Positions 1 through 64,000 are shown, counted from the first letter of the stretch. The stretch is DNA of 64,000 nucleotides from Gammaproteobacteria bacterium (GCA_047611805.1 JBLFWX010000017.1:3703-67702); one strand, 5' to 3'. A program made the numbers and translations. Notes: generated by a model not told the origin, from the letters alone.

Positions 1-650
1 TGCTCGCTGGGCAGGCCAAGTACGCCAGTATTTTTAATTACCCTACGTTGTCCTGGGCTGACGTCGGCGCAATCGGATGGCTAGTCGACGGTGCTGCGAT
101 CGTAAATCAAATTTCATTGTGTCGGACGTCCTACGGACCTTACGCACGCGCAATGGTGCGTATTTGCAAAGAAGAAAGTTTTCACATGCGCCAAGGCTAC
201 GAAATAATGACGGTCTTGGCTCGCGGATCAGAAGAACAAAAAGCGATGGCGCAAGACGCACTCAATCGATGGTGGTGGCCGACGTTGATGATGTTTGGGC
301 CGCATGATGCCGACTCTGCACATTCCGGTAGCTCCATGAAATGGAAAATCAAGCGCCAGAGCAACGACGAATTGCGGCAGAAATTTGTTGATCAAACCGT
401 TGCCCAAGCCGAACACCTACATCTAGAAATTCCCGATCAGCAGCTCAATTGGAACGCTGAACGAGGTCACTACGATTTTGGCGAAATTGATTGGGAAGAA
501 TTCACAGCGGTCCTTAGTGGCGCCGGACCCTGTAATCAAGAACGCATGGACGCTAGACGAAGCGCCAATGAGGAAGGTGATTGGGTGCGTGACGCAATGC
601 TAGCTCATGCTGAAAAACAACGCCGCCGTGCAGACCAGATATCCGTATGA
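1..650 (+). CDS. paaA: 1,2-phenylacetyl-CoA epoxidase subunit A; the 5' end lies outside the window
   Basis: The frame is open from the window edge and continues ORF 48..650. The peptide ...[31 protein letters not shown]...[15 protein letters not shown] is the ferritin-like di-iron PaaA core. It is followed by paaB-C-D-E in canonical order. Confidence 0.9.
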
Positions 651-660
651 GTCGTAGTCA

Positions 661-942
661 ATGAAAAAGCATCTACCGTTATGGGAAGTATTTTTGCGCT
701 CGCGCCGTGGTCTCGAGCATAAACATGTCGGCAGCTTGCACGCAGCTGATCCTGAGCAAGCGATGCAATATGCGCGCGACGTGTATACCCGACGGTTGGA
801 AGGTTGCAGCATCTGGGTTGTACTCGCGAACGATATTCATGCCAGCCAAGAAGCCGAAGGCGAGGCATTTTTCGACCCTGCGGAAGACAAAGTCTATCGC
901 CACGCCTCGTTCTACGACGTTCCGGAACACCTCAAGCTGTGA
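661..942 (+). CDS. paaB: 1,2-phenylacetyl-CoA epoxidase subunit B
   Basis: A 93-aa ORF, MKKHLPLWEVFLRSRRGLEHKHVGSLHAAD...FYDVPEHLKL, with typical PaaB size and sequence, placed between paaA and paaC. Confidence 0.9.
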   Translation: MKKHLPLWEVFLRSRRGLEHKHVGSLHAADPEQAMQYARDVYTRRLEGCSIWVVLANDIHASQEAEGEAFFDPAEDKVYRHASFYDVPEHLKL

Positions 943-1715
943 AAAATTCAGCGTGTTTGCCGGAAGACTCATGGCACTTTGAGTACGTACTGCGTCTCGG
1001 CGACAACGCGCTGATATTAGGGCAACGGATTTCCGAATGGTGCGGCCACAGTCCATTCGTTGAAGAAGACGTCGCGATGGCAAATACCGCTCTCGATCAC
1101 ATCGGTCGCGCTCGAATGTTACTAACCCACGCGGCAAATCTACAAGGCCTTGAGCAAACAGAAGATGACCTCGCCTATTTCCGAAACGAGCGGGAGTTTA
1201 TGAATTTTCTGTTGTGTGAGCTTCCGATTGGCGATTTTGCGTTCACGATTGTCCGTCAAGTGTTATTGGATACGTATCATTTCCATCTTTACGCGGCGCT
1301 ACAAGAATCGTCTGATGAAACCTTAGCCGCCATCGCCGCTAAAGTGGTCAAAGAAAGTACGTATCATTTGCGACACTCATCCGAGTGGTTGATCCGTCTT
1401 GGTGATGGCACCGAGGAGAGCCAACGGCGCGCCCAACTCGCACTAGACAATCAATGGCGATTTACTAGCGAATTCTTTCTGGCCGACGACGTGGATGACT
1501 TAGCGCATCAAGCCGGTGTCGGGGTTGACCTATCTATCCTGGAAAAACTTTGGCGAGATAACGTCAACGATATCTTGACCTCTGCGTGCCTGTTACGGCC
1601 AGACGACGCGCCGTTGCGCGCTAGTGGTCGAATGGGATTGCATACTGAACACATGGGGTTTTTGTTGGCCGAAATGCAATCCGTGCAACGTGCTTATCCC
1701 GGACTCAACTGGTAA
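939..1715 (+). CDS. paaC: 1,2-phenylacetyl-CoA epoxidase subunit C
   Basis: The ORF-track frame 804..1715 overlaps paaB. A GTG at 939 forms a GTGA overlap with the paaB stop. The peptide ...YVLRLGDNALILGQRISEWCGHSPFVEEDVAMANTALDHIGRARMLL is PaaC-like. Confidence 0.85.
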   Translation: MKNSACLPEDSWHFEYVLRLGDNALILGQRISEWCGHSPFVEEDVAMANTALDHIGRARMLLTHAANLQGLEQTEDDLAYFRNEREFMNFLLCELPIGDFAFTIVRQVLLDTYHFHLYAALQESSDETLAAIAAKVVKESTYHLRHSSEWLIRLGDGTEESQRRAQLALDNQWRFTSEFFLADDVDDLAHQAGVGVDLSILEKLWRDNVNDILTSACLLRPDDAPLRASGRMGLHTEHMGFLLAEMQSVQRAYPGLNW

Positions 1716-1721
1716 GCCACT

Positions 1722-2228
1722 GTGATCGATGCACCGAGGCTGGCGACCATCGACGAGGTGCGAGTGCTATTAGAGGAGGTGCATGATCCGGAAATCCCCA
1801 ACCTAACGATTGCGGATCTCGGTATTCTGCGTGAGGTCTTCGAGCACGACGGTCATTTTGTGGTTGTGATCACGCCAACCTACAGCGGGTGTCCCGCGAT
1901 GCAGACTATCGAAGATGATATCGGCATCGCGTTAGCGAACGCCGGGATCGACAATCATCGGATCGAGACACGCCTCGCGCCTGCGTGGACAACGGATTGG
2001 TTGAGTGACGCGGGGCGCAAGAAGTTGCTGGAAGTGGGGATTGCACCACCTGCTGAGGCAACATCCGACAAGCGTAAAATCCGCCTAACCAGCTCGCTTA
2101 TTATCCAGTGCCCACAATGCCAATCGTCGAACACGGAGCGCATCAGTGAATTTGGTTCAACCGCCTGTAAGGCGCTTTATCGATGTATCGATTGCCGTGA
2201 GCCATTCGATTACTTCAAGTGCATCTAG
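1722..2228 (+). CDS. paaD: phenylacetate-CoA oxygenase subunit PaaD (PaaJ), DUF59-like domain plus C-terminal Cys4 ribbon
   Basis: 168 aa. It has VHDPEIPNLTIADLGILREV, TPTYSGCPAM, and a C-terminal CPQC...CIDC. It occupies the fourth position of the paa oxygenase operon. Confidence 0.85.
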   Translation: MIDAPRLATIDEVRVLLEEVHDPEIPNLTIADLGILREVFEHDGHFVVVITPTYSGCPAMQTIEDDIGIALANAGIDNHRIETRLAPAWTTDWLSDAGRKKLLEVGIAPPAEATSDKRKIRLTSSLIIQCPQCQSSNTERISEFGSTACKALYRCIDCREPFDYFKCI

Positions 2229-2261
2229 CAAGTAGCCGACACCTCGACTAGTCAAAAATCA

Positions 2262-3350
2262 ATGACCGAATTTCAACAACTAACAGTCGCCTCCGTAGAC
2301 AAAGAAACGGACGACGCACTGTGCGTGAGTTTCGTGCTGTCCGCATCCCAACAAGCCGCATTTCGATTCTCGCACGGACAGTATCTAACTTTTAAAGCCA
2401 TTATCAATGGCGAAGAAGTACGTCGCTCCTATTCCATTTGTGCGGGTGTCGACGACGAGGAACTAAGAGTCGCAATAAAACACGTTCCTGGTGGCGTCTT
2501 TTCCAGCTACGCGATTGAATCGATCAATGCCGGCACGGTACTTGATGTGCTGCCGCCGTCCGGGACGTTCACGTGCGACTTGCATCCAGATAATGAGAAG
2601 CAGTATCTATGCGTCGCTGCAGGAAGCGGCATCACTCCGATCATATCGATCGTCAAATCGATTCTGTCCCGTGAACCAAAGAGCCAAGTGACTTTGCTTT
2701 ATGGTAATCAACGAGTCGCGAGCATCATGTTTCGTGAAGAGTTGGAACGCTTGAAGAACCGTTACATGTCGCGCTTCCAATTAATTCATATTCTGAGTCG
2801 CGAATCGCGTGACACCGAAATACTGAACGGTCGGATCGACAATAAAAAGGGCGCAGAACTCGCGAAGCATCTACTCGATATTCCAGGCACGGACGAGTTT
2901 TTTTTATGCGGGCCAGAAGGCATGATCTCCGAGGTGTCGCGTGGCTTGCGTGCCGCTGGAATCGATGAAGCCCGGATCCACTATGAATTGTTCGGTCGCT
3001 CGGCGGATGACGCTGCAGCAGTCGTTGAAAAGCACCATGCAAGGGCGCGACGCCTCGGTGGTAAAACGTGTCTTGTTACGGTGAAATCTGACGGGCGCGA
3101 GACTCAATTCGAATTGAGTGCGGACGGGGAGAATATTCTTGATGCCGCAATGAATGCCGGTCTCGATTTGCCCTACGCCTGTAAGGGCGGCGTGTGCGCC
3201 ACGTGCAAAGCGAAGCTCGAGTCCGGTCAAGTCGAGATGGATTTAAATCATGCTTTAGAAGCCGACGAATTGGCATCAGGCTATGTACTTAGCTGCCAAG
3301 CGCACCCGGTCAGTGACACGGTCGTGATCAATTTCGACCTTGCAAGGTAG
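2262..3350 (+). CDS. paaE: phenylacetyl-CoA epoxidase reductase subunit (FAD/NAD(P)-binding plus plant-type 2Fe-2S)
   Basis: 362 aa. RRSYSIC flavin motif, AAGSGITPI NAD motif, and a C-terminal ferredoxin with CKGGVCATCKAKL...SC. Confidence 0.9.
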   Translation: MTEFQQLTVASVDKETDDALCVSFVLSASQQAAFRFSHGQYLTFKAIINGEEVRRSYSICAGVDDEELRVAIKHVPGGVFSSYAIESINAGTVLDVLPPSGTFTCDLHPDNEKQYLCVAAGSGITPIISIVKSILSREPKSQVTLLYGNQRVASIMFREELERLKNRYMSRFQLIHILSRESRDTEILNGRIDNKKGAELAKHLLDIPGTDEFFLCGPEGMISEVSRGLRAAGIDEARIHYELFGRSADDAAAVVEKHHARARRLGGKTCLVTVKSDGRETQFELSADGENILDAAMNAGLDLPYACKGGVCATCKAKLESGQVEMDLNHALEADELASGYVLSCQAHPVSDTVVINFDLAR

Positions 3351-3398
3351 ACGAAACTGGCGCGCCTAGAGTCAATCGACCAAGTACTCGCCAAAGTC

Positions 3399-4301
3399 TT
3401 GGACTCCAATCCGCCACGTGCGGGTTCTCTTATCGTTACTGTTTTCGGTGACTCAATATCACAGCACGGCGACGCCGTTTGGCTCGGCAGCCTGATCAAG
3501 GCCTTGGAGCCGATCGGACTGAATTCGCGACAAATTCGAACCGCTGTTTTTCGGCTCGTGAAAGAGGATTGGTTATCGTGCGTAAAAGTAGGTCGACGAA
3601 GCTATTATTCATTCACGGAGTTTGGCTTTCGTCAGTACGCGAAGTCCGCGCGACGCATATACGCTAGCCAACCGATCGATTGGGATGGGCATTGGACTTT
3701 GGTGATGCCTGTATTCGCCAGTAGCGAATTGCGCGAGGAACTAAAACGGGAATTGAGTTGGCTAGGTTTTGGCGCAATGATGAGTGGTGTGATGGCGCAT
3801 CCGTGTGCGGATCAAAAATCATTGACTGAGACTTTAGCCGGACTCAAGGCTGCGGATCAAACCGTCGTGTGGCGAGCTGCTTCGCAAGAAATCGGTTTCG
3901 ACCACGTGCTAAAACGGCTGACCCGCGAATCCTGGTATCTCGCGGAATTAGATCTTCGTCTCAAAGCGTTCGTCGAACACTTCCGTCCTTCGCTAACGGC
4001 GCTCGAAAGCGTCTCCGAGCTAGATGTTGCGCAAATGTTTGAGCTGCAGACGCTGCTTGTGCACGAGTATCGGAGGATCATTCTCAAAACGACCGATTTG
4101 CCCAGCGAACTGCTGCCGACGAATTGGTCTGGAAGCGTCGCGGTCGATCTCACTGCTCGCCTCTATGATCGGATCTGCGAGGCTAGCGCGGATTATTTGG
4201 AAACGGTTTTCGAGGGTCCCGATGGCTTACTCGAGAAAGCGGTGCCAACGTATTACGAGCGGTTTCGCGCAGCAGCTAATGCGCCAGACGGCGGGATCTA
4301 G
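3399..4301 (+). CDS. paaX: phenylacetic acid degradation operon negative regulator PaaX
   Basis: 300 aa. The N-terminal winged-helix region GSLIVTVFGDSI...WLGSLIKALEPIGLNSRQIRTAVFRLVKEDWL is typical of PaaX, and the gene lies directly after paaE. Confidence 0.8.
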   Translation: MDSNPPRAGSLIVTVFGDSISQHGDAVWLGSLIKALEPIGLNSRQIRTAVFRLVKEDWLSCVKVGRRSYYSFTEFGFRQYAKSARRIYASQPIDWDGHWTLVMPVFASSELREELKRELSWLGFGAMMSGVMAHPCADQKSLTETLAGLKAADQTVVWRAASQEIGFDHVLKRLTRESWYLAELDLRLKAFVEHFRPSLTALESVSELDVAQMFELQTLLVHEYRRIILKTTDLPSELLPTNWSGSVAVDLTARLYDRICEASADYLETVFEGPDGLLEKAVPTYYERFRAAANAPDGGI

Positions 4302-4579
4302 CCGCCGGCGATACCGACTAAAAACGCGATCGTTTCACCGTCTTCCAAAGTATCATCGATGAAAATCCGTTTCCCTTTGGAATCGACGTACATTGTGCCG
4401 TTGGCATTCAGATCATTGGTTCGCGGATCGATCAACAAGGCCTTCATCTTCGCACCGTATTTTTCGGTAATTTTCGTTGCGAGCTCAGACACCAAGGGCT
4501 CGTCCAACTCGAACGTATCTCCGGCTAAGCCCGTGATTTCCTTGAAGTGCGAATGGTATTCCGTATTGACCGTAATCAC
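4298..4579 (-). CDS. MoaD/ThiS-family beta-grasp protein with C-terminal Gly-Gly
   Basis: 93 aa ending ...TIAFLVGIAGG. It lies immediately downstream of the AOR gene with a 4-nt gap. Its size and GG terminus fit a sulfur-carrier or cofactor-maturation protein. Confidence 0.6.
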   Translation of the reverse strand: MITVNTEYHSHFKEITGLAGDTFELDEPLVSELATKITEKYGAKMKALLIDPRTNDLNANGTMYVDSKGKRIFIDDTLEDGETIAFLVGIAGG

Positions 4580-4583
4580 TCAG

Positions 4584-6548
4584 TTAACCTCGTGCCAGCG
4601 CCCCGTCAGCTTCCAGAACGTCGGCCACGTCACCGAGATCAAGTTCTTCGAGTTTCGCCCGCGTTTGTAGTCCGGAGCGCACGTCCCAACCACGCCATTG
4701 ATAGTATTCGTCCAACACGGGTTCGAACATATCGGCCGCGACTTTGCCTGGGTATTGGCCTTCTGGGCAGGGTTCCCACATCCAACGCTCGCAAACAGTA
4801 TCGTGCTCGCGACGCATACCGACTCGCGAATTAAACGCTTTTTCGAGATTGCAAATTCGTTCCCCATCACGCATGAGCGTTTCTGAATCATGCTCAACAC
4901 CGGTAATTGAGCGGTACGCCTCGCCGTAATAGCTCTCGGGCATGTAGCCGGCGGGATCGAGCATCCAATGGAACATGCACACGCCGTACGAGTTCAATAG
5001 CGCGACTTGATTTTCAATGATCGCGGTCGACGCACCTTTGTAAGTTGGAACCGACAGATCGGCGGCTTCGGGTCCGCCGAAATAAATTTGCGATAGGTCA
5101 CGGCGTTGAAATTTCTCGATTAAGCCGAGTCCTTTTAGGTGATCGGCGCCGCGCGAGGCAACGGCCATATTATTCATCCAAGTCGGGAAGGGTCGCATTT
5201 CTTCAGTAAAGCTCGCGCCGCCTTTGCCATACATCGCGTACTTCATGAAGTTCTGGCCCATCATTTCGGAGTAGCGCAAAGCGCCTTTGTAAGGCCCGTC
5301 GCCGAACACTTTGCCGAACGCATTAGATTGATAAACGATACTTTCGACTAACGCTTCAATATCATCCATGTTGCCCCATTCGAGGCTTTGACTGTGGCCG
5401 AATAAATTTGCCACATCGTCGTCCGTAATGAGGCCGTGTTGCTTTATTTCCATCAAGAAGCTAATCGAGCAACTTAGATCTTGGTTATCGATGCCGTAGT
5501 CGTTCGTGATCTTGCCCCAATGCGCGACTTCGGCCCAGTCGCGTACGTCGAGCGCGCCAGCAGCACTGCCCGTCGTTAAATACTCAGGTCGACGGAATGT
5601 CTCGCCAACGTATTTCTTGGCGGCTTCCGATTCCGTGCCGTCGATTTTGTATTTCGCATCACAGGCAATGAAACAATCGGAAGAACACACCTCAGAATAC
5701 TTATGGAAACGTTTTACCCAATTGTCGGATGTGATCCCGTCGCCACGAAATTTGTTGCCTTGGTTGTTGCGCCAAAAATGACTGCCAATATGTTGATACA
5801 TCTCAACTGCGCCTAAGGTGCCGCGTCGCTTGAAGCCATAGACGGCTTCATTGGCGTCCAAACTTTGGCGGAACTCGTCCGACCATTTCATAATGCCTTC
5901 TGGTCGCTTGACCTTAATTCCACCGCTACCTTGTACCGCGATCGCTTTAAGATTCTTCGAGCCGAGTACCGCACCACCGCCGCAACGGGCGTGGATACGC
6001 AACGCGTCTGAGACAACCCCGGCAATGCCAACTAGATTTTCGCCCGCTTGGCCGATCGACAGCGTATGTGTTTTAGACGGGTAGTCACCTAGGTCGCGTT
6101 GGAGTATTTCATGGGTTTCTTTCGTGTCTTTACCCCACAAGTGGCTCGCGTCGTGTAGCGATACTTCGTCGTTGCAGATGTGCAAGTAAACTGGTTTCGG
6201 CGCTTTGCCAGTAATGGCAATGTATTCGTAGCCGCTGAAGCGCACCATATACGGAAATTTCCCGCCGCCGGCCGAATCGCCGAACATGTCATAGCACGGA
6301 CTCTTAAAGGTGATCCGTCCTTTAATGCCGCTACCCGCACCTGATCCCGCGAGCGGACCTACGCCGAACACGAAAATATTATCCGGGCTGCGCGGATCGC
6401 AATTAATGTCGTGGGTGAGGAAGTGCTCCCACATGATCCAATTGTTGATGCCCGAACCACCGACCCATTTTTCGAACACTTCGTGGCCGATGATCTCACT
6501 TTTAAGTTCGCCGGTTGTTAAGTCGACTCGTAAGAGATTGCTTTCCAT
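4584..6548 (-). CDS. aldehyde:ferredoxin oxidoreductase family enzyme (tungsto/molybdo-bis-pyranopterin, AOR type)
   Basis: 654 aa. The N-terminus LLRVDLTTGELKSEIIGHEVFEKWVGGSGINNWIMW looks like the AFOR_N domain. Length and overall sequence fit the AOR family, and a poly-ferredoxin gene sits next to it. Confidence 0.85.
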   Translation of the reverse strand: MESNLLRVDLTTGELKSEIIGHEVFEKWVGGSGINNWIMWEHFLTHDINCDPRSPDNIFVFGVGPLAGSGAGSGIKGRITFKSPCYDMFGDSAGGGKFPYMVRFSGYEYIAITGKAPKPVYLHICNDEVSLHDASHLWGKDTKETHEILQRDLGDYPSKTHTLSIGQAGENLVGIAGVVSDALRIHARCGGGAVLGSKNLKAIAVQGSGGIKVKRPEGIMKWSDEFRQSLDANEAVYGFKRRGTLGAVEMYQHIGSHFWRNNQGNKFRGDGITSDNWVKRFHKYSEVCSSDCFIACDAKYKIDGTESEAAKKYVGETFRRPEYLTTGSAAGALDVRDWAEVAHWGKITNDYGIDNQDLSCSISFLMEIKQHGLITDDDVANLFGHSQSLEWGNMDDIEALVESIVYQSNAFGKVFGDGPYKGALRYSEMMGQNFMKYAMYGKGGASFTEEMRPFPTWMNNMAVASRGADHLKGLGLIEKFQRRDLSQIYFGGPEAADLSVPTYKGASTAIIENQVALLNSYGVCMFHWMLDPAGYMPESYYGEAYRSITGVEHDSETLMRDGERICNLEKAFNSRVGMRREHDTVCERWMWEPCPEGQYPGKVAADMFEPVLDEYYQWRGWDVRSGLQTRAKLEELDLGDVADVLEADGALARG

Positions 6549-6567
6549 GTGCTTCGTTCCTCTGGGT

Positions 6568-7230
6568 TTAAGCGCCGGAGCTGATTTCGCCGCGCTCTAA
6601 CATTGCTTGCATCATTCCGACTTCGTCGCGTGCAACGGGCTCTTCGCGTGAGAGTCGGTTGAAGTCGGGTTGTTCTTCGTAAAACAGTACCGGCATACGA
6701 TTGTATTGTTTGCCGACATTCAGTAGCTCAGGGCGGGTGGAACACGCTTTGACGCACACCGGGTCGCCACCGCATAAATCACACTTAAGTAATTCGCCGC
6801 TCGGTGCGACGAAAACCACGTCAAACGGACACCCCGGAACGCATTCCATGCATTGAATGCAATTATCTTGATCAATCACGGCCGCTTGCGTCTTAGGATC
6901 GTAGTAGAACGCGTCCGTCGGACAGACTTCTGCGCACGGCGGTGGATTACCGCAGTGATGGCAAATGTCGGCGATGAAACCCAATCCGGCCGGGCTGGCT
7001 TTCGTCTGCTTTTCGGGCGCGTGGTTGATCTGGATCCGCGATAGTTGTGGATTGATTTCGCCGTCCGGTGAGTGCACTAACGAGCACGCTACTTCGCAGA
7101 CATTGCAATCCGTGCACTGGTTGCGGAGCGCGAATAGTTTCGTCGCGACGTTAGGGACCTCGTCTCCTGGTTGATACCAGGTCTCGCCAGTGACAAGTTC
7201 TTTTTGCGGTAGGGCGGACATATCGGGCAA
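6568..7230 (-). CDS. 4x[4Fe-4S] ferredoxin-like electron-transfer subunit of the AOR module
   Basis: 220 aa with four cluster motifs: CTDCNVCEVAC, CHHCGNPPPCAEVCP, CIQCMECVPGCP and CDLCGGDPVCVKAC. It is the first gene of the minus-strand AOR operon. Confidence 0.85.
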   Translation of the reverse strand: MPDMSALPQKELVTGETWYQPGDEVPNVATKLFALRNQCTDCNVCEVACSLVHSPDGEINPQLSRIQINHAPEKQTKASPAGLGFIADICHHCGNPPPCAEVCPTDAFYYDPKTQAAVIDQDNCIQCMECVPGCPFDVVFVAPSGELLKCDLCGGDPVCVKACSTRPELLNVGKQYNRMPVLFYEEQPDFNRLSREEPVARDEVGMMQAMLERGEISSGA

Positions 7231-7386
7231 ACCTTTACTATGTCGCTCAGGATCTAATCGGTATGGGGTAGCGATGTCAAGGATAAGCGGCTAATTGTGC
7301 GCATTTTGCTGGCTTGGCGGAATGACGCACGCGCCATAGAATACGACCTGCATTGAGAGACTGCGCGAATAAGTGGAGCGAAGCGA

Positions 7387-7638
7387 ATGAGTGAAAATAC
7401 CCCTCCTGAGGCTCTGGAACACCCGGAGCATGGCCGGATCCCCGCGCGCAAATTGCTGCAGTGCGTTTTCGCGCTATCCCCGGACGGGCCAATACTGCAT
7501 CACCACCTAGAGGAGATGGAGATCCGGCAGGACTCCGGGACGACCATCTATGCATTCAATGGGGGTACGCCGCTCGCAGAACGCAGCCGTTGCCAAATAA
7601 TCCCACCGATGGTCACGAAATTCCCGGTACTGGACTGA
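7387..7638 (+). CDS. hypothetical small protein (83 aa), possibly co-transcribed with the rhodanese-like gene
   Basis: GGAG lies 9 nt upstream of the ATG. The stop is 4 nt before the next start. No recognisable family. Confidence 0.3.
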   Translation: MSENTPPEALEHPEHGRIPARKLLQCVFALSPDGPILHHHLEEMEIRQDSGTTIYAFNGGTPLAERSRCQIIPPMVTKFPVLD

Positions 7639-7642
7639 AGCG

Positions 7643-8065
7643 ATGGAAATCAAAGCCCTGAACGCACTGGAAGCCTTCGCCGCATTAGACTCCGATCCTA
7701 GCGCGACTTACGTCGATGTCCGAGCGGTAGCGGAATTTGCCGTGCGCCACCCTAAGACCAAGAAAATAGTGAACGTGCCCTACGTGTTCTTTCATCCCAC
7801 GACTAAAGAAACTCACGCAAACGATAGTTTCATGTTGGTGATGAATGACGTATTTGCCAAAGACGCACCTATAATTCTCGGCGCCGATGACGGTTCGCGA
7901 GCAGCAGACGCCGCCGCTGCCCTGCAAGCGGATGGGTATACGAACGTCGCGGCGATGTCTGACGGCACCCCAGGTTGGCAAAAATACAATCTTGCGACGA
8001 CCGCCGATAATCGCCCTGGTACCAGTTATGTCTCATTGTTAACCCCCGCTAAGCGTAGAACGTAA
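7643..8065 (+). CDS. rhodanese-homology-domain protein lacking the catalytic cysteine
   Basis: 140 aa with a single RHD-like layout. The active-site loop position reads IILGADDGSRA instead of CxxGxR(S/T). Confidence 0.6.
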   Translation: MEIKALNALEAFAALDSDPSATYVDVRAVAEFAVRHPKTKKIVNVPYVFFHPTTKETHANDSFMLVMNDVFAKDAPIILGADDGSRAADAAAALQADGYTNVAAMSDGTPGWQKYNLATTADNRPGTSYVSLLTPAKRRT

Positions 8066-8134
8066 CGCTTAGAACGCGAGGGTTTACCAATTACTACGAT
8101 AAATCTCTTATAGGCACGGGTAGGGGCGTTTCCA

Positions 8135-9796
8135 ATGAGTGAATGGTTCGAAAAACGCACCTTTGGGCAACTTCCGTCTGACGCGGCCTTACGCTTCGGT
8201 GACGGCGAAGCCCTTGTCTTTAAAGAGCGCCGTTGGACGTGGCGAGAATTCTCAACCGAAGTCGATCGCGCGGCCAAGGCGCTTATCGCGCTTGGGGTCG
8301 AACCTCGTGAAAAGATCGCGCTGTGGATGAACAATAAACCCGAATGGCTGTTCCTGATGTTCGCGGTGGCCAAAGTCGGTGCCGTGTTGGTTCCGCTTAA
8401 TACGCGCTACCGCACCGAAGACATTAACTATGTGGTCACCCAATCGAATACGGGGACGATAATTTCAGATGATCGCTCGGGCCCGGTCGATTATCTCGGT
8501 ATGCTGCGCGACGTCCTGCCGAGTACTGAAAACGACGATCCGAGAGCGCATAGGCTTGATGGGTTTCCCGATCTGCGCCGTATCGTGTTTGTCGGAGGGA
8601 ATAAGCTCCCTGGTACCCTAACGTGGGACGAGACCTTGGCCCTCGGGGCGGATGTTTCGGATGAGGATCTTGAGCTACGCGCCGCAGCCGTCGATCCCGA
8701 TGGGCTTGCCATTATTGGCTATACCTCCGGGACGACCGGCAACCCGAAAGGCGTCATGCATTCGCATATCAACATCCGCAACGCCATGGAGCGTGCCGCA
8801 ATTCTCGGTATCTCTTTCACAGACACCGAAATCAATTATCTGCCGATGTTCCACCTCTACGGTCTTGGCGAGGTCGCGTTGATCTGCGTCGTAACCGGTG
8901 CGAAGCAAATCCTCATGGAAGCTTTCGACGCCGAGGAAGCTTTACGCCTGATTGAAACAGAAAAAGTGACGATCGCGCATGGCTTTGATACTCATTGGAA
9001 GGATTTGCTCGACCGTCAAGCGAACGCCCCTCGCGACGTCAGTTCTCTGCGCCTCGGCACTCTACCGTCTGGAAATGACGCGACGATCCCGATCGCCGAG
9101 CGCGTGCAGGACGTGTTCTGTCCTACTGTTTCCGGATTCGGGATGACAGAAATTTGGGCGTACGTGTCCGTCTCGTTTCCAAGTGACACGCGCGAGCAAC
9201 GGATCTACGCGTCCGGAATGCCGATGAATGGCGTCGAATTTCGGATCGGCCATCCCGAGACGGCGGTCCAACTCCCCATTGGTGAAGCCGGGCAATTGAT
9301 GGTCAAAGGTTATACCGTGATGAAAGGGTACTACGATCAACCTGACGCCACGGCCGAGTGTTTTACCAGTGACGGTTGGTTCCTCACAGGCGACATCGCG
9401 AAACTTCGGGAAGACGGCCGTTTTGTTTTTCTTGGTCGTTACAAAGATATGCTAAAGGTCGGTGGGGAGAATGTGTCGCCGGCGGAAATCGAAGCGCGAC
9501 TCATGGTGCTCGACGGCGTGAGTGCGGTCGCGATTGTGAGTTATCCCGATCCGCGATTATTTGAGGTGGCGCTCGCCTATGTGATCCGCACGGCCGACAG
9601 CGAGATCGGCGAACAAGATATATTGCGTGCATTACGCGGCAATGTCGCAAGTTTTAAGATCCCCCGGCACGTATTGTTTGTCGACGAGTTTCCGATGACG
9701 CCATCCGGAAAGGTTCAAAAAGTTAAACTTCGTGCGAGCGCAATCGAGGCATTGGGCCAGGCATTGGACGATCCCAGTGCCGCGCAAACGTCCTAA
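8135..9796 (+). CDS. AMP-dependent acyl-CoA synthetase/ligase
   Basis: 553 aa. AMP-binding signature GYTSGTTGNPKGVMHSH, plus later GWFLTGD and a C-terminal PSGKVQK. Confidence 0.85.
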   Translation: MSEWFEKRTFGQLPSDAALRFGDGEALVFKERRWTWREFSTEVDRAAKALIALGVEPREKIALWMNNKPEWLFLMFAVAKVGAVLVPLNTRYRTEDINYVVTQSNTGTIISDDRSGPVDYLGMLRDVLPSTENDDPRAHRLDGFPDLRRIVFVGGNKLPGTLTWDETLALGADVSDEDLELRAAAVDPDGLAIIGYTSGTTGNPKGVMHSHINIRNAMERAAILGISFTDTEINYLPMFHLYGLGEVALICVVTGAKQILMEAFDAEEALRLIETEKVTIAHGFDTHWKDLLDRQANAPRDVSSLRLGTLPSGNDATIPIAERVQDVFCPTVSGFGMTEIWAYVSVSFPSDTREQRIYASGMPMNGVEFRIGHPETAVQLPIGEAGQLMVKGYTVMKGYYDQPDATAECFTSDGWFLTGDIAKLREDGRFVFLGRYKDMLKVGGENVSPAEIEARLMVLDGVSAVAIVSYPDPRLFEVALAYVIRTADSEIGEQDILRALRGNVASFKIPRHVLFVDEFPMTPSGKVQKVKLRASAIEALGQALDDPSAAQTS

Positions 9797-9813
9797 CACA
9801 GGCGCACACGAAC

Positions 9814-10548
9814 ATGACTTACGCGGTTCTTGCGACCAACCCACAACGTCAGGAATTAGGTATCGCGCTGTGCACCATCACGCTTAACGCGTCGCGAATT
9901 ACACCTCTGCATCACGGTTTGCTCCCGGAATGGAACGACAATGGATTGATCGTTACCGCACAAGCCACAGCGAACCCAATGAATGCCTACAGAATGTTCG
10001 AGTTGTGGGATAAAGGTTGGACGTTTGACGCGATTGAAGACGAACTCGCAAAAAGTGATGAATTCTTCTCGTGGCGCCAGATTGGCGCGGTGAGCGCCGG
10101 TGGCGAGATCTATGGTTACACGGGTGACGATGCATTCGATCATAAAAGCCATATTATCGGTGACGGATCGATTGCGATCGGAAATTTCTGCGATGGACCA
10201 AGCCCGGTTGCTGCAATGGCCGAGGTCCTTGACGATTGTCGGGACGAACCGATGGCAGAGCGATTACTCAATGCTCTGGAAGCCGGTCGTGATGCGGGCG
10301 GGCAATTCGATCCACAGCGCGGCCACGTACCTGAAGTATTCGCGACGCTACTCGTTTTTGACGGTAAACAACCTTGGCCCGCAGTCGATTTAAGAGTCGA
10401 GTTCGATATGCACGCGGTGGCTAAACTGCGTCGTCTATACGAACAAGCACGCCGGCTTGATCCGATGCTGGCTGCCATGTACCGGGATCCGAAAAGCACG
10501 TTTGATGAGTATCATGTGGTCTACGATATCGTCGATTCGCAAGTCTAA
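9814..10548 (+). CDS. DUF1028 family (Ntn-hydrolase-like) protein
   Basis: 244 aa. MTYAVLATNPQRQELGIALCT..., RQIGAVSAGGEIYGYTG... and LLNALEAGRDAGGQFD follow the DUF1028 pattern as I recall it. Confidence 0.65.
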   Translation: MTYAVLATNPQRQELGIALCTITLNASRITPLHHGLLPEWNDNGLIVTAQATANPMNAYRMFELWDKGWTFDAIEDELAKSDEFFSWRQIGAVSAGGEIYGYTGDDAFDHKSHIIGDGSIAIGNFCDGPSPVAAMAEVLDDCRDEPMAERLLNALEAGRDAGGQFDPQRGHVPEVFATLLVFDGKQPWPAVDLRVEFDMHAVAKLRRLYEQARRLDPMLAAMYRDPKSTFDEYHVVYDIVDSQV

Positions 10549-10863
10549 TTTGCCCCTCGCATCGCGTTTTTAGATGCGCCCTGCGTTGGACCGCAAATGT
10601 ATCGCCTAAGTGCGTGCGATTATCAAAACGCAACGTCGAGCAAAACCGATGAGTCCGGCGGCAAATTATTGTCGTAGCGATGACTCGGCGAATCACTTCT
10701 CAGCACCAGCAAAACTTCGCGACTCGGAGCATTGCTATAGTGCGAAACTCTAGTTCCGCGGGTTTTTGAGTTGATCGCTGGCTGGAATTTTCAATCGTCG
10801 AAAATTCTTTTCCCAATTCCGATCGCCGGTGGTGAATGTCGCAAAGATTGAAGGTATCATCGA

Positions 10864-11985
10864 TTGAATTGCGCTTATAAGAATCTATCCGTGTATACAG
10901 AATTCTATAATCTCAACGCTAAGCCTTTCAGCTTATTGCCAGATCCAGCGTTCCACTTCATGAGCGGTAAACATGCGGCGGCCCTGTCCAAGATCGAGTC
11001 TGCTGTGAAAAGCGATTTGGCGCTGTCGGTTGTGGTCGGTGAGGTGGGGACGGGTAAGACGACGCTTAATCGTCGGTTGCTCAGCCGACTCGGGAACTCG
11101 ATTACTGTCGGCTTAATCACGACCACGCACTGCGAGTTCGGCAATCTCATGCAGTCCGTGGCACTCGCTTTCGGGATCCCATTTAAGGATAAGAACAAGG
11201 TTGAACTCTACAGAGATTTTTCCGAGTTTCTAATTAAAGAGTACGCTGCTGGTCGACGGACACTGCTGATTATCGACGAAGCGCAGAATCTTGATGGCGT
11301 TACGCTTGAAGAAGTTCGCCTGCTAACAAACATCAACGCCGATGATCATACCTTGCTGCAATTGCTGGTTATTGGTCAACCCGAACTGCATCGGCTGCTA
11401 AAAAGTCCTGGACTTCGCCAATTCGCGCAGCGAATAAATGTGCTGGCAAACTTGGAACCGCTAGGCGAGAAAGAAACAGCCCGCTACGTCCGACATAGAC
11501 TAACGATCGCGGGTGGTGATCCTAAACTATTTCACAAAAACGCGCTTCGTTTGATCCACTGGAATAGTGCGGGAATACCGCGGGTTATTAATACGCTGTG
11601 CGAACTCGCGCTCGTCTCTGGCCATGCTGGGGCCAAGCGGAGAATAGATGCGGCCTTAATTGCCAACGTTGCTCGCGAACGAAGTGGAACCGGGCTCTAC
11701 GGAAAATTGCTTTACGACTTGGACGTACTAAAGGCGACGGAACACGCGGAAGCTCGAGAGAGCGAAGCGCGTAAAATTTTGCGCATTCGCGAAGCGGGCT
11801 CGAAAGTTATCGAACCAGTCAGCGCGCGCGCGTCTGATTCACCTAGTCGCAAGAACAGACTCGACGTGATTGAAGACCCGATTCCGATGAATATCACCGT
11901 CAGGACGATTCGCGGCGGACGAGGCCAAATTTCATCGTCGGATGAAGCTGATCGTATGGTTGGTTTTGGCGCGAATAGTCAGTGA
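10864..11985 (+). CDS. ExeA/GspA-like AAA+ ATPase (COG3267 type) with a unique ~100-aa C-terminal tail
   Basis: FYNLNAKPFSLLPDPAFHFMSGKHAAAL, Walker A GEVGTGKTT, Walker B LLIIDEAQNL, then VIGQPEL and GIPRVINTLC. It stands alone with about 300-580 bp of non-coding flank on each side. The start codon is uncertain. Confidence 0.75.
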   Translation: MNCAYKNLSVYTEFYNLNAKPFSLLPDPAFHFMSGKHAAALSKIESAVKSDLALSVVVGEVGTGKTTLNRRLLSRLGNSITVGLITTTHCEFGNLMQSVALAFGIPFKDKNKVELYRDFSEFLIKEYAAGRRTLLIIDEAQNLDGVTLEEVRLLTNINADDHTLLQLLVIGQPELHRLLKSPGLRQFAQRINVLANLEPLGEKETARYVRHRLTIAGGDPKLFHKNALRLIHWNSAGIPRVINTLCELALVSGHAGAKRRIDAALIANVARERSGTGLYGKLLYDLDVLKATEHAEARESEARKILRIREAGSKVIEPVSARASDSPSRKNRLDVIEDPIPMNITVRTIRGGRGQISSSDEADRMVGFGANSQ

Positions 11986-12568
11986 GAAAGCGACTCAACG
12001 GCATCGCGGTCGGTGCCAGTAGCAGAAAATTCTCGGCGTATATTGTCGACTGTGTTTCTCACTATCCGATCGGGGTTCGTTCCCGTTATCCAGATCTAGA
12101 TCGAAGATCAGCGCTTGCTTAGCATTTAGGTGTCGGATCGCAGACGGTCGAATCGTGCGCGACGGACAGAGCGGAGAGCGAATCGGCACTAGATCGCGCA
12201 TCGAGGGGATCGATTGTCGCTAGATGATCGGCACGGCCAGCCGCGAAAGCGGCGCCTTTAAGTTCGATGGCACGTCTTAGTGTGCAGTGCCGAATTCGTA
12301 AGAACAACTTATTCAGCGCTGGCGCGGATTGTTACGAAGACAATTCCCAGGCCATCTAGGGTTTGCGGATGCGCCGTTGCCGTTAACTCGATGTCCAAAT
12401 ACTTTTCCAGTTCCATTCGGAGTCGCCGCTCCCGTAGAAGAAATCTAACCCCGATTGATGAACTTCGTCCGAATCTCGCATCGGCGCTAATCATCAAAAT
12501 GATGTTTTCGTCCAGTCACCGGGTGCGATCGTGCGATACTTTGTTTTGACTTATGCCTGAGAAAGCCG

Positions 12569-13882
12569 ATGTGGAATTTTGCAACTGATCCTGAATTTCA
12601 AGAAAAACTTGACTGGATGGAGACATTTATACGCAACGAGATAGAGCCCCTGGATTATCTTTTCCCCAAAGACGAGACCTACAACGTAAATAATGCGGCG
12701 CTGACGGCCATCTTGGCTCCATTGAAAGCGCAAGTTCGGGACGCTGGATTGTGGGCGTGTCATCTCCCACCTGCTTTGGGCGGCGGCGGATGGGGGCAAT
12801 TGAAACTCGCGTTAATGAATGAACTACTTGGCCGATCATTTTTCGCCCCGACAATATTCGGAACGGCCGCGCCGGATACAGGCAACGCTGAAATTCTCGC
12901 GCATTTCGGCACGGACGCTCAGAAAGCGAAGTTTCTCCGGCCGTTACTCGATGGAGATATTGTCTCGTGCTTTTCAATGACCGAACCGCAAGGCGGAGCC
13001 GATCCCAAAATATTTACTTGTGCTGCTTCACGCCGCGGTGATCATTGGATACTGAGTGGTGAGAAGTGGTTTGCATCGAACGCACGTTGGGCCGATTTTC
13101 TGATCGTCATGGTGGTGACGGACCCGGATGTCACAATCTATCGCGGAGCGTCGATGTTCCTCATTCCAACTGCAACTCCTGGAGTCGAATTCGTCCGCAA
13201 CTCCGGAATGGCATTCGAAGAACCCGCACATGGCGCTCATGCGTATTTGCGTTTCAACGACGTCCAGTTAACCGATGCTGATTTACTCGGTAACGCTGGC
13301 GACGCATTCAAGATTGCGCAAACCAGGCTCGGTGGTGGCCGAGTCCATCATGCCATGCGCACCGTCGGATTGGCTAAGCGCGCGTTCGAGGCAGTGTGCG
13401 AACGGGTGCAAAGCCGCACCACCCAAGGAGATGTATTGGCGGCCAAACAAATGGTCCAGGCTGAAATCGCCGATCTGTGGATGGAGATAGAACAGTTCAG
13501 ACTTCTCGTTTTACAAACGGCGTGGAAGATTGATAAACATAACGATTACAAATTAGTGCGCCAAGACATCGCAGCATGCAAAGTTCTGAGCGAAAGAGTG
13601 ATGGTGAGTGCGGCTAGTAAGGCGATTCATTTGCACGGCGCGCTAGGTATTTCTAATGAAATGCTGTTCGGCGAATGGTTGCTCTGGGGGTATGCACTAG
13701 GTCTCGCCGACGGACCATCCGAAGTTCATCAAGTAACCGTCGCCAAAGAATCGTTGGGTACGGCCAAGGTAATAGACGAGCTATTTCCGAGCAGCCATGT
13801 GCCAAGCGGCGCACGACGCATGCAAGCGAAATACGCTAAAGAACTCGGGCTTCCGGGTCATCGTCGTGGTTGGGTAAGTTAG
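12569..13882 (+). CDS. acyl-CoA dehydrogenase family protein
   Basis: 437 aa. ACAD N-terminal, middle and C-terminal layout (...FSMTEPQGGADP..., ...IHLHGALGISNE...). Confidence 0.85.
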   Translation: MWNFATDPEFQEKLDWMETFIRNEIEPLDYLFPKDETYNVNNAALTAILAPLKAQVRDAGLWACHLPPALGGGGWGQLKLALMNELLGRSFFAPTIFGTAAPDTGNAEILAHFGTDAQKAKFLRPLLDGDIVSCFSMTEPQGGADPKIFTCAASRRGDHWILSGEKWFASNARWADFLIVMVVTDPDVTIYRGASMFLIPTATPGVEFVRNSGMAFEEPAHGAHAYLRFNDVQLTDADLLGNAGDAFKIAQTRLGGGRVHHAMRTVGLAKRAFEAVCERVQSRTTQGDVLAAKQMVQAEIADLWMEIEQFRLLVLQTAWKIDKHNDYKLVRQDIAACKVLSERVMVSAASKAIHLHGALGISNEMLFGEWLLWGYALGLADGPSEVHQVTVAKESLGTAKVIDELFPSSHVPSGARRMQAKYAKELGLPGHRRGWVS

Positions 13883-13929
13883 CTCGGGTCGAGCGTCACT
13901 ACGGGTGATTGGAATTCGAAGCGTTTTAA

Positions 13930-14406
13930 TTACTTTGTTTCGGCCACGGTGATCGCCCACCAGGGTCCGCCCGACCGACTAAGAATCGCCGACCAATACC
14001 ATCCTGATACATGAATCCATGAATTCCCGTCGTGATCGAAGTTCCGTTCGTACACTTGCAGTTCTTGGCGCTCTCTCTGCGCGCTGAAGCTCGACCATAA
14101 TTCGCCATTGCCGTCTGCGCGCACCGCACTCGGGGTGATTTTATAATCAAGCGCTCGGAAGCTGTCTGAGGCGCAGTGAAGTTTTCGCGTGGGGCGCTTC
14201 AACCAACGGATAATTAGTTCTTGGGAGCCATCGTTGAAGCGTGCGATCTTCCCCGGATAATCGGTCAAAAATTGTCGCTCGCGTGCACTCAAGGGCAATG
14301 CGGTGAACGGCTTACCTTCGAATGCGCGCGGCCATCCTGGAAACTCAAGATCTTTTGTTTGTGTGGTCTGCGAGGTTGGTGAATCCATCAGTGGCATCGT
14401 GGCCAA
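13930..14406 (-). CDS. exosortase-associated small protein (EpsI-like position); function unknown
   Basis: 158 aa, immediately downstream of the exosortase and overlapping its 3' end by 62 nt. It has no strong motif I can name. The assignment rests on position only. Confidence 0.4.
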   Translation of the reverse strand: MATMPLMDSPTSQTTQTKDLEFPGWPRAFEGKPFTALPLSARERQFLTDYPGKIARFNDGSQELIIRWLKRPTRKLHCASDSFRALDYKITPSAVRADGNGELWSSFSAQRERQELQVYERNFDHDGNSWIHVSGWYWSAILSRSGGPWWAITVAETK

Positions 14407-15109
14407 ACGCGGGGCCCGCGACGATATCCGTTTCCAAAAAGAACAGAGAACTCACACGTAGAATGTTCGCGGCGAGGATCGCGGCGGCGGTGATGACGAG
14501 CAGGCTAATGCTCGCGAGCCTGTTGAGATCGCAGACGCACATCGCGCTAAACGCGAGGTAGGCGCCGGCCCACAACATGTGAATGCCGCTACACGGCGCG
14601 TCGATCACGATTTGTCGTTCGCCCCACATGAGTAAGGTACCTTGTTGGGTGACCATGAAGCCCGTTAGATTGAGCAACGGCACCGCAAACCAACCAATTA
14701 GAACGCGCATGGGGTAGGCGAACGCGAATTGAAAAGAAGCAACGACCGGCAGCGCGAGCATGAACAAGCCCCAGATTCCGACATCGAAGCGACGAGCGCC
14801 GCGATAGGAGCTCGCGAGTATTGCGAGTACCGAAAACGCCAAGCCGGCACGTAGCAGGGGCGGAAGAAATTTGTACGTACAGACATAGACGACAAGTACG
14901 CAGACCGGCGCGATTAAGCAGCGCGCTGCCGTTCGATTTTGTACCGGCCTAAGCACGAGAACCAACAATGCGGTTGCGATCGACACGAGCTCCCAGACCT
15001 CTCCGCTACCGTCGTTCAAACGCTGCGCGTACCAGATCCATACCGGCCAGAAGGCAGCTGTCGCGACAAATAGAGGCCAGCAAATGGCGACACGCTGCAT
15101 GTTCAACAT
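14345..15109 (-). CDS. exosortase/archaeosortase-family transpeptidase
   Basis: Polytopic membrane protein with the family Cys motif VIDAPCSGIHMLWAGAYLA and ...AANILRVSSLFFLE. It follows directly after a PEP-CTERM-tailed gene. The start is probably ATG 15109 or 15100; the ORF-track start is 15184. Confidence 0.75.
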   Translation of the reverse strand: MLNMQRVAICWPLFVATAAFWPVWIWYAQRLNDGSGEVWELVSIATALLVLVLRPVQNRTAARCLIAPVCVLVVYVCTYKFLPPLLRAGLAFSVLAILASSYRGARRFDVGIWGLFMLALPVVASFQFAFAYPMRVLIGWFAVPLLNLTGFMVTQQGTLLMWGERQIVIDAPCSGIHMLWAGAYLAFSAMCVCDLNRLASISLLVITAAAILAANILRVSSLFFLETDIVAGPAFGHDATDGFTNLADHTNKRS

Positions 15110-17464
15110 CCAGTGAATCTGGTGCGGCGCGATTGCCGATAAAGTGATGTCAGGCAGATTGCGACGCCAATCATTAGCAACCAAGTCTCGGGTTCAGGAA
15201 CCGTCGGTACGGTCGCAACTGCGCCTGCCTGCAAGCCCGCTTCGTCATACTGTGCTTGCGTTTCCAGCACGATCGCACTCGTCGCTGGAGTGACTAGCTG
15301 ATAGTCCATGCCGAGTTGTTGTGCGCGGTCGTTGGAATCTTCGTCGCCGGTGTTCAAGAGCTGCATGACGGATTCGTACGCCCACAATCGATCTAGATGA
15401 AACGAAGTTTCCTGACCTGCTTGCGATGCTATGAATGGCCCCCGGCCCCGTAACCTTCGTTCGCTGGAGCGTATAGCGCGGTGCGGCTCCGGACTTTTTT
15501 TGAAACAAACGATCGATCGCCTGCTTGCTGTCACCGTAAGTAGGGAGTGCGCGAAAATTGAGATCACAAGCAAACACTTCCCGCAAACGGTTAGGCCCAC
15601 TGACTAGCTGTACTGCAATTATCGGAGTCCGTTTGCTCACCAAAGCGTCAAGAGAAGCCTGGCTAGTATTCACGCCAAACAGGAGATTTTGCGGCCCATG
15701 CAGCCAAAGCACGGCGCAGTTGGAATGTCGCTCCGCTATTTCTAACGCTGATCGCAGCGCGGCTGAGTTATCCATGCCGCCGACGAACGCAACGTCGGCA
15801 AGTAGTAAGGCAAGGTCGTCGGACCTCGATGTCTGGTGCCCATCAATAGCAAAGACTTCATCGCTTGCAATAATGATTGATAGCGCGATCGATGGTGGTG
15901 TTTGTCGCACCAGGTCAATAAGCCATTGTCGATGCGCGGCCATAGCTCGTGAGCCATCGATAACTAAGACAACGTGGTCGATCGCCGCCCGGGTTTGTTC
16001 TAACGTTTGTGTGATGTAGCTTGTCGGTCCCGCGCGACCGCTGCTAGTCCAAACACTCAAGCTATTCGGTTTACGCTTTATCTGAATACTCATCGGCGTC
16101 GCGTCAATCAGTGAACGGCTTAGATCGCCTGCGATAGCTGATGCATCGCTCTCCGGATCCGACGTTACTAGCCCCGGCGTTGGGCTATCTAATGGCCAGA
16201 GAGATTCGGCGTGTACGCTGTGCGCCGTGGACTCGGGGATCGCAAAATTACGCTCTAGGATCTCCGGTAGCTTGATCCACGCAGTTCCGAGATCGGCCAC
16301 ATCGAGCGGCGTTGTTATCCCGATCCGAAATTTCATTTCGCCTCCGCGCGCCGGAACCGGAAACAATTGTACGAGCACCGAATCTGGCCCATTGTGGGTG
16401 ACGAGAATGGGATCACGGCGTGCTCGTACGACTTTCTCATACGCCGAACGTACTTGTCCGCGAGCGCCGAATGCCGCCTCGCGCGGCTCTCCATCGACCC
16501 ACAAACTAACGCGACTGACGACCGCCCCTGGCGGTAATTGAAATTGAAAGCGTGCTTGTGCTAGCCGCTCGGAATCGTTCTGCACTGCTATAGTCCATTC
16601 GAGATAAGCTAGGAGCGTGTCCGGTTCGATCGCGACTTCGAGATCTGAGTCGCGTAAATAGAGATCCTCATTACGCTGCCCAACCACATCGCCACCTTGG
16701 TTTGGATCGAATCCCGTAAATACGAGACTTGCGGGACGTGGTTGAGCGTTGAACGTATCGCCAGTCACCTGGTAGTAAATTTCCCGCGCAGTGTTGCTCG
16801 AGATCGGGCGGTAGAGTGCGAGAGCGTTACTCAGAATATCTGCGCCGCGGCCGCTGCGGTCATAGCAGGCGCTAAGCATGATTGGTTCGCTACCAAAAGC
16901 GCGCAGCAGTTTTATACCGCGGATTTTTACGCTTACGTGAGTAGATCCCGCCATTTGTAGACCTAGTTGAGTGACGACTGACCGAACTTCTAGCATCACC
17001 AGGATTGCGAATCCTAGAATAATCGCAGGCCACGCCCTCCCGCCTGTCTGCGTGAGGGCAGGTTGAGCTAGTTTGAGTGCACGGCACGAACGTAAGCGCA
17101 CGACCAACGAACAGATCGGTGCCAGTGGCAGTAATCCGAGCAACACAACAATGCCGACGATGCCGATCGGCACAAGCGGCAGAAACAGGATGGAATAAAA
17201 CAGCGCGATACCGATTATGACTGCATTCACACGCAAAAGAGCCACATGATTCCCTCAATTTTTAGGCTTTAGACTCCACCAGATTGCGAGGTTTGATAAA
17301 GGAACCAGTGCGACCAAGGCTACATGGGCCAGTGTCGGGATGGGATCGAAGAATGTTAAAGCGCACTGCTTAGTGAGCAACTCGTAGATTAATGCCGCAC
17401 TCGGCTGGATAACGCCGCAGAGTAAGGTGAAGAATATTTTTAGAAAAGTTCTCATTGCCAGCAC
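15103..17464 (-). pseudogene. polytopic N-terminus + VIT + vWA + PEP-CTERM exosortase target, interrupted by one in-frame TGA and one frameshift
   Basis: Three ORF pieces: 17464-17255, 17245-15245 and 15600-15103. Pieces 1 and 2 share a frame and are separated by TGA at 17255-17257. Pieces 2 and 3 switch frame in the G/C run at 15437-15450. VIT motif LPPGAVVSRVSLWVDGEPREA...RDPILVTHNGPDSVLVQLFPVP; vWA motif VVLVIDGSRAM. Confidence 0.7.
15106..15201 (-). other. PEP-CTERM sorting signal encoded at the 3' end of the VIT-vWA gene
   Basis: The C-terminal peptide VPEPETWLLMIGVAICLTSLYRQSRRTRFTGC has the PEP motif, a TM helix and an Arg-rich tail. Confidence 0.8.
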
Positions 17465-17471
17465 CCGTCAA

Positions 17472-18311
17472 CTATTCAGATTCCAGTAGCGTGTAGGCGC
17501 GAGCGCGCGACATGTTCCAATCCCGCCAGTTGCCCTCGTTGATCCATCGCGGATGATGGGTCATCTGTTGGATAAAGGTCGCAGCACTAGGTTTCGTGTC
17601 GTTTGAGAAATGCGCTAGAAGAACAGGGACGGCATCGCTACTCAATGACAGGAGATAGCGTTCATCGATCCGACTTGTATTGGCTAGGTGGTCGATATTC
17701 GTCCGCGCAATGAAAGCATCGGGGTTGACGATAAATAATAAGCCGATGGCGATAAGCGCTGAGTAAATCACGCCTGATTAAAACTGATGCGGGGTATCGA
17801 ATAAGCTCGTCCGACAGAACAAAAAATAGATCAGGCCGAGCCAAATCATGAATGCGCTAGTGTAGAAACGCAGTTCCGTTAAGCCGTACGCTTGCGTGTA
17901 CAGCTGCATGCGATGCATTGCGGATGCGACAATCACAAGCACCATGCCAACAAGCCCAGCGGCGAGCAGCCTATAAACACGCAAACTTGTGGTGTTTGCG
18001 CTTCTTAACAACCATCGAGCGACTATCAACAGCGGGATAAGTAAGCAAGACAAAAATACGAGCTCGAAGAAACCACGTCTCGCGTAGGTCGCGTAGCTCA
18101 ACGATCCGGATTGTCTAACCAAGGCATCGTCACCGAAAAAAGAACTTAGCTGGATCATGATGTAGGCGAAGAACAAGACATTCAGCGAGGCAAGTACTAT
18201 CGATATCTCGATACCGCCGAGCGTCCAATGCCGGTGTGCGATCGCACGGTGTTGTTCGGTTTGCGGCGTTGCGCCGCAGGATTTCCGACGAACCGACGCC
18301 GCCACTCGCAT
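17472..18311 (-). pseudogene. DUF4153/DUF4173-like polytopic membrane protein; 5'-truncated and carrying an in-frame TAA
   Basis: ORFs 18311-17778 and 17771-17472 share a frame and are separated by TAA at 17778-17780. The C-terminal ...IDERYLLSLSSDAVPVLL... resembles DUF4153 as I recall it. The N-terminal half is missing, and the 5' end runs into the antisense of the kinase gene. Confidence 0.45.
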
Positions 18312-19345
18312 CTAATGAGCCGTGGTGCGAACATTAGAGTCTTCGTCGCCATGCCGATCGTCCACGAGCATCGCCTAATTGGTGCAGTGATGCTTTCTCG
18401 AACACCGCTTGATATAAGCAAAGCGCTATATGCGCAGCGTGGTTTGTTGCTGGGGAGCGCTGTCGGTTTGCTTGCACTCGTATTTGCTATGTCGCTCTTT
18501 ACGTCGATTACGATCCGGCGTCCGATCGCAGCACTTATCGAGCAAAGTCGGCGTGCAGTGCGCGGCGAACGTGGTGCGGTGATTCCATTATCCAAGCCAG
18601 TCACGGCAGATATTGCAGTCCTCTCGGCAGCGCTCGCGAAAATGGCAAATAGTTTGGAAGAGCGGGCAAATACGATCCAACGCAGCGGCACCACATCTCG
18701 CACGAATTCAAGACGCCCTTAACTTCCATACTTGGCAGCATCGAACTCATGCGCGATCACGGCGGTTCGATGAGTTCCGAGCAACGCTTACGATTTCTAA
18801 ACAACTTAGAAGAAGACTCGAAAAGGTTGGAACATTTGCTGCGCAGTTATCTTGACCTCGCCAAGGCGGAAGCGATTCTCGATCCGAGTGGCTCAAGCGA
18901 ACTCAACGCGTCGATTGAGTCGTGCATGCAGCGTTATCGTGCGCGCGGCTTGAGTGTCGAATTTAGCGGACCGACGACGTCGATCGGGCTCGCGATCAAC
19001 GACGAAGCCTGAGACACGGTGCTGTCGAATTTGCTTGACAATGCTGTGCAACACGCAGGTGTTGATTGCGCGGTTCGCATCACGGCAGAAATACTTCCTA
19101 CGGATGATCACGAACATGTTCGAATCACAGTTGCAGACAACGGTCCGGGAATTTCATCAGGCAACCGCGAACATACTTTTCAGCTATTTTTTACCACCGC
19201 GCGTGCAACCGGTGGAACAGGACTCGGGCTCGCGCTCGTGCAATCATTGCTGAAAGCCTATCGAGGCACTATCGAGTTAGTTTCATGTGAACAAGGGACG
19301 ACGTTCAGTATCGTTGTACCATTGGCTGATCTGAGCACGAACTGA
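18228..19345 (+). pseudogene. sensor histidine kinase (TM-HAMP-HisKA-HATPase); 5'-truncated, frameshifted and carrying an in-frame TGA
   Basis: The HAMP region is in frame 0 up to about 18685. The H-box HHISHEFKTPLTSILGSIELM is in frame 2 from 18686. TGA at 19010-19012 interrupts ...NDEA*DTVLSNLLDNAVQH (N-box). The G-boxes DNGPGI and GGTGLGLALV are present. Recognisable homology starts only at about 18315. Confidence 0.75.
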
Positions 19346-19393
19346 CTCGGCAAGTACCATCATTGAAACATCACTATTGGTGAGGGGAGTGCG

Positions 19394-20359
19394 ATGCGTC
19401 TATTTATCGTAACCATGTTGACGGGCGCGATCTTGTCGCTGCCGATAGGTGGTCATTCGGCGGACATTCCCAAGAGCGATTTCGGAGAGCACGATGAGGT
19501 TGGAGCGCTCAATCGGCTAAACGATGCCAGTCGGCTGCAGATACTGTCGCGGATCACGAGCGGCAAAGTCTATGATCTCAGTGTCGACACGTTTCCCGGA
19601 ATGCCGGGACTCGTCGATCTTGGCATGGGCGATCCTGATTTTCACATGTGGATGACGCATACGCCTGAAGGTCTCGTCATTGAAGGTATTTCACCAGGGG
19701 ATGTTGAAGGCGATTTTGCGCTTTATGACGACGCGGTGATTATGTCGAATCACACCGGCACGCATATCGACGCGCTGAACCACGCCGGGTATGGCGACAA
19801 GATCTTTAATCAATTCTCTAGCGCCGAGCACCTGGGCAATAAAGGCTGGCGGATCGCGGGCGCGGATAAGATCCCGCCGATCATCACGCGCGGCGTACTG
19901 ATCGACGTCGCCACGCAGAAAGGCCTCGATGTGTTGGCGGATTCATACGAAATTACGGTCGACGACCTTATCGCTGCGCTCAAGCGGCAAACAGTATCGA
20001 TTGAGGGCGGTGATGCTGTGTTCATCCGCACGGGCCGCATGCGTCATTGGCCAAAGCCCGATCTATTTGTGCCGCGCGAACCAGGAATCGGGATCGCGGC
20101 GGCCAAATGGCTAGTCGACAGCGGTGCGGTACTCATTGGTGCCGACAATATTGCGGTGGAACGGATCCCTGTCACCGGATCGCCCGTGCATGCCTACGCG
20201 TTCGCTGAAGCAGGTGTGTGTTTGGTAGAACTCGTGTGGTTGGAAGAACTCGCCGAAGATAAGATCTACGAGTTCGCCCTGATCGCGGCACCGATCAAAA
20301 TCCGCGGCGCGACTGGGTCGCCGATGCGCCCAATCGCGCTACCTATCGGGCCGCGGTAA
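19394..20359 (+). CDS. cyclase-family protein (kynurenine-formamidase-like fold) with an N-terminal signal peptide
   Basis: 321 aa. Motif HTGTHIDALNH and a hydrophobic N-terminus MRLFIVTMLTGAILSLPIGG. Confidence 0.75.
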   Translation: MRLFIVTMLTGAILSLPIGGHSADIPKSDFGEHDEVGALNRLNDASRLQILSRITSGKVYDLSVDTFPGMPGLVDLGMGDPDFHMWMTHTPEGLVIEGISPGDVEGDFALYDDAVIMSNHTGTHIDALNHAGYGDKIFNQFSSAEHLGNKGWRIAGADKIPPIITRGVLIDVATQKGLDVLADSYEITVDDLIAALKRQTVSIEGGDAVFIRTGRMRHWPKPDLFVPREPGIGIAAAKWLVDSGAVLIGADNIAVERIPVTGSPVHAYAFAEAGVCLVELVWLEELAEDKIYEFALIAAPIKIRGATGSPMRPIALPIGPR

Positions 20360-20374
20360 GTCACTCGCCGCGGA

Positions 20375-21811
20375 TTAAATTCCATTGCCGTTATTCCTAA
20401 TCTCAGGTTTGCTGAGATGCCAGCTTGTTACCGACTGGAACGACTGACCAATCCGCAAAGCGCATTGTTCTTGCCACGGTTGGGCCACGATTTGTATGCC
20501 GAGCGGTAGGCCGGCACGCGAGAGACCACAAGGGATGGAGAGTACGGGCTGGCCGGTAAGGTTGAATGGACAGGTCGCGCTAACGATGGCTTGTACCAGG
20601 TTAATCTCAAGGTTGTTGATTATAACGGCGCGTGCATCGAGCGGCGGAGCGGGGATCAACGAGCCCGGTGTGATCAAGGCGTGATACCCATCTAGCGCAT
20701 TCAATACGTCGCGTTTCAACCGCGCTTTCGCGCCGCGCGCGTCAACGTAATCTTGTGCCGTGATCGCCTGCCCTCGTTGCAAATACTTGTGCACTTTCGG
20801 CCCGTATTTTTCGGCTCGTTGGACTAGGTGTTGGGCGTGCCAGGTGGTCGCTTCTGCCTGAATGATCGCATCCGCGATCTGCCACGCCTGGGAGAGATCC
20901 GGTAGCACAATTTCTTCAAGGTGCGCACCGCGACCGCGCAAAACGTCAAGTGCTTGATCCATCGCCTCTTGCACTTCTGGATCCGTCATTTTAGTAAAGA
21001 AATTTGTCGCCACGGCGATCTTTAGATCGGATAGGTCGTTGATCGCTGACGACTGCAGATCTGAGGCCGAGCTGAACGGGACATCCTTAGACGCGAGATC
21101 AGCCGGGTCATATCCTGCAAGGGTATCCAAGAGTAACGAAGCATCGTGCGCGGTTCGAGCCATGGGCCCGATATGATCCAGAGACCACGCTAACGGCACC
21201 ACGCCGTTGACACTTACTCTGCCAAACGTCGCTTTGAGCCCAGTGATGCCGCAAAAAGTCGACGGGATCCGAATCGACCCGCCCGTGTCGGTACCTAACG
21301 CAGCAGCGCACAATCCGGCTGCCACTGCGACCCCAGATCCGCTGCTCGATCCCCCTGGCGAATGTTTCGCAGACCAAGGATTGATCGTCGGACCGAAGTG
21401 TTCACTCGGCACTAGTGTCGCAAACTCATTCATATTCAACTTGCCGAGCAAGATCGCGCCGGCGGATGCTAGCCTTTGCGCGACTGTAGCGTCCGCGTGG
21501 GCAACATTATTTGCTAGCACCGCGGAACCGCAGGTCGTCGGCAATTCCCTAACATCGACGATATCTTTGACAGCCAGCGGGACCCCGTGAAGCGGTGAAC
21601 GTGGACCACTACTCATAATTTCGAGTTCGGCTGCTCGCGCTTCAGCCATTGCACGCTCAGCACAAACTTCGATGTAGGCATTGTACTGAGGCTCGAGTTG
21701 CTCGATTCGATCTAGGAACGCGGTGGTTAATTCCACAGGTGACAGATCGCGGCTGGCGATACGCGTAGAGAGTTCGCTGATAGTCGAGAAACAAATATCT
21801 TGATCCGTCAT
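20375..21811 (-). CDS. amidase (amidase-signature family)
   Basis: 478 aa with GGSSSGSGVAVAAGLCAAALGTDTGGSIRIPS. Confidence 0.9.
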   Translation of the reverse strand: MTDQDICFSTISELSTRIASRDLSPVELTTAFLDRIEQLEPQYNAYIEVCAERAMAEARAAELEIMSSGPRSPLHGVPLAVKDIVDVRELPTTCGSAVLANNVAHADATVAQRLASAGAILLGKLNMNEFATLVPSEHFGPTINPWSAKHSPGGSSSGSGVAVAAGLCAAALGTDTGGSIRIPSTFCGITGLKATFGRVSVNGVVPLAWSLDHIGPMARTAHDASLLLDTLAGYDPADLASKDVPFSSASDLQSSAINDLSDLKIAVATNFFTKMTDPEVQEAMDQALDVLRGRGAHLEEIVLPDLSQAWQIADAIIQAEATTWHAQHLVQRAEKYGPKVHKYLQRGQAITAQDYVDARGAKARLKRDVLNALDGYHALITPGSLIPAPPLDARAVIINNLEINLVQAIVSATCPFNLTGQPVLSIPCGLSRAGLPLGIQIVAQPWQEQCALRIGQSFQSVTSWHLSKPEIRNNGNGI

Positions 21812-22007
21812 GTGTCGCTCCTCCGATACTAAATACTAAGGCGTCCTCACCGAGATTAGGTTTGGACGTGGACCGCAGACGTTGCTTGCACAGAAATCTC
21901 CTGTATCTTCTTGCGACCTGCGCTACGGGCGACGTCTATGCTACGCGCTCGATACTGAGTGCGAAAGAAATCTGTAATCAGTACGCAACCCCTATGAGGA
22001 TACTTCG

Positions 22008-23162
22008 ATGGATGACATATCGCCGAACACACCCACTGTCGACGCGGATGGACATGTGCTTGAGCCGCGCGACACGTGGATTAAATACTTGCCTTCGAAG
22101 TACCGGGACCGCGCCATCCGCATCGAACGCGACCAAGCAGGTGACGAAGTCTTGTTGTTCGACGGCAAACCCCTCGAAGTAGCGCGCAATCGGCTCGCGA
22201 CCTTAGGTGGTGTGGATATGGACCCAAACGAAATCTTGCGACCCGGGCGCTATTCTTATGAAGACGGCTGTCCGCCGGGCGGCTACGATCCGGCCGCGCG
22301 GCTGAAAGTGATGGATGCCGAAGGCATCGACGTAGCCTTGCTTTATCCGACGATTGGTATCTGTTGGGAAGGGCACGTCTGTGATCCTGAGCTAGCCCAC
22401 GCCTACACAGAAGCGTACAACCGCTGGTTAGTGGATTTTTGCAGCGCGGCACCAAAGCGACTAGTGCCAGTGGCCCACATCAACCTACTCGACATCAAGC
22501 TTGCAGTCGCAGAGTTGCAGCGCGCTCACGCAGCTGGATGTCGGGGCGTCTACATTTCACCGGATTTGTTTGCTCGTGGGCACAAGCGATTCGACGATCA
22601 TTACTATGACCCCTTCTGGGCGGCGGCGGCAGAACGAGGATTACCGATCGCATTTCATGTGGTCGTGCGTGATCAAGCAACGACGACTTACGTCGATCCT
22701 TATAATGGCGGAGGCATTAGCTTCGGCCTACTCAATTTTGCGTTTCTGGCGATCGATGTGATGGGCGCTTTTACGGAGCTTCTGTCTGCGGGTGTATTAG
22801 AACGATTCCCAAACCTCAAAGTCGCGGTGTTAGAGACCGGCGCGAATTGGATCTCTGCATGGCTCGATCGTCTCGACCATAAGTATGAAGTTATTCGTTC
22901 AGTCACGCGTTTGAATATGAAACCGAGCGATTACTTTCGACGCCAGTGCCTAGTGTCCGCGGATCCGGATGAATCGATGACTGCAGAAATCGTTCGACAT
23001 GTCGGCGCAGAGTATTTCGTATGGGCTTCCGATTATCCTCATATCGATGCGTCGATGGGCGTGGTGACCGAAATGCGCCAGCATTTAGCGGTGCTACCAC
23101 GGGCTGATCAGCAACTTGTCATGGGCGGCAACGCAGTACGCTTTTACGGCTTAGACACATGA
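22008..23162 (+). CDS. amidohydrolase-2 family metal-dependent hydrolase/decarboxylase
   Basis: 384 aa. N-terminal DADGHVLEP, ...VWASDYPHIDA... near the C-terminus, and a TIM-barrel amidohydrolase pattern. Confidence 0.75.
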   Translation: MDDISPNTPTVDADGHVLEPRDTWIKYLPSKYRDRAIRIERDQAGDEVLLFDGKPLEVARNRLATLGGVDMDPNEILRPGRYSYEDGCPPGGYDPAARLKVMDAEGIDVALLYPTIGICWEGHVCDPELAHAYTEAYNRWLVDFCSAAPKRLVPVAHINLLDIKLAVAELQRAHAAGCRGVYISPDLFARGHKRFDDHYYDPFWAAAAERGLPIAFHVVVRDQATTTYVDPYNGGGISFGLLNFAFLAIDVMGAFTELLSAGVLERFPNLKVAVLETGANWISAWLDRLDHKYEVIRSVTRLNMKPSDYFRRQCLVSADPDESMTAEIVRHVGAEYFVWASDYPHIDASMGVVTEMRQHLAVLPRADQQLVMGGNAVRFYGLDT

Positions 23163-23277
23163 GTTCGAAACATCATCTGTGGAAATCAAAACCTCGTTTC
23201 TTGAATCGGCCTGGCTAGTTTCACCTAGCGGGGCGTAGGCCGCGAGCCAAGGCCAACATTCGACACCCCGATACCGA

Positions 23278-23295
23278 CCTCGTGCGAACGACTAA
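23278..23295 (-). repeat. partial third copy of the TTAG(G/T)CGTTCG(T)CACGAGG motif, inverted
   Basis: The reverse complement reads TTAGTCGTTCGCACGAGG: 17 matches, 1 mismatch and a 1-nt gap against the 19-nt copy-1 core. It lies just left of the cassette array. Confidence 0.4.
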
Positions 23296-23473
23296 AAGAG
23301 CCGACCCGCAAGGTTCCGTACGGACACTCCCGACGCGAGGTTTCTAATACAATCCAATTCGAGACCGCTTACGCACGCAAATGCGTGAAAAAAGCGTCGC
23401 CGCGACGGACTATTTTTTACAGATCCGAGATTTAATTTTAAAATTAGAAGCTTACGTGCAAATTGCCGATCCG

Positions 23474-23633
23474 ATATATACGTCACCGCGACGCAATTCC
23501 CAGATTGGATATTTCCCCCGAGAGTGCGTAACCGCTTGATTAAAGGGAAACAACGACATACGGTGCGAATATCAAAAATAAAATCAACCGTCGCGGATAT
23601 TACGTCGCGGTGACGTTGATACAGCTGTTAGGT
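23474..23633 (+). repeat. possible degenerate left-most attC, or an attI-like remnant
   Basis: The 14-nt perfect inverted repeat ACGTCACCGCGACG (23480-23493) pairs with CGTCGCGGTGACGT (23604-23617). GTTAGGT follows at 23627-23633. No convincing R'' box. Confidence 0.3.
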
Positions 23634-23643
23634 GGCTCGAGAA

Positions 23644-24120
23644 ATGCAGATGAACTGGGATGCACTCGGAGCAATCGCAGAACTGGTAGGTGCGATCGCT
23701 GTCGTTGCGACATTATTCTACTTGGCCGCACAAATTAAGCAGAATGGACGAATGGTGAGATCGACCATCAGGGAGCAGCGCTTTGGTGCGAATCAAAGTC
23801 TATTGGTAAAAATGGCGGACGAAGCGGAGCTGTACACTAAGCTCGAGAAGCAAGAAAAGTTAACGGATATTGAGTTAACACGAGCAAGCCTACTAATCCG
23901 GGCTTCGTTCAGACTTTGGGAATCCAGCGAGTATCAATACCGCAACCGGGTACTCGAAGCCGAAGAGTGGAGAGGGCTTCGCGAGTCAATCCGAAATAGA
24001 ATTGGCGCATCTTCGTATCATCGACAGTTTTGGGCGGATCACAAGAGTGAATTTTCAGAACATTTCCAAAATTGTGTCACTGAGCTTCTCAGCCAAAGCG
24101 ACACTAAGAGTTCTAATTGA
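23644..24120 (+). CDS. cassette protein, membrane-anchored family of unknown function (paralog 1)
   Basis: N-terminal NWDALGAIAELVGAIAVVATLFYLAAQIKQN is a TM helix followed by a helical domain ending ...FWADHKSEFSEHF. It is homologous to the next cassette and to the cassette at 25228. Confidence 0.6.
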   Translation: MQMNWDALGAIAELVGAIAVVATLFYLAAQIKQNGRMVRSTIREQRFGANQSLLVKMADEAELYTKLEKQEKLTDIELTRASLLIRASFRLWESSEYQYRNRVLEAEEWRGLRESIRNRIGASSYHRQFWADHKSEFSEHFQNCVTELLSQSDTKSSN

Positions 24121-24137
24121 AATGCAACACGATCGCC

Positions 24138-24234
24138 ACCTAACAAAACGATCAACGCCGACGCTTGACCGCTCCTTCTCTGCGCTGCCGCTCCAGTCGG
24201 TCGCCGTCAAACGCAGCTGAACATAGCGTTAGGT
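24138..24234 (+). repeat. attC site 1
   Basis: R'' ACCTAAC at 24138-24144 and R' GTTAGGT at 24228-24234. The arms are internally complementary, and the central motif is GCGCTGCCGCTCC. Confidence 0.8.
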
Positions 24235-24242
24235 GTTGTGAG

Positions 24243-24728
24243 GTGAATTTGAACTGGGATGCGCTAGGTGTTGTCGTCGAGGCTGTCGGTGCTATTGGCG
24301 TAATAGTTTCGGTTTTCTATTTAGCGATCCAGATCCGTAAGCAAACAACGGAAGCACAACTTGCCGCTACTCGAGACCTTGCACGGTTTAATAACGAAAT
24401 AGCAGAGTCGATATCATCGGATCGTGAACTTTTAAAAGTCTATCTTAAAGGCGCATCGGACTACGATTCACTTTCAGACGAAGATCGACTCGTGTTTGGT
24501 TTCTTTATATCTCGCGGAATGAGGTTGCAAGAGCAAATATTCCTACATTCAACGCATGAAAATTTACACGCTTCATTTTACGAATCAATACGGGCACGTC
24601 TCACAGAGCAGTTAGCGCTATCCGGCGTGAGACGATGGTGGGAATTAAATAAGAACGCCTTCTCATCCGACTTCCGAAGATACATCGCGGCAGAGCTTGG
24701 TGAAGAAGATCATTCGCAACACCATTAG
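24243..24728 (+). CDS. cassette protein, membrane-anchored family of unknown function (paralog 2)
   Basis: GTG at 24243. VNLNWDALGVVVEAVGAIGVIVSVFYLAIQIRKQ...RRWWELNKNAFSSDF. The ORF-track start at 24165 lies inside attC 1. Confidence 0.6.
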   Translation: MNLNWDALGVVVEAVGAIGVIVSVFYLAIQIRKQTTEAQLAATRDLARFNNEIAESISSDRELLKVYLKGASDYDSLSDEDRLVFGFFISRGMRLQEQIFLHSTHENLHASFYESIRARLTEQLALSGVRRWWELNKNAFSSDFRRYIAAELGEEDHSQHH

Positions 24729-24745
24729 TGAACAAACATGGCAAC

Positions 24746-24843
24746 ACCTAACAAGTCGCTCGAGACCGACGCTTGACTGCGGCCTCACCTGCGCTACCGC
24801 TCCGGTCGGCCCCAATCAAGCGCGGCTCAGCTCGGCGTTAGAA
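24746..24843 (+). repeat. attC site 2
   Basis: R'' ACCTAAC at 24746-24752 is complementary to the cassette start TTAGGTGTTG. R' GTTAGAA at 24837-24843. Confidence 0.8.
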
Positions 24844-25124
24844 GGCTCTGTATTTAATTGTGATCGGCAGTCTGAAAACGCAATGCGAAAATTAAGTCGC
24901 TCGGTCGGACAGCTCATCCAGTTCCTATAATCAGAAGCTTCGAACTTGGAGCCGTCAGAAGTTTGCAACAGAAACCCAACAACTCGCCGTCGCCACGGAT
25001 TGCTAGTAGGTAACAAGGGCGCTAGATTGAATACTATGAGAGAAAACAGCAGATGCCATCGTCAAGTTAAAGCCGCCACCAAAGTGTCGGCAACGCGGTT
25101 TCGTTGTGGTCCCGGGGTTCGCCG

Positions 25125-25220
25125 TTCTAACCAGTCGTTCAACCTGACCGTTGACAGCGTCCTCCTTTCGCTGCCGCTCCAGTCGTTGCCGTCAACGGCA
25201 GGTTAACTCAAACGTTAGGT
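25125..25220 (+). repeat. attC site 3
   Basis: R'' TTCTAAC at 25125-25131 pairs with the cassette start TTAGAAGGC. R' GTTAGGT at 25214-25220. Arms: GTTCAACCTGACCGTTGACAGCG and GCCGTCAACGGCAGGTTAAC. Confidence 0.8.
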
Positions 25221-25227
25221 GGCTGTC

Positions 25228-25797
25228 ATGACGCTAACCGAGTTTGCCAGCATTGCTGAGATTGTGAGCGCGTTCGGCGTAATTGCGACCCTAATATTCC
25301 TAGCGGTGGAGTTGCGAAAAAATACGACAGCAACCCGACAACAGAGTTATCACAATATTGTGAGTCGCCGAGCGACTTTGTTTCATGAAGGGATCTCCAA
25401 GGATAGAGAAAGTATTAGTATATTCGCTAAGGGCTTAAACGCCGGAGACCTTGACGAGCTAGACTCACAGCGATTTCTTACATCGATGATCAATGTACTT
25501 TCCCATTTCCAGGATGTTCATACACAGTCCCGGTCCGGAATAGTTGAATATGAAGTTTGGGCGGCAGAAAGACAGATTCTTGCAGGATTCTCCGGTCAGC
25601 CCGGTTTCGAAAAATTTTGGCGCGAAGCGCAGCAGTATTTTCTTCCTGAATTCATAAAGGAAATGTCAGAAATAGAGCCCATAAATTTAGTCGTCTACGA
25701 TCCGGAAACTCATGACTGGGGGCGTCCAGGCGGCGTGTATCTAGACACAACGAAATCGAAGGCTGGAAATGGTAATGCAAATTCACCAGCCACCTAA
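25228..25797 (+). CDS. cassette protein, membrane-anchored family of unknown function (paralog 3)
   Basis: MTLTEFASIAEIVSAFGVIATLIFLAVELRKN...FEKFWREAQQYFLPEF. The TAA stop lies inside R'' of attC 4. Confidence 0.6.
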   Translation: MTLTEFASIAEIVSAFGVIATLIFLAVELRKNTTATRQQSYHNIVSRRATLFHEGISKDRESISIFAKGLNAGDLDELDSQRFLTSMINVLSHFQDVHTQSRSGIVEYEVWAAERQILAGFSGQPGFEKFWREAQQYFLPEFIKEMSEIEPINLVVYDPETHDWGRPGGVYLDTTKSKAGNGNANSPAT

Positions 25798-25887
25798 CAA
25801 GTTGTTCAACCTGACCGATGACAGCGTCCTCGCTGCGCTACCGCTCCACTGCGGGACTATCAACGGCAGGTTAACAAGACGTTAGAT
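25792..25887 (+). repeat. attC site 4
   Basis: R'' ACCTAAC at 25792-25798 and R' GTTAGAT at 25881-25887. The 5' arm TAACAAGTTGTTCAACCTGACCGATGACAGCG pairs imperfectly with the 3' arm CGGGACTATCAACGGCAGGTTAACAAGACGTTA. Confidence 0.85.
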
Positions 25888-25899
25888 TGCATTTAACCG

Positions 25900-26274
25900 A
25901 TGGGGCGACCGAAAAGAAATCGACATTGGCTGCGTGCAATCCAAAGGGCATACGAGCGCGCGCAAAACGCTGTTGCCCGTGGGGAAATCGCGAAATTGGA
26001 TATTCACCGACTGGCGCCGCGACTTGCTGCAAAAGAAAGACGATTTAACGACTCGAATGAAATCGAAACAATGATCGACGCCACAGTCACGGCAGTAGAA
26101 GAAGAAGCGCGAATCGACGAGGAAGCTCGGGGTAAAATCAAATTTCACTTCGTGTCAGCTTACGTCTTTGCTCACGTACATATGGAGCACCTTGAAGAGC
26201 TGGAAGCAGATCGCTTAATGGATTATCTAAATGAATCGTGGGACCTGTTCGATGAAAACGAGCTTGCAATCTAA
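25900..26274 (+). CDS. cassette protein of unknown function (124 aa, acidic C-terminus)
   Basis: It fills the cassette between attC 4 and attC 5. The TAA stop lies inside R'' (GCAATCTAAC). No family recognised. Confidence 0.5.
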   Translation: MGRPKRNRHWLRAIQRAYERAQNAVARGEIAKLDIHRLAPRLAAKERRFNDSNEIETMIDATVTAVEEEARIDEEARGKIKFHFVSAYVFAHVHMEHLEELEADRLMDYLNESWDLFDENELAI

Positions 26275-26376
26275 CCAGGGGATCAAGCTGACCATCTACA
26301 GCGCGCTTCTCCGAAGTGCAGATATTTTCGCATCGAAAAAGCTGCCTGTAATCTGCAGGTTATCCCAACGTTAGAC
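26269..26376 (+). repeat. attC site 5 (second sequence class)
   Basis: R'' ATCTAAC at 26269-26275 and R' GTTAGAC at 26370-26376. The arms CTAACCAGGGGAT and ATCCCAACGTTAG are complementary. The interior is unrelated to attC 1-4. Confidence 0.75.
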
Positions 26377-26405
26377 CGTAATAGATAAACATACGTCAAT
26401 GACGT

Positions 26406-26732
26406 ATAGTTCAACTTAGGTTAACGCTCGTCGAAACACCGCTATTCACGCGGTTGCTGTCAGATTATCTATCCGATGACGAATACTGGGAACTGCAATC
26501 TGCGTTAAGTGCAGCGCCGGAATCAGGAGCGGTCGTTCCTGGATCTGGTGGGGTACGTAAATTGCGTTGGTCTATGTCCGGACGTGGTGAACGCGGAGGA
26601 CTTCGTGTGATTTACTAGTTACGAGTAGGCCGCGAGGAAATATGGATGCTTACGCTCTATCCTAAGAATGTAACGGACAATATCCCGGCTCACATTCTGA
26701 GAAAGATCCGAGAGGAAATTGAAAATGTCTAA
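26406..26732 (+). pseudogene. RelE/HigB-2-like toxin gene with an in-frame TAG and no usable start codon
   Basis: Frame 0 reads ...LVETPLFTRLLSDYLSDDEYWELQSALSAAPESGAVVPGSGGVRKLRWSMSGRGERGGLRVIY*LRVGREEIWMLTLYPKNV.... The TAG is at 26616-26618. The 3' end overlaps the antitoxin start. Confidence 0.65.
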
Positions 26733-27006
26733 TAAAGAAAAAGTCCGAGATATCGGGATGGAGATTTTGGAGGGGATCGGACAGATCAAAGCAGGCAAAA
26801 TTGCGCGTATTACTCAGTTCCCACCCATATCGGAAATACGCGAGGGAGTCGGCTTATCGCAATCGGAGTTCGCCAAACTACTCGGCGTTTCGGTTCGGAC
26901 ATTGCAAGAATGGGAACAAGGTCGCCGCACGCCATCGGGCCCGGCCAGAACGCTATTGGCCATTGCACATAAGAATCCCCGTGCATTATTAGAAGTCGCG
27001 GTCTGA
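26725..27006 (+). CDS. XRE-type HTH antitoxin (HigA-2/NadS-like)
   Basis: MSNKEKVRDIGMEILEG...GLSQSEFAKLLGVSVRTLQEWEQGRRTPSGPARTLLAIAHKNP. The TGA stop lies inside the R''-like GTCTGAC. Confidence 0.8.
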   Translation: MSNKEKVRDIGMEILEGIGQIKAGKIARITQFPPISEIREGVGLSQSEFAKLLGVSVRTLQEWEQGRRTPSGPARTLLAIAHKNPRALLEVAV

Positions 27007-27068
27007 CAAGTTGTTCAACCTGACCAATGACAGCGTCCTCGTTACGCTGCTGCTCAACGTAGCGACGG
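27001..27068 (+). repeat. attC site 6, 5' half only (truncated)
   Basis: GTCTGACAAGTTGTTCAACCTGACCAATGACAGCGTCCTCGTTACGCTGCTGCTC matches the left arm of attC 4. The right arm and the R' box are absent, and the sequence runs straight into the middle of higB. Confidence 0.6.
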
Positions 27069-27069
27069 T

Positions 27070-27213
27070 ATGAATGTCCCCGGTTTTCGCTTGCACTGCC
27101 TAACGAAAATGCAGCGAGAACGTTGGTCTATAACCGTCAATGGAAATTGGCGATTAACATTCGAATTCCGCGACGGCGATGTCAATCTGCCGGATTACGA
27201 GGACTACCACTAA
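27070..27213 (+). pseudogene. higB: HigB (killer protein) toxin; only the C-terminal 47 codons remain
   Basis: MNVPGFRLHCLTKMQRERWSITVNGNWRLTFEFRDGDVNLPDYEDYH corresponds to the C-terminal half of ~92-aa HigB proteins. TAATG overlap with higA. Confidence 0.7.
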
Positions 27214-27503
27214 TGAATATGCATAACCCACCGCACCCCGGAGAGTTCATTCGGGACATCTATCTGGAGCCGTTCGAGCTGAGTATCAGAAGTCTTTCGG
27301 AAAGTCTTAGCGTATCTGCATCCACGTTAACTCGAGTAGTAAATGGCCAAAGTGGCGTCAGTCCCGAGATGGCATTACGGTTATCGAAAGCCATCGGACG
27401 CTGGCCAGAAAGTTGGCTTGCGATGCAGCACAATTACGATCTGTGGCAAGTCCGACAATCACTAGATTTATCCCATGTTACATCGGTCGAATTTGCCGCT
27501 TAA
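27213..27503 (+). CDS. higA: HigA antitoxin (XRE HTH, VapI type)
   Basis: MNMHNPPHPGEFIRDIYLEPFELSIRSLSESLSVSASTLTRVVNGQSGVSPEMALRLSKAIGRWPESWLAMQ. The TAA stop lies inside R'' of attC 7. Confidence 0.8.
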   Translation: MNMHNPPHPGEFIRDIYLEPFELSIRSLSESLSVSASTLTRVVNGQSGVSPEMALRLSKAIGRWPESWLAMQHNYDLWQVRQSLDLSHVTSVEFAA

Positions 27504-27597
27504 CCGGTTGTTCAACCTTGACCTATGACCGCATCCTCGTCGCGCTACCGCTCACTGCGGCGCGGTCAACGGGGCGTTAGCAAGACGCTAGTTAGAT
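27498..27597 (+). repeat. attC site 7
   Basis: R'' GCTTAAC at 27498-27504 and R' GTTAGAT at 27591-27597. The interior is collinear with attC 4. Confidence 0.8.
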
Positions 27598-27614
27598 TTT
27601 AGGAGGATTAATCC

Positions 27615-27944
27615 TTGTCGTATCTTTATTTGGCCGGCGCCATCATTGCAGAGGTCATCGCAACCAGTGCGTTGAAGTCCTCAGCTGAGTTCACAAAACT
27701 TGGCCCCAGCATCGTTGTATTAATAGGATACGTTTCTGCGTTCTATCTTTTGACGCTGGTCCTTCGCACGATCCCATTGGGCGTCGCGTATGCACTATGG
27801 TCGGGCTTCGGGATCGTCCTGGTCACAATCGCCGGTGCGGCAATATATAAGCAGACACCTGACGCGGCGGCTATCGTCGGAATGGCGTTAATTATTGCGG
27901 GTGCGGCAGTGATACACCTGTTCTCGCGAACCGTCGCGAACTAA
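27615..27944 (+). CDS. SMR-family small multidrug efflux protein (EmrE/QacE-like)
   Basis: 109 aa with 4 TM helices and the conserved Glu in TM1 (AIIAEVIATSALK). A strong SD TAGGAGGA lies 8 nt before the TTG start. Confidence 0.85.
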   Translation: MSYLYLAGAIIAEVIATSALKSSAEFTKLGPSIVVLIGYVSAFYLLTLVLRTIPLGVAYALWSGFGIVLVTIAGAAIYKQTPDAAAIVGMALIIAGAAVIHLFSRTVAN

Positions 27945-27970
27945 GACGCGAGATAATGGATGAATAAGAA

Positions 27971-28058
27971 ATGTAACCGGTTGTTCGGCCTCACCGATGA
28001 TAGTGTCCTCGCGGCGCTACCGCGACGGGGTCAACGGGAGGTTAAAGATGCGTTAGGT
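27971..28058 (+). repeat. attC site 8
   Basis: R'' ATGTAAC at 27971-27977 and R' GTTAGGT at 28052-28058. Confidence 0.8.
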
Positions 28059-28112
28059 TCGCGGTCCTTTGTTGAATTAACGGATAGAACATAGAAAAGC
28101 GATTAACATTAA

Positions 28113-28956
28113 AAAAGCGGTTACGTCGTTTGGACCGATACGGTAGGTCACGGGACTGGGCTGCCACTTCTATTGCTTCATGGTGGGCCGGGAGCGGGGC
28201 ATGACTATCTGGAGCCACTCAAGGCGCTTGCTGATGAACGCTCGGTCATATTCTATGATCAGTTAGGGTGCGGGAAATCCGACATTCCTGATAACAAAGC
28301 GCTTTGGACAATTGAACGCTTCGCTGACGAAGTTGATGAAGTGCGCGAATTGCTCAAGCTCGAACGTTGCCACATCTTGGGGCAATCTTGGGGCGGCTGG
28401 TTAGGTTTAGAATATATGTTGCGGAAACCGACAGGTTTAGCGAGTTTTGTACTCGCATCAACGTCTGCGTCAATTCCTCAGTTTTCGAAGGAGTGCGAAC
28501 GTCTTATAGCAGACCTACCGCAAGCGCACCAAACAGCACTACGCCATTATGGCGATCTGGGTGAATTCGACCATCCGGATTATTCTGTCGCCGAAGAGGT
28601 TTTTGATCGACGTCATCTGTGTCGTTTGGATGATTGGCCAGATTGCATGATGCGCTCTATTGAAAACCTACACCACACTCCGGTCTATGAAGCTATAAAT
28701 GGTCCGAACGAGTTCACGACGATAGGTAATCTTCGATATTAGGATCGCACTGAGGACTTACCCGAAATAAGCTTTCCCGCCTTAATTACTTGTGGCCAGT
28801 TCGACGAGCTCGGACCGCAATGTGCTCGAACCCGTCTTGCCGGGATCCCAAACTCAGTTATGGAGGTATTTGAACACTCGGCACATGTTCCGCACATCGA
28901 ACAGATGTGCCAAGTACGTTGAATGCGTACGAAGGTTTTTGCACCTTCATGACTAA
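28113..28956 (+). pseudogene. proline-iminopeptidase-like alpha/beta hydrolase cassette gene with nonsense and frameshift lesions
   Basis: HGGPG oxyanion motif and GQSWGG nucleophile elbow. An in-frame TAG at 28740-28742 sits where a conserved Trp is expected (GNLRY*DRTEDL). A frame change at about 28905-28912 precedes ...KYVECVRRFLHLHD*. No start codon upstream of the TTG at 28173. Confidence 0.75.
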
Positions 28957-29093
28957 CGAACGGTATCGCCGCTTGTGTCGCACCTATGAAAGCGCCCCTA
29001 ACTAGGCAACGGGATGCAACGTTTGATGGCGCATTTTCCTTCGGTCCCGCTTGGGTCAGCCGTCGTCAAGCACGGTTTATCGCGTCGTTAGGT
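28951..29093 (+). repeat. attC site 9 (long form)
   Basis: R'' GACTAAC at 28951-28957 contains the corrected-frame stop. R' GTTAGGT at 29087-29093. CTAACGA and TCGTTAG are complementary. An alternative R'' is CCCTAAC at 28996. Confidence 0.55.
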
Positions 29094-29146
29094 GCTCCCG
29101 AGTACATCATGCGAGTATTGATAAAATTAGAGCGAAACTCGACCTT

Positions 29147-29272
29147 ATGGGGAATCACCAGCCGACGCAGAAATGCGACCGTTGCAGGTTGCTACATCTG
29201 ACGGACTTGGAGAACTGTCCGCATTGCGGTGACTTAAATAGCTGTTCCGAATTGTCGATCACTTCGCGCTAA
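29147..29272 (+). CDS. small Cys4 zinc-ribbon cassette protein (41 aa)
   Basis: MGNHQPTQKCDRCRLLHLTDLENCPHCGDLNS.... The TAA stop lies in an R''-like CGCTAAC. Confidence 0.35.
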   Translation: MGNHQPTQKCDRCRLLHLTDLENCPHCGDLNSCSELSITSR

Positions 29273-29350
29273 CCACACGACTAATAAACAAACGGGACCT
29301 CTCGACTTTTGCGGCCGTATTGGCCTGGAATACGGGCCTTAGCGTTAGTA
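29267..29350 (+). repeat. attC site 10 (degenerate)
   Basis: R'' CGCTAAC at 29267-29273, the complementary TTAGCG, and GTTAGTA at 29344-29350. The internal pairing is weak. Confidence 0.4.
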
Positions 29351-29638
29351 AATGGATTGCCACTGTCGGTTGGCACTTGTAAAGAAGCGATATTTCCGCG
29401 CGCCTCATAATTTAGATCAGCTATGTTAGATGAAGAGGGATTTAAAAAATTCTTGAAAACAACCGACAATCAATACGAATCTAACAGCGAATTGAGGCTT
29501 CTATTTGCGGCTATCGCAAGGTTGATATTAACGAGCCCTATTGCTTTGTCGCAGATTAATTTTTCGTTGCCGTAGTCGAGACAGACCAAGCAACTAGATC
29601 CCCATGGGTAATGCAGCAGCCCTCTAATCAAAGCCTCA

Positions 29639-29762
29639 ACTTAACCGCTTGCAGGCGCGCTTTTCGCGCTAAGGTCACTATCTTTGTCTCAAAAAGCACG
29701 GCGTTGGGCCGCGGCGAATTAACCCTGAACTTGCACACGATAGCTGTAAACCGCAGTTAGCT
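29639..29762 (+). repeat. attC-like site 11 (degenerate)
   Basis: ACTTAAC at 29639-29645 and GTTAGCT at 29756-29762. The arm complementarity is poor. Confidence 0.3.
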
Positions 29763-29817
29763 AGCTGAAAAACCCCAGCAAACATGGACGCAAAAGAAAA
29801 GATCAGTAAACAGCTTC

Positions 29818-30117
29818 GTGTATGTTTGGGAAAGCGTAGGAAAATCTGCGCGAATACCCATTTCAACTAAAGGTTGTCCCTGCGAGCAAGATACTGTGAA
29901 AGAGTTCTTGAATCATCGCTTTAGATACTCGGTATTCTTCTGCAGCGTGCTTTTGCTTTATTTAGTTGCGAACGGTCTCGAAAAGCCGGCAGGTTCGAAT
30001 CCGCTGTTTATTGGGTTGTCGATTTTCTTTGTTTGCGCAATTATGGGAACCATTGCTGCTGGGTTCGAATGGGCGATTCGCCGACGAAAAGCTGGGAAGA
30101 AGTGTTTTCAATCGTGA
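29818..30117 (+). CDS. small two-TM cassette protein; start uncertain (GTG 29818 or GTG 29896)
   Basis: ...YSVFFCSVLLLYLVANGL...LFIGLSIFFVCAIMGTIAAGF.... No family recognised. Confidence 0.35.
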   Translation: MYVWESVGKSARIPISTKGCPCEQDTVKEFLNHRFRYSVFFCSVLLLYLVANGLEKPAGSNPLFIGLSIFFVCAIMGTIAAGFEWAIRRRKAGKKCFQS

Positions 30118-30247
30118 ATAAGAATATACAGCTGCCGCCTTGCAAGCCACCCGAGACGGACCCCCTACAGCGCGCTTTTCCAACGTTGCTGCGCAGCATC
30201 ACATTCCCAAAGCGGTCTACATCGGGCAGCTTAGCTTTGCATTAGGT
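30118..30247 (+). repeat. collapsed or degenerate attC of the second class
   Basis: CTACAGCGCGCTTTTCCAACGTTGC (30165-30189) joins the centre of an attC-5-like site directly to its right end (compare ...CTACAGCGCGCTTCTCC...ATCCCAACGTTAG). A further ATTAGGT lies at 30241. Confidence 0.3.
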
Positions 30248-30274
30248 GCTCAAACATTGATCGCAACGTACACA

Positions 30275-30679
30275 ATGAAACTTCGGCTCGCCGATCGAAT
30301 ACTTGTCCTCATTGTTTTTCCGATTTTTGTACTTTGCGGCGCGTTCATGTTCTATCGCTCCGCAGTGCAAGGCGATATAGGAGAGATGGGGTTTACGGTG
30401 ATTTGGTTGGCCTTCGTCGCTTGGACGTTTTGGGGAGTGTTCTCTGGACCGGTAGAGATTCAGGTGCTGACAGATTCACGGGTACGGTTCCGGTCTTGGT
30501 TTCGCGTCGAAAATGAAACGCTAATGAGTGAAATTCGAGAACTTGAGCTCATAGGAAATATTCTTTGGATCACTACGGTGACCCGCAAGTACACAACGTT
30601 GAGCGGTTTCAATGGGTTAAGTGAATTTATTCATGAGATCGCGGCGAGCAACGAAAAACTTGTCGTCAAAGGGATGTAG
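30275..30679 (+). CDS. membrane protein with two N-terminal TM helices and a PH-like C-terminal domain (cassette)
   Basis: MKLRLADRILVLIVFPIFVLCGAFMFY...GFTVIWLAFVAWTFWGVF is followed by a beta-rich ~70-aa domain. The bacterial-PH-like assignment is tentative. Confidence 0.45.
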   Translation: MKLRLADRILVLIVFPIFVLCGAFMFYRSAVQGDIGEMGFTVIWLAFVAWTFWGVFSGPVEIQVLTDSRVRFRSWFRVENETLMSEIRELELIGNILWITTVTRKYTTLSGFNGLSEFIHEIAASNEKLVVKGM

Positions 30680-30949
30680 AGCGAAGATGCACTTAGATCA
30701 ATAGGCGAAGTGCAACACCTGGAATGATATGACTCATAAAATTCCTTCGGAATTATAGTGTCGAGTATTTTTCTAGGACGTGCGCCGAGTATCCCAGCGA
30801 TAGCATCGCACTACCGCTGAGTTACCTTAGCCATCGATCTTCTCGCCAGAACGAACAATACTGCGTAATTTATCGGTTCGACAACGACAATGTCTGCGTG
30901 CAAGTCGTACGAGTATCCGCGCACCATTGCGTCACTGAGGTATCAAGTC

Positions 30950-31312
30950 ATGGGGTGGTTGTCAGATCTTTTGAAGGAATATCCCGCGCTATCGGTTGAG
31001 ACAGAGCGCCTCGCGTTGATGGAGGCGGAGAATAAAAAACAAAAAATGGAGGATGGTGCACTTCAAAATGAACGTCACGCGGAACAAAAACGACAACGAT
31101 TCAGGGAGTTCAAGGGCGTGCTTTGGACGGAGCACAACGGCAAAATCGATCCAACTGTCTATTGCCCGTATTGCGAGTTCGCAATGGCAGTTATTCTATC
31201 CGGAACTAGCGAAATGATAGTTTGCTCCAAATGTAATTTCATCGCTTCGTTTCAAGCAAAAGAAATTGAAAATTTGACTCGGTCACTTGAAACGGAACTG
31301 CGCTCGTTGTGA
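30950..31312 (+). CDS. coiled-coil plus Cys4 zinc-ribbon cassette protein of unknown function
   Basis: MGWLSDLLKEYP...charged helix...CPYCEFAM...CSKCNF. The ORF-track start is 30890. Confidence 0.45.
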   Translation: MGWLSDLLKEYPALSVETERLALMEAENKKQKMEDGALQNERHAEQKRQRFREFKGVLWTEHNGKIDPTVYCPYCEFAMAVILSGTSEMIVCSKCNFIASFQAKEIENLTRSLETELRSL

Positions 31313-31321
31313 ACGATCTGC

Positions 31322-31350
31322 AATCTAGCAAGCTTATCCCAACGTTAGGT
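31322..31350 (+). repeat. internally deleted attC (second class)
   Basis: GCAATCTAGCAAGCTTATCCCAACGTTAGGT joins the R''-like box of attC 5 (GCAATCTAAC) directly to its right end (TTATCCCAACGTTAG). Confidence 0.45.
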
Positions 31351-31352
31351 GG

Positions 31353-31508
31353 GTGAGGAAATCAGTTCGGAATATCAATCGAACAACGGGTGCCGGTGCG
31401 CTGGCGGACTTCATCGATGTCGCCGCATCGGATTTCGAGGATGTGTTGAGACGAGTTATCGATAAAAACCGAAAGCTATCTCGTCGGTTTAGTTGGTGCG
31501 CTACATAA
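31353..31508 (+). CDS. putative Phd-position antitoxin (51 aa)
   Basis: A GTG start right after the cassette boundary. Its 3' end overlaps a Doc-like reading frame by 13 nt. No motif support. Confidence 0.3.
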   Translation: MRKSVRNINRTTGAGALADFIDVAASDFEDVLRRVIDKNRKLSRRFSWCAT

Positions 31509-31618
31509 CGCTTGGTGAAGTTTTAGCGCTGCATACTCGAATGCTGGAGCAATCCGGCGGTGCTACGCAGGTTCAAGGGTTCGACGGAAAAGCATCCGCC
31601 GTATTGCAATCCCAATAG
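31496..31618 (+). pseudogene. doc: Doc (death-on-curing) toxin; N-terminal ~40 codons only
   Basis: (M)RYITLGEVLALHTRMLEQSGGATQ... resembles the Doc/Fic N-terminus (..LT.eevl.iH..l.e.sGG). The frame terminates long before the HxFx(D/N)GNKR motif. Confidence 0.45.
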
Positions 31619-31764
31619 GACGAGTTGCCGCGTACTGTCAGCTGTTGGCCCATGGCAGGGCATAACATACCCATGCACACCAAGAACATGGTTGCTAAGC
31701 GACCATCTTTGTGCCGATGCGGGGCATTAGCTTGCTAGTTAGAAATCAAATGTACCTGCTCAAT

Positions 31765-31781
31765 TCCTAACTGGGTTAGTG
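31765..31781 (+). repeat. minimal palindromic R''-tgg-R' site at the right end of the array
   Basis: TCCTAAC tgg GTTAGTG. Confidence 0.3.
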
Positions 31782-31868
31782 GGTGGCAAAGGGAGGCTAA
31801 TTACGTTGGCGGCGTCCGCGCATCTTTACTCGCGCTGTCGATTCGGTTTCCCGCGCTCCTGGCCAGAA

Positions 31869-33275
31869 CTAGGATCGGTTTGCCCAGGGATAGGGGCGAG
31901 TTCCGAGGCGCGATCGTAGAGTTGGGCCTTCGAACTCCGTACGGAAGCGGCCGCGCCGCTGAAGTTCTGCGAGAACCGGCGCGAACTCATCGATCGAACC
32001 AGGCATGTGCACAGTGGAGAACATAAATCCATCGCAACCCTCGCTATCCACGATCTGCTCCAACTGATCGGCGACCTGTTGGATGGTTCCTACAACTTTC
32101 GGAACGATCGATTGGGCATTTGCCACGCACAGATCGCGAACAGTAGGTTCTTCGACATGTGGGTACGCGTACAGATGTGGGGTCTGATTTGCCGCATCCG
32201 CCGAACTCGCCATCGTAAGTTCGAATATGGATTGGATACCGCCGAAATCCTTGGGATCCAAGTCGGAAAGTTTTGTGTCGAACGGAACCTGCGCGAAATT
32301 GAAACAGGCGTAGCCCGAGCACCACGCCAAGCCGGCCTCTGCCGTGGCCAACTCGATCAGCTGCTCATACTTTTCCTTGGCTGCGGCCTCTGAGCTGCCG
32401 ACAATTGGGAAGATTCCGCTTAGGATCGCAAGATCAGACTCCCGCCGACCCTCGTTGGCGACACGGTCCTTCACGTCGCGGTAGTAGGCCTGCATGGCCG
32501 GGAGATCCGGGCTGATGGTGAACACTCCTTCTGCGTGCCGGGCAGCGAATTGCCTTCCTCTGGGTGACTGACCCGCTTGGAAAAGTACTGGGATCTCCTG
32601 CGGCGAGCGGGGCAACTGAAGCGGACCACGGCACTGAAAGTATTCTCCTTGGAAGTTGATCTCGTGAACCTTGTCGGGATCGGCGAACAGCGGTTGATCG
32701 GGATCACGAACTAAGGCGTCCGTGTCCCAGCTCTGCCAGAGCGAATAACAGATCTGCATGAATTCTTCGGCCCGTTCGTATCTGGCGTCATGCTCGCGTA
32801 CCTCGGTCCCGAGGTTGTCGGCCAGCCCCCCCGGGTTAAGACCGGTCACGATGTTAAAGCCGACGCGTCCCTTCGTAAGGTGATCCATGGTCGATGCCAT
32901 TCGAGCAAACGTCCAAGGGTTCAATTCTTCAGTGTTGACCGTCGACACAGCGCCTAGCTCGGGCGCCATCGCTGCCACCATGGACACGAATTGCGGGGCA
33001 AAGAACTCAAGGGTCTGACTGCCGTAGCGCAGGGATGTGGCAGGACTGTTTTCGTTGCTGTTATATATGGCACCACCGTCGCCCACAAAGAATGCGTCGA
33101 CCTTCATCGACTCAAGAGTTTTCGCGACTCTAGCCCAGATTTCCGGCCCCAAGGGATCGTAGATGCCGCCAAGCATCTCCTGCGGGTGGCGCCACCCATC
33201 GGGGTAATGATGTACAAAGGGCGGGAACGTAAAGAGTGTAAAGTGCAACTGCTTCTTAGATTTCTTGGGCGCCAT
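31869..33275 (-). CDS. LLM-class flavin-dependent monooxygenase (NtaA/SnaA/DszA type)
   Basis: 468 aa. N-terminus KKQLHFTLFTFPPFVHHYPDGWRHPQ and a length typical of the family. Confidence 0.85.
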   Translation of the reverse strand: MAPKKSKKQLHFTLFTFPPFVHHYPDGWRHPQEMLGGIYDPLGPEIWARVAKTLESMKVDAFFVGDGGAIYNSNENSPATSLRYGSQTLEFFAPQFVSMVAAMAPELGAVSTVNTEELNPWTFARMASTMDHLTKGRVGFNIVTGLNPGGLADNLGTEVREHDARYERAEEFMQICYSLWQSWDTDALVRDPDQPLFADPDKVHEINFQGEYFQCRGPLQLPRSPQEIPVLFQAGQSPRGRQFAARHAEGVFTISPDLPAMQAYYRDVKDRVANEGRRESDLAILSGIFPIVGSSEAAAKEKYEQLIELATAEAGLAWCSGYACFNFAQVPFDTKLSDLDPKDFGGIQSIFELTMASSADAANQTPHLYAYPHVEEPTVRDLCVANAQSIVPKVVGTIQQVADQLEQIVDSEGCDGFMFSTVHMPGSIDEFAPVLAELQRRGRFRTEFEGPTLRSRLGTRPYPWANRS

Positions 33276-33790
33276 TAGTTTCTCCGGCTACTTCGGTTGC
33301 TTTAGCGCCGAGATCCCTTTTCACCGGGGCGCCGGCGGTCTGTCTGTCGCGCCGGTTGCTACGAGGCCGTTTAGGTTGAATCAGGCCGCGGGGGGCGATT
33401 CTGTCCCCTGCTAGGAACGCCCATTCTCTTTGTAGACGAACGGAATGTCACGTAGTAGTTCCAACGACATCCAACTATCACGGCGCTCCCAGGTAAGCCG
33501 CTCGAATTTGAGCGCCTCGAACTGCAGCCAGAGAACGGGCCGTATCGGACTAATTTGCGGTTTCCCCCGCCGGCGATCGGCAGTGGATTCGGATCAGTGA
33601 CGTTACTGTTATGGGGCTGGTTATTATCGGATCTGCTCTTTCAATAATGCTTCCTAAGCGCGATCACCACGGCGCGAGTTGAAACCGGACGATATCAAAA
33701 CCAAGGTTTCAACTGGCCACGTCGAATTCACGCCCTCGAGGATTAGCCCCGCGACCTAAACCTAGGAGACGGTTTGTTTTCGCGCTAAGC

Positions 33791-34249
33791 TTGGGCGCCA
33801 TCATAGACCGCGAGGTAGAAATTGTGGCGGAAGACTTAACTGGCGCCTGTCTGTGTGGGGCAGTGCGTTATCGTTGTCGAGGCGAACCAGACAGCATGGG
33901 CTTATGCCAATGTGACCGGTGCCAACGACAATCTGGTTCGGCATTTTTAATCGCTGTTGTATATCCACAAAGCGAGGTCTGTATTGAGCAAGGTGAACTC
34001 AGCGTGTACACCGTAAACGATCCGGATGGTGCCGCGCTGAGCCGACATTTCTGTGCGCTCTGCGGGTCCGCCGTGATGATAACGCTCGATCGCTACCCCG
34101 AGATCCGCTCGATGATGGGCGGTTCAGTTGACGATAAATCACGTCTCAAACCTACTTTCAGCCTCTGGTGTTCGAGCGGGCAAGCTTGGTTGGCGCTGCC
34201 GCCAAACATCGAGCAATTTCCAGATTACCCGGACGGTTTAATCGCTTAA
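33791..34249 (+). CDS. GFA (CENP-V/glutathione-dependent formaldehyde-activating) family protein
   Basis: CLCGAVRY...CQCDRCQRQSG...CALCGS zinc-binding Cys pattern. Confidence 0.8.
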   Translation: MGAIIDREVEIVAEDLTGACLCGAVRYRCRGEPDSMGLCQCDRCQRQSGSAFLIAVVYPQSEVCIEQGELSVYTVNDPDGAALSRHFCALCGSAVMITLDRYPEIRSMMGGSVDDKSRLKPTFSLWCSSGQAWLALPPNIEQFPDYPDGLIA

Positions 34250-34410
34250 CGCAATAGGGTAGAAATAGAATTTTACATATTTGAGCGCAGTTTTAGGATA
34301 TGGTTACACTTTGCAGGCGCAACATTTGTTGATCGCGGACGGTTCTTGTTCGCGTGCTTTTTTCGAACGCAGCCCTTGGACTGCCCGAGGTACCGACTGA
34401 GACTTACACA

Positions 34411-35046
34411 ATGGCCGCATTTTCTCGCGTCAACATCGCCAAAGCGTTGTCAATCATCGGACTAAAGAAGACGTATATCGCCTTGAAGAAGGCGGATTCG
34501 TTGACGATTAACCGGTTGACCACCAGCGGCAGCGATCTTGCCCTTGAAAAGATTGGAACCGTCGACGATGTGAATCCAAAAGTTATCGGTCGGGTCGGAA
34601 TGCCTGATCCCAAGCTTGGGATTCAATGGAAGAACAGCATGACGTTTTATGGCTCGTGGTTTGATGGTCTCGCCCTGAGCGATACCGATTACCGGATCCG
34701 CAACAATATTTTGTCGCTGTCAAAAGATAAGCTGCTCGATCAAGTTCAGCGAGATGATAAGTACGGGTTGATCGGAACTTACTACGCTGTGTTCCTTAAG
34801 ATGATCGACCTTAACAAAGGTGTACCAATTGTGCTGCTCGATGATAGTTTGCTATCACGCGGTAGTTTTCCGGTGATCGTGCCGAGAATTCCAGACAAAG
34901 AATTCGAGCGCGAACTCATCGATGGTTTGCGTATTTCGCTGCGCAAAGAAATCCTCGATGCATCGAGGATTGAAGCGACGGGCCTGAGCGTAGATGAAGT
35001 CAGCGGGGACGTAAGCGACTATTTTCCTGTTAGAAACTCTCAGTAA
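34411..35046 (+). CDS. hypothetical protein (211 aa); no recognisable family
   Basis: A long ORF in an AT-richer stretch. ATG at 34411; the ORF-track start is 34354. Confidence 0.45.
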   Translation: MAAFSRVNIAKALSIIGLKKTYIALKKADSLTINRLTTSGSDLALEKIGTVDDVNPKVIGRVGMPDPKLGIQWKNSMTFYGSWFDGLALSDTDYRIRNNILSLSKDKLLDQVQRDDKYGLIGTYYAVFLKMIDLNKGVPIVLLDDSLLSRGSFPVIVPRIPDKEFERELIDGLRISLRKEILDASRIEATGLSVDEVSGDVSDYFPVRNSQ

Positions 35047-35073
35047 GTCTTAATTTTGCCATTGAAGCGTCTG

Positions 35074-35868
35074 TCATGCGAAACCGTTGTCAGCCAAAAA
35101 TTCGATAATTCCCCGGCTCACACCATCCGGATCGAAATACGGTTCGAAATTCGTCCCCTTCACATCCACTACTTTCGCTTGCGCTAGCGCGGCGGCGGTA
35201 TTTTGATGGCCGATGTACAACACATCGTCAGGCGCACATATGAGTAGGGTCGGGCACTTAATGCCTTCGATGAATAGGTCGAAGCGATAGTCCCACACAC
35301 AGCGATATATCATCCCACGCACTTTCCATGCCCGCAGCGCCGCTGATAGTTCGTCGTTCATGTTGTCTAGATCGAGATTTCCACCGAGATTGTAAATGTA
35401 ATCCCAGGTAATCTTTAGGTACGCGGCGTCGTGTGACGGTCCGACCGAGCCACTAAACGACTCACGAAACGGGATCGCTTGTTCTTCGTTTAATAATGTC
35501 GCCCCCATCATCATGCAAGTCTTCACCCGATCCGGATACAACGATGCCATCTCGGCCGCCATCGCCGCGCCTGTATGACTACCGAAGGTGTGGAATTCTC
35601 GAAATCCGAGCGCGTCGATAAACTCCAGCGTGTACTCTTGCATGCGACTAATAGAATCAAATTCCGGGGGATCAAACGACCCGCCGAAGCCGGGCAGATC
35701 AAGCGCTATACAGTGATGTTTTTCGGCGAGTTGCGTTAATGTTGGCAGGTAGGTCTTAGCGCCACTTACATTTTGATGCATAAATATGATTGGCGTTTGA
35801 TCAGTCGGGCCACCATAGTAATAATGGATCTGCCCGCTCGGTGTATCAACATAAGCCTTCTTGATCAT
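35074..35868 (-). CDS. alpha/beta-fold hydrolase
   Basis: IIFMHQNVSGAKTY, nucleophile elbow FGSHTGAAM, and a C-terminal ...ICAPDDV.... The probable start is M56 of the ORF-track frame. Confidence 0.75.
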   Translation of the reverse strand: MIKKAYVDTPSGQIHYYYGGPTDQTPIIFMHQNVSGAKTYLPTLTQLAEKHHCIALDLPGFGGSFDPPEFDSISRMQEYTLEFIDALGFREFHTFGSHTGAAMAAEMASLYPDRVKTCMMMGATLLNEEQAIPFRESFSGSVGPSHDAAYLKITWDYIYNLGGNLDLDNMNDELSAALRAWKVRGMIYRCVWDYRFDLFIEGIKCPTLLICAPDDVLYIGHQNTAAALAQAKVVDVKGTNFEPYFDPDGVSRGIIEFLADNGFA

Positions 35869-36152
35869 ACGCAGAGCCTTTGCTGTTAGTGCCAGCATGT
35901 CCCTCAGGATATTCCGAAGCGACGATGGAATTCTTGCAAGCGATTGTATCCAATTTGTTGGGCCGCGTAATCGGGGCGTCAAAGTTAGGGATAGGTACCT
36001 GGATTTAAAAGCGAGCGGCCGAGCTTGAAACAAGAACGTCGCTAACGCACAGGCGCGGAAAAATTCGTTTGGCAGTAGATGAGTGCATGCAAACGTGCAG
36101 TAATGTTTAGAATAGCGCCTGGCGTTAGCCGTCTAGACGCAGAGGAATCGAC

Positions 36153-36929
36153 ATGGATTTGAACGGTAAAGTATCAATCGTCACTGGCGGCGCGAGTGGT
36201 ATCGGCGCAGCCACATGCCGCGCGTTCGCCGCGGCTGGTGCAAAGGTCGTCGTTACCGATATTAATGCCAACGGTGCTTCCCGGCTCGCCGCAGAAATCG
36301 ACGGCCTCGCTATTCCTTGCGATGTGGCTGATGAGAATGCTGTGAATGCTTTAGTCCTGCAGGCTGAAGAGGAACTCGGTCCGATCGATGTGTTTTTTAG
36401 CAACGCTGGCATCGCTACGGGTTGCGGACCTCTCGATACACCAATCGACGTTTGGCATGATCAATGGCAGGTCAATTTAATGGCCCATGTATTCGCTGTG
36501 CGCGCGGTCCTGCCGTCGATGCTGGAACGCGGATCCGGTTACCTAGTTCATACCGCATCGATGGCCGGCATTCTCACGTCACACGGAAACTTGCCCTATG
36601 CGGTAACAAAACACGCTGTGGTTGGCTTGGCCGAATGGCTCTCTGTTACCTATCACGATAAAGGCATTCGCGTGTCTTTGTTGCCACCGCTTGGCGTTAA
36701 TACGCCGATGCTAAATAACGGTGATTCCGCGTTTGCGACGGTCGCAGCCGGGCCAATCAAAGAACCTGAAGAAGTGGCAGCGCAAATTGTTGCGGCGCTC
36801 GAAGCCGAGCAGTTTCTCATTTTGACCGACCCAATCGCGCAAACCTGGATGGAACGCAAAACCAATGATTTAGAACGTTGGCTGAAGGGTATGCGTCGAC
36901 TACAAGGTAAAATCGACAGCATGCGTTAG
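36153..36929 (+). CDS. short-chain dehydrogenase/reductase
   Basis: TGGASGIGAA Rossmann motif, NAG, and YAVTKHAV (YxxxK). Confidence 0.85.
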   Translation: MDLNGKVSIVTGGASGIGAATCRAFAAAGAKVVVTDINANGASRLAAEIDGLAIPCDVADENAVNALVLQAEEELGPIDVFFSNAGIATGCGPLDTPIDVWHDQWQVNLMAHVFAVRAVLPSMLERGSGYLVHTASMAGILTSHGNLPYAVTKHAVVGLAEWLSVTYHDKGIRVSLLPPLGVNTPMLNNGDSAFATVAAGPIKEPEEVAAQIVAALEAEQFLILTDPIAQTWMERKTNDLERWLKGMRRLQGKIDSMR

Positions 36930-37015
36930 TCGTCTGTAATTCTTAATCGCACGACAAACGGATCGTCGCACGATTGATCTTTTTTCACAGTTTAATTTCG
37001 ACGGAGGGGGAACCC

Positions 37016-38251
37016 ATGAGCGCCATTGCTACTGCATTACCTGAGGAAATCGTTGCCGCAACGGACGGTATTTTGAACTTCGTCGAACACGAAGTAATTC
37101 CGCGCCATGAAAAAAATCATGCGTTGTTTGAGGATCCTCGCGCCGTTCATCGCGAAGATGGCAGCTTCTCCGATGAAGTTGTTGCCCTTATTCGAGAAGT
37201 ACGCATGGCATCGGCCGAAGCCGGGTTCTACCACATGTGTGTACCTGAGACGATCGGCGGGGCGGGTCTCGGACATCTTGCTTACTACGTCGCTTGGGAA
37301 GCGCTATTTCATCGCTGCGGACCGCAAAACTGGTTGATGCTCTACGCGCTGTCACACTGGGCGTTTGGTCCGAGTCGCTTACTAGAAAAAGTCACGGAAC
37401 AAGCGCGGGAACGTTTCATGCCTGGGCTCATGGATGGATCGAAATCCATGTGTTTTGGTTTGTCGGAACCGAATGCGGGGTCTGACGCGTCGATGTTGAA
37501 GACGCGCGCCGTGAAGGATGGCGACGGGTGGCGCATAACTGGTCGTAAAATCTGGACAAGCAACGCAGCACTCGCCGATTACTGCGTGTTGTTCGCGATC
37601 ACGGATGCTGAGAAAGCGCGGACGAAACAAGGTGGGATCAGCGCGTTTATCGTGCCGACCGATGCGCCCGGTTTCAATGTGCAGCGCGTGATCCGCCTGT
37701 TCGGGCACATAGGCGGTGACGAAGCCGAATTATCGTTCGACGATCTGTATGTCGAACCCTGGCAGGTGGTTGGAGAATTGGGTGCGGGATTCAAGGCTGC
37801 GCTGTACGGCGTGTCACTCGGCCGAATTTACAATTCCGCGCGCGCGGTGGGTTATGGGCGATGGGCGCTTGAACAAGCGCTGGATTACGCAAACACGCGT
37901 GAGGCTTTTGGTGCGACGATTGCGAATTACCAAGGGGTAACATTTCCATTGGCTGAATCCGCGACGGAATTGCACGCCGCCCATTTGCTAGGCTTGAACG
38001 CGGCGACTTTACTCGATCAAGGTCACAGCGCAATCAAGGAACTTAGTATGGCCAAGGCCTATTCCGTGCAGGTGGGTTTTCGCGCCGTCGACCAAGCGAT
38101 ACAAGCGCACGGCGCAATGGGATTCACCAACGAGCTTGGCTTAACGCACGCTTGGCATTCCTTACGTATCGTTAATGTCGCCGATGGTACGAATGAAATT
38201 CTCAATCGAACGATTGCACAACGGTTGCTTAAGGGCGATGTCTCACTGTGA
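37016..38251 (+). CDS. acyl-CoA dehydrogenase family protein
   Basis: GGAGGGGG SD before the ATG at 37016. ...GLSEPNAGSDAS..., ...QAHGAMGFTNE... Confidence 0.85.
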   Translation: MSAIATALPEEIVAATDGILNFVEHEVIPRHEKNHALFEDPRAVHREDGSFSDEVVALIREVRMASAEAGFYHMCVPETIGGAGLGHLAYYVAWEALFHRCGPQNWLMLYALSHWAFGPSRLLEKVTEQARERFMPGLMDGSKSMCFGLSEPNAGSDASMLKTRAVKDGDGWRITGRKIWTSNAALADYCVLFAITDAEKARTKQGGISAFIVPTDAPGFNVQRVIRLFGHIGGDEAELSFDDLYVEPWQVVGELGAGFKAALYGVSLGRIYNSARAVGYGRWALEQALDYANTREAFGATIANYQGVTFPLAESATELHAAHLLGLNAATLLDQGHSAIKELSMAKAYSVQVGFRAVDQAIQAHGAMGFTNELGLTHAWHSLRIVNVADGTNEILNRTIAQRLLKGDVSL

Positions 38252-38296
38252 TCGTCTATCTGCTTGTCCGAACTACTAAACCGAAGGACTTACGCA

Positions 38297-38572
38297 ATGG
38301 AACATGAAAAAATCGAGGTCGAGCTTGAAACTGGCCAATCGTTAGCTGTGGTCGTATTCAGTAAGACGGCGAACAAAATTCAAGTCGTACTAGGCGAAGG
38401 CGCGCACAGCATGAAATGTGATCTGCTGCCGACGCGTAACGGGATGGCCTACGCGGGTAGTTTGAAAGGTCGCGAGATCATTTACCCTCGATCGCAGGCC
38501 GACGTTCAAGCCGATCTGGATGCGGTGAACCCTGCGTTGCGCAAATCACGGCCGCGTCAGAATAGAACCTAG
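38297..38572 (+). CDS. hypothetical small protein (91 aa)
   Basis: The ORF follows the ACAD gene. No family recognised. Confidence 0.35.
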   Translation: MEHEKIEVELETGQSLAVVVFSKTANKIQVVLGEGAHSMKCDLLPTRNGMAYAGSLKGREIIYPRSQADVQADLDAVNPALRKSRPRQNRT

Positions 38573-38627
38573 TTCAGGTTTACTTGGCGATTGGAAATCC
38601 CCAGACCGTGGGGATCCGGCGGGCACA

Positions 38628-38668
38628 CGACGAGGAAGAATCCTCGTCGCTCAGCTAATGGTTAGCTG
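38628..38668. terminator. tandem hairpins between convergent genes (candidate bidirectional terminator)
   Basis: A 9-bp stem CGACGAGGA-agaa-TCCTCGTCG (38628-38649) is followed by a 7-bp stem CAGCTAA-tgg-TTAGCTG (38652-38668). No clear U-tract. Confidence 0.3.
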
Positions 38669-38669
38669 C

Positions 38670-38963
38670 TTAGCCGTCGAACTTGTCCAAATAGCTAATG
38701 GTCGGCGGCGCGGTGAGAAACGGGCCAAGCTTATCCATCAAGCCTGTTTCGGTGCGCCAGGCCAGATACTTTTCTTGGTGCCCGCGCGAATCCCACAATT
38801 CGTAGAATAATACGTGTCCGGGTTTGTCCTGATCCGTCAAGATGTCGAATGAAACGCATCCAGCGTAACTGCGAGTATCCGGGGCGATACCTTTTATAAA
38901 GCCCAAAAACTCGTCCTTACGTGCGGGGTCGATCGAAAGGTCAATTGTTACTGCAGTTGCCAT
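38670..38963 (-). CDS. antibiotic-biosynthesis-monooxygenase (ABM) domain protein
   Basis: 97 aa with ferredoxin-like ABM length and the pattern ...GCVSFDILTDQDKPGHVLFYELWDSRGHQEKYLAWR.... Confidence 0.7.
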   Translation of the reverse strand: MATAVTIDLSIDPARKDEFLGFIKGIAPDTRSYAGCVSFDILTDQDKPGHVLFYELWDSRGHQEKYLAWRTETGLMDKLGPFLTAPPTISYLDKFDG

Positions 38964-39213
38964 GCACTGCCTCCTCAGAAGAATTGTCTAGCGTGGATAA
39001 TATATTGCCGACACAGTATAGATCCGAATCGAACGTAGCCCCGAAATAATCGCGCCGACCAATAGCTTGTGTGATGGTTGCTGAATCTCGTGCACGGATC
39101 GGAGAGCGGCCTCGGACTCCGCGGCATACCACCACCTAGCGCGACTACGCGCTTCGAACTCCTACATATTTCCGCGTGTGCGACGCTGACGGTTGCCGAG
39201 GTCCCACAGGCGC

Positions 39214-40191
39214 TTAGGATCCGCGAATGATGGACGAACGACGAAACTCATCGTCGGGATACACGCGACCGTTTTTGAGGCAGTCATAGATATGATTAAA
39301 AACCTTGCCTGCCGTGCCGCGCCTGCGGCCCGAACGAAAGTACGAATGGCCTTTCGGTTTGTCGTAGACGTTATTGACGTCGTCGCAATCGACGCTATAG
39401 ACATTCTTCGGTGTCTGGTCGATGTCTTCCGGTCCGGTATGGCCGAGTCTTCGCGAAGCGATCCTGTTTTTTAAATTTGCCGCCTTGCTTGCGCGTAGCG
39501 CCAAGTCGTCTGAAGCGTGGTATACGACGACATTGCGCGAAGCATGGCAAATCAACTCGCCCGTTTTCCCGACATGCAAGGTTTCGTTGACTACATCTGC
39601 GGCAACCATGAATGTATTCCTGAATAGTAAGGGCGTGCCGGCAGCTAAGTCGTATTTGTTCCATGCCCACAAGGTTCCGCGAAGTACGCGATTACCCATC
39701 GAATGGGCGAGAATATTCAGGCGTTTAAAACACGGATCTGATTGTGGATTCACTTCTTCGCTATTTCGCCAGGCAATGAATTTCTGCAACACGCGGGCAA
39801 AGGAGTAGGCGCTTTGGTCGGCGGCCTTTTGGTCGTCCCAGTAATCTTTCACGACACCTACGTCGTTGTCACACGGCCAAATCAGGGGGATCACGAGTAC
39901 TTCGTCGTTATCTTTTTTATCGCACAACTTCTGAAATTCTTGCGCCGCTTTGAACACATCTTCAGGAAGGTTCGCAAACCCATGGATATAGATGAGTATC
40001 TGCCGGCTTTTAGAACGTTTCAGGCGTGCCAAGAACTCCTCGCTGCCAATCTCGATATTCGAGCTTGCGCTCTGCCTGGAACAAAAGAAGACCGAATTAC
40101 TCGGTGCGTTACTGTCCAGGTTGAAGGTGAAGTCGCGACCGAACCGGGTCCGAATGCTTTGTGTGGGAAATCGATTGGTAATGAACAACAT
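39214..40191 (-). CDS. DUF900-type alpha/beta hydrolase
   Basis: 325 aa. ILIYIHGFAN, the nucleophile elbow ILAHSMGNRVL, and a late ...VYHASDDLAL.... Confidence 0.65.
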   Translation of the reverse strand: MLFITNRFPTQSIRTRFGRDFTFNLDSNAPSNSVFFCSRQSASSNIEIGSEEFLARLKRSKSRQILIYIHGFANLPEDVFKAAQEFQKLCDKKDNDEVLVIPLIWPCDNDVGVVKDYWDDQKAADQSAYSFARVLQKFIAWRNSEEVNPQSDPCFKRLNILAHSMGNRVLRGTLWAWNKYDLAAGTPLLFRNTFMVAADVVNETLHVGKTGELICHASRNVVVYHASDDLALRASKAANLKNRIASRRLGHTGPEDIDQTPKNVYSVDCDDVNNVYDKPKGHSYFRSGRRRGTAGKVFNHIYDCLKNGRVYPDDEFRRSSIIRGS

Positions 40192-40410
40192 CTGATTCGC
40201 CTCCTTTGAATCACAAGTGCGTCAATTGCGCAAAATAGACTAGTCGACAGCCTGCGGACAGGCAAGCGAACCGAATGGCTGAGCACCCGGCCTGGTTCTA
40301 TCGTGTCAAGCCAGGGATAACGCCGTACCGAAAGGTCGAGCTTAACGGATGAGTGGACGTGATCACGCGACCAGTGGAATACTAGTGCGACATGCCCTTG
40401 TGAGAACGAA

Positions 40411-41268
40411 ATGATGCCGCTAACTATTCAGCCTACTGCCGCTTCGCTCGGCGCGACGATAACGAACGTCTCCTTGAGTTCACTAGATGACGCAAGTTGG
40501 AAGGAAATTGAATCTGCCTTCTATGAATTCGGCGTGTTGATTTTTCCAGGCCAGCATTTGTCTGCTCAGGCGCAAGTTGCGTTCGCGCAACGCTTCGGCG
40601 AATTGGAGATTTTGGTCGAGAATCTGAAAACCATTCCCGTGTCTAATCAAGACGGGACCGGCGCTTTAGTCAACGAAGATTCACATCAAATGAAACTTTT
40701 GATGGGTAACGAAGGCTGGCATACCGATAGCTCGTACATGCCCCTGTCTGCGAAAGCCTCAGTCTTGTCGGCTCATGTCCTACCATCTGTCGGAGGGGAG
40801 ACAGAGTGGGCCGATCCGCGAGCGGCGTACGACGCGCTCGACGTGGACACGAAGCGAAAGATTGCGAGTCTCAACGCCTACCACTCCTATTTCGCCTCGC
40901 AAGCGAAAATTGGTCATGAAGTTGCCGTCGGAGCCGGTTATGGATTCTTCGAAGGCGAGCCACCGTTGCGACCGTTAACGAAAGTGCATCCCGTGACAGG
41001 TCGTACCGCGTTGTACGTCGGCCGTCATGCAGGTCGGATCCCAGATCTAGAGGATGACGAGGCTCAAGCTTTACTGGATAAATTAATGTCGCTCACCTGT
41101 GAGCCGTCGCGAACGTTCAAGCACACATGGCAAGTAGGCGATGTCGCGGTTTGGGATAATCGTTGCGTGCTACATCGAGCGCGACCTTACGATCATCGTG
41201 AGGTGCGCGTGATGGAACACACGCGCATAAAGGGTGATCCGGCGACCGAATCCGCTCTCAACGCATGA
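40411..41268 (+). CDS. TauD/TfdA-family Fe(II)/2-oxoglutarate dioxygenase
   Basis: WHTDSSY (HxD) and a C-terminal ...WDNRCVLHRA.... Confidence 0.85.
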   Translation: MMPLTIQPTAASLGATITNVSLSSLDDASWKEIESAFYEFGVLIFPGQHLSAQAQVAFAQRFGELEILVENLKTIPVSNQDGTGALVNEDSHQMKLLMGNEGWHTDSSYMPLSAKASVLSAHVLPSVGGETEWADPRAAYDALDVDTKRKIASLNAYHSYFASQAKIGHEVAVGAGYGFFEGEPPLRPLTKVHPVTGRTALYVGRHAGRIPDLEDDEAQALLDKLMSLTCEPSRTFKHTWQVGDVAVWDNRCVLHRARPYDHREVRVMEHTRIKGDPATESALNA

Positions 41269-41290
41269 TCACGGATTACTAAGCGCGAAC

Positions 41291-42085
41291 TCAACCAATG
41301 AGCGCGGACTGACCGCCGTCTACGGGTAAGCATACACCGGTAATAAACTTTGCCTCATCCGAGGCGAGGAACAACGCGGCGTTCGCGACGTCCCAAGCTG
41401 ATCCCATTTCATTACCGAGTGGCACACTCGCATTCCGTCGTGCGACCAAGGCATCGCGATCATGACCCGCCGCCACGTAACCCTCGATGGCCATCGGCGT
41501 ATTCATGAGTCCGGGCATGATCACGTTGGCGCGGATCCCGAATTTTGCACTGCCGGTCGCTAAGCTGTGTGTATAGGCATTTAAGGCCGCCTTCGATGCC
41601 TTGTAGCTCACTAGACCCACTTCGCAAATTGCAGCAATGGAAGAAATATTAATGATGCTGCCGACGCCTTGCTTGCGCATCACCGGTAGCGCGTATTTGC
41701 ACGTAAACATAATTGCTTTGAGATTCACGTTAAAGATCTGGTCCCATACCTCTTCGGTGATCGAAGTCGGACCACTATCGTGCGTGCCGATGCCAACGTT
41801 ATTGTGCAATATATCCATGCGGCCATAGCGTTCGACGCATGTATCAGTGATCGATTTGCATTGCGCTTCGTCCGTTACCTCAGCAACTAACACGCTGCCG
41901 GAGCCGCCGCGCTGGTGAATCATGGCTAAGGTTTGTTCCGCCGATTCGATGTTGCGATCGACGAGTAAGACAGTTGCGCCTTCTTCGGCGAATCGGATCG
42001 CCGTTGCGCGCCCGTTACCAATCGTCGCGCCCGGGGTCTGCCCAGCACCAACGACAACCGCAATTTTATTTGCTAAGCGGTCCAT
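41291..42085 (-). CDS. short-chain dehydrogenase/reductase
   Basis: MDRLANKIAVVVGAGQTPGATIGNG, NNVG, YKASKAAL. Confidence 0.85.
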   Translation of the reverse strand: MDRLANKIAVVVGAGQTPGATIGNGRATAIRFAEEGATVLLVDRNIESAEQTLAMIHQRGGSGSVLVAEVTDEAQCKSITDTCVERYGRMDILHNNVGIGTHDSGPTSITEEVWDQIFNVNLKAIMFTCKYALPVMRKQGVGSIINISSIAAICEVGLVSYKASKAALNAYTHSLATGSAKFGIRANVIMPGLMNTPMAIEGYVAAGHDRDALVARRNASVPLGNEMGSAWDVANAALFLASDEAKFITGVCLPVDGGQSALIG

Positions 42086-42371
42086 GTTTGTCCCTCGACT
42101 GTTCCGTCCTCGCAACCAACCGTTGGGGTTTTATTACTCCCATCCAGTAGGCGAAAAAGGCAGATGTTGAATTTCAGTACCGTACAAGCTGCGCTGGCGA
42201 GGCACTCTGAACCCGGCGATAAAATGTGAGTGGCGCGTTGCCATAAGATTATCTCGTTAGGCGGAAATCAGTTTAGCAGTTCGATTCCGACGATCTAGTA
42301 CCATCGCGACGTAGCGCTGTTGAACTAATCGACGAGCTGTTCTCCAGAAAGAAAAAAGCCGGCCCTAATTT

Positions 42372-42803
42372 CTATTGAGGCTCTGATCGCACGGTTGCCT
42401 GGTGGATCTTCTGGCCGCCACGCTCGGCGATAATAATTTCCACGGCTTGGCCGATCGATAATGTTTCAACGTTACAGCCGACAACGTTCGTAATCATTTC
42501 TGGTCCTTCTTGTAAGCTAACGACTCCTACGACGTAAGGCAGCCGCCCTTCGAAATACGGGTGATAGGGTTTGTCGAACACGACAAAGGTACGCACGGTT
42601 GCGTTGCGTGAAGCGGCTGTCCAGCGAAGGGAATCCGCACTCGATCGACATTGTAAGCACGTCTGAGATCGCAGATAGCACGCGCCGCAAGGGCAGTGGG
42701 CAACGACAAAATTGCCTGCATCGATTGCATCCCAAAACGGTTTGTCTTCTATCGCGACGATCCTTTGTGGGGCGCTCGGATCATCGGTGGAATTCTCGGT
42801 CAC
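42372..42803 (-). CDS. DUF35 Zn-ribbon/OB-fold protein (thiolase partner)
   Basis: CPCGACY...CLQC ribbon followed by an OB-fold. It lies directly downstream of a thiolase-like gene. Confidence 0.8.
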   Translation of the reverse strand: MTENSTDDPSAPQRIVAIEDKPFWDAIDAGNFVVAHCPCGACYLRSQTCLQCRSSADSLRWTAASRNATVRTFVVFDKPYHPYFEGRLPYVVGVVSLQEGPEMITNVVGCNVETLSIGQAVEIIIAERGGQKIHQATVRSEPQ

Positions 42804-42819
42804 GGTGATTCTCCCAACA

Positions 42820-43959
42820 CTATTGCGTACCCATGATCACGACAGACTGTGCCTGACCCGCGCCTGTGATACCGACGTTCGTGACTAACGCGGTACGGGC
42901 ATCTCGGACTTGGGTCGCACCGCCTTCACCGCGTAACTGGCGGATCCCTTCGGCGACGTGTGTAAAGCCTTGCACATAGCCCCAGGAGTGCAAGGTGCCC
43001 GAGGTATTGCACGGTCGATGTGAATTCCAACGAAAATTTCCCGCTCTGATCCAATCGCCCGCTTCGCCTGGGCCGCACAGTCCATAGGCTTCAAGCTGCA
43101 AGGCGACGATGATCGTAAACGCATCGTAGAACTCAAAAACATCTATATCGGCGATCTCGAGACCGGCGCTCGCGAAAGCCCGTTCGCGTGCCGGGTCTAC
43201 GTTAAAATCGGGTAAGCCCATCGCGATATTCGTGTTCCGTCCATAAGCTTGGCCGACATCATGACAAGCGCCCATGCCGAGGATCTCAACCGGTGTTGTA
43301 TTAAGATCGTTTGCTCGTTCCTTGGTTGTTACGATAAATGCGATGGCACCGTCAGTCACTAAACAATAATCAAGTAGGTGTAAGGGCCGAACGATGAAAC
43401 GTGAATTTTGATGATCCGATACGGTGATGGGTTTATTCGAACGAAACGCATCTCCTCGCCCTACGGCGTTGCCGCGTAGCGCTACCGCTATCTCAGCGAG
43501 ATCCGCCGAGCTCGTTTGGTATTTGTGGAAATAACTTTGCGCCATCATGGCAGATTGCGCACCTGGTGAAAAAAGCCCGAACACGGCGTGCTCGTTTTCT
43601 TCGCCAGCACCGATCGTCAATGTTTGCGAGCGCGCGTTCGTCGCATGTACGCACACAACGTACTCGGCCGCGCCGGCTTCAATTAAGCCAATTGCAGAAG
43701 CAATCGAGAGGATCCCGGTGGCGCCACTCGAATTAATTTGCATGGTGACGTTCGCGCCGAGGCCGGCTCGACTCGCCGCCATGCCTGCGGCCCCTGCGCC
43801 AAATCCTGGTTGGAATATGTAGCCGTTGAGATCGCGCCGGTCGATCCCCGAATCGGTGATCGCAAGTTCGACCGCATCCCAGGCGAGTTTCTCCGCGCTC
43901 GTGTCAGGAATTAGTCCTTGAGGGGTGACCCCCAATCCTGCGATGGCATATTTCGACAT
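42820..43959 (-). CDS. thiolase-like (SCP-x/lipid-transfer type) protein
   Basis: 379 aa with thiolase-fold length and sequence. It is paired with DUF35, as is typical. Confidence 0.8.
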   Translation of the reverse strand: MSKYAIAGLGVTPQGLIPDTSAEKLAWDAVELAITDSGIDRRDLNGYIFQPGFGAGAAGMAASRAGLGANVTMQINSSGATGILSIASAIGLIEAGAAEYVVCVHATNARSQTLTIGAGEENEHAVFGLFSPGAQSAMMAQSYFHKYQTSSADLAEIAVALRGNAVGRGDAFRSNKPITVSDHQNSRFIVRPLHLLDYCLVTDGAIAFIVTTKERANDLNTTPVEILGMGACHDVGQAYGRNTNIAMGLPDFNVDPARERAFASAGLEIADIDVFEFYDAFTIIVALQLEAYGLCGPGEAGDWIRAGNFRWNSHRPCNTSGTLHSWGYVQGFTHVAEGIRQLRGEGGATQVRDARTALVTNVGITGAGQAQSVVIMGTQ

Positions 43960-44256
43960 GTCGTGTTTCCAATTCTCTGGGGTGCTTCGGACGGACCCCT
44001 CGGATCATACTACCTGTTGTGCCAGCTTCCGCTATGCCAATGCGCGATACGGTTCACGTCGACCTCGTCTATGAGGAATCTTGGTGCGCACGAGGTCACT
44101 CATCGATCGCGGCAAGCGCCGCCATGGCGCTGCTCCAATATTTACCATCATAATGGGCAACGCAAATCGAGTGAGCGGCTGTCACCTAGTGGATCCGTGT
44201 GGCTGGATTGGCAAACGAATCAATTTTCCACGAGGGATCAACGGAGTGCCTAATTC

Positions 44257-45501
44257 ATGAGTCTCTATCGTGATTTTGATCATCTAGCGCCGCCGATCGG
44301 AACCGACGGCACACCATTTGAATACTATGAGCAGTTGCGTGATGAAGCGCTTACTACCAACACCCCGATCGGTTGGAGTGAGCATCATGGCGGCTTTTGG
44401 GTTGTCACGGGATGGCAGGCCGCGCGTGATGTCTATCTCGACCATCAGAATATTTCGAGCCGAGTAGTGGCCCTACCGCAGTACCAAACTTCAACCGGCA
44501 ATCGCATGATCTTGGCAGAAGAGGACGAACCGGCCCACAAGACTCATCGACGCTTGGTTAACACGCCATTCTCACCAGGCAACGCCGAGAAGATCGACGC
44601 ACAAGTACGAACCACGGCGAATCAACTGATCGATGGTTTTATCGGTCATGGTCGGGTGGAATTCTGTCACGTGTTTGGTGACCGTATGACTGAGCGAGTG
44701 GCTGCCATCATGCTCGGCTTGCCACCGGATGACGGCACCATGCACCGTCAATGGACCCATGCTGCGACACATGGCATCTACACGGATCGAGGCGCCGCCG
44801 AGTTGCAAATGCGCGAGCTCGACGCCTATTGGGAAGCGCTGATTGCGGAGAAGCGTTTGCGCCCGACCAACGATGTGTTTTCGATCGTCGTGCATTCTGA
44901 AATCGAAGGCGAGAAACTGTCGCAGACGCAGCTGAAAGACTTCTTCACGATTTTACTATTGGCGGCGATTGATAACACGACTCGATTGCTCAACACCGTG
45001 GGTTGGCGCTTGGCTTGGGATCACGACTTACGCCGTCGATTAGCAGCTAATCCGGATTCGATACCGGCAGCAGTCGAAGAATTTGTGCGACTTTATGCGC
45101 CAGCCGTCATTTTTCGTGTGGTCGAAAATGATGTCAGCATGCACGGGGTCGAGATGAAAAAAGACCAGCACATTTGTTTGGTTGCGCAGCTCGCCAATCG
45201 CGATCCGCGCGAGTTTCCGTATCCGGATAACTTGATCGCAGAGCGATCACCGAATCGTCATCTCACCTTAGGGACTGGCATTCATCGCTGTCTCGGATTG
45301 CATCTCGTGAAGGTCGAGCTCCGGGTTGCGATCCAAGAATTGCTGCGCCGCATTCCCACTTTTGCGCTCGACCCGGAACGCAAGCCGTGCTGGGAATGCG
45401 GGCAAGTAAGCGGCATGAACGAGGTGCCCATTGTTTTCCCGCGCGGCGGCGGCTTGAATGCACATTGGACACCGGCTTTAGCGTTGGCGTTGAGCGAGTA
45501 A
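44257..45501 (+). CDS. cytochrome P450
   Basis: Heme-ligand loop LTLGTGIHRCLGLHL, EEFVRLY (ExxR), and the I-helix LLLAAIDNTT. Confidence 0.9.
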   Translation: MSLYRDFDHLAPPIGTDGTPFEYYEQLRDEALTTNTPIGWSEHHGGFWVVTGWQAARDVYLDHQNISSRVVALPQYQTSTGNRMILAEEDEPAHKTHRRLVNTPFSPGNAEKIDAQVRTTANQLIDGFIGHGRVEFCHVFGDRMTERVAAIMLGLPPDDGTMHRQWTHAATHGIYTDRGAAELQMRELDAYWEALIAEKRLRPTNDVFSIVVHSEIEGEKLSQTQLKDFFTILLLAAIDNTTRLLNTVGWRLAWDHDLRRRLAANPDSIPAAVEEFVRLYAPAVIFRVVENDVSMHGVEMKKDQHICLVAQLANRDPREFPYPDNLIAERSPNRHLTLGTGIHRCLGLHLVKVELRVAIQELLRRIPTFALDPERKPCWECGQVSGMNEVPIVFPRGGGLNAHWTPALALALSE

Positions 45502-45699
45502 TCTCCAGGTTCGGATTGTATTTAGAAGATTATCGTCAAAACTTGAGGCACAGAGCGTCGTGCTCTGAACCGCGCTTCCCGCGCGAAAGGCATTGCCTGC
45601 GCAACGCGATATGACGTTCGATAGCTGTTCATTGAACGCCTGCCCCGATATATTGCTACCCCCTGTCCGTTAAAAAAACGACTCATCGCGGAGACTAAT

Positions 45700-46728
45700 A
45701 TGGCGACGAAAATAGATTTTGGGATGTTTGATTGGCTCGATCGTGCACCGGGTACGACAGCTGATCTGTACGAGTCGCGGATTCAGCTAATCGCCCGCGC
45801 CGATGAAGCGGGTTTCTACGGCTACCACATGGCTGAGCATCACGGCACCGCACTTGGCATGTCGCCATCGCCGTCACTATTTTTTGCCGCGCTTGCGCAA
45901 CGCACGAAAAATATTCGCTTTAGCCCGATGGCGTTTTTATTGCCGATGTACCATCCGGTACGCTTAATCGAAGAGGTGTGCATGCTTGATCACCTTTCCA
46001 ACGGTCGCGTGGAAGTTGGGATCAGCCGTGGCGTCTCGCCGCATGAGATCAGATGCTTTGGAATCGACCCGGATGAGACGCGAGAAATATTTGCGGAGAC
46101 CTTAGAAATATTTCGTCTTGGTATGGCAAACGACGTACTCAATTACAGCGGTAAGCATTTCACGTTTCGCGACGCGCCAATGCCCATTAAGCCGCTGCAG
46201 TTACCGCATCCCCCAATCTGGTATCCGTCGTTTAGCGAAGCGGGTGCTACGTATGCAGCGGAAAACGGTTTTCACTACATGAGCCTCGGGCCGCCCTCGT
46301 TAACGGCAGCACTTAATAAGATTTATCGCGATGTGGCCGCAGCGCACCCTGAAGTAGCGCAGCGAATGAACGGTGGTGCGCCGAAGATTGGCGCGAACCG
46401 ACAAATCTTTATCGCTGAGACGGAAGAGGAAGCAATCAAGATTGCAAAACCCGCCTACGAATATTGGTACAAGTCGATCACAGAGCTATGGCATCGTAAT
46501 TCTGATCATACCTACGACGAATTCTTTAGCTGGGATCCGTGTTTCGCAGGCGAAGTCATTTTGATCGGATCGGTCGACAAAGTGCGCGACCAAATTCAGA
46601 AAATCGTCGACGATTGCGGAATTAATTATTTCATTGGATCGTTCGCCTGGGGTTCTCTCACCCCAGAGCAAAGTCGCCGATCACTCGACCTATTCATCTC
46701 GGAGATCATGCCGACGATAAAAGCCTAG
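45700..46728 (+). CDS. LLM-class (luciferase-like) flavin-dependent oxidoreductase
   Basis: 342 aa. ...FYGYHMAEHHGT..., ...LDHLSNGRVEVGISRG... Confidence 0.8.
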   Translation: MATKIDFGMFDWLDRAPGTTADLYESRIQLIARADEAGFYGYHMAEHHGTALGMSPSPSLFFAALAQRTKNIRFSPMAFLLPMYHPVRLIEEVCMLDHLSNGRVEVGISRGVSPHEIRCFGIDPDETREIFAETLEIFRLGMANDVLNYSGKHFTFRDAPMPIKPLQLPHPPIWYPSFSEAGATYAAENGFHYMSLGPPSLTAALNKIYRDVAAAHPEVAQRMNGGAPKIGANRQIFIAETEEEAIKIAKPAYEYWYKSITELWHRNSDHTYDEFFSWDPCFAGEVILIGSVDKVRDQIQKIVDDCGINYFIGSFAWGSLTPEQSRRSLDLFISEIMPTIKA

Positions 46729-46730
46729 GA

Positions 46731-46761
46731 GGCTGTCGAACTTAGGCGTTCGTCACGAGGG
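46731..46761 (+). repeat. 31-nt intergenic repeat, copy 1
   Basis: GGCTGTCGAACTTAGGCGTTCGTCACGAGGG. It matches copy 2 at 25 of 31 positions. Confidence 0.6.
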
Positions 46762-46947
46762 AAAGTCCGGTTTGAGTTATTTTCTGTGCGCTGTTGCGGC
46801 GAGTAGTCATTCTATGTAGCGACAGAGTGCGCTGAAAATGGCCAAATTCGGCTTTTCCGCTCGACTGCAGGCAGCGACGCGTGAGGTAGAACTTCGTCGG
46901 GAACGAAAGTCGAGAGCAACGCAGGAGCAGTTGCCGTTTACAACGCC

Positions 46948-48063
46948 CTAATTCCGACCGGCTCCTGGCGTCTCTGAGTTAGCGCGGCTGGCAGATTCGC
47001 GCTCCGTGCCTAGATCGCTTACTGCGGGCACGACGTGATCGATAAAGTTTTGCATGTACTCGGCGGACTGGTCCCAGGTCATCCCGGCTTTGGTTGCCAT
47101 TAAATGCATTTCGTCTGGCGCCGCGTCAGCATAGACGCTACGCAGTTCTTCGATGGCCTGATCGGGCGTAACAAAAATCTTCTCCCATCCAGGGACGTCT
47201 TCCGGTTTTTCCGGTGGGGTTTGCATAAACATTGTGCTGTACGGACGCATGCCTTGACGCTCGTAATTGAAGCTATGAAATACACCGAGGCGATGTTCGG
47301 CCCAGGCTTTCTCGGGATCGTCGGTGACGTAGCTTGAACCAAAAGTCCATATCCGCGCGTAGTTTTCATCGCGATGGTTACGCGCACACGCGGCTTGCCA
47401 CGCGCTCCACCATTGGTTCCACATGTCGCCACCGGTGAGTCCGGTAAAAAATCCGCCAATCGCACCCACATCAAGACCCAGGCGCGCGACGCGATCCATT
47501 GCCGTCGGCACCGAAAACGGCGCGACCACATACATCGCCGGATGCGGCTTTTGCAAGGGTTTGGGGTTCAACCACACGCCTTTCAATGAATAGCGTTTGC
47601 CATCGAAGTCGAATGGTTCATCGTCGGTCCAAGCACGCTGAATTATTTGCAACCCTTCTTCAAATAAGCTCGGGCGGAATTTAGGATTAATGCCGAGCAT
47701 CGAAAATTCCATGTCGAAAGTTTGGCCCGCTTGTCCAAACCCAGCATCGATTCGCCCGCCGGAAATAATATCGAGCACCGCTAGCTGTTCAGCTAACAGT
47801 ACCGGGTGGTAATAAGGGAGCTGAATGATGTTCGACTGGATCCGTACTCGTTTCGTACGCATCGCCGCGCCCGTCATGGTTACAGCGATACCTGGGTTGT
47901 AACCATCCGGGTCGCCGTGATGCTCGGCAAGACTTAGCGCGTGAAAACCGAGGCGTTCCATTTCTTCCATGTGCTCGAACGCGCCGTCATAGAAGCTTTG
48001 CCAAGGTTGGAAGAACTCCGCTTGACCGGCATTACGAAAATCGTAGAGTACGCCGAATTTCAT
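46948..48063 (-). CDS. LLM-class (luciferase-like) flavin-dependent oxidoreductase
   Basis: 371 aa. ...FHALSLAEHHGD..., ...LDIISGGRIDAGFGQ... Confidence 0.8.
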   Translation of the reverse strand: MKFGVLYDFRNAGQAEFFQPWQSFYDGAFEHMEEMERLGFHALSLAEHHGDPDGYNPGIAVTMTGAAMRTKRVRIQSNIIQLPYYHPVLLAEQLAVLDIISGGRIDAGFGQAGQTFDMEFSMLGINPKFRPSLFEEGLQIIQRAWTDDEPFDFDGKRYSLKGVWLNPKPLQKPHPAMYVVAPFSVPTAMDRVARLGLDVGAIGGFFTGLTGGDMWNQWWSAWQAACARNHRDENYARIWTFGSSYVTDDPEKAWAEHRLGVFHSFNYERQGMRPYSTMFMQTPPEKPEDVPGWEKIFVTPDQAIEELRSVYADAAPDEMHLMATKAGMTWDQSAEYMQNFIDHVVPAVSDLGTERESASRANSETPGAGRN

Positions 48064-48097
48064 TGTCGCTACCTCTGATTTAATGTGCGCTATAGCA

Positions 48098-48128
48098 GCC
48101 TGTTGGACTTAGGCAATCGTCACGAGGC
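48098..48128 (+). repeat. 31-nt intergenic repeat, copy 2
   Basis: GCCTGTTGGACTTAGGCAATCGTCACGAGGC, in the same orientation as copy 1. The two copies bracket the LLM gene at 46948..48063. Confidence 0.6.
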
Positions 48129-48530
48129 GAGCGGGAGAGCCAAGCCAAATGATCGCTCATTCGAGGCGAACAGTTGTTCTATTTAACGACATTGAACGGT
48201 GATTTGCACCGCCGGCCCCCCGCCGCAGTCGATCCCTCCTAAGCCCGACAGGCTGCAAGAGTCCTAAGCGCAAAGAATGTAGTTCGAATCGCGCACTCGT
48301 AGATTGTGAGTTTTCGACCGATTGTGATGACTGTCAATCATCATAATTGGCGTGAGCTGCAAATCCGTAACGTCGCCTATGCCGAAAATTCATCAGTGAA
48401 CGGGTGGCACCATAATGTCCGGTGCTAAGTGAACTCGAGCGCACGTGCTGCTGAAAATCAAGACTGCCAGCACCTCGCCAGCAGGCTTCTTTCGGGGCAT
48501 GATAAGCAGCCCCAACGAGAGGAAATAGCA

Positions 48531-49604
48531 ATGGCAAACACCACCCCAACCCTTCCCGGTCAACTCGGCAACGCGAATATGGTATTGAGAGATGATCCGC
48601 GTGCGGATCCGCGCATGATCGCCGCACTCGCCCCGTTCGGGCTCGATCAGGTGCCACCACCAGCCGGGGTGGACGCGAGTTCTCCGATGGATGCGCTATA
48701 CACGTACTGTAGTGCGGCGGAAGCCGGTTTCGAAGGGTTTGGCGCAGCGGTGTTCGAGCCGCTTGAACCAGTCGCTGGGGTGAAATCGCGCATCGAGATC
48801 ATCAAAGGTGTCGATGGAAACGACATTACTTTATACATCCATGAACCGGCGACCCGTAGCGGTGCGGCACCGTGCATTGTGCACACGCACGGCGGTGGCA
48901 TGGTTCTATTGAAAGCCTCTGGCGCGAGTTATGTGCGTTGGCGCGATGAGCTGGCCGCCGCCGGCATGGTCGCGGTTGGAGTCGAATTCCGTAACGGCGG
49001 GGGAACGCTTGGCAATCATCCATTTCCTGCCGGACTTAACGATTGCGCGAGTGCAGTACAGTGGGTCGATGAGAATCGAAGTACCCTCGGGGTTTCAAAA
49101 ATTATTGTTTCAGGTGAATCAGGTGGCGGGAATTTGTGCATCGCCACGGCACTGAAAGCGAACAAAGAAGGCTGGATCGAAAAGATTGCCGGCATTTATG
49201 CACAGTGCCCTTACATCTCAAACGAATGGGCACCTAAGAGTACCGACCTACCTTCGTTATTCGAAAACGATAATTATTTGATCAACGTGAGTTCAATGGG
49301 CGCGCTAGCTAAGGTCTATGATCCGCAAGGCGCGAATGATAACAATCCCTTATGTTGGCCGTATGTCGCCAAAGCGTCCGATCTCAAAGGGTTGCCGCCA
49401 CACGTTGTGTCAGTCAATCAACTTGATCCGCTACGCGACGAAGGATTGGCGTATTTCCACAAGCTGCTCGGGGCCGGTGTGAAGGCGATTAGTCGCACTG
49501 TGAACGGTACGTGTCACGCGGGTGATTGTCTGCTTCGTGCGGCATTACCGGACGTCTATCAAGCAACGATCGCCGACCTGAAGAGCTTTGCCGATTCGCT
49601 ATAA
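48531..49604 (+). CDS. alpha/beta-hydrolase-fold-3 esterase/lipase (HSL family)
   Basis: HTHGGGMV (HGGG box) and GESGGGNL (GxSxG). An SD precedes the ATG at 48531. Confidence 0.85.
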   Translation: MANTTPTLPGQLGNANMVLRDDPRADPRMIAALAPFGLDQVPPPAGVDASSPMDALYTYCSAAEAGFEGFGAAVFEPLEPVAGVKSRIEIIKGVDGNDITLYIHEPATRSGAAPCIVHTHGGGMVLLKASGASYVRWRDELAAAGMVAVGVEFRNGGGTLGNHPFPAGLNDCASAVQWVDENRSTLGVSKIIVSGESGGGNLCIATALKANKEGWIEKIAGIYAQCPYISNEWAPKSTDLPSLFENDNYLINVSSMGALAKVYDPQGANDNNPLCWPYVAKASDLKGLPPHVVSVNQLDPLRDEGLAYFHKLLGAGVKAISRTVNGTCHAGDCLLRAALPDVYQATIADLKSFADSL

Positions 49605-49636
49605 CGCTTGGGGGTAAGTAACACGGGACCTAGTTT

Positions 49637-49680
49637 GCGACGCACTATGCGGCGGCTCGATCGCCGCCGCGCTGCGTCGC
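49637..49680. terminator. 44-nt GC-rich interrupted hairpin between convergent genes
   Basis: The outer stem GCGACGCA/TGCGTCGC (8 bp) and the inner stem GCGGCGGC/GCCGCCGC (8 bp) were both verified base by base. No U-tract. Confidence 0.35.
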
Positions 49681-49886
49681 GGGTTGAGTGGGGTGCGACG
49701 GAAGCCGAAGATCCTTAAGAACGTTTAAGGAGCCTCGGATAAGTTCGCGCGGTGTTCCCTTGTGGGCATGACTCTTCGGCGCAGCATTGCAAAACTAGCG
49801 GATAATCTCGTTCTTAGCAGCAGAGCGTAGCCTATTCGCATAATTATGCGCTGCAAGCCGACCGCCGGTAGTTAACCAGAGGTTTT

Positions 49887-51194
49887 CTAATTTGAGCCAA
49901 GGCTGAAAGCCGCAACAGGTTCGGGAAACCCCTTGAGAGATAGCGGGGCGTGCGGTTCAAATCCTAGATTCTCCCGATTATGAATCGACTCGCGCGTATT
50001 GCTATCGACAAGTACTTCTCCCGACAACGCTTGCTCACACAGACGCGAGGCGAGGTTCACTGCTTGGCCGACTGCTGCGTATTCGAGCCGACCTTCGCCG
50101 CCGATAATGCCAACCGTCACCAGTCCGCTCGCGACCCCAACGCCGACACCGAGCGGGTATTCCTTGCTACTCCGTGATTCTATGAGCGATGAGACGACTG
50201 CGCGAATGCGATTGCCAAGGGCTACGGCTCGCTCGGCGTGGTCAGGCATGTTGACTGGCGCACCGATCAGTATCAGCACACCATCGCCTGCATAATCTTT
50301 AATTGTACCTTCGACTTCGAGTGCGACTGCGCCAACTGCGTCATAGTACTCGCGGAGCAATTGCAGTACGTCTTCAGACGAATGAGCGCCAGCGAAGGCC
50401 GTGAATCCGCGCAAGTCACTACATACAACCGAAAGCTCACGTAAGTCTTCGCGCATCGCGGCATGCAATCCTTCGCGATTAACCAAGGCTGCGACTTGCG
50501 GTGACAGGAAGCGGCTCATAAACAAACCTTGCCGGCCGCGTAATTGTGCGTGCCGCATGGCACCGGCAAGCAGCATCATTAATCCTAGAATGGTTGTCAT
50601 CGGTGCAATTGAGCGCGGTAGCATGATGCCGGCTGCGATCACGGGACAAGCCGTTAGAAATGCGACGAGACGGACTCTTTCAGCCGGATCAGGGCGTCGA
50701 TTCAAACACAAGACAATCGACCCAGACCACAGCAACATCGCGGCGCACATGGGTGCGACAAACAACAGCAGGACTTGCAGCGACCAGTCTCCAGGACCGT
50801 TTATCCCACCGAAAAACTCACGCAGAAACAGTTCCGGAAAAAGCATCGCGTTGACACCGTAGACGAGAATTAAACCTTGGGCGATGCGGATCGCATTGTC
50901 TCCGAACAAAGTGCGTAGATCCCCTGAAGGGATCGTCCGCCGGACCAAATGCACCCATTCGAATATCGCCAAAAAAGCTAACAACTCCGGGAGAACAAGC
51001 AGACTCGCCCAGGGCGGCAGGGAGCCTGCCAGCGACATATTCAAACCGATATTGGAGCCAATGATCGCGAGTCCGACCATTGCAAGACCTACCGCTAGGG
51101 CGCGACTAGTGCCGGACTCGGGATCGGCACGGACGAACGCCCACGCGATGCTCAGCGATACCAACGCGGTAAGAAAAAAAGTGTTGTCTATCAC
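49887..51194 (-). CDS. class III adenylate/guanylate cyclase with an N-terminal polytopic membrane domain
   Basis: About 6 TM helices, then the cyclase homology domain LSVVCSDLRGFTAF...YAGDGVLILIGAP. Confidence 0.85.
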   Translation of the reverse strand: MIDNTFFLTALVSLSIAWAFVRADPESGTSRALAVGLAMVGLAIIGSNIGLNMSLAGSLPPWASLLVLPELLAFLAIFEWVHLVRRTIPSGDLRTLFGDNAIRIAQGLILVYGVNAMLFPELFLREFFGGINGPGDWSLQVLLLFVAPMCAAMLLWSGSIVLCLNRRPDPAERVRLVAFLTACPVIAAGIMLPRSIAPMTTILGLMMLLAGAMRHAQLRGRQGLFMSRFLSPQVAALVNREGLHAAMREDLRELSVVCSDLRGFTAFAGAHSSEDVLQLLREYYDAVGAVALEVEGTIKDYAGDGVLILIGAPVNMPDHAERAVALGNRIRAVVSSLIESRSSKEYPLGVGVGVASGLVTVGIIGGEGRLEYAAVGQAVNLASRLCEQALSGEVLVDSNTRESIHNRENLGFEPHAPLSLKGFPEPVAAFSLGSN

Positions 51195-51315
51195 TTAGAA
51201 ATCGGCCGATCGACTACAGATTGATAAATTAGATTGAGAGATACATTCTAGCAGCGCTCGGCTCGAACCTCGCATCAGAAGATCTGATGTGCCGTGGGGA
51301 GCTTGTGTCTTCGAT

Positions 51316-52623
51316 TTAGTTTGCCTGTGCCGCGTTCTTTAGGTCGCGGGGGAGGTGTCGCGACGCAATGTAGTAGTGCAGTGCGCTCCAAATATTCACG
51401 AATACCGTTGCGACCAAGGCATAGCGTAATGACTCGATGCCATAGGTGGGTGTGAGTGCATCACTGACAATGCCGACTAAGGTCGGTCCGAGGCCGAGTC
51501 CGATTAAATTTACGATGAAAAATAGTAGCGCGGATGCGAGCGCACGCATGCGCGGTGCGACCAAGGCATGCGTGGTCGCGAGGGTCGGACCGAGATACAT
51601 GTAGGCGAATGCGAGCGGGATAATATAAAGCGCCAAGGATAAATGGAAGTCACGACTCAAAATGGCCGCCGCGGCGCATGGCGCTGCGAGTATGTTCGCG
51701 ATTGCCGGTACCCACATCGACCATCGAACATTGCGACGACTCAGGCGATCGGCCAAAAAGCCGCCGGCAAATCCGCCAATCGCACCGCCGATGCCGATGA
51801 TGAATCCGAGGGGCAGGGCGACAATGCTGATCTGATCGATCGGGATCGCGTAACTACGCACGTAGAACGACACGAGAAACGCCGACAAGCCGTAGCCAAC
51901 AAAAGCATGCAAAGCCGCGGCAATGGACAAGTGAATAAATGTTGGCGTCTTAAGCAGCTGTTTGAACACCGCCGGCATTGTCGGCGGAGGTCGATCGGAA
52001 CCTGGCGCATCGTAACGTCCGCGTAGGGGTTCCTTAAGCGTAAAGCGCACCAGCAAAGAGAGAAAAATTCCGGGTAGTGCGACTGCTATGAACACCGGTC
52101 GCCAACCGAAATGATCGTTTACCCAGGCACCAAACACGTAGGCGAGAAACACGCCGAATGTGATCCCGCTCGAGTAAATAGACAACGGCAAGGCGCGACT
52201 TCCTGGCGGAAATAGATCCGAGATAATTGAATGCGATGGCGGACTGCCACCGGCTTCTCCGATACCGACGCCGATGCGGGCTAGGAGTAGTTGAGAGAAA
52301 TTCTGCGCGACCCCACATAGCGCCGTCATAATGCTCCACACGCCAACGGATAATGCAATGACGTCGCGTCGGATCCCAATATCGGCCCAACGTGCCAACG
52401 GGATCCCCATCGTTGCGTAAAACAAGGCGAACGTGAGACCTTGCAGTAGTCCAAGCTGTGTGTCGCTCAGTCCAAGCTCGACACGCATGGGTTCTTGGAG
52501 CACCGAAATAATTTGTCGGTCGACGAAATTAAATACGTATACCAGAGTTAATACAGCCACGATGTACCATTTCATCGAATTGCTCGGCGCGGGAATAGCT
52601 GATTCTTGTGGCGTCATATTCAA
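51316..52623 (-). CDS. MFS transporter
   Basis: 435 aa with 12 predicted TM helices. The loop between TM2 and TM3 reads GIPLARWADIGIRR. Confidence 0.85.
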   Translation of the reverse strand: MNMTPQESAIPAPSNSMKWYIVAVLTLVYVFNFVDRQIISVLQEPMRVELGLSDTQLGLLQGLTFALFYATMGIPLARWADIGIRRDVIALSVGVWSIMTALCGVAQNFSQLLLARIGVGIGEAGGSPPSHSIISDLFPPGSRALPLSIYSSGITFGVFLAYVFGAWVNDHFGWRPVFIAVALPGIFLSLLVRFTLKEPLRGRYDAPGSDRPPPTMPAVFKQLLKTPTFIHLSIAAALHAFVGYGLSAFLVSFYVRSYAIPIDQISIVALPLGFIIGIGGAIGGFAGGFLADRLSRRNVRWSMWVPAIANILAAPCAAAAILSRDFHLSLALYIIPLAFAYMYLGPTLATTHALVAPRMRALASALLFFIVNLIGLGLGPTLVGIVSDALTPTYGIESLRYALVATVFVNIWSALHYYIASRHLPRDLKNAAQAN

Positions 52624-52913
52624 TTTTTCGTCCTGATATTTTCCGGGCAGACGACGTCGAATCGGCTTCGTAAATGGTCAACCATGACGATACTCGATTG
52701 GGGCCTTAAAAGAAAAAGCGGGTAGATGACGCGCACGGTCTAAACGCGCTTACGCAGAGTCCTCACGCGACGGATTCGGACATCTTGCCCAACCGACAAG
52801 CTATTAATACCCAATCGCGCTATATACGGTGGAATTCTGGTGGCGATTCGATTTAACACCTCATTTAGAATATCGTGCCATTCCAACTGGAACGACGATA
52901 TAGGGGTTAAGCC

Positions 52914-53720
52914 ATGGTCATGATCGAACTTGCGCGCGATCTACGCGAAGAAGGTAACGAACTCTACGCATTTTTATCGGGCTTAAGCGAGGAAGACTGG
53001 GGTCGGCCTACCCCCTTTAAAAGTTGGACCACGGAAGACATCATCCAGCATCTCATCGTCGGGGATTGGTTTAATACCTTGTCGATGACGGAGCCGGATC
53101 GCTTCATTGAGCTTATGCAGCGCCGAGTGACGGCGCGCGCCGCTGGCGCGAAAAGCTCCGGGGTCGAATACTTAGACGAACCGGTTGCCCAGGGCCGCGA
53201 TCTACTATCCCAGTGGCATGGTCGATTTAACCATTTGTGTGATCTGTTCAACGCCGCTGATGCAAAGGCGCGAATGAAATGGGTTGGACCCGACATGAGT
53301 ATCCGTTCCGCTGCGACCGCGCGTTTAATGGAAACTTGGGCACATGGCCAGGACATCTACGACATGGTTCACGTCGATCGCGGCGCTACCGATCGGATAC
53401 GCCATATTGCGGTACTCGGGGTCAATACGTTCGGCTGGACGTTTCAGAATCGAAAGTTGCAAGTGCCAGGACCGGCGCCTTGTGTGCAACTCGTTGCACC
53501 CTCTGGTGCGCAATGGAGTTGGAACGAGACGAACGACGATGCAAAAGTTAGCGGTCCCGCGCTAGATTTCTGTCACGTTGTCACCCAAGGCCGCCACATT
53601 GAAGAAACCTCGCTCGAAGCGACCGGCGATACAGCAGTTAAGTGGATGGCTATCGCGCAATGCTTTGCGGGGCCAGCGGAAGATCCGCCGAAGCCTGGTT
53701 TGCGAAGCTGGAAGAAATGA
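52914..53720 (+). CDS. DinB/maleylpyruvate-isomerase-N-terminal superfamily protein (TIGR03084-like)
   Basis: N-terminal four-helix region ...LSEEDWGRPTPFKSWTTEDIIQHLIVGDW... and ...METWAHGQDI.... Confidence 0.5.
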   Translation: MVMIELARDLREEGNELYAFLSGLSEEDWGRPTPFKSWTTEDIIQHLIVGDWFNTLSMTEPDRFIELMQRRVTARAAGAKSSGVEYLDEPVAQGRDLLSQWHGRFNHLCDLFNAADAKARMKWVGPDMSIRSAATARLMETWAHGQDIYDMVHVDRGATDRIRHIAVLGVNTFGWTFQNRKLQVPGPAPCVQLVAPSGAQWSWNETNDDAKVSGPALDFCHVVTQGRHIEETSLEATGDTAVKWMAIAQCFAGPAEDPPKPGLRSWKK

Positions 53721-53906
53721 AATTTCATTAACAGACAAGGGAAAAGGATCCTAGCCCGAGTCGTGCTTCACGGTGTCGCGAGGCGGGATGGAACAATAAT
53801 TTGGATGAACGGTGATCGCTTATTGGGATCCTGACAGTGATTGCGGCGGGTGGATTAACATTCGAGATTCGATGGCAGCCCTATGGATAGGCGTCTACGG
53901 CGGCTC

Positions 53907-54149
53907 TTAGCTGAATAGATTGCTGAGCGAGACGGATCCTCTGGTAAGTCGCCGACTAAAAGAAAAAGGCTCGATGGCCTTACCATCGAGCCCCTCATTG
54001 CGCTGCTCTTTAATTCCCTCATACCAATCATCAAGATCGCCGCCAAGCGCGCGTTTGTTACCGGCACGCTTCGCCGCGTTGGTGCGCACATGGGCGCCGC
54101 CTTTGCCTAGGATCGGCAGATTGCCGAGCGGATTGCGTCGTTTAAGCAT
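53907..54149 (-). CDS. small basic protein of unknown function (80 aa)
   Basis: A strong SD AAGGAGGT lies 8 nt before the ATG at 54149, and it overlaps the stop of the upstream reading frame. MLKRRNPLGNLPILGKGGAHVRTNAAKRAGNKR... Confidence 0.5.
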   Translation of the reverse strand: MLKRRNPLGNLPILGKGGAHVRTNAAKRAGNKRALGGDLDDWYEGIKEQRNEGLDGKAIEPFSFSRRLTRGSVSLSNLFS

Positions 54150-54165
54150 TTGTGTCACCTCCTTT

Positions 54166-55118
54166 TTACATCGTTAGATAATTCCAACGAATAGATTTCT
54201 TTTTGCACAGACGTTTGTAAGGCGTAGTCGCCAACAAAAACTGTGGTGCTTCCACGCCTTCACGGAAGCAGAACTTTCTCGGAAGATCCGAGTGAATTGA
54301 TCTCGGTGGTGCGCGGCCAGTAATTCGTTTCACCGACGCTCCACTCAGCACGCAATGCATAAACACGTTTCTGACCCCAAATTCTATCCGGATGAACCAT
54401 AAGGTCGTCGCCAACATCGCCTCCTGCCAGATCCGCGTGTAGGGCGGTAGGACGTCGACAAAGTATCGGACCCGATTGGCAACCTAGGCATCGGCGCAAC
54501 AGTTATCAGTGTCCTTGCCTGCCGCTACACAGCGTCGCAAATACCGTAGGTCCCGACCGGCTTTGCGCTCCCAGTCACTTTGGATCTCTTCGATCAGTGC
54601 TTCGTCCGTTGCAAAATTAAATTCGATGCGCGACCACGCTAAAGTCTCAGAAGTTGCGACCTCATTGCGAGAAAAGCCACAGGATGCCGGTAGAAGTTGA
54701 ACACGTTGTCTTCTGTGGGTTGAAAAAAGCGTCGATACTCGCGATTGCGCTCGTTCGAGAAATTGAGTTGTAAGACCAGATTCACGCCGCGACACGAAAC
54801 TTGCCCGTGAGTTCCTGGCGTCCCTCCCCACCGACCTAAACTCAAGCGGAAACAAAAGCTCGGGTCTTGCCAGGGGCGGGCGAACGTCTCGCGATCAAGT
54901 GCACCACTGCCTTGCGTCGCGAGTACGTTCTCGACGTCCGGACGCTCAATCAATCTGGCGTACGGGGTCTGTTTCGGCGCTCCGATCGTCTTGTATCGCT
55001 CAGCAACTTGGGACAACAAGAACCAAGCGAAACGTCCCGAATAGTAACGAAATAGCGTACGTCCTCGCGGCAAGCATCTGATGATCTTGTTTAATGTTGG
55101 CTTGTCCATTGCTGTCAT
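54166..55118 (-). pseudogene. unknown gene downstream of rtcB, split over four reading frames (at least 3 frameshifts)
   Basis: ORF pieces 55118-54639, 54855-54484, 54499-54260 and 54417-54166. The first junction fits a 1-nt change in the T-run at 54672-54675 (...FYRHPVAF|SRNEVATSETLAWSRIEFNFATDEALIEEIQSDWERKA...). The total span of 953 nt is not a multiple of 3. Confidence 0.5.
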
Positions 55119-55135
55119 CCATTCCGATTCCGCGC

Positions 55136-56332
55136 TTAGCCTTTTACACACACAATTTGCTTCAAGGTGTGCACGACTTCGACTAGGTCGCTTTGATGAG
55201 CCATCACCTGATCGATGTCTTTGTAGGCCCCTGGGATTTCATCGATCACACCTTTGTCTTTACGACACTCGACGCCTTCTGTTTGCGCCTCCATGTCGAT
55301 CACGGTGAAGCGTTTCTTTGCTTGTGTTCGACTCATTGCGCGTCCAGCGCCATGCGCGCACGATTCGAACGCCGATGCGTTTCCTTTCCCCTTCACGATG
55401 AACGATTTCGCGCCCATGCTACCGGGGACAATGCCGAGTTCACCAAGACCCGCTCGAATCGCACCTTTTCGAGTGAGATAAACGGATTCGCCGAAATGCG
55501 TCTCACGCGCAACGTAATTGTGATGACAATTAATCGCTTCACCGACTAGTTCAAAATGCGGTAGCAGCCGATTCATCTGTTCAAGAATCAAACGCATCAT
55601 CTCGCGACGATTGAACTTCGCGTAGTTTTGAGCCCACTCCATCGCCGCTACGTAATCATCGAAATGTTCCGCCCCTTCACGGAAATAGGCGAGGTCGCGA
55701 TCGGGAAGCGAAAGTGAGCTACGCTCTGCATCTCGTTTCGCTAGCGCAATAAAATAGCGGCCGATTGTGTTGCCGACCCCGCGACTACCTGAATGCAGCA
55801 TCACCCACACGCGGTCGTTTTCGTCCAAACAAATCTCGATGAAATGATTGCCACCACCGAGCGTGCCGAGCTGGCGTACCCACGGGAGATAAGATTTTTT
55901 TCGTAAGTTAGCGATCTTTGGGTGACGTTCAAGAATCGCGTTTAATCCGCCGCTGAGGTGCGTAATCGTCGAGCGTTTCGCGACGTCTGATTTATGCATG
56001 GCAAATCCCACGGGTACAGCCGACTCAATTGCGGACCGTAGGCGACGCGGATTGTCCGGGAGATCTTCGGCTTTAAGCGACAATTGCACTGCATTCATAC
56101 CGCAGCCAATGTCGACCCCTACGGCAGCGGGTATAATCGCGCCAAGGGTTGGGAACACCGATCCCACCGTCGCACCGATGCCTAAATGTACGTCCGGCAT
56201 CGCCGCAATATGCGAATGAATGATCGGAAGCTCAGCCATTTTGGCGAGCTGTGCATAGGCTTGCGGTTCAATCTCATCAGTAAATATTTTGACCGGCACT
56301 CGGCCTTTAGTAATGACTTGTCGTATTGGCAT
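55136..56332 (-). CDS. rtcB: RNA-splicing ligase RtcB
   Basis: MPDVHLGIGATVGSV, GGGNHFIE, HSGSRGVGN, CHHNYV and GSMGAKSFIV. The likely start is ATG 56332; the ORF-track start is 56374. Confidence 0.9.
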   Translation of the reverse strand: MPIRQVITKGRVPVKIFTDEIEPQAYAQLAKMAELPIIHSHIAAMPDVHLGIGATVGSVFPTLGAIIPAAVGVDIGCGMNAVQLSLKAEDLPDNPRRLRSAIESAVPVGFAMHKSDVAKRSTITHLSGGLNAILERHPKIANLRKKSYLPWVRQLGTLGGGNHFIEICLDENDRVWVMLHSGSRGVGNTIGRYFIALAKRDAERSSLSLPDRDLAYFREGAEHFDDYVAAMEWAQNYAKFNRREMMRLILEQMNRLLPHFELVGEAINCHHNYVARETHFGESVYLTRKGAIRAGLGELGIVPGSMGAKSFIVKGKGNASAFESCAHGAGRAMSRTQAKKRFTVIDMEAQTEGVECRKDKGVIDEIPGAYKDIDQVMAHQSDLVEVVHTLKQIVCVKG

Positions 56333-56462
56333 GATGCGACCCCATTGTTTTTGGGGCAAAAAAAAGCCCCGCATGATCTACATCCAAGGCTTTGACACGC
56401 TGGAAGGCGATAGCGCCTTCCGTGTTCGGGAAGGCTAGAAAAACGAATATCTGTTGATGTCG

Positions 56463-56482
56463 TTTTGCAAAGTATTTTCCAG
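56463..56482 (-). promoter_or_regulatory. weak sigma-54-like -24/-12 element upstream of rtcB
   Basis: The minus strand reads CTGGAAAATACTTTGCAAAA: GG and GC at the canonical 11-nt spacing and TTGCA at -12, but AAA instead of CAC at -24. Confidence 0.2.
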
Positions 56483-56643
56483 CGGTCGATTGGTTAAGTG
56501 GTCGCGCATTCTATGCCGTGCATCGGCGATGTCAACACCCGTGACATAAAATTTTACCTGCGACTGATAAGGGTGCTGATTTATTTGGGGTGAAGGTCGA
56601 CGCCCAGCATACGAGCGGAATCGTGGACGTGTCACTGCAGAAA

Positions 56644-56672
56644 ATAAATGGCACCGCGGGCCTGATGCGGGA
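56644..56672 (-). terminator. candidate intrinsic terminator after the amt operon
   Basis: The minus strand reads GCATCCCGCATCAGGCCCGCGGTGC, an imperfect stem, followed by CATTTATTTT. Confidence 0.3.
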
Positions 56673-56679
56673 TGCAGGT

Positions 56680-56901
56680 TTATATCGGCGAGTCATCCAT
56701 TGCTTTGGTTAACGCTTCCGGACGCAAGTATTTTGCCGCTTCTTTGGCTATTTCTTCAGTCTCGGCGCGCGCTTGAACAACATGCCAGAGCAGCCAAAGT
56801 ACGACCCCGATCACGGTTAACCACATCTCGCTGCCAACGAAAGGATACATTGGTCCGATTTCCATTAAGTTGACGTTCCAAGATTCGATCCCAGTATTCA
56901 T
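56680..56901 (-). CDS. small membrane protein downstream of amt (73 aa)
   Basis: One TM helix (MWLTVIGVVLWLLWHVV). There is a 4-nt gap after the amt stop. Confidence 0.45.
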   Translation of the reverse strand: MNTGIESWNVNLMEIGPMYPFVGSEMWLTVIGVVLWLLWHVVQARAETEEIAKEAAKYLRPEALTKAMDDSPI

Positions 56902-56905
56902 GTCG

Positions 56906-58318
56906 CTATGCTCCCCCTGTTTGCGCTTGCGCTGCAGCCCGTGACGCCGCCGAGACGGCCTGCGCGTCAGCGCGCGCGTCCTCGTTTTCGCTCATATCGA
57001 GTCCAGCAAGTTCGATTGCCGCGGGTACGCGCAAGCGCCCCATACGGTTTAAGATCCCGGCAGCCACATAGCCCGGAATAAATCCGAGCACAACGAACAT
57101 GATGATTGCGCCAAGCAATTGCCCCCAGGGCGTGATCGCCGCGTATTCAGGATTCATCGACGATGGGTAGCCCCACAACATAAATCCAGCGATAACTACA
57201 CCGTAGAATCCAGCATACCCGTGTACGGCAACCGCGCCGACCGCGTCATCGATAAGAAAACGTTTCTCAACCCAATAGTGCATTTTGTAAGCAACGATTG
57301 CCGCCCCGCCGCCAATCAACATCGCTTGGATCGGATGGTACAAATCATTTCCGGCGGAGGCGCCGATGACCCCAGCGAGACCGAGTGAATAAGTCCAAAA
57401 TGCATCGCCTTTGGATATCAGGTAACCGACGAGCATTCCTCCAGATAATGACATCAAGAAATTAAACGTAATCGCAGACGTTGATGTGGGCGCGAGATAA
57501 ATATTGGTCGTCGAGAAGAACGATCCTTCCATGCCGGCTGCTGTCCCGATATCGAGTATCGGAATATTGCAGGCGACGTAGAAGCCCCAGAAACCGGTGT
57601 AAATCAAAAACAAACCGATCGTAACCAACCATGGATTGCGCGGGCGAATGTTCCGCGGCGTTCCATCAGGTGCGAACTTGCCGATCCGCGCGCCAAGATG
57701 AATTAACACACCGAGCGCGAACCCGCCCGCAATGGCATGGATAACACCAGAGGCATAAGCATCGTGATAGCCCAATTTTTGGACCATCCAGCCATCGGCC
57801 GACCAACCCCAGGCGGCGTCGATGATCCAACAAAACGAACCGATCAGAATGGCGAGGATCCAGAAAGCACCTGATCGAATACGCTCGATGACTGCTCCGG
57901 AAACGATCGACGCTGCGGTCCAAGAGAACAGTAAAAACGCGGCCCAAAACACGCCGTTGATGTGCGCCCAGGCCATCGTGTCGTCCGCAGTTAACGAATC
58001 TTGCACGGGTGCGCCACCCATGTGTGTACCCATTAACTCACTCCACGGCGTGGCCCATGGCGCGCTGTTCAATCCACCGGTGATTCCGGGTCCATTTTGT
58101 AATGCAAAGTAAAGCCACCAACCGAAAAAGTAGAACGTGATCGTAACCAAAGGGATCAGCATTGTGTTTTTCATCAGCGTATGAATCATGTTTTTCTGGC
58201 GCGAGGCGCCAACTTCGTACATGCAAAAACCGACGTGGATGAGAAACATGAGTACTACTGTGATCCAGTAATAGACCTCTGTAAAGATGATCGTTAATGC
58301 TTCAAGTTGATTATCCAT
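56906..58318 (-). CDS. amt: ammonium transporter (Amt family)
   Basis: About 11 TM helices. ...DDAVGAVAVHGYAGFYGV... and ...HAIAGGFALGV.... The probable start is M25 of the ORF-track frame. Confidence 0.9.
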   Translation of the reverse strand: MDNQLEALTIIFTEVYYWITVVLMFLIHVGFCMYEVGASRQKNMIHTLMKNTMLIPLVTITFYFFGWWLYFALQNGPGITGGLNSAPWATPWSELMGTHMGGAPVQDSLTADDTMAWAHINGVFWAAFLLFSWTAASIVSGAVIERIRSGAFWILAILIGSFCWIIDAAWGWSADGWMVQKLGYHDAYASGVIHAIAGGFALGVLIHLGARIGKFAPDGTPRNIRPRNPWLVTIGLFLIYTGFWGFYVACNIPILDIGTAAGMEGSFFSTTNIYLAPTSTSAITFNFLMSLSGGMLVGYLISKGDAFWTYSLGLAGVIGASAGNDLYHPIQAMLIGGGAAIVAYKMHYWVEKRFLIDDAVGAVAVHGYAGFYGVVIAGFMLWGYPSSMNPEYAAITPWGQLLGAIIMFVVLGFIPGYVAAGILNRMGRLRVPAAIELAGLDMSENEDARADAQAVSAASRAAAQAQTGGA

Positions 58319-58547
58319 GTTGACACTATGCTCGTTGTCCCGCGTTGTGGGTAGTAAAATGCATCCGCCATTGGGTGCGCACGCGTCCATTCTGGCGAGA
58401 AGCGTTGGATGACGTGTCTACCGAAGCGAGGTGATGCGCGCAGGTCACGCCTTTTCGTCTAACGGCCCCAAGCTTTCTGCTAGTGATGCATTACTGTCAA
58501 GTGACAAACAATGCCCATCTAGTTCGAACTATTCACGAGATGAACAA

Positions 58548-59102
58548 TCAATTGCCCTCAGCGACCGCCTGCGACCAATGCGGTTCGAATTTCAGAATTT
58601 GCGCGGGACCACGAAGACGAGGATTGAACATCGCGTTGTGCCAATAGGTGGCGCGATAGTGCGGATCAGAATCAGGTAGCTTGTGCACTGTACAAGGGAT
58701 ATGAAAACTTTGATTCCCCTGCATGTACTCGAGTGTGCAGGTCGCAGCGGCGAGGAGCGTTTCGGCAGTCTTCGACTCCAAGTTAAATAAGGCAGTCGGC
58801 GAGTCGGAAAATTCCCGTGGATATTGATAGTAGACATTTTGCAGGATACGAACGGCTGCCTCATAGCGCTCCAACGGATCATGGGTGGTGCGCACAATAT
58901 GCTGGAATAGCGCGATGGCATGCTCCGGCGAGTCTTTGACGATTAGTGTGACGATCGGACCGAGACGCGAGCGATTTTCCACCACAGCTTCCGGACACAT
59001 GCCTGCGCTCGGTCGGCCATCGCTGCGACGCACCACATGCTGGCGCAAACGGCACTGCCATCCTAGGAAAACTGCGGCAACATCATCGGCTTGGTCAATC
59101 AT
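58548..59102 (-). CDS. hypothetical protein (184 aa)
   Basis: A long ORF with protein-like composition. No family recognised. Confidence 0.45.
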   Translation of the reverse strand: MIDQADDVAAVFLGWQCRLRQHVVRRSDGRPSAGMCPEAVVENRSRLGPIVTLIVKDSPEHAIALFQHIVRTTHDPLERYEAAVRILQNVYYQYPREFSDSPTALFNLESKTAETLLAAATCTLEYMQGNQSFHIPCTVHKLPDSDPHYRATYWHNAMFNPRLRGPAQILKFEPHWSQAVAEGN

Positions 59103-59117
59103 CAGTTTGCGACTCGA

Positions 59118-59546
59118 TCACACCAGCATGCTGCCGGCGAATTGGGGTAGGCCATCGTTAATATTGTAACAACGTGTTGGCTGGTCAACGTAAATATGGC
59201 GCGCGCCATGCAATCCTGATCCATCATCAATCGCTCCCGCTGCGATACCGACATAGGGCTGTGCTTGAGGTTCCCAGAACATCGAGCTACCGCAGTTCGT
59301 ACAAAAGCCGCGGCGCGCCCAAGACGAAGATTGGACCCAGCGCAAATTGTTTGTGGCCGCGACGTGTAAGAGCGCTTTAGGAGTCGCCGAATACGCCGCG
59401 AATGTACCGTGCCAGCGGCGGCACTGCGCACAATGGCAGTAAACTAAATCGCGCAATTGCGTCGTGCTGAAGCGCGTTTTAGCGCATAAACAACTGCCGC
59501 TGAATTGACCTTCTCTATAGTGTAGTCGCTGAGTTTGTTTTACCAC
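59118..59546 (-). CDS. GFA family protein
   Basis: CLCAKTRF...CHCAQCRRWHG...CTNCGS. Confidence 0.8.
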   Translation of the reverse strand: MVKQTQRLHYREGQFSGSCLCAKTRFSTTQLRDLVYCHCAQCRRWHGTFAAYSATPKALLHVAATNNLRWVQSSSWARRGFCTNCGSSMFWEPQAQPYVGIAAGAIDDGSGLHGARHIYVDQPTRCYNINDGLPQFAGSMLV

Positions 59547-59582
59547 GCTGGCGGCCGCCGAATGTTCAATTAGAATCTCTGC

Positions 59583-60461
59583 ATGATAGATCTAAAATTG
59601 ACGCAGCAGAACATCGAACAATTTTCGCTCGATCGTTTTATTGTGCTCGAGAACATTATTGATTTGACGGCGCTGCGATGCTTGCGCGAACGTTATGACG
59701 CGCTCTTTGCCGGGGATTTCGAATCAGGTTTATTGCCTGATGAAGTGAATTGGCGGGAAGGTCGTGACCGCGCGGACGCGACTCGGCAAATTTGCAACGC
59801 ATGGAAAGGCGATCGTTTTGTCGCCGAGGTGATGCTCGGTGAACATATTGGCCGGGCCTGTGCGATGCTCGGCGGCTGGCCAGGCGCGCGTATCAATCAG
59901 GATAATTGTTTCTGGAAGCCGCCGGGAGGCTCGGCCGTCGGTTTCCATCAGAATTCAGGGTACGAAAACTGCGTCGTTCCATCAGATATGGTGAGTGCCT
60001 GGATCGCACTCGACGATACAACATTGGAAGGTGCGAGTGTTGAATATATTCGCAGCTCCCATCGTTGGGGCGAGGCTGAAATGATCGAGAACTTTCACGC
60101 GCCAGACGATCCGTTTATGGAAATGCGCGAGGCTGCGAGCAGGGCGGGAATCGATGAACCCGATCACGTAAAGGTCGTTGTGCCGGCGGGTGGCGGCGTA
60201 TTCCACCACGGACGGACCTGGCATGGGTCGCAAATTAATCACTCACCGCGGGTGAGGCGCTCAATAGTTGCGCATTGCATGGCATCCGAGGCGCGCCATC
60301 ATCCCGTCATTGTGAGCCCGATATACAGTCGCTACAAGCGCTTCAACGATGACCCCCTGGACGAAACCTATTTCCCGATCTTGTGGCGCAACGATGGCTA
60401 CCGTACGCCGTTCCTCGATACCTATTCAAGACGGGAAATAGGCTGGGGCGGCGCCTACTAG
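59583..60461 (+). CDS. phytanoyl-CoA dioxygenase (PhyH) family protein
   Basis: ...VGFHQNSGY...SAWIALDDTTLEGASVEYIRSSH...WHGSQINHSPRVRRS. Confidence 0.7.
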   Translation: MIDLKLTQQNIEQFSLDRFIVLENIIDLTALRCLRERYDALFAGDFESGLLPDEVNWREGRDRADATRQICNAWKGDRFVAEVMLGEHIGRACAMLGGWPGARINQDNCFWKPPGGSAVGFHQNSGYENCVVPSDMVSAWIALDDTTLEGASVEYIRSSHRWGEAEMIENFHAPDDPFMEMREAASRAGIDEPDHVKVVVPAGGGVFHHGRTWHGSQINHSPRVRRSIVAHCMASEARHHPVIVSPIYSRYKRFNDDPLDETYFPILWRNDGYRTPFLDTYSRREIGWGGAY

Positions 60462-60878
60462 ACGTCGGGTTTTCTGATGAAGAACTGAAAAGGGCAATTT
60501 GAACACTCCAACAAACCCGCATCGAATTGAATAACGCGGTAACCCGTATCGGCAGCGCACCGTGCCTGCGTTTAGAGTTGCATCGTGTCGAATTGTAAGA
60601 CTGCGAAAAAGTATTTGGTGTCTATGTCGTGCCCTGACTAAGCGAGACGATCGTAATTTAACGGTCGCCTTCACCGCACGAGGCCGGCAAATGCACGGCC
60701 AGGCAGCATGTCCACCATCCGACAACGATAGTCGCACTCACGATTGCAGCGCCGAACATCGCCAGGTGCTCTTTTAATCGATAACGTAAGTAGCCTGGGA
60801 CGAAATCACGCCCCGGGACAAAATCGAACGCGAGCCGGGTCAATCGATACGTCTAAGCTTTTTAAACCTTGCTTGCGC

Positions 60879-61271
60879 TTATTCGAACTTCCCATAGGCG
60901 CGGCGCAACTCAACTAGCGGATGATTCGGCGACATCTGAAACTTAACCAGTAGTTCACGCGCGATCATATCGCGGTCTTGTTGGTTATCCGGCAGGGCAA
61001 TATCTTCTGGCACCGTGACCCAGCCGTTGATATTGCGATCGAACACTGCCGCACGTCCTTCTTCGTAACCCATGTGCACGTCTTCTAGCCAGTTCAAATC
61101 TGGCCAACCCATATGGTCGATGTATTTTTGCAAATACGGAGTTACGCGAGCGTAGTCGGGTACGAGATTAACGTCGTAGCGGTAGCCGATCGTTTGACCG
61201 ATCATCTTTTCTCGATCGGAGTCGATTCCGTCCGATTTCAGATAGTGATCGATATCGTTGGAAGTTGTCAT
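60879..61271 (-). CDS. hypothetical protein (130 aa) downstream of the glutamate-synthase-like trio
   Basis: A long ORF 29 nt after the FMN-subunit gene. No family recognised. Confidence 0.45.
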   Translation of the reverse strand: MTTSNDIDHYLKSDGIDSDREKMIGQTIGYRYDVNLVPDYARVTPYLQKYIDHMGWPDLNWLEDVHMGYEEGRAAVFDRNINGWVTVPEDIALPDNQQDRDMIARELLVKFQMSPNHPLVELRRAYGKFE

Positions 61272-61300
61272 TTGATCCTTCTCCTTAAACTATAGCGCCA

Positions 61301-62638
61301 TTAGAACCGGGTCATGTCAGGTCGACCGACGGTGTGTTGTGAACCGGCTAGTGGCACTTGCGCCATCGCCGAGGCTTCCATGGTTAACGCCGCTAAGTCT
61401 TCCGGTTCTAAGGAGTGCACGTTGGTCTTGCCGCAAGCTCGCGCCATCATCTGGCATTCAATGGCGAGACAATGGAGAAAGTTGTAGACCCGCTCTGCCG
61501 CTTCATCCGGATTTAAGCGCTTGCGCAACTCTGGATCCTGAGTTGCGACCCCGACTGGGCAGCGTCCGGTATGGCAGTGATAGCAGAACCCCGCTTTTAC
61601 GCCGATTTCTTTTTCGTAGTCCGCCTCAGGGATATCTTTATTGCAATTCAGAGCCATCAAAGATGAGTGACCAATGGCCACGGCGTCCGCACCTAGCGCA
61701 AGTGCCTTCGCTACATCACCGCCGTTTCGGATCCCGCCAGCGTAGATGAGCGTCACATCACCGCTTTTGCCAACATCATCGAGCGCACGGCGCGCCTGAC
61801 GAATGGCCGCGATGCCAGGCACACCGGTTTCCTCTGCGGCCAGATGCGGACCCGCACCGGTGCCGCCTTCCATGCCGTCGATATAGATCGCGTCTGGATC
61901 GCATTTCGCCGCCATGCGCACATCGTCGTAGACTCGGGCGGCGCCGAGTTTGAGCTGGATCGGGATCTCCCAATTGGTTACTTCCCGGATTTCTTGGATC
62001 TTCAGTGCCAAGTCGTCAGGTCCGAGCCAGTCTGGGTGGCGGGCCGGCGAGCGTTGGTCGATGCCGGCTGGCAAGGAGCGCATTTCCGCTACTTGGTCGG
62101 TCACTTTCTGGCCCATCAAATGTCCGCCGAGACCGACTTTGCAACCTTGGCCGATAAAGAACTCGCAGGCATCGGCAAGACGCAAATGTTGCGGATTGAA
62201 GCCGTAGCGCGACTGGATGCACTGGTAAAACCATTTCTCGGAATACCGCCGCTCGTCTGGGATCATGCCGCCTTCCCCCGAACACGTCGCGGTGCCGGCC
62301 ATCGTCGCGCCTCGCGCCAAAGCGGTTTTTGCCTCATGCGATAGCGCACCGAAACTCATCCCTGTAATGTAAATCGGAATGTCGAGTACGAGCGGTCGCT
62401 TACAGCGCGGACCGATGATCGTTTTCGTTTCGCACTTCTCGCGGTAGCCCTCGATCACGAAGCGGGTCAAGGTGCCGGGTAGGAAGGTCAAATCGTCCCA
62501 ATTTGGGATCTTTTTGAACATCGAAAACCCGCGCATACGATAACGCCCAAGTTCGGACTTCACGTGGATATCGTTGATCACTTCCGGCGTGAAGATCGGG
62601 CTTTTACCCAGGATGTATTTATCGTCGTCGCTAGACAT
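61301..62638 (-). CDS. FMN-binding glutamate-synthase-family protein (GltB3/MgsC-like)
   Basis: 445 aa. ...IDGMEGGTGAGP..., ...CHTGRCPVGVATQDPELRKR.... Confidence 0.85.
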   Translation of the reverse strand: MSSDDDKYILGKSPIFTPEVINDIHVKSELGRYRMRGFSMFKKIPNWDDLTFLPGTLTRFVIEGYREKCETKTIIGPRCKRPLVLDIPIYITGMSFGALSHEAKTALARGATMAGTATCSGEGGMIPDERRYSEKWFYQCIQSRYGFNPQHLRLADACEFFIGQGCKVGLGGHLMGQKVTDQVAEMRSLPAGIDQRSPARHPDWLGPDDLALKIQEIREVTNWEIPIQLKLGAARVYDDVRMAAKCDPDAIYIDGMEGGTGAGPHLAAEETGVPGIAAIRQARRALDDVGKSGDVTLIYAGGIRNGGDVAKALALGADAVAIGHSSLMALNCNKDIPEADYEKEIGVKAGFCYHCHTGRCPVGVATQDPELRKRLNPDEAAERVYNFLHCLAIECQMMARACGKTNVHSLEPEDLAALTMEASAMAQVPLAGSQHTVGRPDMTRF

Positions 62639-62652
62639 AGTTTATTCCTAAA

Positions 62653-63495
62653 TTACAAGATGAGCTTCTTCTCGCTCGGCTCGAGGTTGTCGTAATTCCA
62701 CAGTTGCTTGCCGGACACGATTTTCGTCATGTTCTCAATGCCGTTGCGAGCCTCAAGACCAAATAGTCCAAGTTTGCGTATTAACCAATCAACGTCGAGC
62801 TGGGTCATTTCTTCAACGACGGCGTCAACGCCTAAGTCTGCGATCTTGCCGCCAATATAAATTGTGCCGTCGTACATCGAGTCACCGAGACTTTTCCCTG
62901 CGTTGCCGAGTACGATCATCCGACCGCGTTGCATCATGAAGCCGCTGAACGCGCCCGTGTCACCGCCGACAATGATCGTGCCGCCCTTCTGGTCGATGCC
63001 GGTGCGCGCGCCGACACTGCCTTTGCAGACGAGATCGCCGCCACGAATGGCGGCGCCGAACGTCGACCCGGCATTTTTTTCAACCACAACTGTGCCCGAC
63101 ATCATGTTTTCCGCACACGACCAACCAACTCTGCCCGTGATGCGTACGTTCGGTCCGTCGAGTAAACCGCAGCCGAAATAGCCGAGACTGCCGTCGAGCA
63201 CGAGATTGAGTCGATTCAATATACCGACCGCGACACTGTGCTTTGCACCCGGGTTACGGAGTGTGATCGAGCCGTAACCTTCTTTCATGAGATTGCGGAT
63301 CTTGATGTTGATCTCATTGGGCGTCATGTCTTGTGCGTCGAACTCGGCGGCGAGCTCGAAATCGACTTCGTAGGTAAACGGCTGAGTCAGGTTTTCTTCT
63401 TCGCTGGCAGAGAAAAACCGCTGCTGGGTGCGCCCTTCGAGCTGCTCTGTATGCATGCCCAGTTCATGGGATGAATGTTCGCCTAGGTTTGCCAT
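62653..63495 (-). CDS. GXGXG-motif glutamate-synthase alpha-subunit C-terminal-domain protein (GltB2/MgsB-like)
   Basis: 280 aa with repeated beta-helix Gly motifs (...VVEKNAGSTFGAAIRGGDLVCKGSVGARTGIDQKGGTIIVGGDTGAFSG...). Confidence 0.85.
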   Translation of the reverse strand: MANLGEHSSHELGMHTEQLEGRTQQRFFSASEEENLTQPFTYEVDFELAAEFDAQDMTPNEINIKIRNLMKEGYGSITLRNPGAKHSVAVGILNRLNLVLDGSLGYFGCGLLDGPNVRITGRVGWSCAENMMSGTVVVEKNAGSTFGAAIRGGDLVCKGSVGARTGIDQKGGTIIVGGDTGAFSGFMMQRGRMIVLGNAGKSLGDSMYDGTIYIGGKIADLGVDAVVEEMTQLDVDWLIRKLGLFGLEARNGIENMTKIVSGKQLWNYDNLEPSEKKLIL

Positions 63496-64000
63496 ACGCG
63501 GACCTCTCCTTCGTAAGGATCAAATGTGTCGATTTCGTGCGGGAAAATACTCCGGATGGCGACCTCTTCTGAGGCAAGACCGACGAATTCGTCGCTTTCA
63601 TACAGCACCATTGGTTTGGCCGCCATCACGTCTTTGGCCATGCCGAGCTGGTCCGATGTTGCGATTAAGTAGGTAAACACACCGTCGAGCTGTTCTATGG
63701 AACGGCGCATCGCGGATTCCAGATCTTCACCAGCGTCTATCGCATCGGCAATATACACCGCGATTAATTCCGAATCGCAGTCGGATGTAAACCGGTGTCC
63801 ACGGCGTTCGAGGGCGCGACGTTGTCCCCAATAATTCGTTAATTGGCCGTTATGCACGACCGCCACATCTGAAAACGGATAGGCCCAGTAAGGATGTGCC
63901 GAGCGAATATCGACGTCGGACTCGGTTGCCATACGGGTGTGACCGATGGCGTGAGTGCCTTTGAAACTTTTCAAACCATATTGATCTGATACTACCGTCG
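63483..64000 (-). CDS. class-II glutamine amidotransferase domain protein (GltB1/MgsA-like); the 5' end lies outside the window
   Basis: GHTRMATESDVDIRSAHPY...VVHNGQLTNY.... The frame is open to the window edge, and the gene overlaps the next gene by 13 nt. Confidence 0.8.
   Translation of the reverse strand, partial: TVVSDQYGLKSFKGTHAIGHTRMATESDVDIRSAHPYWAYPFSDVAVVHNGQLTNYWGQRRALERRGHRFTSDCDSELIAVYIADAIDAGEDLESAMRRSIEQLDGVFTYLIATSDQLGMAKDVMAAKPMVLYESDEFVGLASEEVAIRSIFPHEIDTFDPYEGEVRVWQT

Follow-up and report, generated by a model that had tools for sequence, protein, structure and literature searches.

A probable CALIN, a cluster of attC sites and gene cassettes without a nearby integrase, in an uncultured aquatic proteobacterium

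The window, as we call the whole 64-kb stretch of DNA analysed here, belongs to the chromosome of an uncultured aquatic (gamma)proteobacterium and contains, at 23627-31790, an array of about 8 kb of gene cassettes that all run in one direction. An amidohydrolase gene (+ strand, ending at 23162) flanks it on one side and a luciferase-like/GFA gene block on the other, and its G+C content is about 49%, versus 52-56% in the flanks. An integron cassette array had been proposed here in an earlier note, and matches to two covariance models (R1 and R2, see below), base pairing and cassette ends all confirm it. The eight well-formed attC sites that the note had counted (attC1 to attC5 and attC7 to attC9) and the roughly six degenerate ones were also found, together with one truncated half-site. 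The features are listed below, with attC coordinates given on the top strand from R'' to R' (the strand that folds is the bottom one).

23416-23444, + strand: candidate Pc-like promoter, sigma-70-like TTTACA-17-TAAAAT
23495-23626, + strand: non-coding left junction, ending at the first G|TT crossover (G at 23627)
23628-24228, + strand: cassette 1, ORF 23644-24120 (158 aa) and attC1 24138-24234
24229-24837, + strand: cassette 2, ORF 24249-24728 (159 aa) and attC2 24746-24843
24838-25214, + strand: cassette 3, attC3 25125-25220, no convincing ORF
25215-25881, + strand: cassette 4, ORF 25228-25797 (189 aa, stop inside R'') and attC4 25792-25887
25882-26370, + strand: cassette 5, ORF 25900-26274 (124 aa, stop inside R'') and attC5 26269-26376
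26371-27069, + strand: cassette 6, relE-like toxin pseudogene 26394-26729, HTH antitoxin gene 26719-27006 and truncated attC (5' half-site) 27001-~27069
27052-27591, + strand: cassette 7, higB fragment 27052-27213, higA 27216-27503 and attC7 27498-27597
27592-28052, + strand: cassette 8, small multidrug resistance (SMR) transporter gene 27615-27944 and attC8 27971-28058
28053-29087, + strand: cassette 9, alpha/beta-hydrolase pseudogene ~28104-28920 and weakened attC9 28996-29093
29088-31790, + strand: decayed distal portion, with what remains of about 5-6 cassettes
29147-29272: distal zinc-ribbon ORF (41 aa, stop inside R'')
29818-30117, 30275-30679 and 30950-31312: further distal ORFs
29267-29350, ~29631-29762, 30134-30247, ~30712-30835, 31320-31350 (internally deleted) and ~31764-31790: degenerate attC sites

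Cassettes 1, 2 and 4 encode three paralogs of one family of membrane-anchored helical proteins, the first of which has no Pfam match and an AF2 model with a pLDDT of 93. The family, small membrane-anchored proteins whose fold is predicted with confidence but unmatched, is strongly expanded in the array and typical of the unexplored gene pool carried by integrons. The product of the cassette 5 ORF had no family match in our searches, and six-frame translation of cassette 3 gave only short or overlapping ORFs. The antitoxin gene of cassette 6 is intact (HTH_3/MqsA-like, 95% identical to the L003 copy), and so is higA in cassette 7 (TIGR02607 HigA, E=2e-31). The SMR gene in cassette 8 matches PF00893 (E=4e-28).

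The array is decaying. The relE-like gene of cassette 6, 87% identical to the intact L003 copy by tblastn, has lost its start codon and carries an in-frame TAG at 26616-26618, and the higB of cassette 7 is reduced to its last 53 residues (C-terminal) out of about 99. The hydrolase gene of cassette 9, whose first part still matches Abhydrolase_1 (E=3e-19), lacks a start codon and is interrupted by an in-frame TAG at 28740-28742. To these inactivated genes are added the truncated attC of cassette 6 and the degenerate distal sites.

For the classification of the attC sites we used covariance models built in this analysis in place of the attC model of IntegronFinder. R1 was made from the window's own sites, and R2 from the sites of loci L026 and L034 only, with no window site in training. 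Searched against the 64-kb window, R2 found nine attC at E<0.01 and one more at E=0.07. Each of these ten lies on the - strand and within the array, and R1 gave the same picture. The covariance-model check that the earlier note had suggested was passed with strong matches, including those to the model trained only on attC from elsewhere; Rfam contains no attC family (0 hits). Over 51 members of the family, in an alignment fitted to the model, 89.7% of the cells pair, a share that drops to 31-39% with slid partners, and compensatory changes occur in 19 of the 29 stem pairs. In the consensus fold an unpaired spacer separates the R stem from the L stem, and a G bulges out of the latter (GTT-G-AAC), in keeping with attC sites, whose structure is better conserved than their sequence.

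The quality of the sites declines from left to right along the array, both in folding and in R2 score. R2 gave 64.1, 62.9, 75.1, 84.5 and 77.8 bits to attC1 to attC5 (attC5 being of a longer-loop subtype), 39.6 bits to attC7, E=0.003 to attC8 (65 bits with R1) and E=0.004 to attC9. Farther to the right it recovered 30134-30250 at E=3e-8 and 31320-31353 at E=0.07, the remaining distal sites being recognised by eye only. Sites 2 to 5 fold far better than shuffled sequences (z of -4.0, -3.3, -4.7 and -2.5, respectively), while three of the eight well-formed sites (1, 7 and 8) beat them only marginally, with modest z values of about -1.0 to -1.4. Sites 9 to 12 fold no better than shuffles (z of +1.1 for attC9, and -0.5 or higher for the distal ones). 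By the usual definition, an imperfect palindrome of 57-141 nt between R'' RYYYAAC and R' GTTRRRY, the array has eight attC sites, with lengths of 88-108 nt. These bounds had been described as common to every site, and they hold for most cores, although not strictly, four being off by one base (TTCTAAC, ATGTAAC, GTCTGAC and GTTAGAA).

The cassette ends gave a further signature. Beyond the GTTAG core, the start of a cassette agrees with its own R'' at 4.4 of 7 positions on average, compared with 2.3 of 7 for the R'' of other cassettes (permutation p=1e-4), bearing out what had been noticed by eye. Cassette 1 starts with GTTAGGTGGC, in agreement with its own R'' GCCACCTAAC, and the agreement reaches 6 of 7 positions in cassette 2 and 7 of 7 in cassette 4. 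Five ORFs, and not six as first reported, have their stop codon inside R'' (last base of the stop at 25797, 26274, 27006, 27503 and 29272). Each unit is usually a single promoterless ORF followed by attC. In the mechanism that we propose, the bottom strand of attC would form an imperfect hairpin (R box, unpaired spacer, L box with a bulged G, variable stem) that the tyrosine recombinase IntI would cut between G and TT. Cassettes would be taken up singly, as circles, and such capture would account for the complementarity between the first bases of each cassette and its own R'' box. This complementarity and the presence of the same attC family next to a true intI in L026 are two sequence signatures that point, indirectly, to recombination of these sites at G|TT by an integron integrase.

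Imperfect palindromes downstream of ORFs, a few of them overlapping terminator-like matches, might also be dispersed REP/MITE-like elements or transcription terminators that resemble cassette boundaries by coincidence. This identity is effectively refuted, since the repeats occur in a single 8-kb region of the window and on only one of its strands, and the cassette starts agree with their own R'' boxes. The other 55 kb held no credible copy on either strand (a single further R2 match, E=0.4), each match on the - strand was stronger than its weak mirror match on the + strand, the R''/R' cores keep a fixed spacing, and the family adjoins a true intI in L026. Besides, terminator-like matches were not enriched (14 vs 10.7±3.7).

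No integrase was found in the window. Pfam scans gave no match to PF00589 or PF13495 in any of the 65 ORFs of at least 90 aa, and tblastn with IntI1, VchIntIA and the L026 IntI gave only noise (best E 0.2-0.6), so that the earlier claim that no tyrosine recombinase is encoded here still stands. Neither intI nor a remnant of it was detected over 23 kb leftward or 32 kb rightward of the array, the 465-bp spacer between the amidohydrolase gene and the array contains no IntI-like frame, as had also been stated before, and the 64 kb have no IS or transposase. The window comes from a contig of about 104 kb, and an intI may be present elsewhere in the genome.

A CALIN, a cluster of attC sites with gene cassettes and without a nearby integron integrase, is recognised by at least two attC on the same strand, each within 4 kb of the next, and by the lack of an intI gene nearby (the clustering distance being 4 kb, or 10 kb for pseudogenes). 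Here nine attC at E<0.01 with the independent model R2 lie on one strand at a spacing of 0.47-2.1 kb (0.47-1.0 kb among the first eight), and Pfam scans and tblastn found no integrase across 64 kb, nor does an intI adjoin the first cassette in divergent transcription as in a complete integron. We conclude that the region 23627-31790 is very probably a CALIN. Upstream of it, the candidate promoter at 23416-23444 faces the cassettes and is the best in the region, with matches at 10 of 12 positions, but the number of sigma-70-like matches in the region was not above the shuffle expectation and the stretch is not conserved in the related locus L031.

Two kinds of related loci help to place the array. 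L026, a metagenome contig (ENA ERZ24794640 NODE_17725), contains a complete integron with the same attC family and cassette orientation as the window. Five of its attC belong to the window's family (62-102 bits with the window-derived model, four of them at 90-102), and two of its cassettes are homologous to those of the window, with about 75% nucleotide identity to cassette 4 and about 74% to cassette 6. In contrast to the window, it has a divergently transcribed intI coding for 467 aa (E=5.5e-91 against VchIntIA, 2A3V, with no gap across the IntI-specific insertion), an attI region of its own, whose sequence bears no relation to the left junction of the window, and different flanking genes. 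The second locus, L031/L032, is the ortholog in a related genome, with syntenic flanks at 84-88% nucleotide identity. It has a shorter array with three attC sites and no intI, and shares with the window the left junction and the distal cassette (the stretch 30928-31092, at 84%), the middle cassettes being different.

The left junction could be an attI-like or remnant site. Within it, CGTCGCGG is repeated at 23590 and 23604, and there is also a pair GTTGAT...GTTAGG. Its identity to the sequence that precedes the array in L031 (11218-11346) is 78-83%, and this homology ends about 4 nt before the crossover. The two genomes in which these 130 bp are conserved are about 15% apart at the nucleotide level. 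The junction resembles the L026 attI region in no detectable way, carries no recognised attI signature and lacks the inverted L/R 'simple site' of the known attI sites. An 'orphan platform', in which the junction is an attI-like landing site for a distant IntI and cassettes are still gained and lost, would explain why nothing but the junction and the distal cassette, the oldest one, is common to both genomes; we consider it unlikely.

Another reading, still rather doubtful although a little less so, is that the array is a live platform served in trans, with IntI elsewhere in the genome, an attI-like junction and excision of the intact attCs, that is, the satellite of a split integron and not a relic. 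The junction is conserved where the other intergenic DNA of the two genomes is unalignable, its homology stops right beside the crossover, and the cassettes between it and the shared distal one are wholly different in both. The fall in attC quality from left to right is what the entry of new cassettes at the left end would produce, related MAGs have attC arrays on several contigs, and an IntI of the cognate type is present in the wider lineage. Against this, no intI is known from the host genome, the first cassette of L031 does not have a canonical GTTRRRY start at the junction, and the junction lacks the simple site just mentioned. Differential deletion between similar attC repeats could give the same pattern, and differential loss alone, without integrase activity, could account for the cassette differences from L031. 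The death of both toxin-antitoxin cassettes and of the hydrolase gene argues, in addition, for relaxed selection. Loss of the platform and service in trans had both been proposed before; the window alone is compatible with either.

The reading that we prefer is that the array derives from a sedentary chromosomal integron of the lineage and that the integrase was probably lost or separated from it before the divergence of the two related genomes. The five left-hand attC would be intact enough for excision or recombination only with IntI supplied in trans, whether encoded at another place in the genome or brought in by an incoming element, while the right-hand half would be inert and eroding. 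Instead of losing an adjacent integrase, the locus could have received its cassettes by integrase-mediated insertion at a secondary genomic site (attG). Experiments have demonstrated that cassettes can insert outside att sites, and single attC (SALINs) and small CALINs have been proposed to arise in this way (bioRxiv 10.1101/2022.09.11.507474). The lack of an intI remnant in the 465-bp spacer on the left and of IS or transposase in the window speaks for such an origin. It is nevertheless very improbable here: about 15 co-oriented cassettes are far above the one or two proposed for that route, repeated insertion at one point requires an attI-like preferred site, and the gradient from fresh proximal to old distal cassettes is that of a normal integron.

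The CALIN class itself is already well documented, with 279 CALINs versus 164 complete integrons in the first survey (PMC4889954) and 2961 catalogued in RefSeq (bioRxiv 10.1101/2022.09.11.507474), and the array adds one more, leaving the current understanding of integrons unchanged. Like the catalogued ones (IntegronFinder 2016; PMC4889954) it has at least two attC on one strand with a spacing below 4 kb, no intI or intI pseudogene within 10 kb (true of 95% of CALINs) and cassettes mostly of unknown function, unrelated to the clinical resistance cassettes. It is, however, larger than most, with 9 model-supported and about 6 degenerate sites when only 6.6% of CALINs have more than 10 attC (PMC4889954), and differs from them also in having an orthologous integrase-less array in a second genome, which indicates that the integrase-less state is old and not a recent accident. 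What it offers is a CALIN from an uncultured aquatic lineage tied both to a cognate complete integron and to that orthologous array, a small natural experiment on the persistence and erosion of arrays once the integrase is gone.

Sedentary chromosomal integrons are defined by their presence in all genomes of a species or by more than 19 attC sites (PMC4889954); the array has about 15, below that threshold, and one related genome also has an array at this locus. It resembles them (the VCR repeats of the Vibrio cholerae superintegron, the ilvD-linked integrons of Xanthomonas) in its lineage-specific and fairly homogeneous attC, in a fixed chromosomal site with variable cassette content across related genomes, and in toxin-antitoxin cassettes among mostly ORFan ones. 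Very long arrays, another trait of that class, are found in its relatives (27 attC sites in 16.7 kb in L034). In contrast, the window array has only about 15 cassettes, no adjacent intI or demonstrable attI, and both of its toxins are inactivated, so that the usual stabilising role of toxin-antitoxin cassettes has been lost from it.

Between 22800 and 32400 the sequence reads as same-strand ORFs in series, each followed by an imperfect palindrome of ~90-110 nt lying between ...CTAAC and GTTAG..., and the element is an integron-type cassette array. IntI would have assembled its units by recombining attC hairpins folded from the bottom strand. A regex scan of the 64 kb (spacing of 50-160 nt between paired cores) gave 15 RYYYAAC...GTTRRRY pairs, eight of them in the 24-28 kb bin. 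Eight bottom-strand sites aligned into one consensus fold, in which 3-5 unpaired nt separate a 6-bp outer R stem from an L stem that bulges out a G (GTT-G-AAC), with a variable stem innermost. Compensatory changes were found at 13 pairs. A covariance model trained on these eight sites (R1) had no credible match in the window beyond 24.1-31.4 kb and scored every real match far higher on the minus strand than its plus-strand mirror. Since R1 is circular for the window, a second model (R2) was built with no training site from the window: five lie beside a true intI on metagenome contig L026, and the other 26 come from the long array of contig L034. The attC sites that the earlier note had placed at 23-32 kb were matched by the covariance models, including R2:

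24135-24237, minus strand, attC1 (R2, 64.1 bits)
24743-24846, minus strand, attC2 (62.9 bits)
25121-25223, minus strand, attC3 (75.1 bits)
25789-25890, minus strand, attC4 (84.5 bits)
26266-26379, minus strand, attC5 (77.8 bits)
27495-27596, minus strand, attC7 (39.6 bits)
27968-28061, minus strand, attC8 (E=0.003)
28993-29096, minus strand, attC9 (E=0.004)
30134-30250, minus strand, degenerate distal attC (37.9 bits)
31320-31353, minus strand, internally deleted attC (E=0.07)

Elsewhere in the 64-kb window R2 gave one further match, at E=0.4. A plus-strand R1 match at 31906-32001, inside a luciferase-like gene (E=0.0015), was weak and absent with R2, and was dismissed. Among 51 members of this attC family from 11 sources, 89.7% of cells were paired versus 31-39% with the 3' partner slid, and 19 of 29 pairs had changed on both sides, in an alignment that is model-fitted and somewhat inflates the pairing. 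When folded as DNA, attC2-5 clearly beat shuffled sequences (z -2.5 to -4.7), attC1, 7 and 8 were marginal (z about -1 to -1.4) and attC9-12 were no better than shuffled sequence. An Rfam scan returned no matches, whether at the gathering threshold or with the cutoff relaxed to E≤1, which is no test of attC identity because Rfam apparently has no attC family.

The ends of the cassettes point the same way. Circular cassettes recombined at the G|TT crossover are predicted to start with the reverse complement of their own R'' site, and, leaving out the shared GTTAG core, the cassette starts matched their own R'' at 4.4 of 7 positions versus 2.3 of 7 for the R'' of other cassettes (permutation p=1e-4), bearing out the complementarity noticed earlier. 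Of the six ORFs proposed to stop inside R'', five do so (ending at 25797, 26274, 27006, 27503 and 29272), and the sixth is an unconvincing small ORF.

No integrase accompanies the array within the 64-kb window, which belongs to a source contig of ~104 kb. None of the 65 non-overlapping ORFs ≥90 aa matched PF00589 or PF13495 in a Pfam scan, and tblastn with IntI1, VchIntIA and the IntI of L026 yielded only noise in all six frames of the whole window. The 465-bp left spacer, claimed before to hold nothing IntI-like, gave the same result, so that both statements about the integrase hold. The IntI1 query was confirmed to be an IntI through its match to the VchIntIA structure entry 2A3V (E=9e-88). 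The window also contains no transposase and no tRNA gene. By Pfam, the left flank carries paa genes, an aldehyde:ferredoxin oxidoreductase, acyl-CoA enzymes, an amidase and an amidohydrolase, and the right flank luciferase-like monooxygenases, SDRs, a P450, RtcB, an ammonium transporter and glutamate synthase. With the integrase absent and neither attI nor Pc demonstrable, the array is a CALIN under the IntegronFinder definition (PMC4889954). CALINs are a known and common kind of element: a 2016 survey counted 279 against 164 complete integrons and found no intI pseudogene near 95% of them (PMC4889954), and a RefSeq catalogue lists 2961 (bioRxiv 10.1101/2022.09.11.507474).

The cassettes contain the following:

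23644-24120, 24249-24728 and 25228-25797, cassettes 1, 2 and 4: paralogs for a small N-terminally membrane-anchored helical protein
cassette 5: ORF without assigned function
26394-27006, cassette 6: relE-like toxin gene lacking a start codon and interrupted by an in-frame TAG; HTH antitoxin intact
27052-27503, cassette 7: last 53 codons only of higB; higA intact
27615-27944, cassette 8: SMR transporter, qac/sugE-like efflux (PF00893, E=4e-28)
cassette 9: alpha/beta hydrolase gene broken by an in-frame stop, start codon missing
cassettes 10 onward: short ORFs (zinc ribbon, small membrane proteins), with attC sites degenerate, deleted or barely recognisable

The attC of cassette 6 is cut after its L'' side and joined to cassette 7, the 5' half of higB having been deleted along with half of this preceding attC. 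The antitoxins of cassettes 6 and 7 are 79-95% identical to copies in MAG JBLFWZ01 (L003) whose toxins still live, and as orphans they might counteract paralogous toxins encoded at other loci of the genome. The quality of the attC sites falls from left to right, a gradient also seen in ordinary integrons, which take up new cassettes on their attI side. Dead toxins, a broken hydrolase and erosion of the distal attC sites together indicate that maintenance has ceased over much of the array. PADLOC and NCBIfam found nothing for the unknown cassettes, and the SMR gene is the sole one with a resistance-type annotation.

An identical 8.3-kb contig (L001) was found in the JGI metagenome 3300054976. 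The attC core pattern also occurs in two GTDB MAGs, JBLFWZ01 ("Gammaproteobacteria bacterium 3300053785_116", three contigs) and JAQCEL01 ("Proteobacteria bacterium casp40-mb.114", two contigs), with covariance-model scores of up to 102 bits. Exact attC-core scans also returned chance matches, as judged by the covariance model, namely all four contigs from the metagenome collection and 6 of the 11 matches from the genome collection. Homologues of the cassette 4 protein led to L026, L018, L020 and L034. L026 (ENA ERZ24794640 NODE_17725) is a complete integron with a divergently transcribed intI (6635-8038, minus strand, called as 467 aa) and then five attC sites of the window's family, and two of its cassettes have ~75% DNA identity to window cassettes 4 and 6. 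The alignment of its IntI with VchIntIA (E=5.5e-91) spans the IntI-specific insertion. The ~150 residues preceding the aligned region may form a second N-terminal SAM-like domain or come from a gene call that starts too far upstream, and the attI-side spacer has a palindrome, AACATAGATTCTATGTT. In a cluster look-up this IntI was a singleton, giving no tie to the window's genome. L018 and L020 are further arrays without integrase, and L034, a contig of 328 kb, ends in an array of 27 attC sites spread over 16.7 kb. Taken together, these loci place the attC family in large chromosomal integrons of this bacterial group. Sites or cassettes lie in opposite orientations in L013 (1363-1465 plus, 2911-3683 minus) and L020 (5551-5667 plus, 9902-11311 minus), an arrangement that points to inversions inside arrays, and a frameshifted IS110-type transposase lies within the array of L003 (4171-5008).

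The proteins of cassettes 1, 2 and 4 (150-190 aa) combine a transmembrane helix at the N terminus (MNWDAIGAIGE..VGA.AVV.SL.YLA.QIRQN) with a helical domain. This family is strongly expanded in the arrays (14 copies in L020, four each in L018 and L013, two in L026, and also present in L003), with one member (L022) located outside arrays, and comprises at least 182 database clusters, every one named "hypothetical". There was no Pfam match, DUF6082 being touched weakly by 10 of 55 members (best E=5.5e-4), and nothing from PADLOC. The AlphaFold2 model (pLDDT 93.3) had no fold match with E<0.6 in PDB or BFVD.

The nearest orthologue of the amidohydrolase (94% aa identity) lies on L031/L032, the latter a contig of MAG casp40-mb.114; other orthologues (L033, P0025, L037/L038) were dropped as evidence of the ancestral state, their contexts being non-syntenic. 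In its flanks L031 keeps the gene order of the window, with nucleotide identity of 84-88%. Its amidohydrolase-to-GFA interval is only ~3.1 kb, with three attC sites, no called integrase gene and cassettes unlike those of the window (ORFs of 72 and 94 aa and a 5'-nucleotidase), and one distal cassette (window 30928-31092) is common to both loci at 84% identity. Directly left of the first crossover, ~130 bp (23495-23623) are 78-83% identical to L031, the homology stopping ~4 nt short of G|TT. This left junction was found only at the orthologous L031/L032 and not beside the arrays of L018, L020, L026 and L034. As the junction and the integrase-less state are common to both loci, both would predate the split of the two genomes, and the intervening cassettes have changed since. 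Gain through an IntI acting in trans could account for the cassette differences, or differential deletion alone could have produced them. The proximal attC sites look competent, which makes mobilisation in trans plausible.

A 13-bp palindrome, CGTCRC-N-GYGACG, occurs three times in the 230 bp that precede the first cassette (23395-23407, 23481-23493 and 23603-23615), with a half-site at 23589-23597, and the copies flank the best promoter-like match (23416-23444). Only the copy nearest to the array is kept in L031. The set looks like operators for a dimeric regulator, or integrase-binding repeats.

Two further segments of the window are missing from L031. One (31313-33754) includes the luciferase-like monooxygenase gene abutting the right end of the array. 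Luciferase-like genes also adjoin the arrays of L018 (6261-7337) and L020 (20335-20570), perhaps by coincidence, since the family is abundant in these genomes. The other is a 5.2-kb block (14054-19232) with an exosortase EpsH-like gene, a VIT-domain protein, DUF4153 fragments and a histidine-kinase ATPase fragment, and this difference is an indel without relation to the array.
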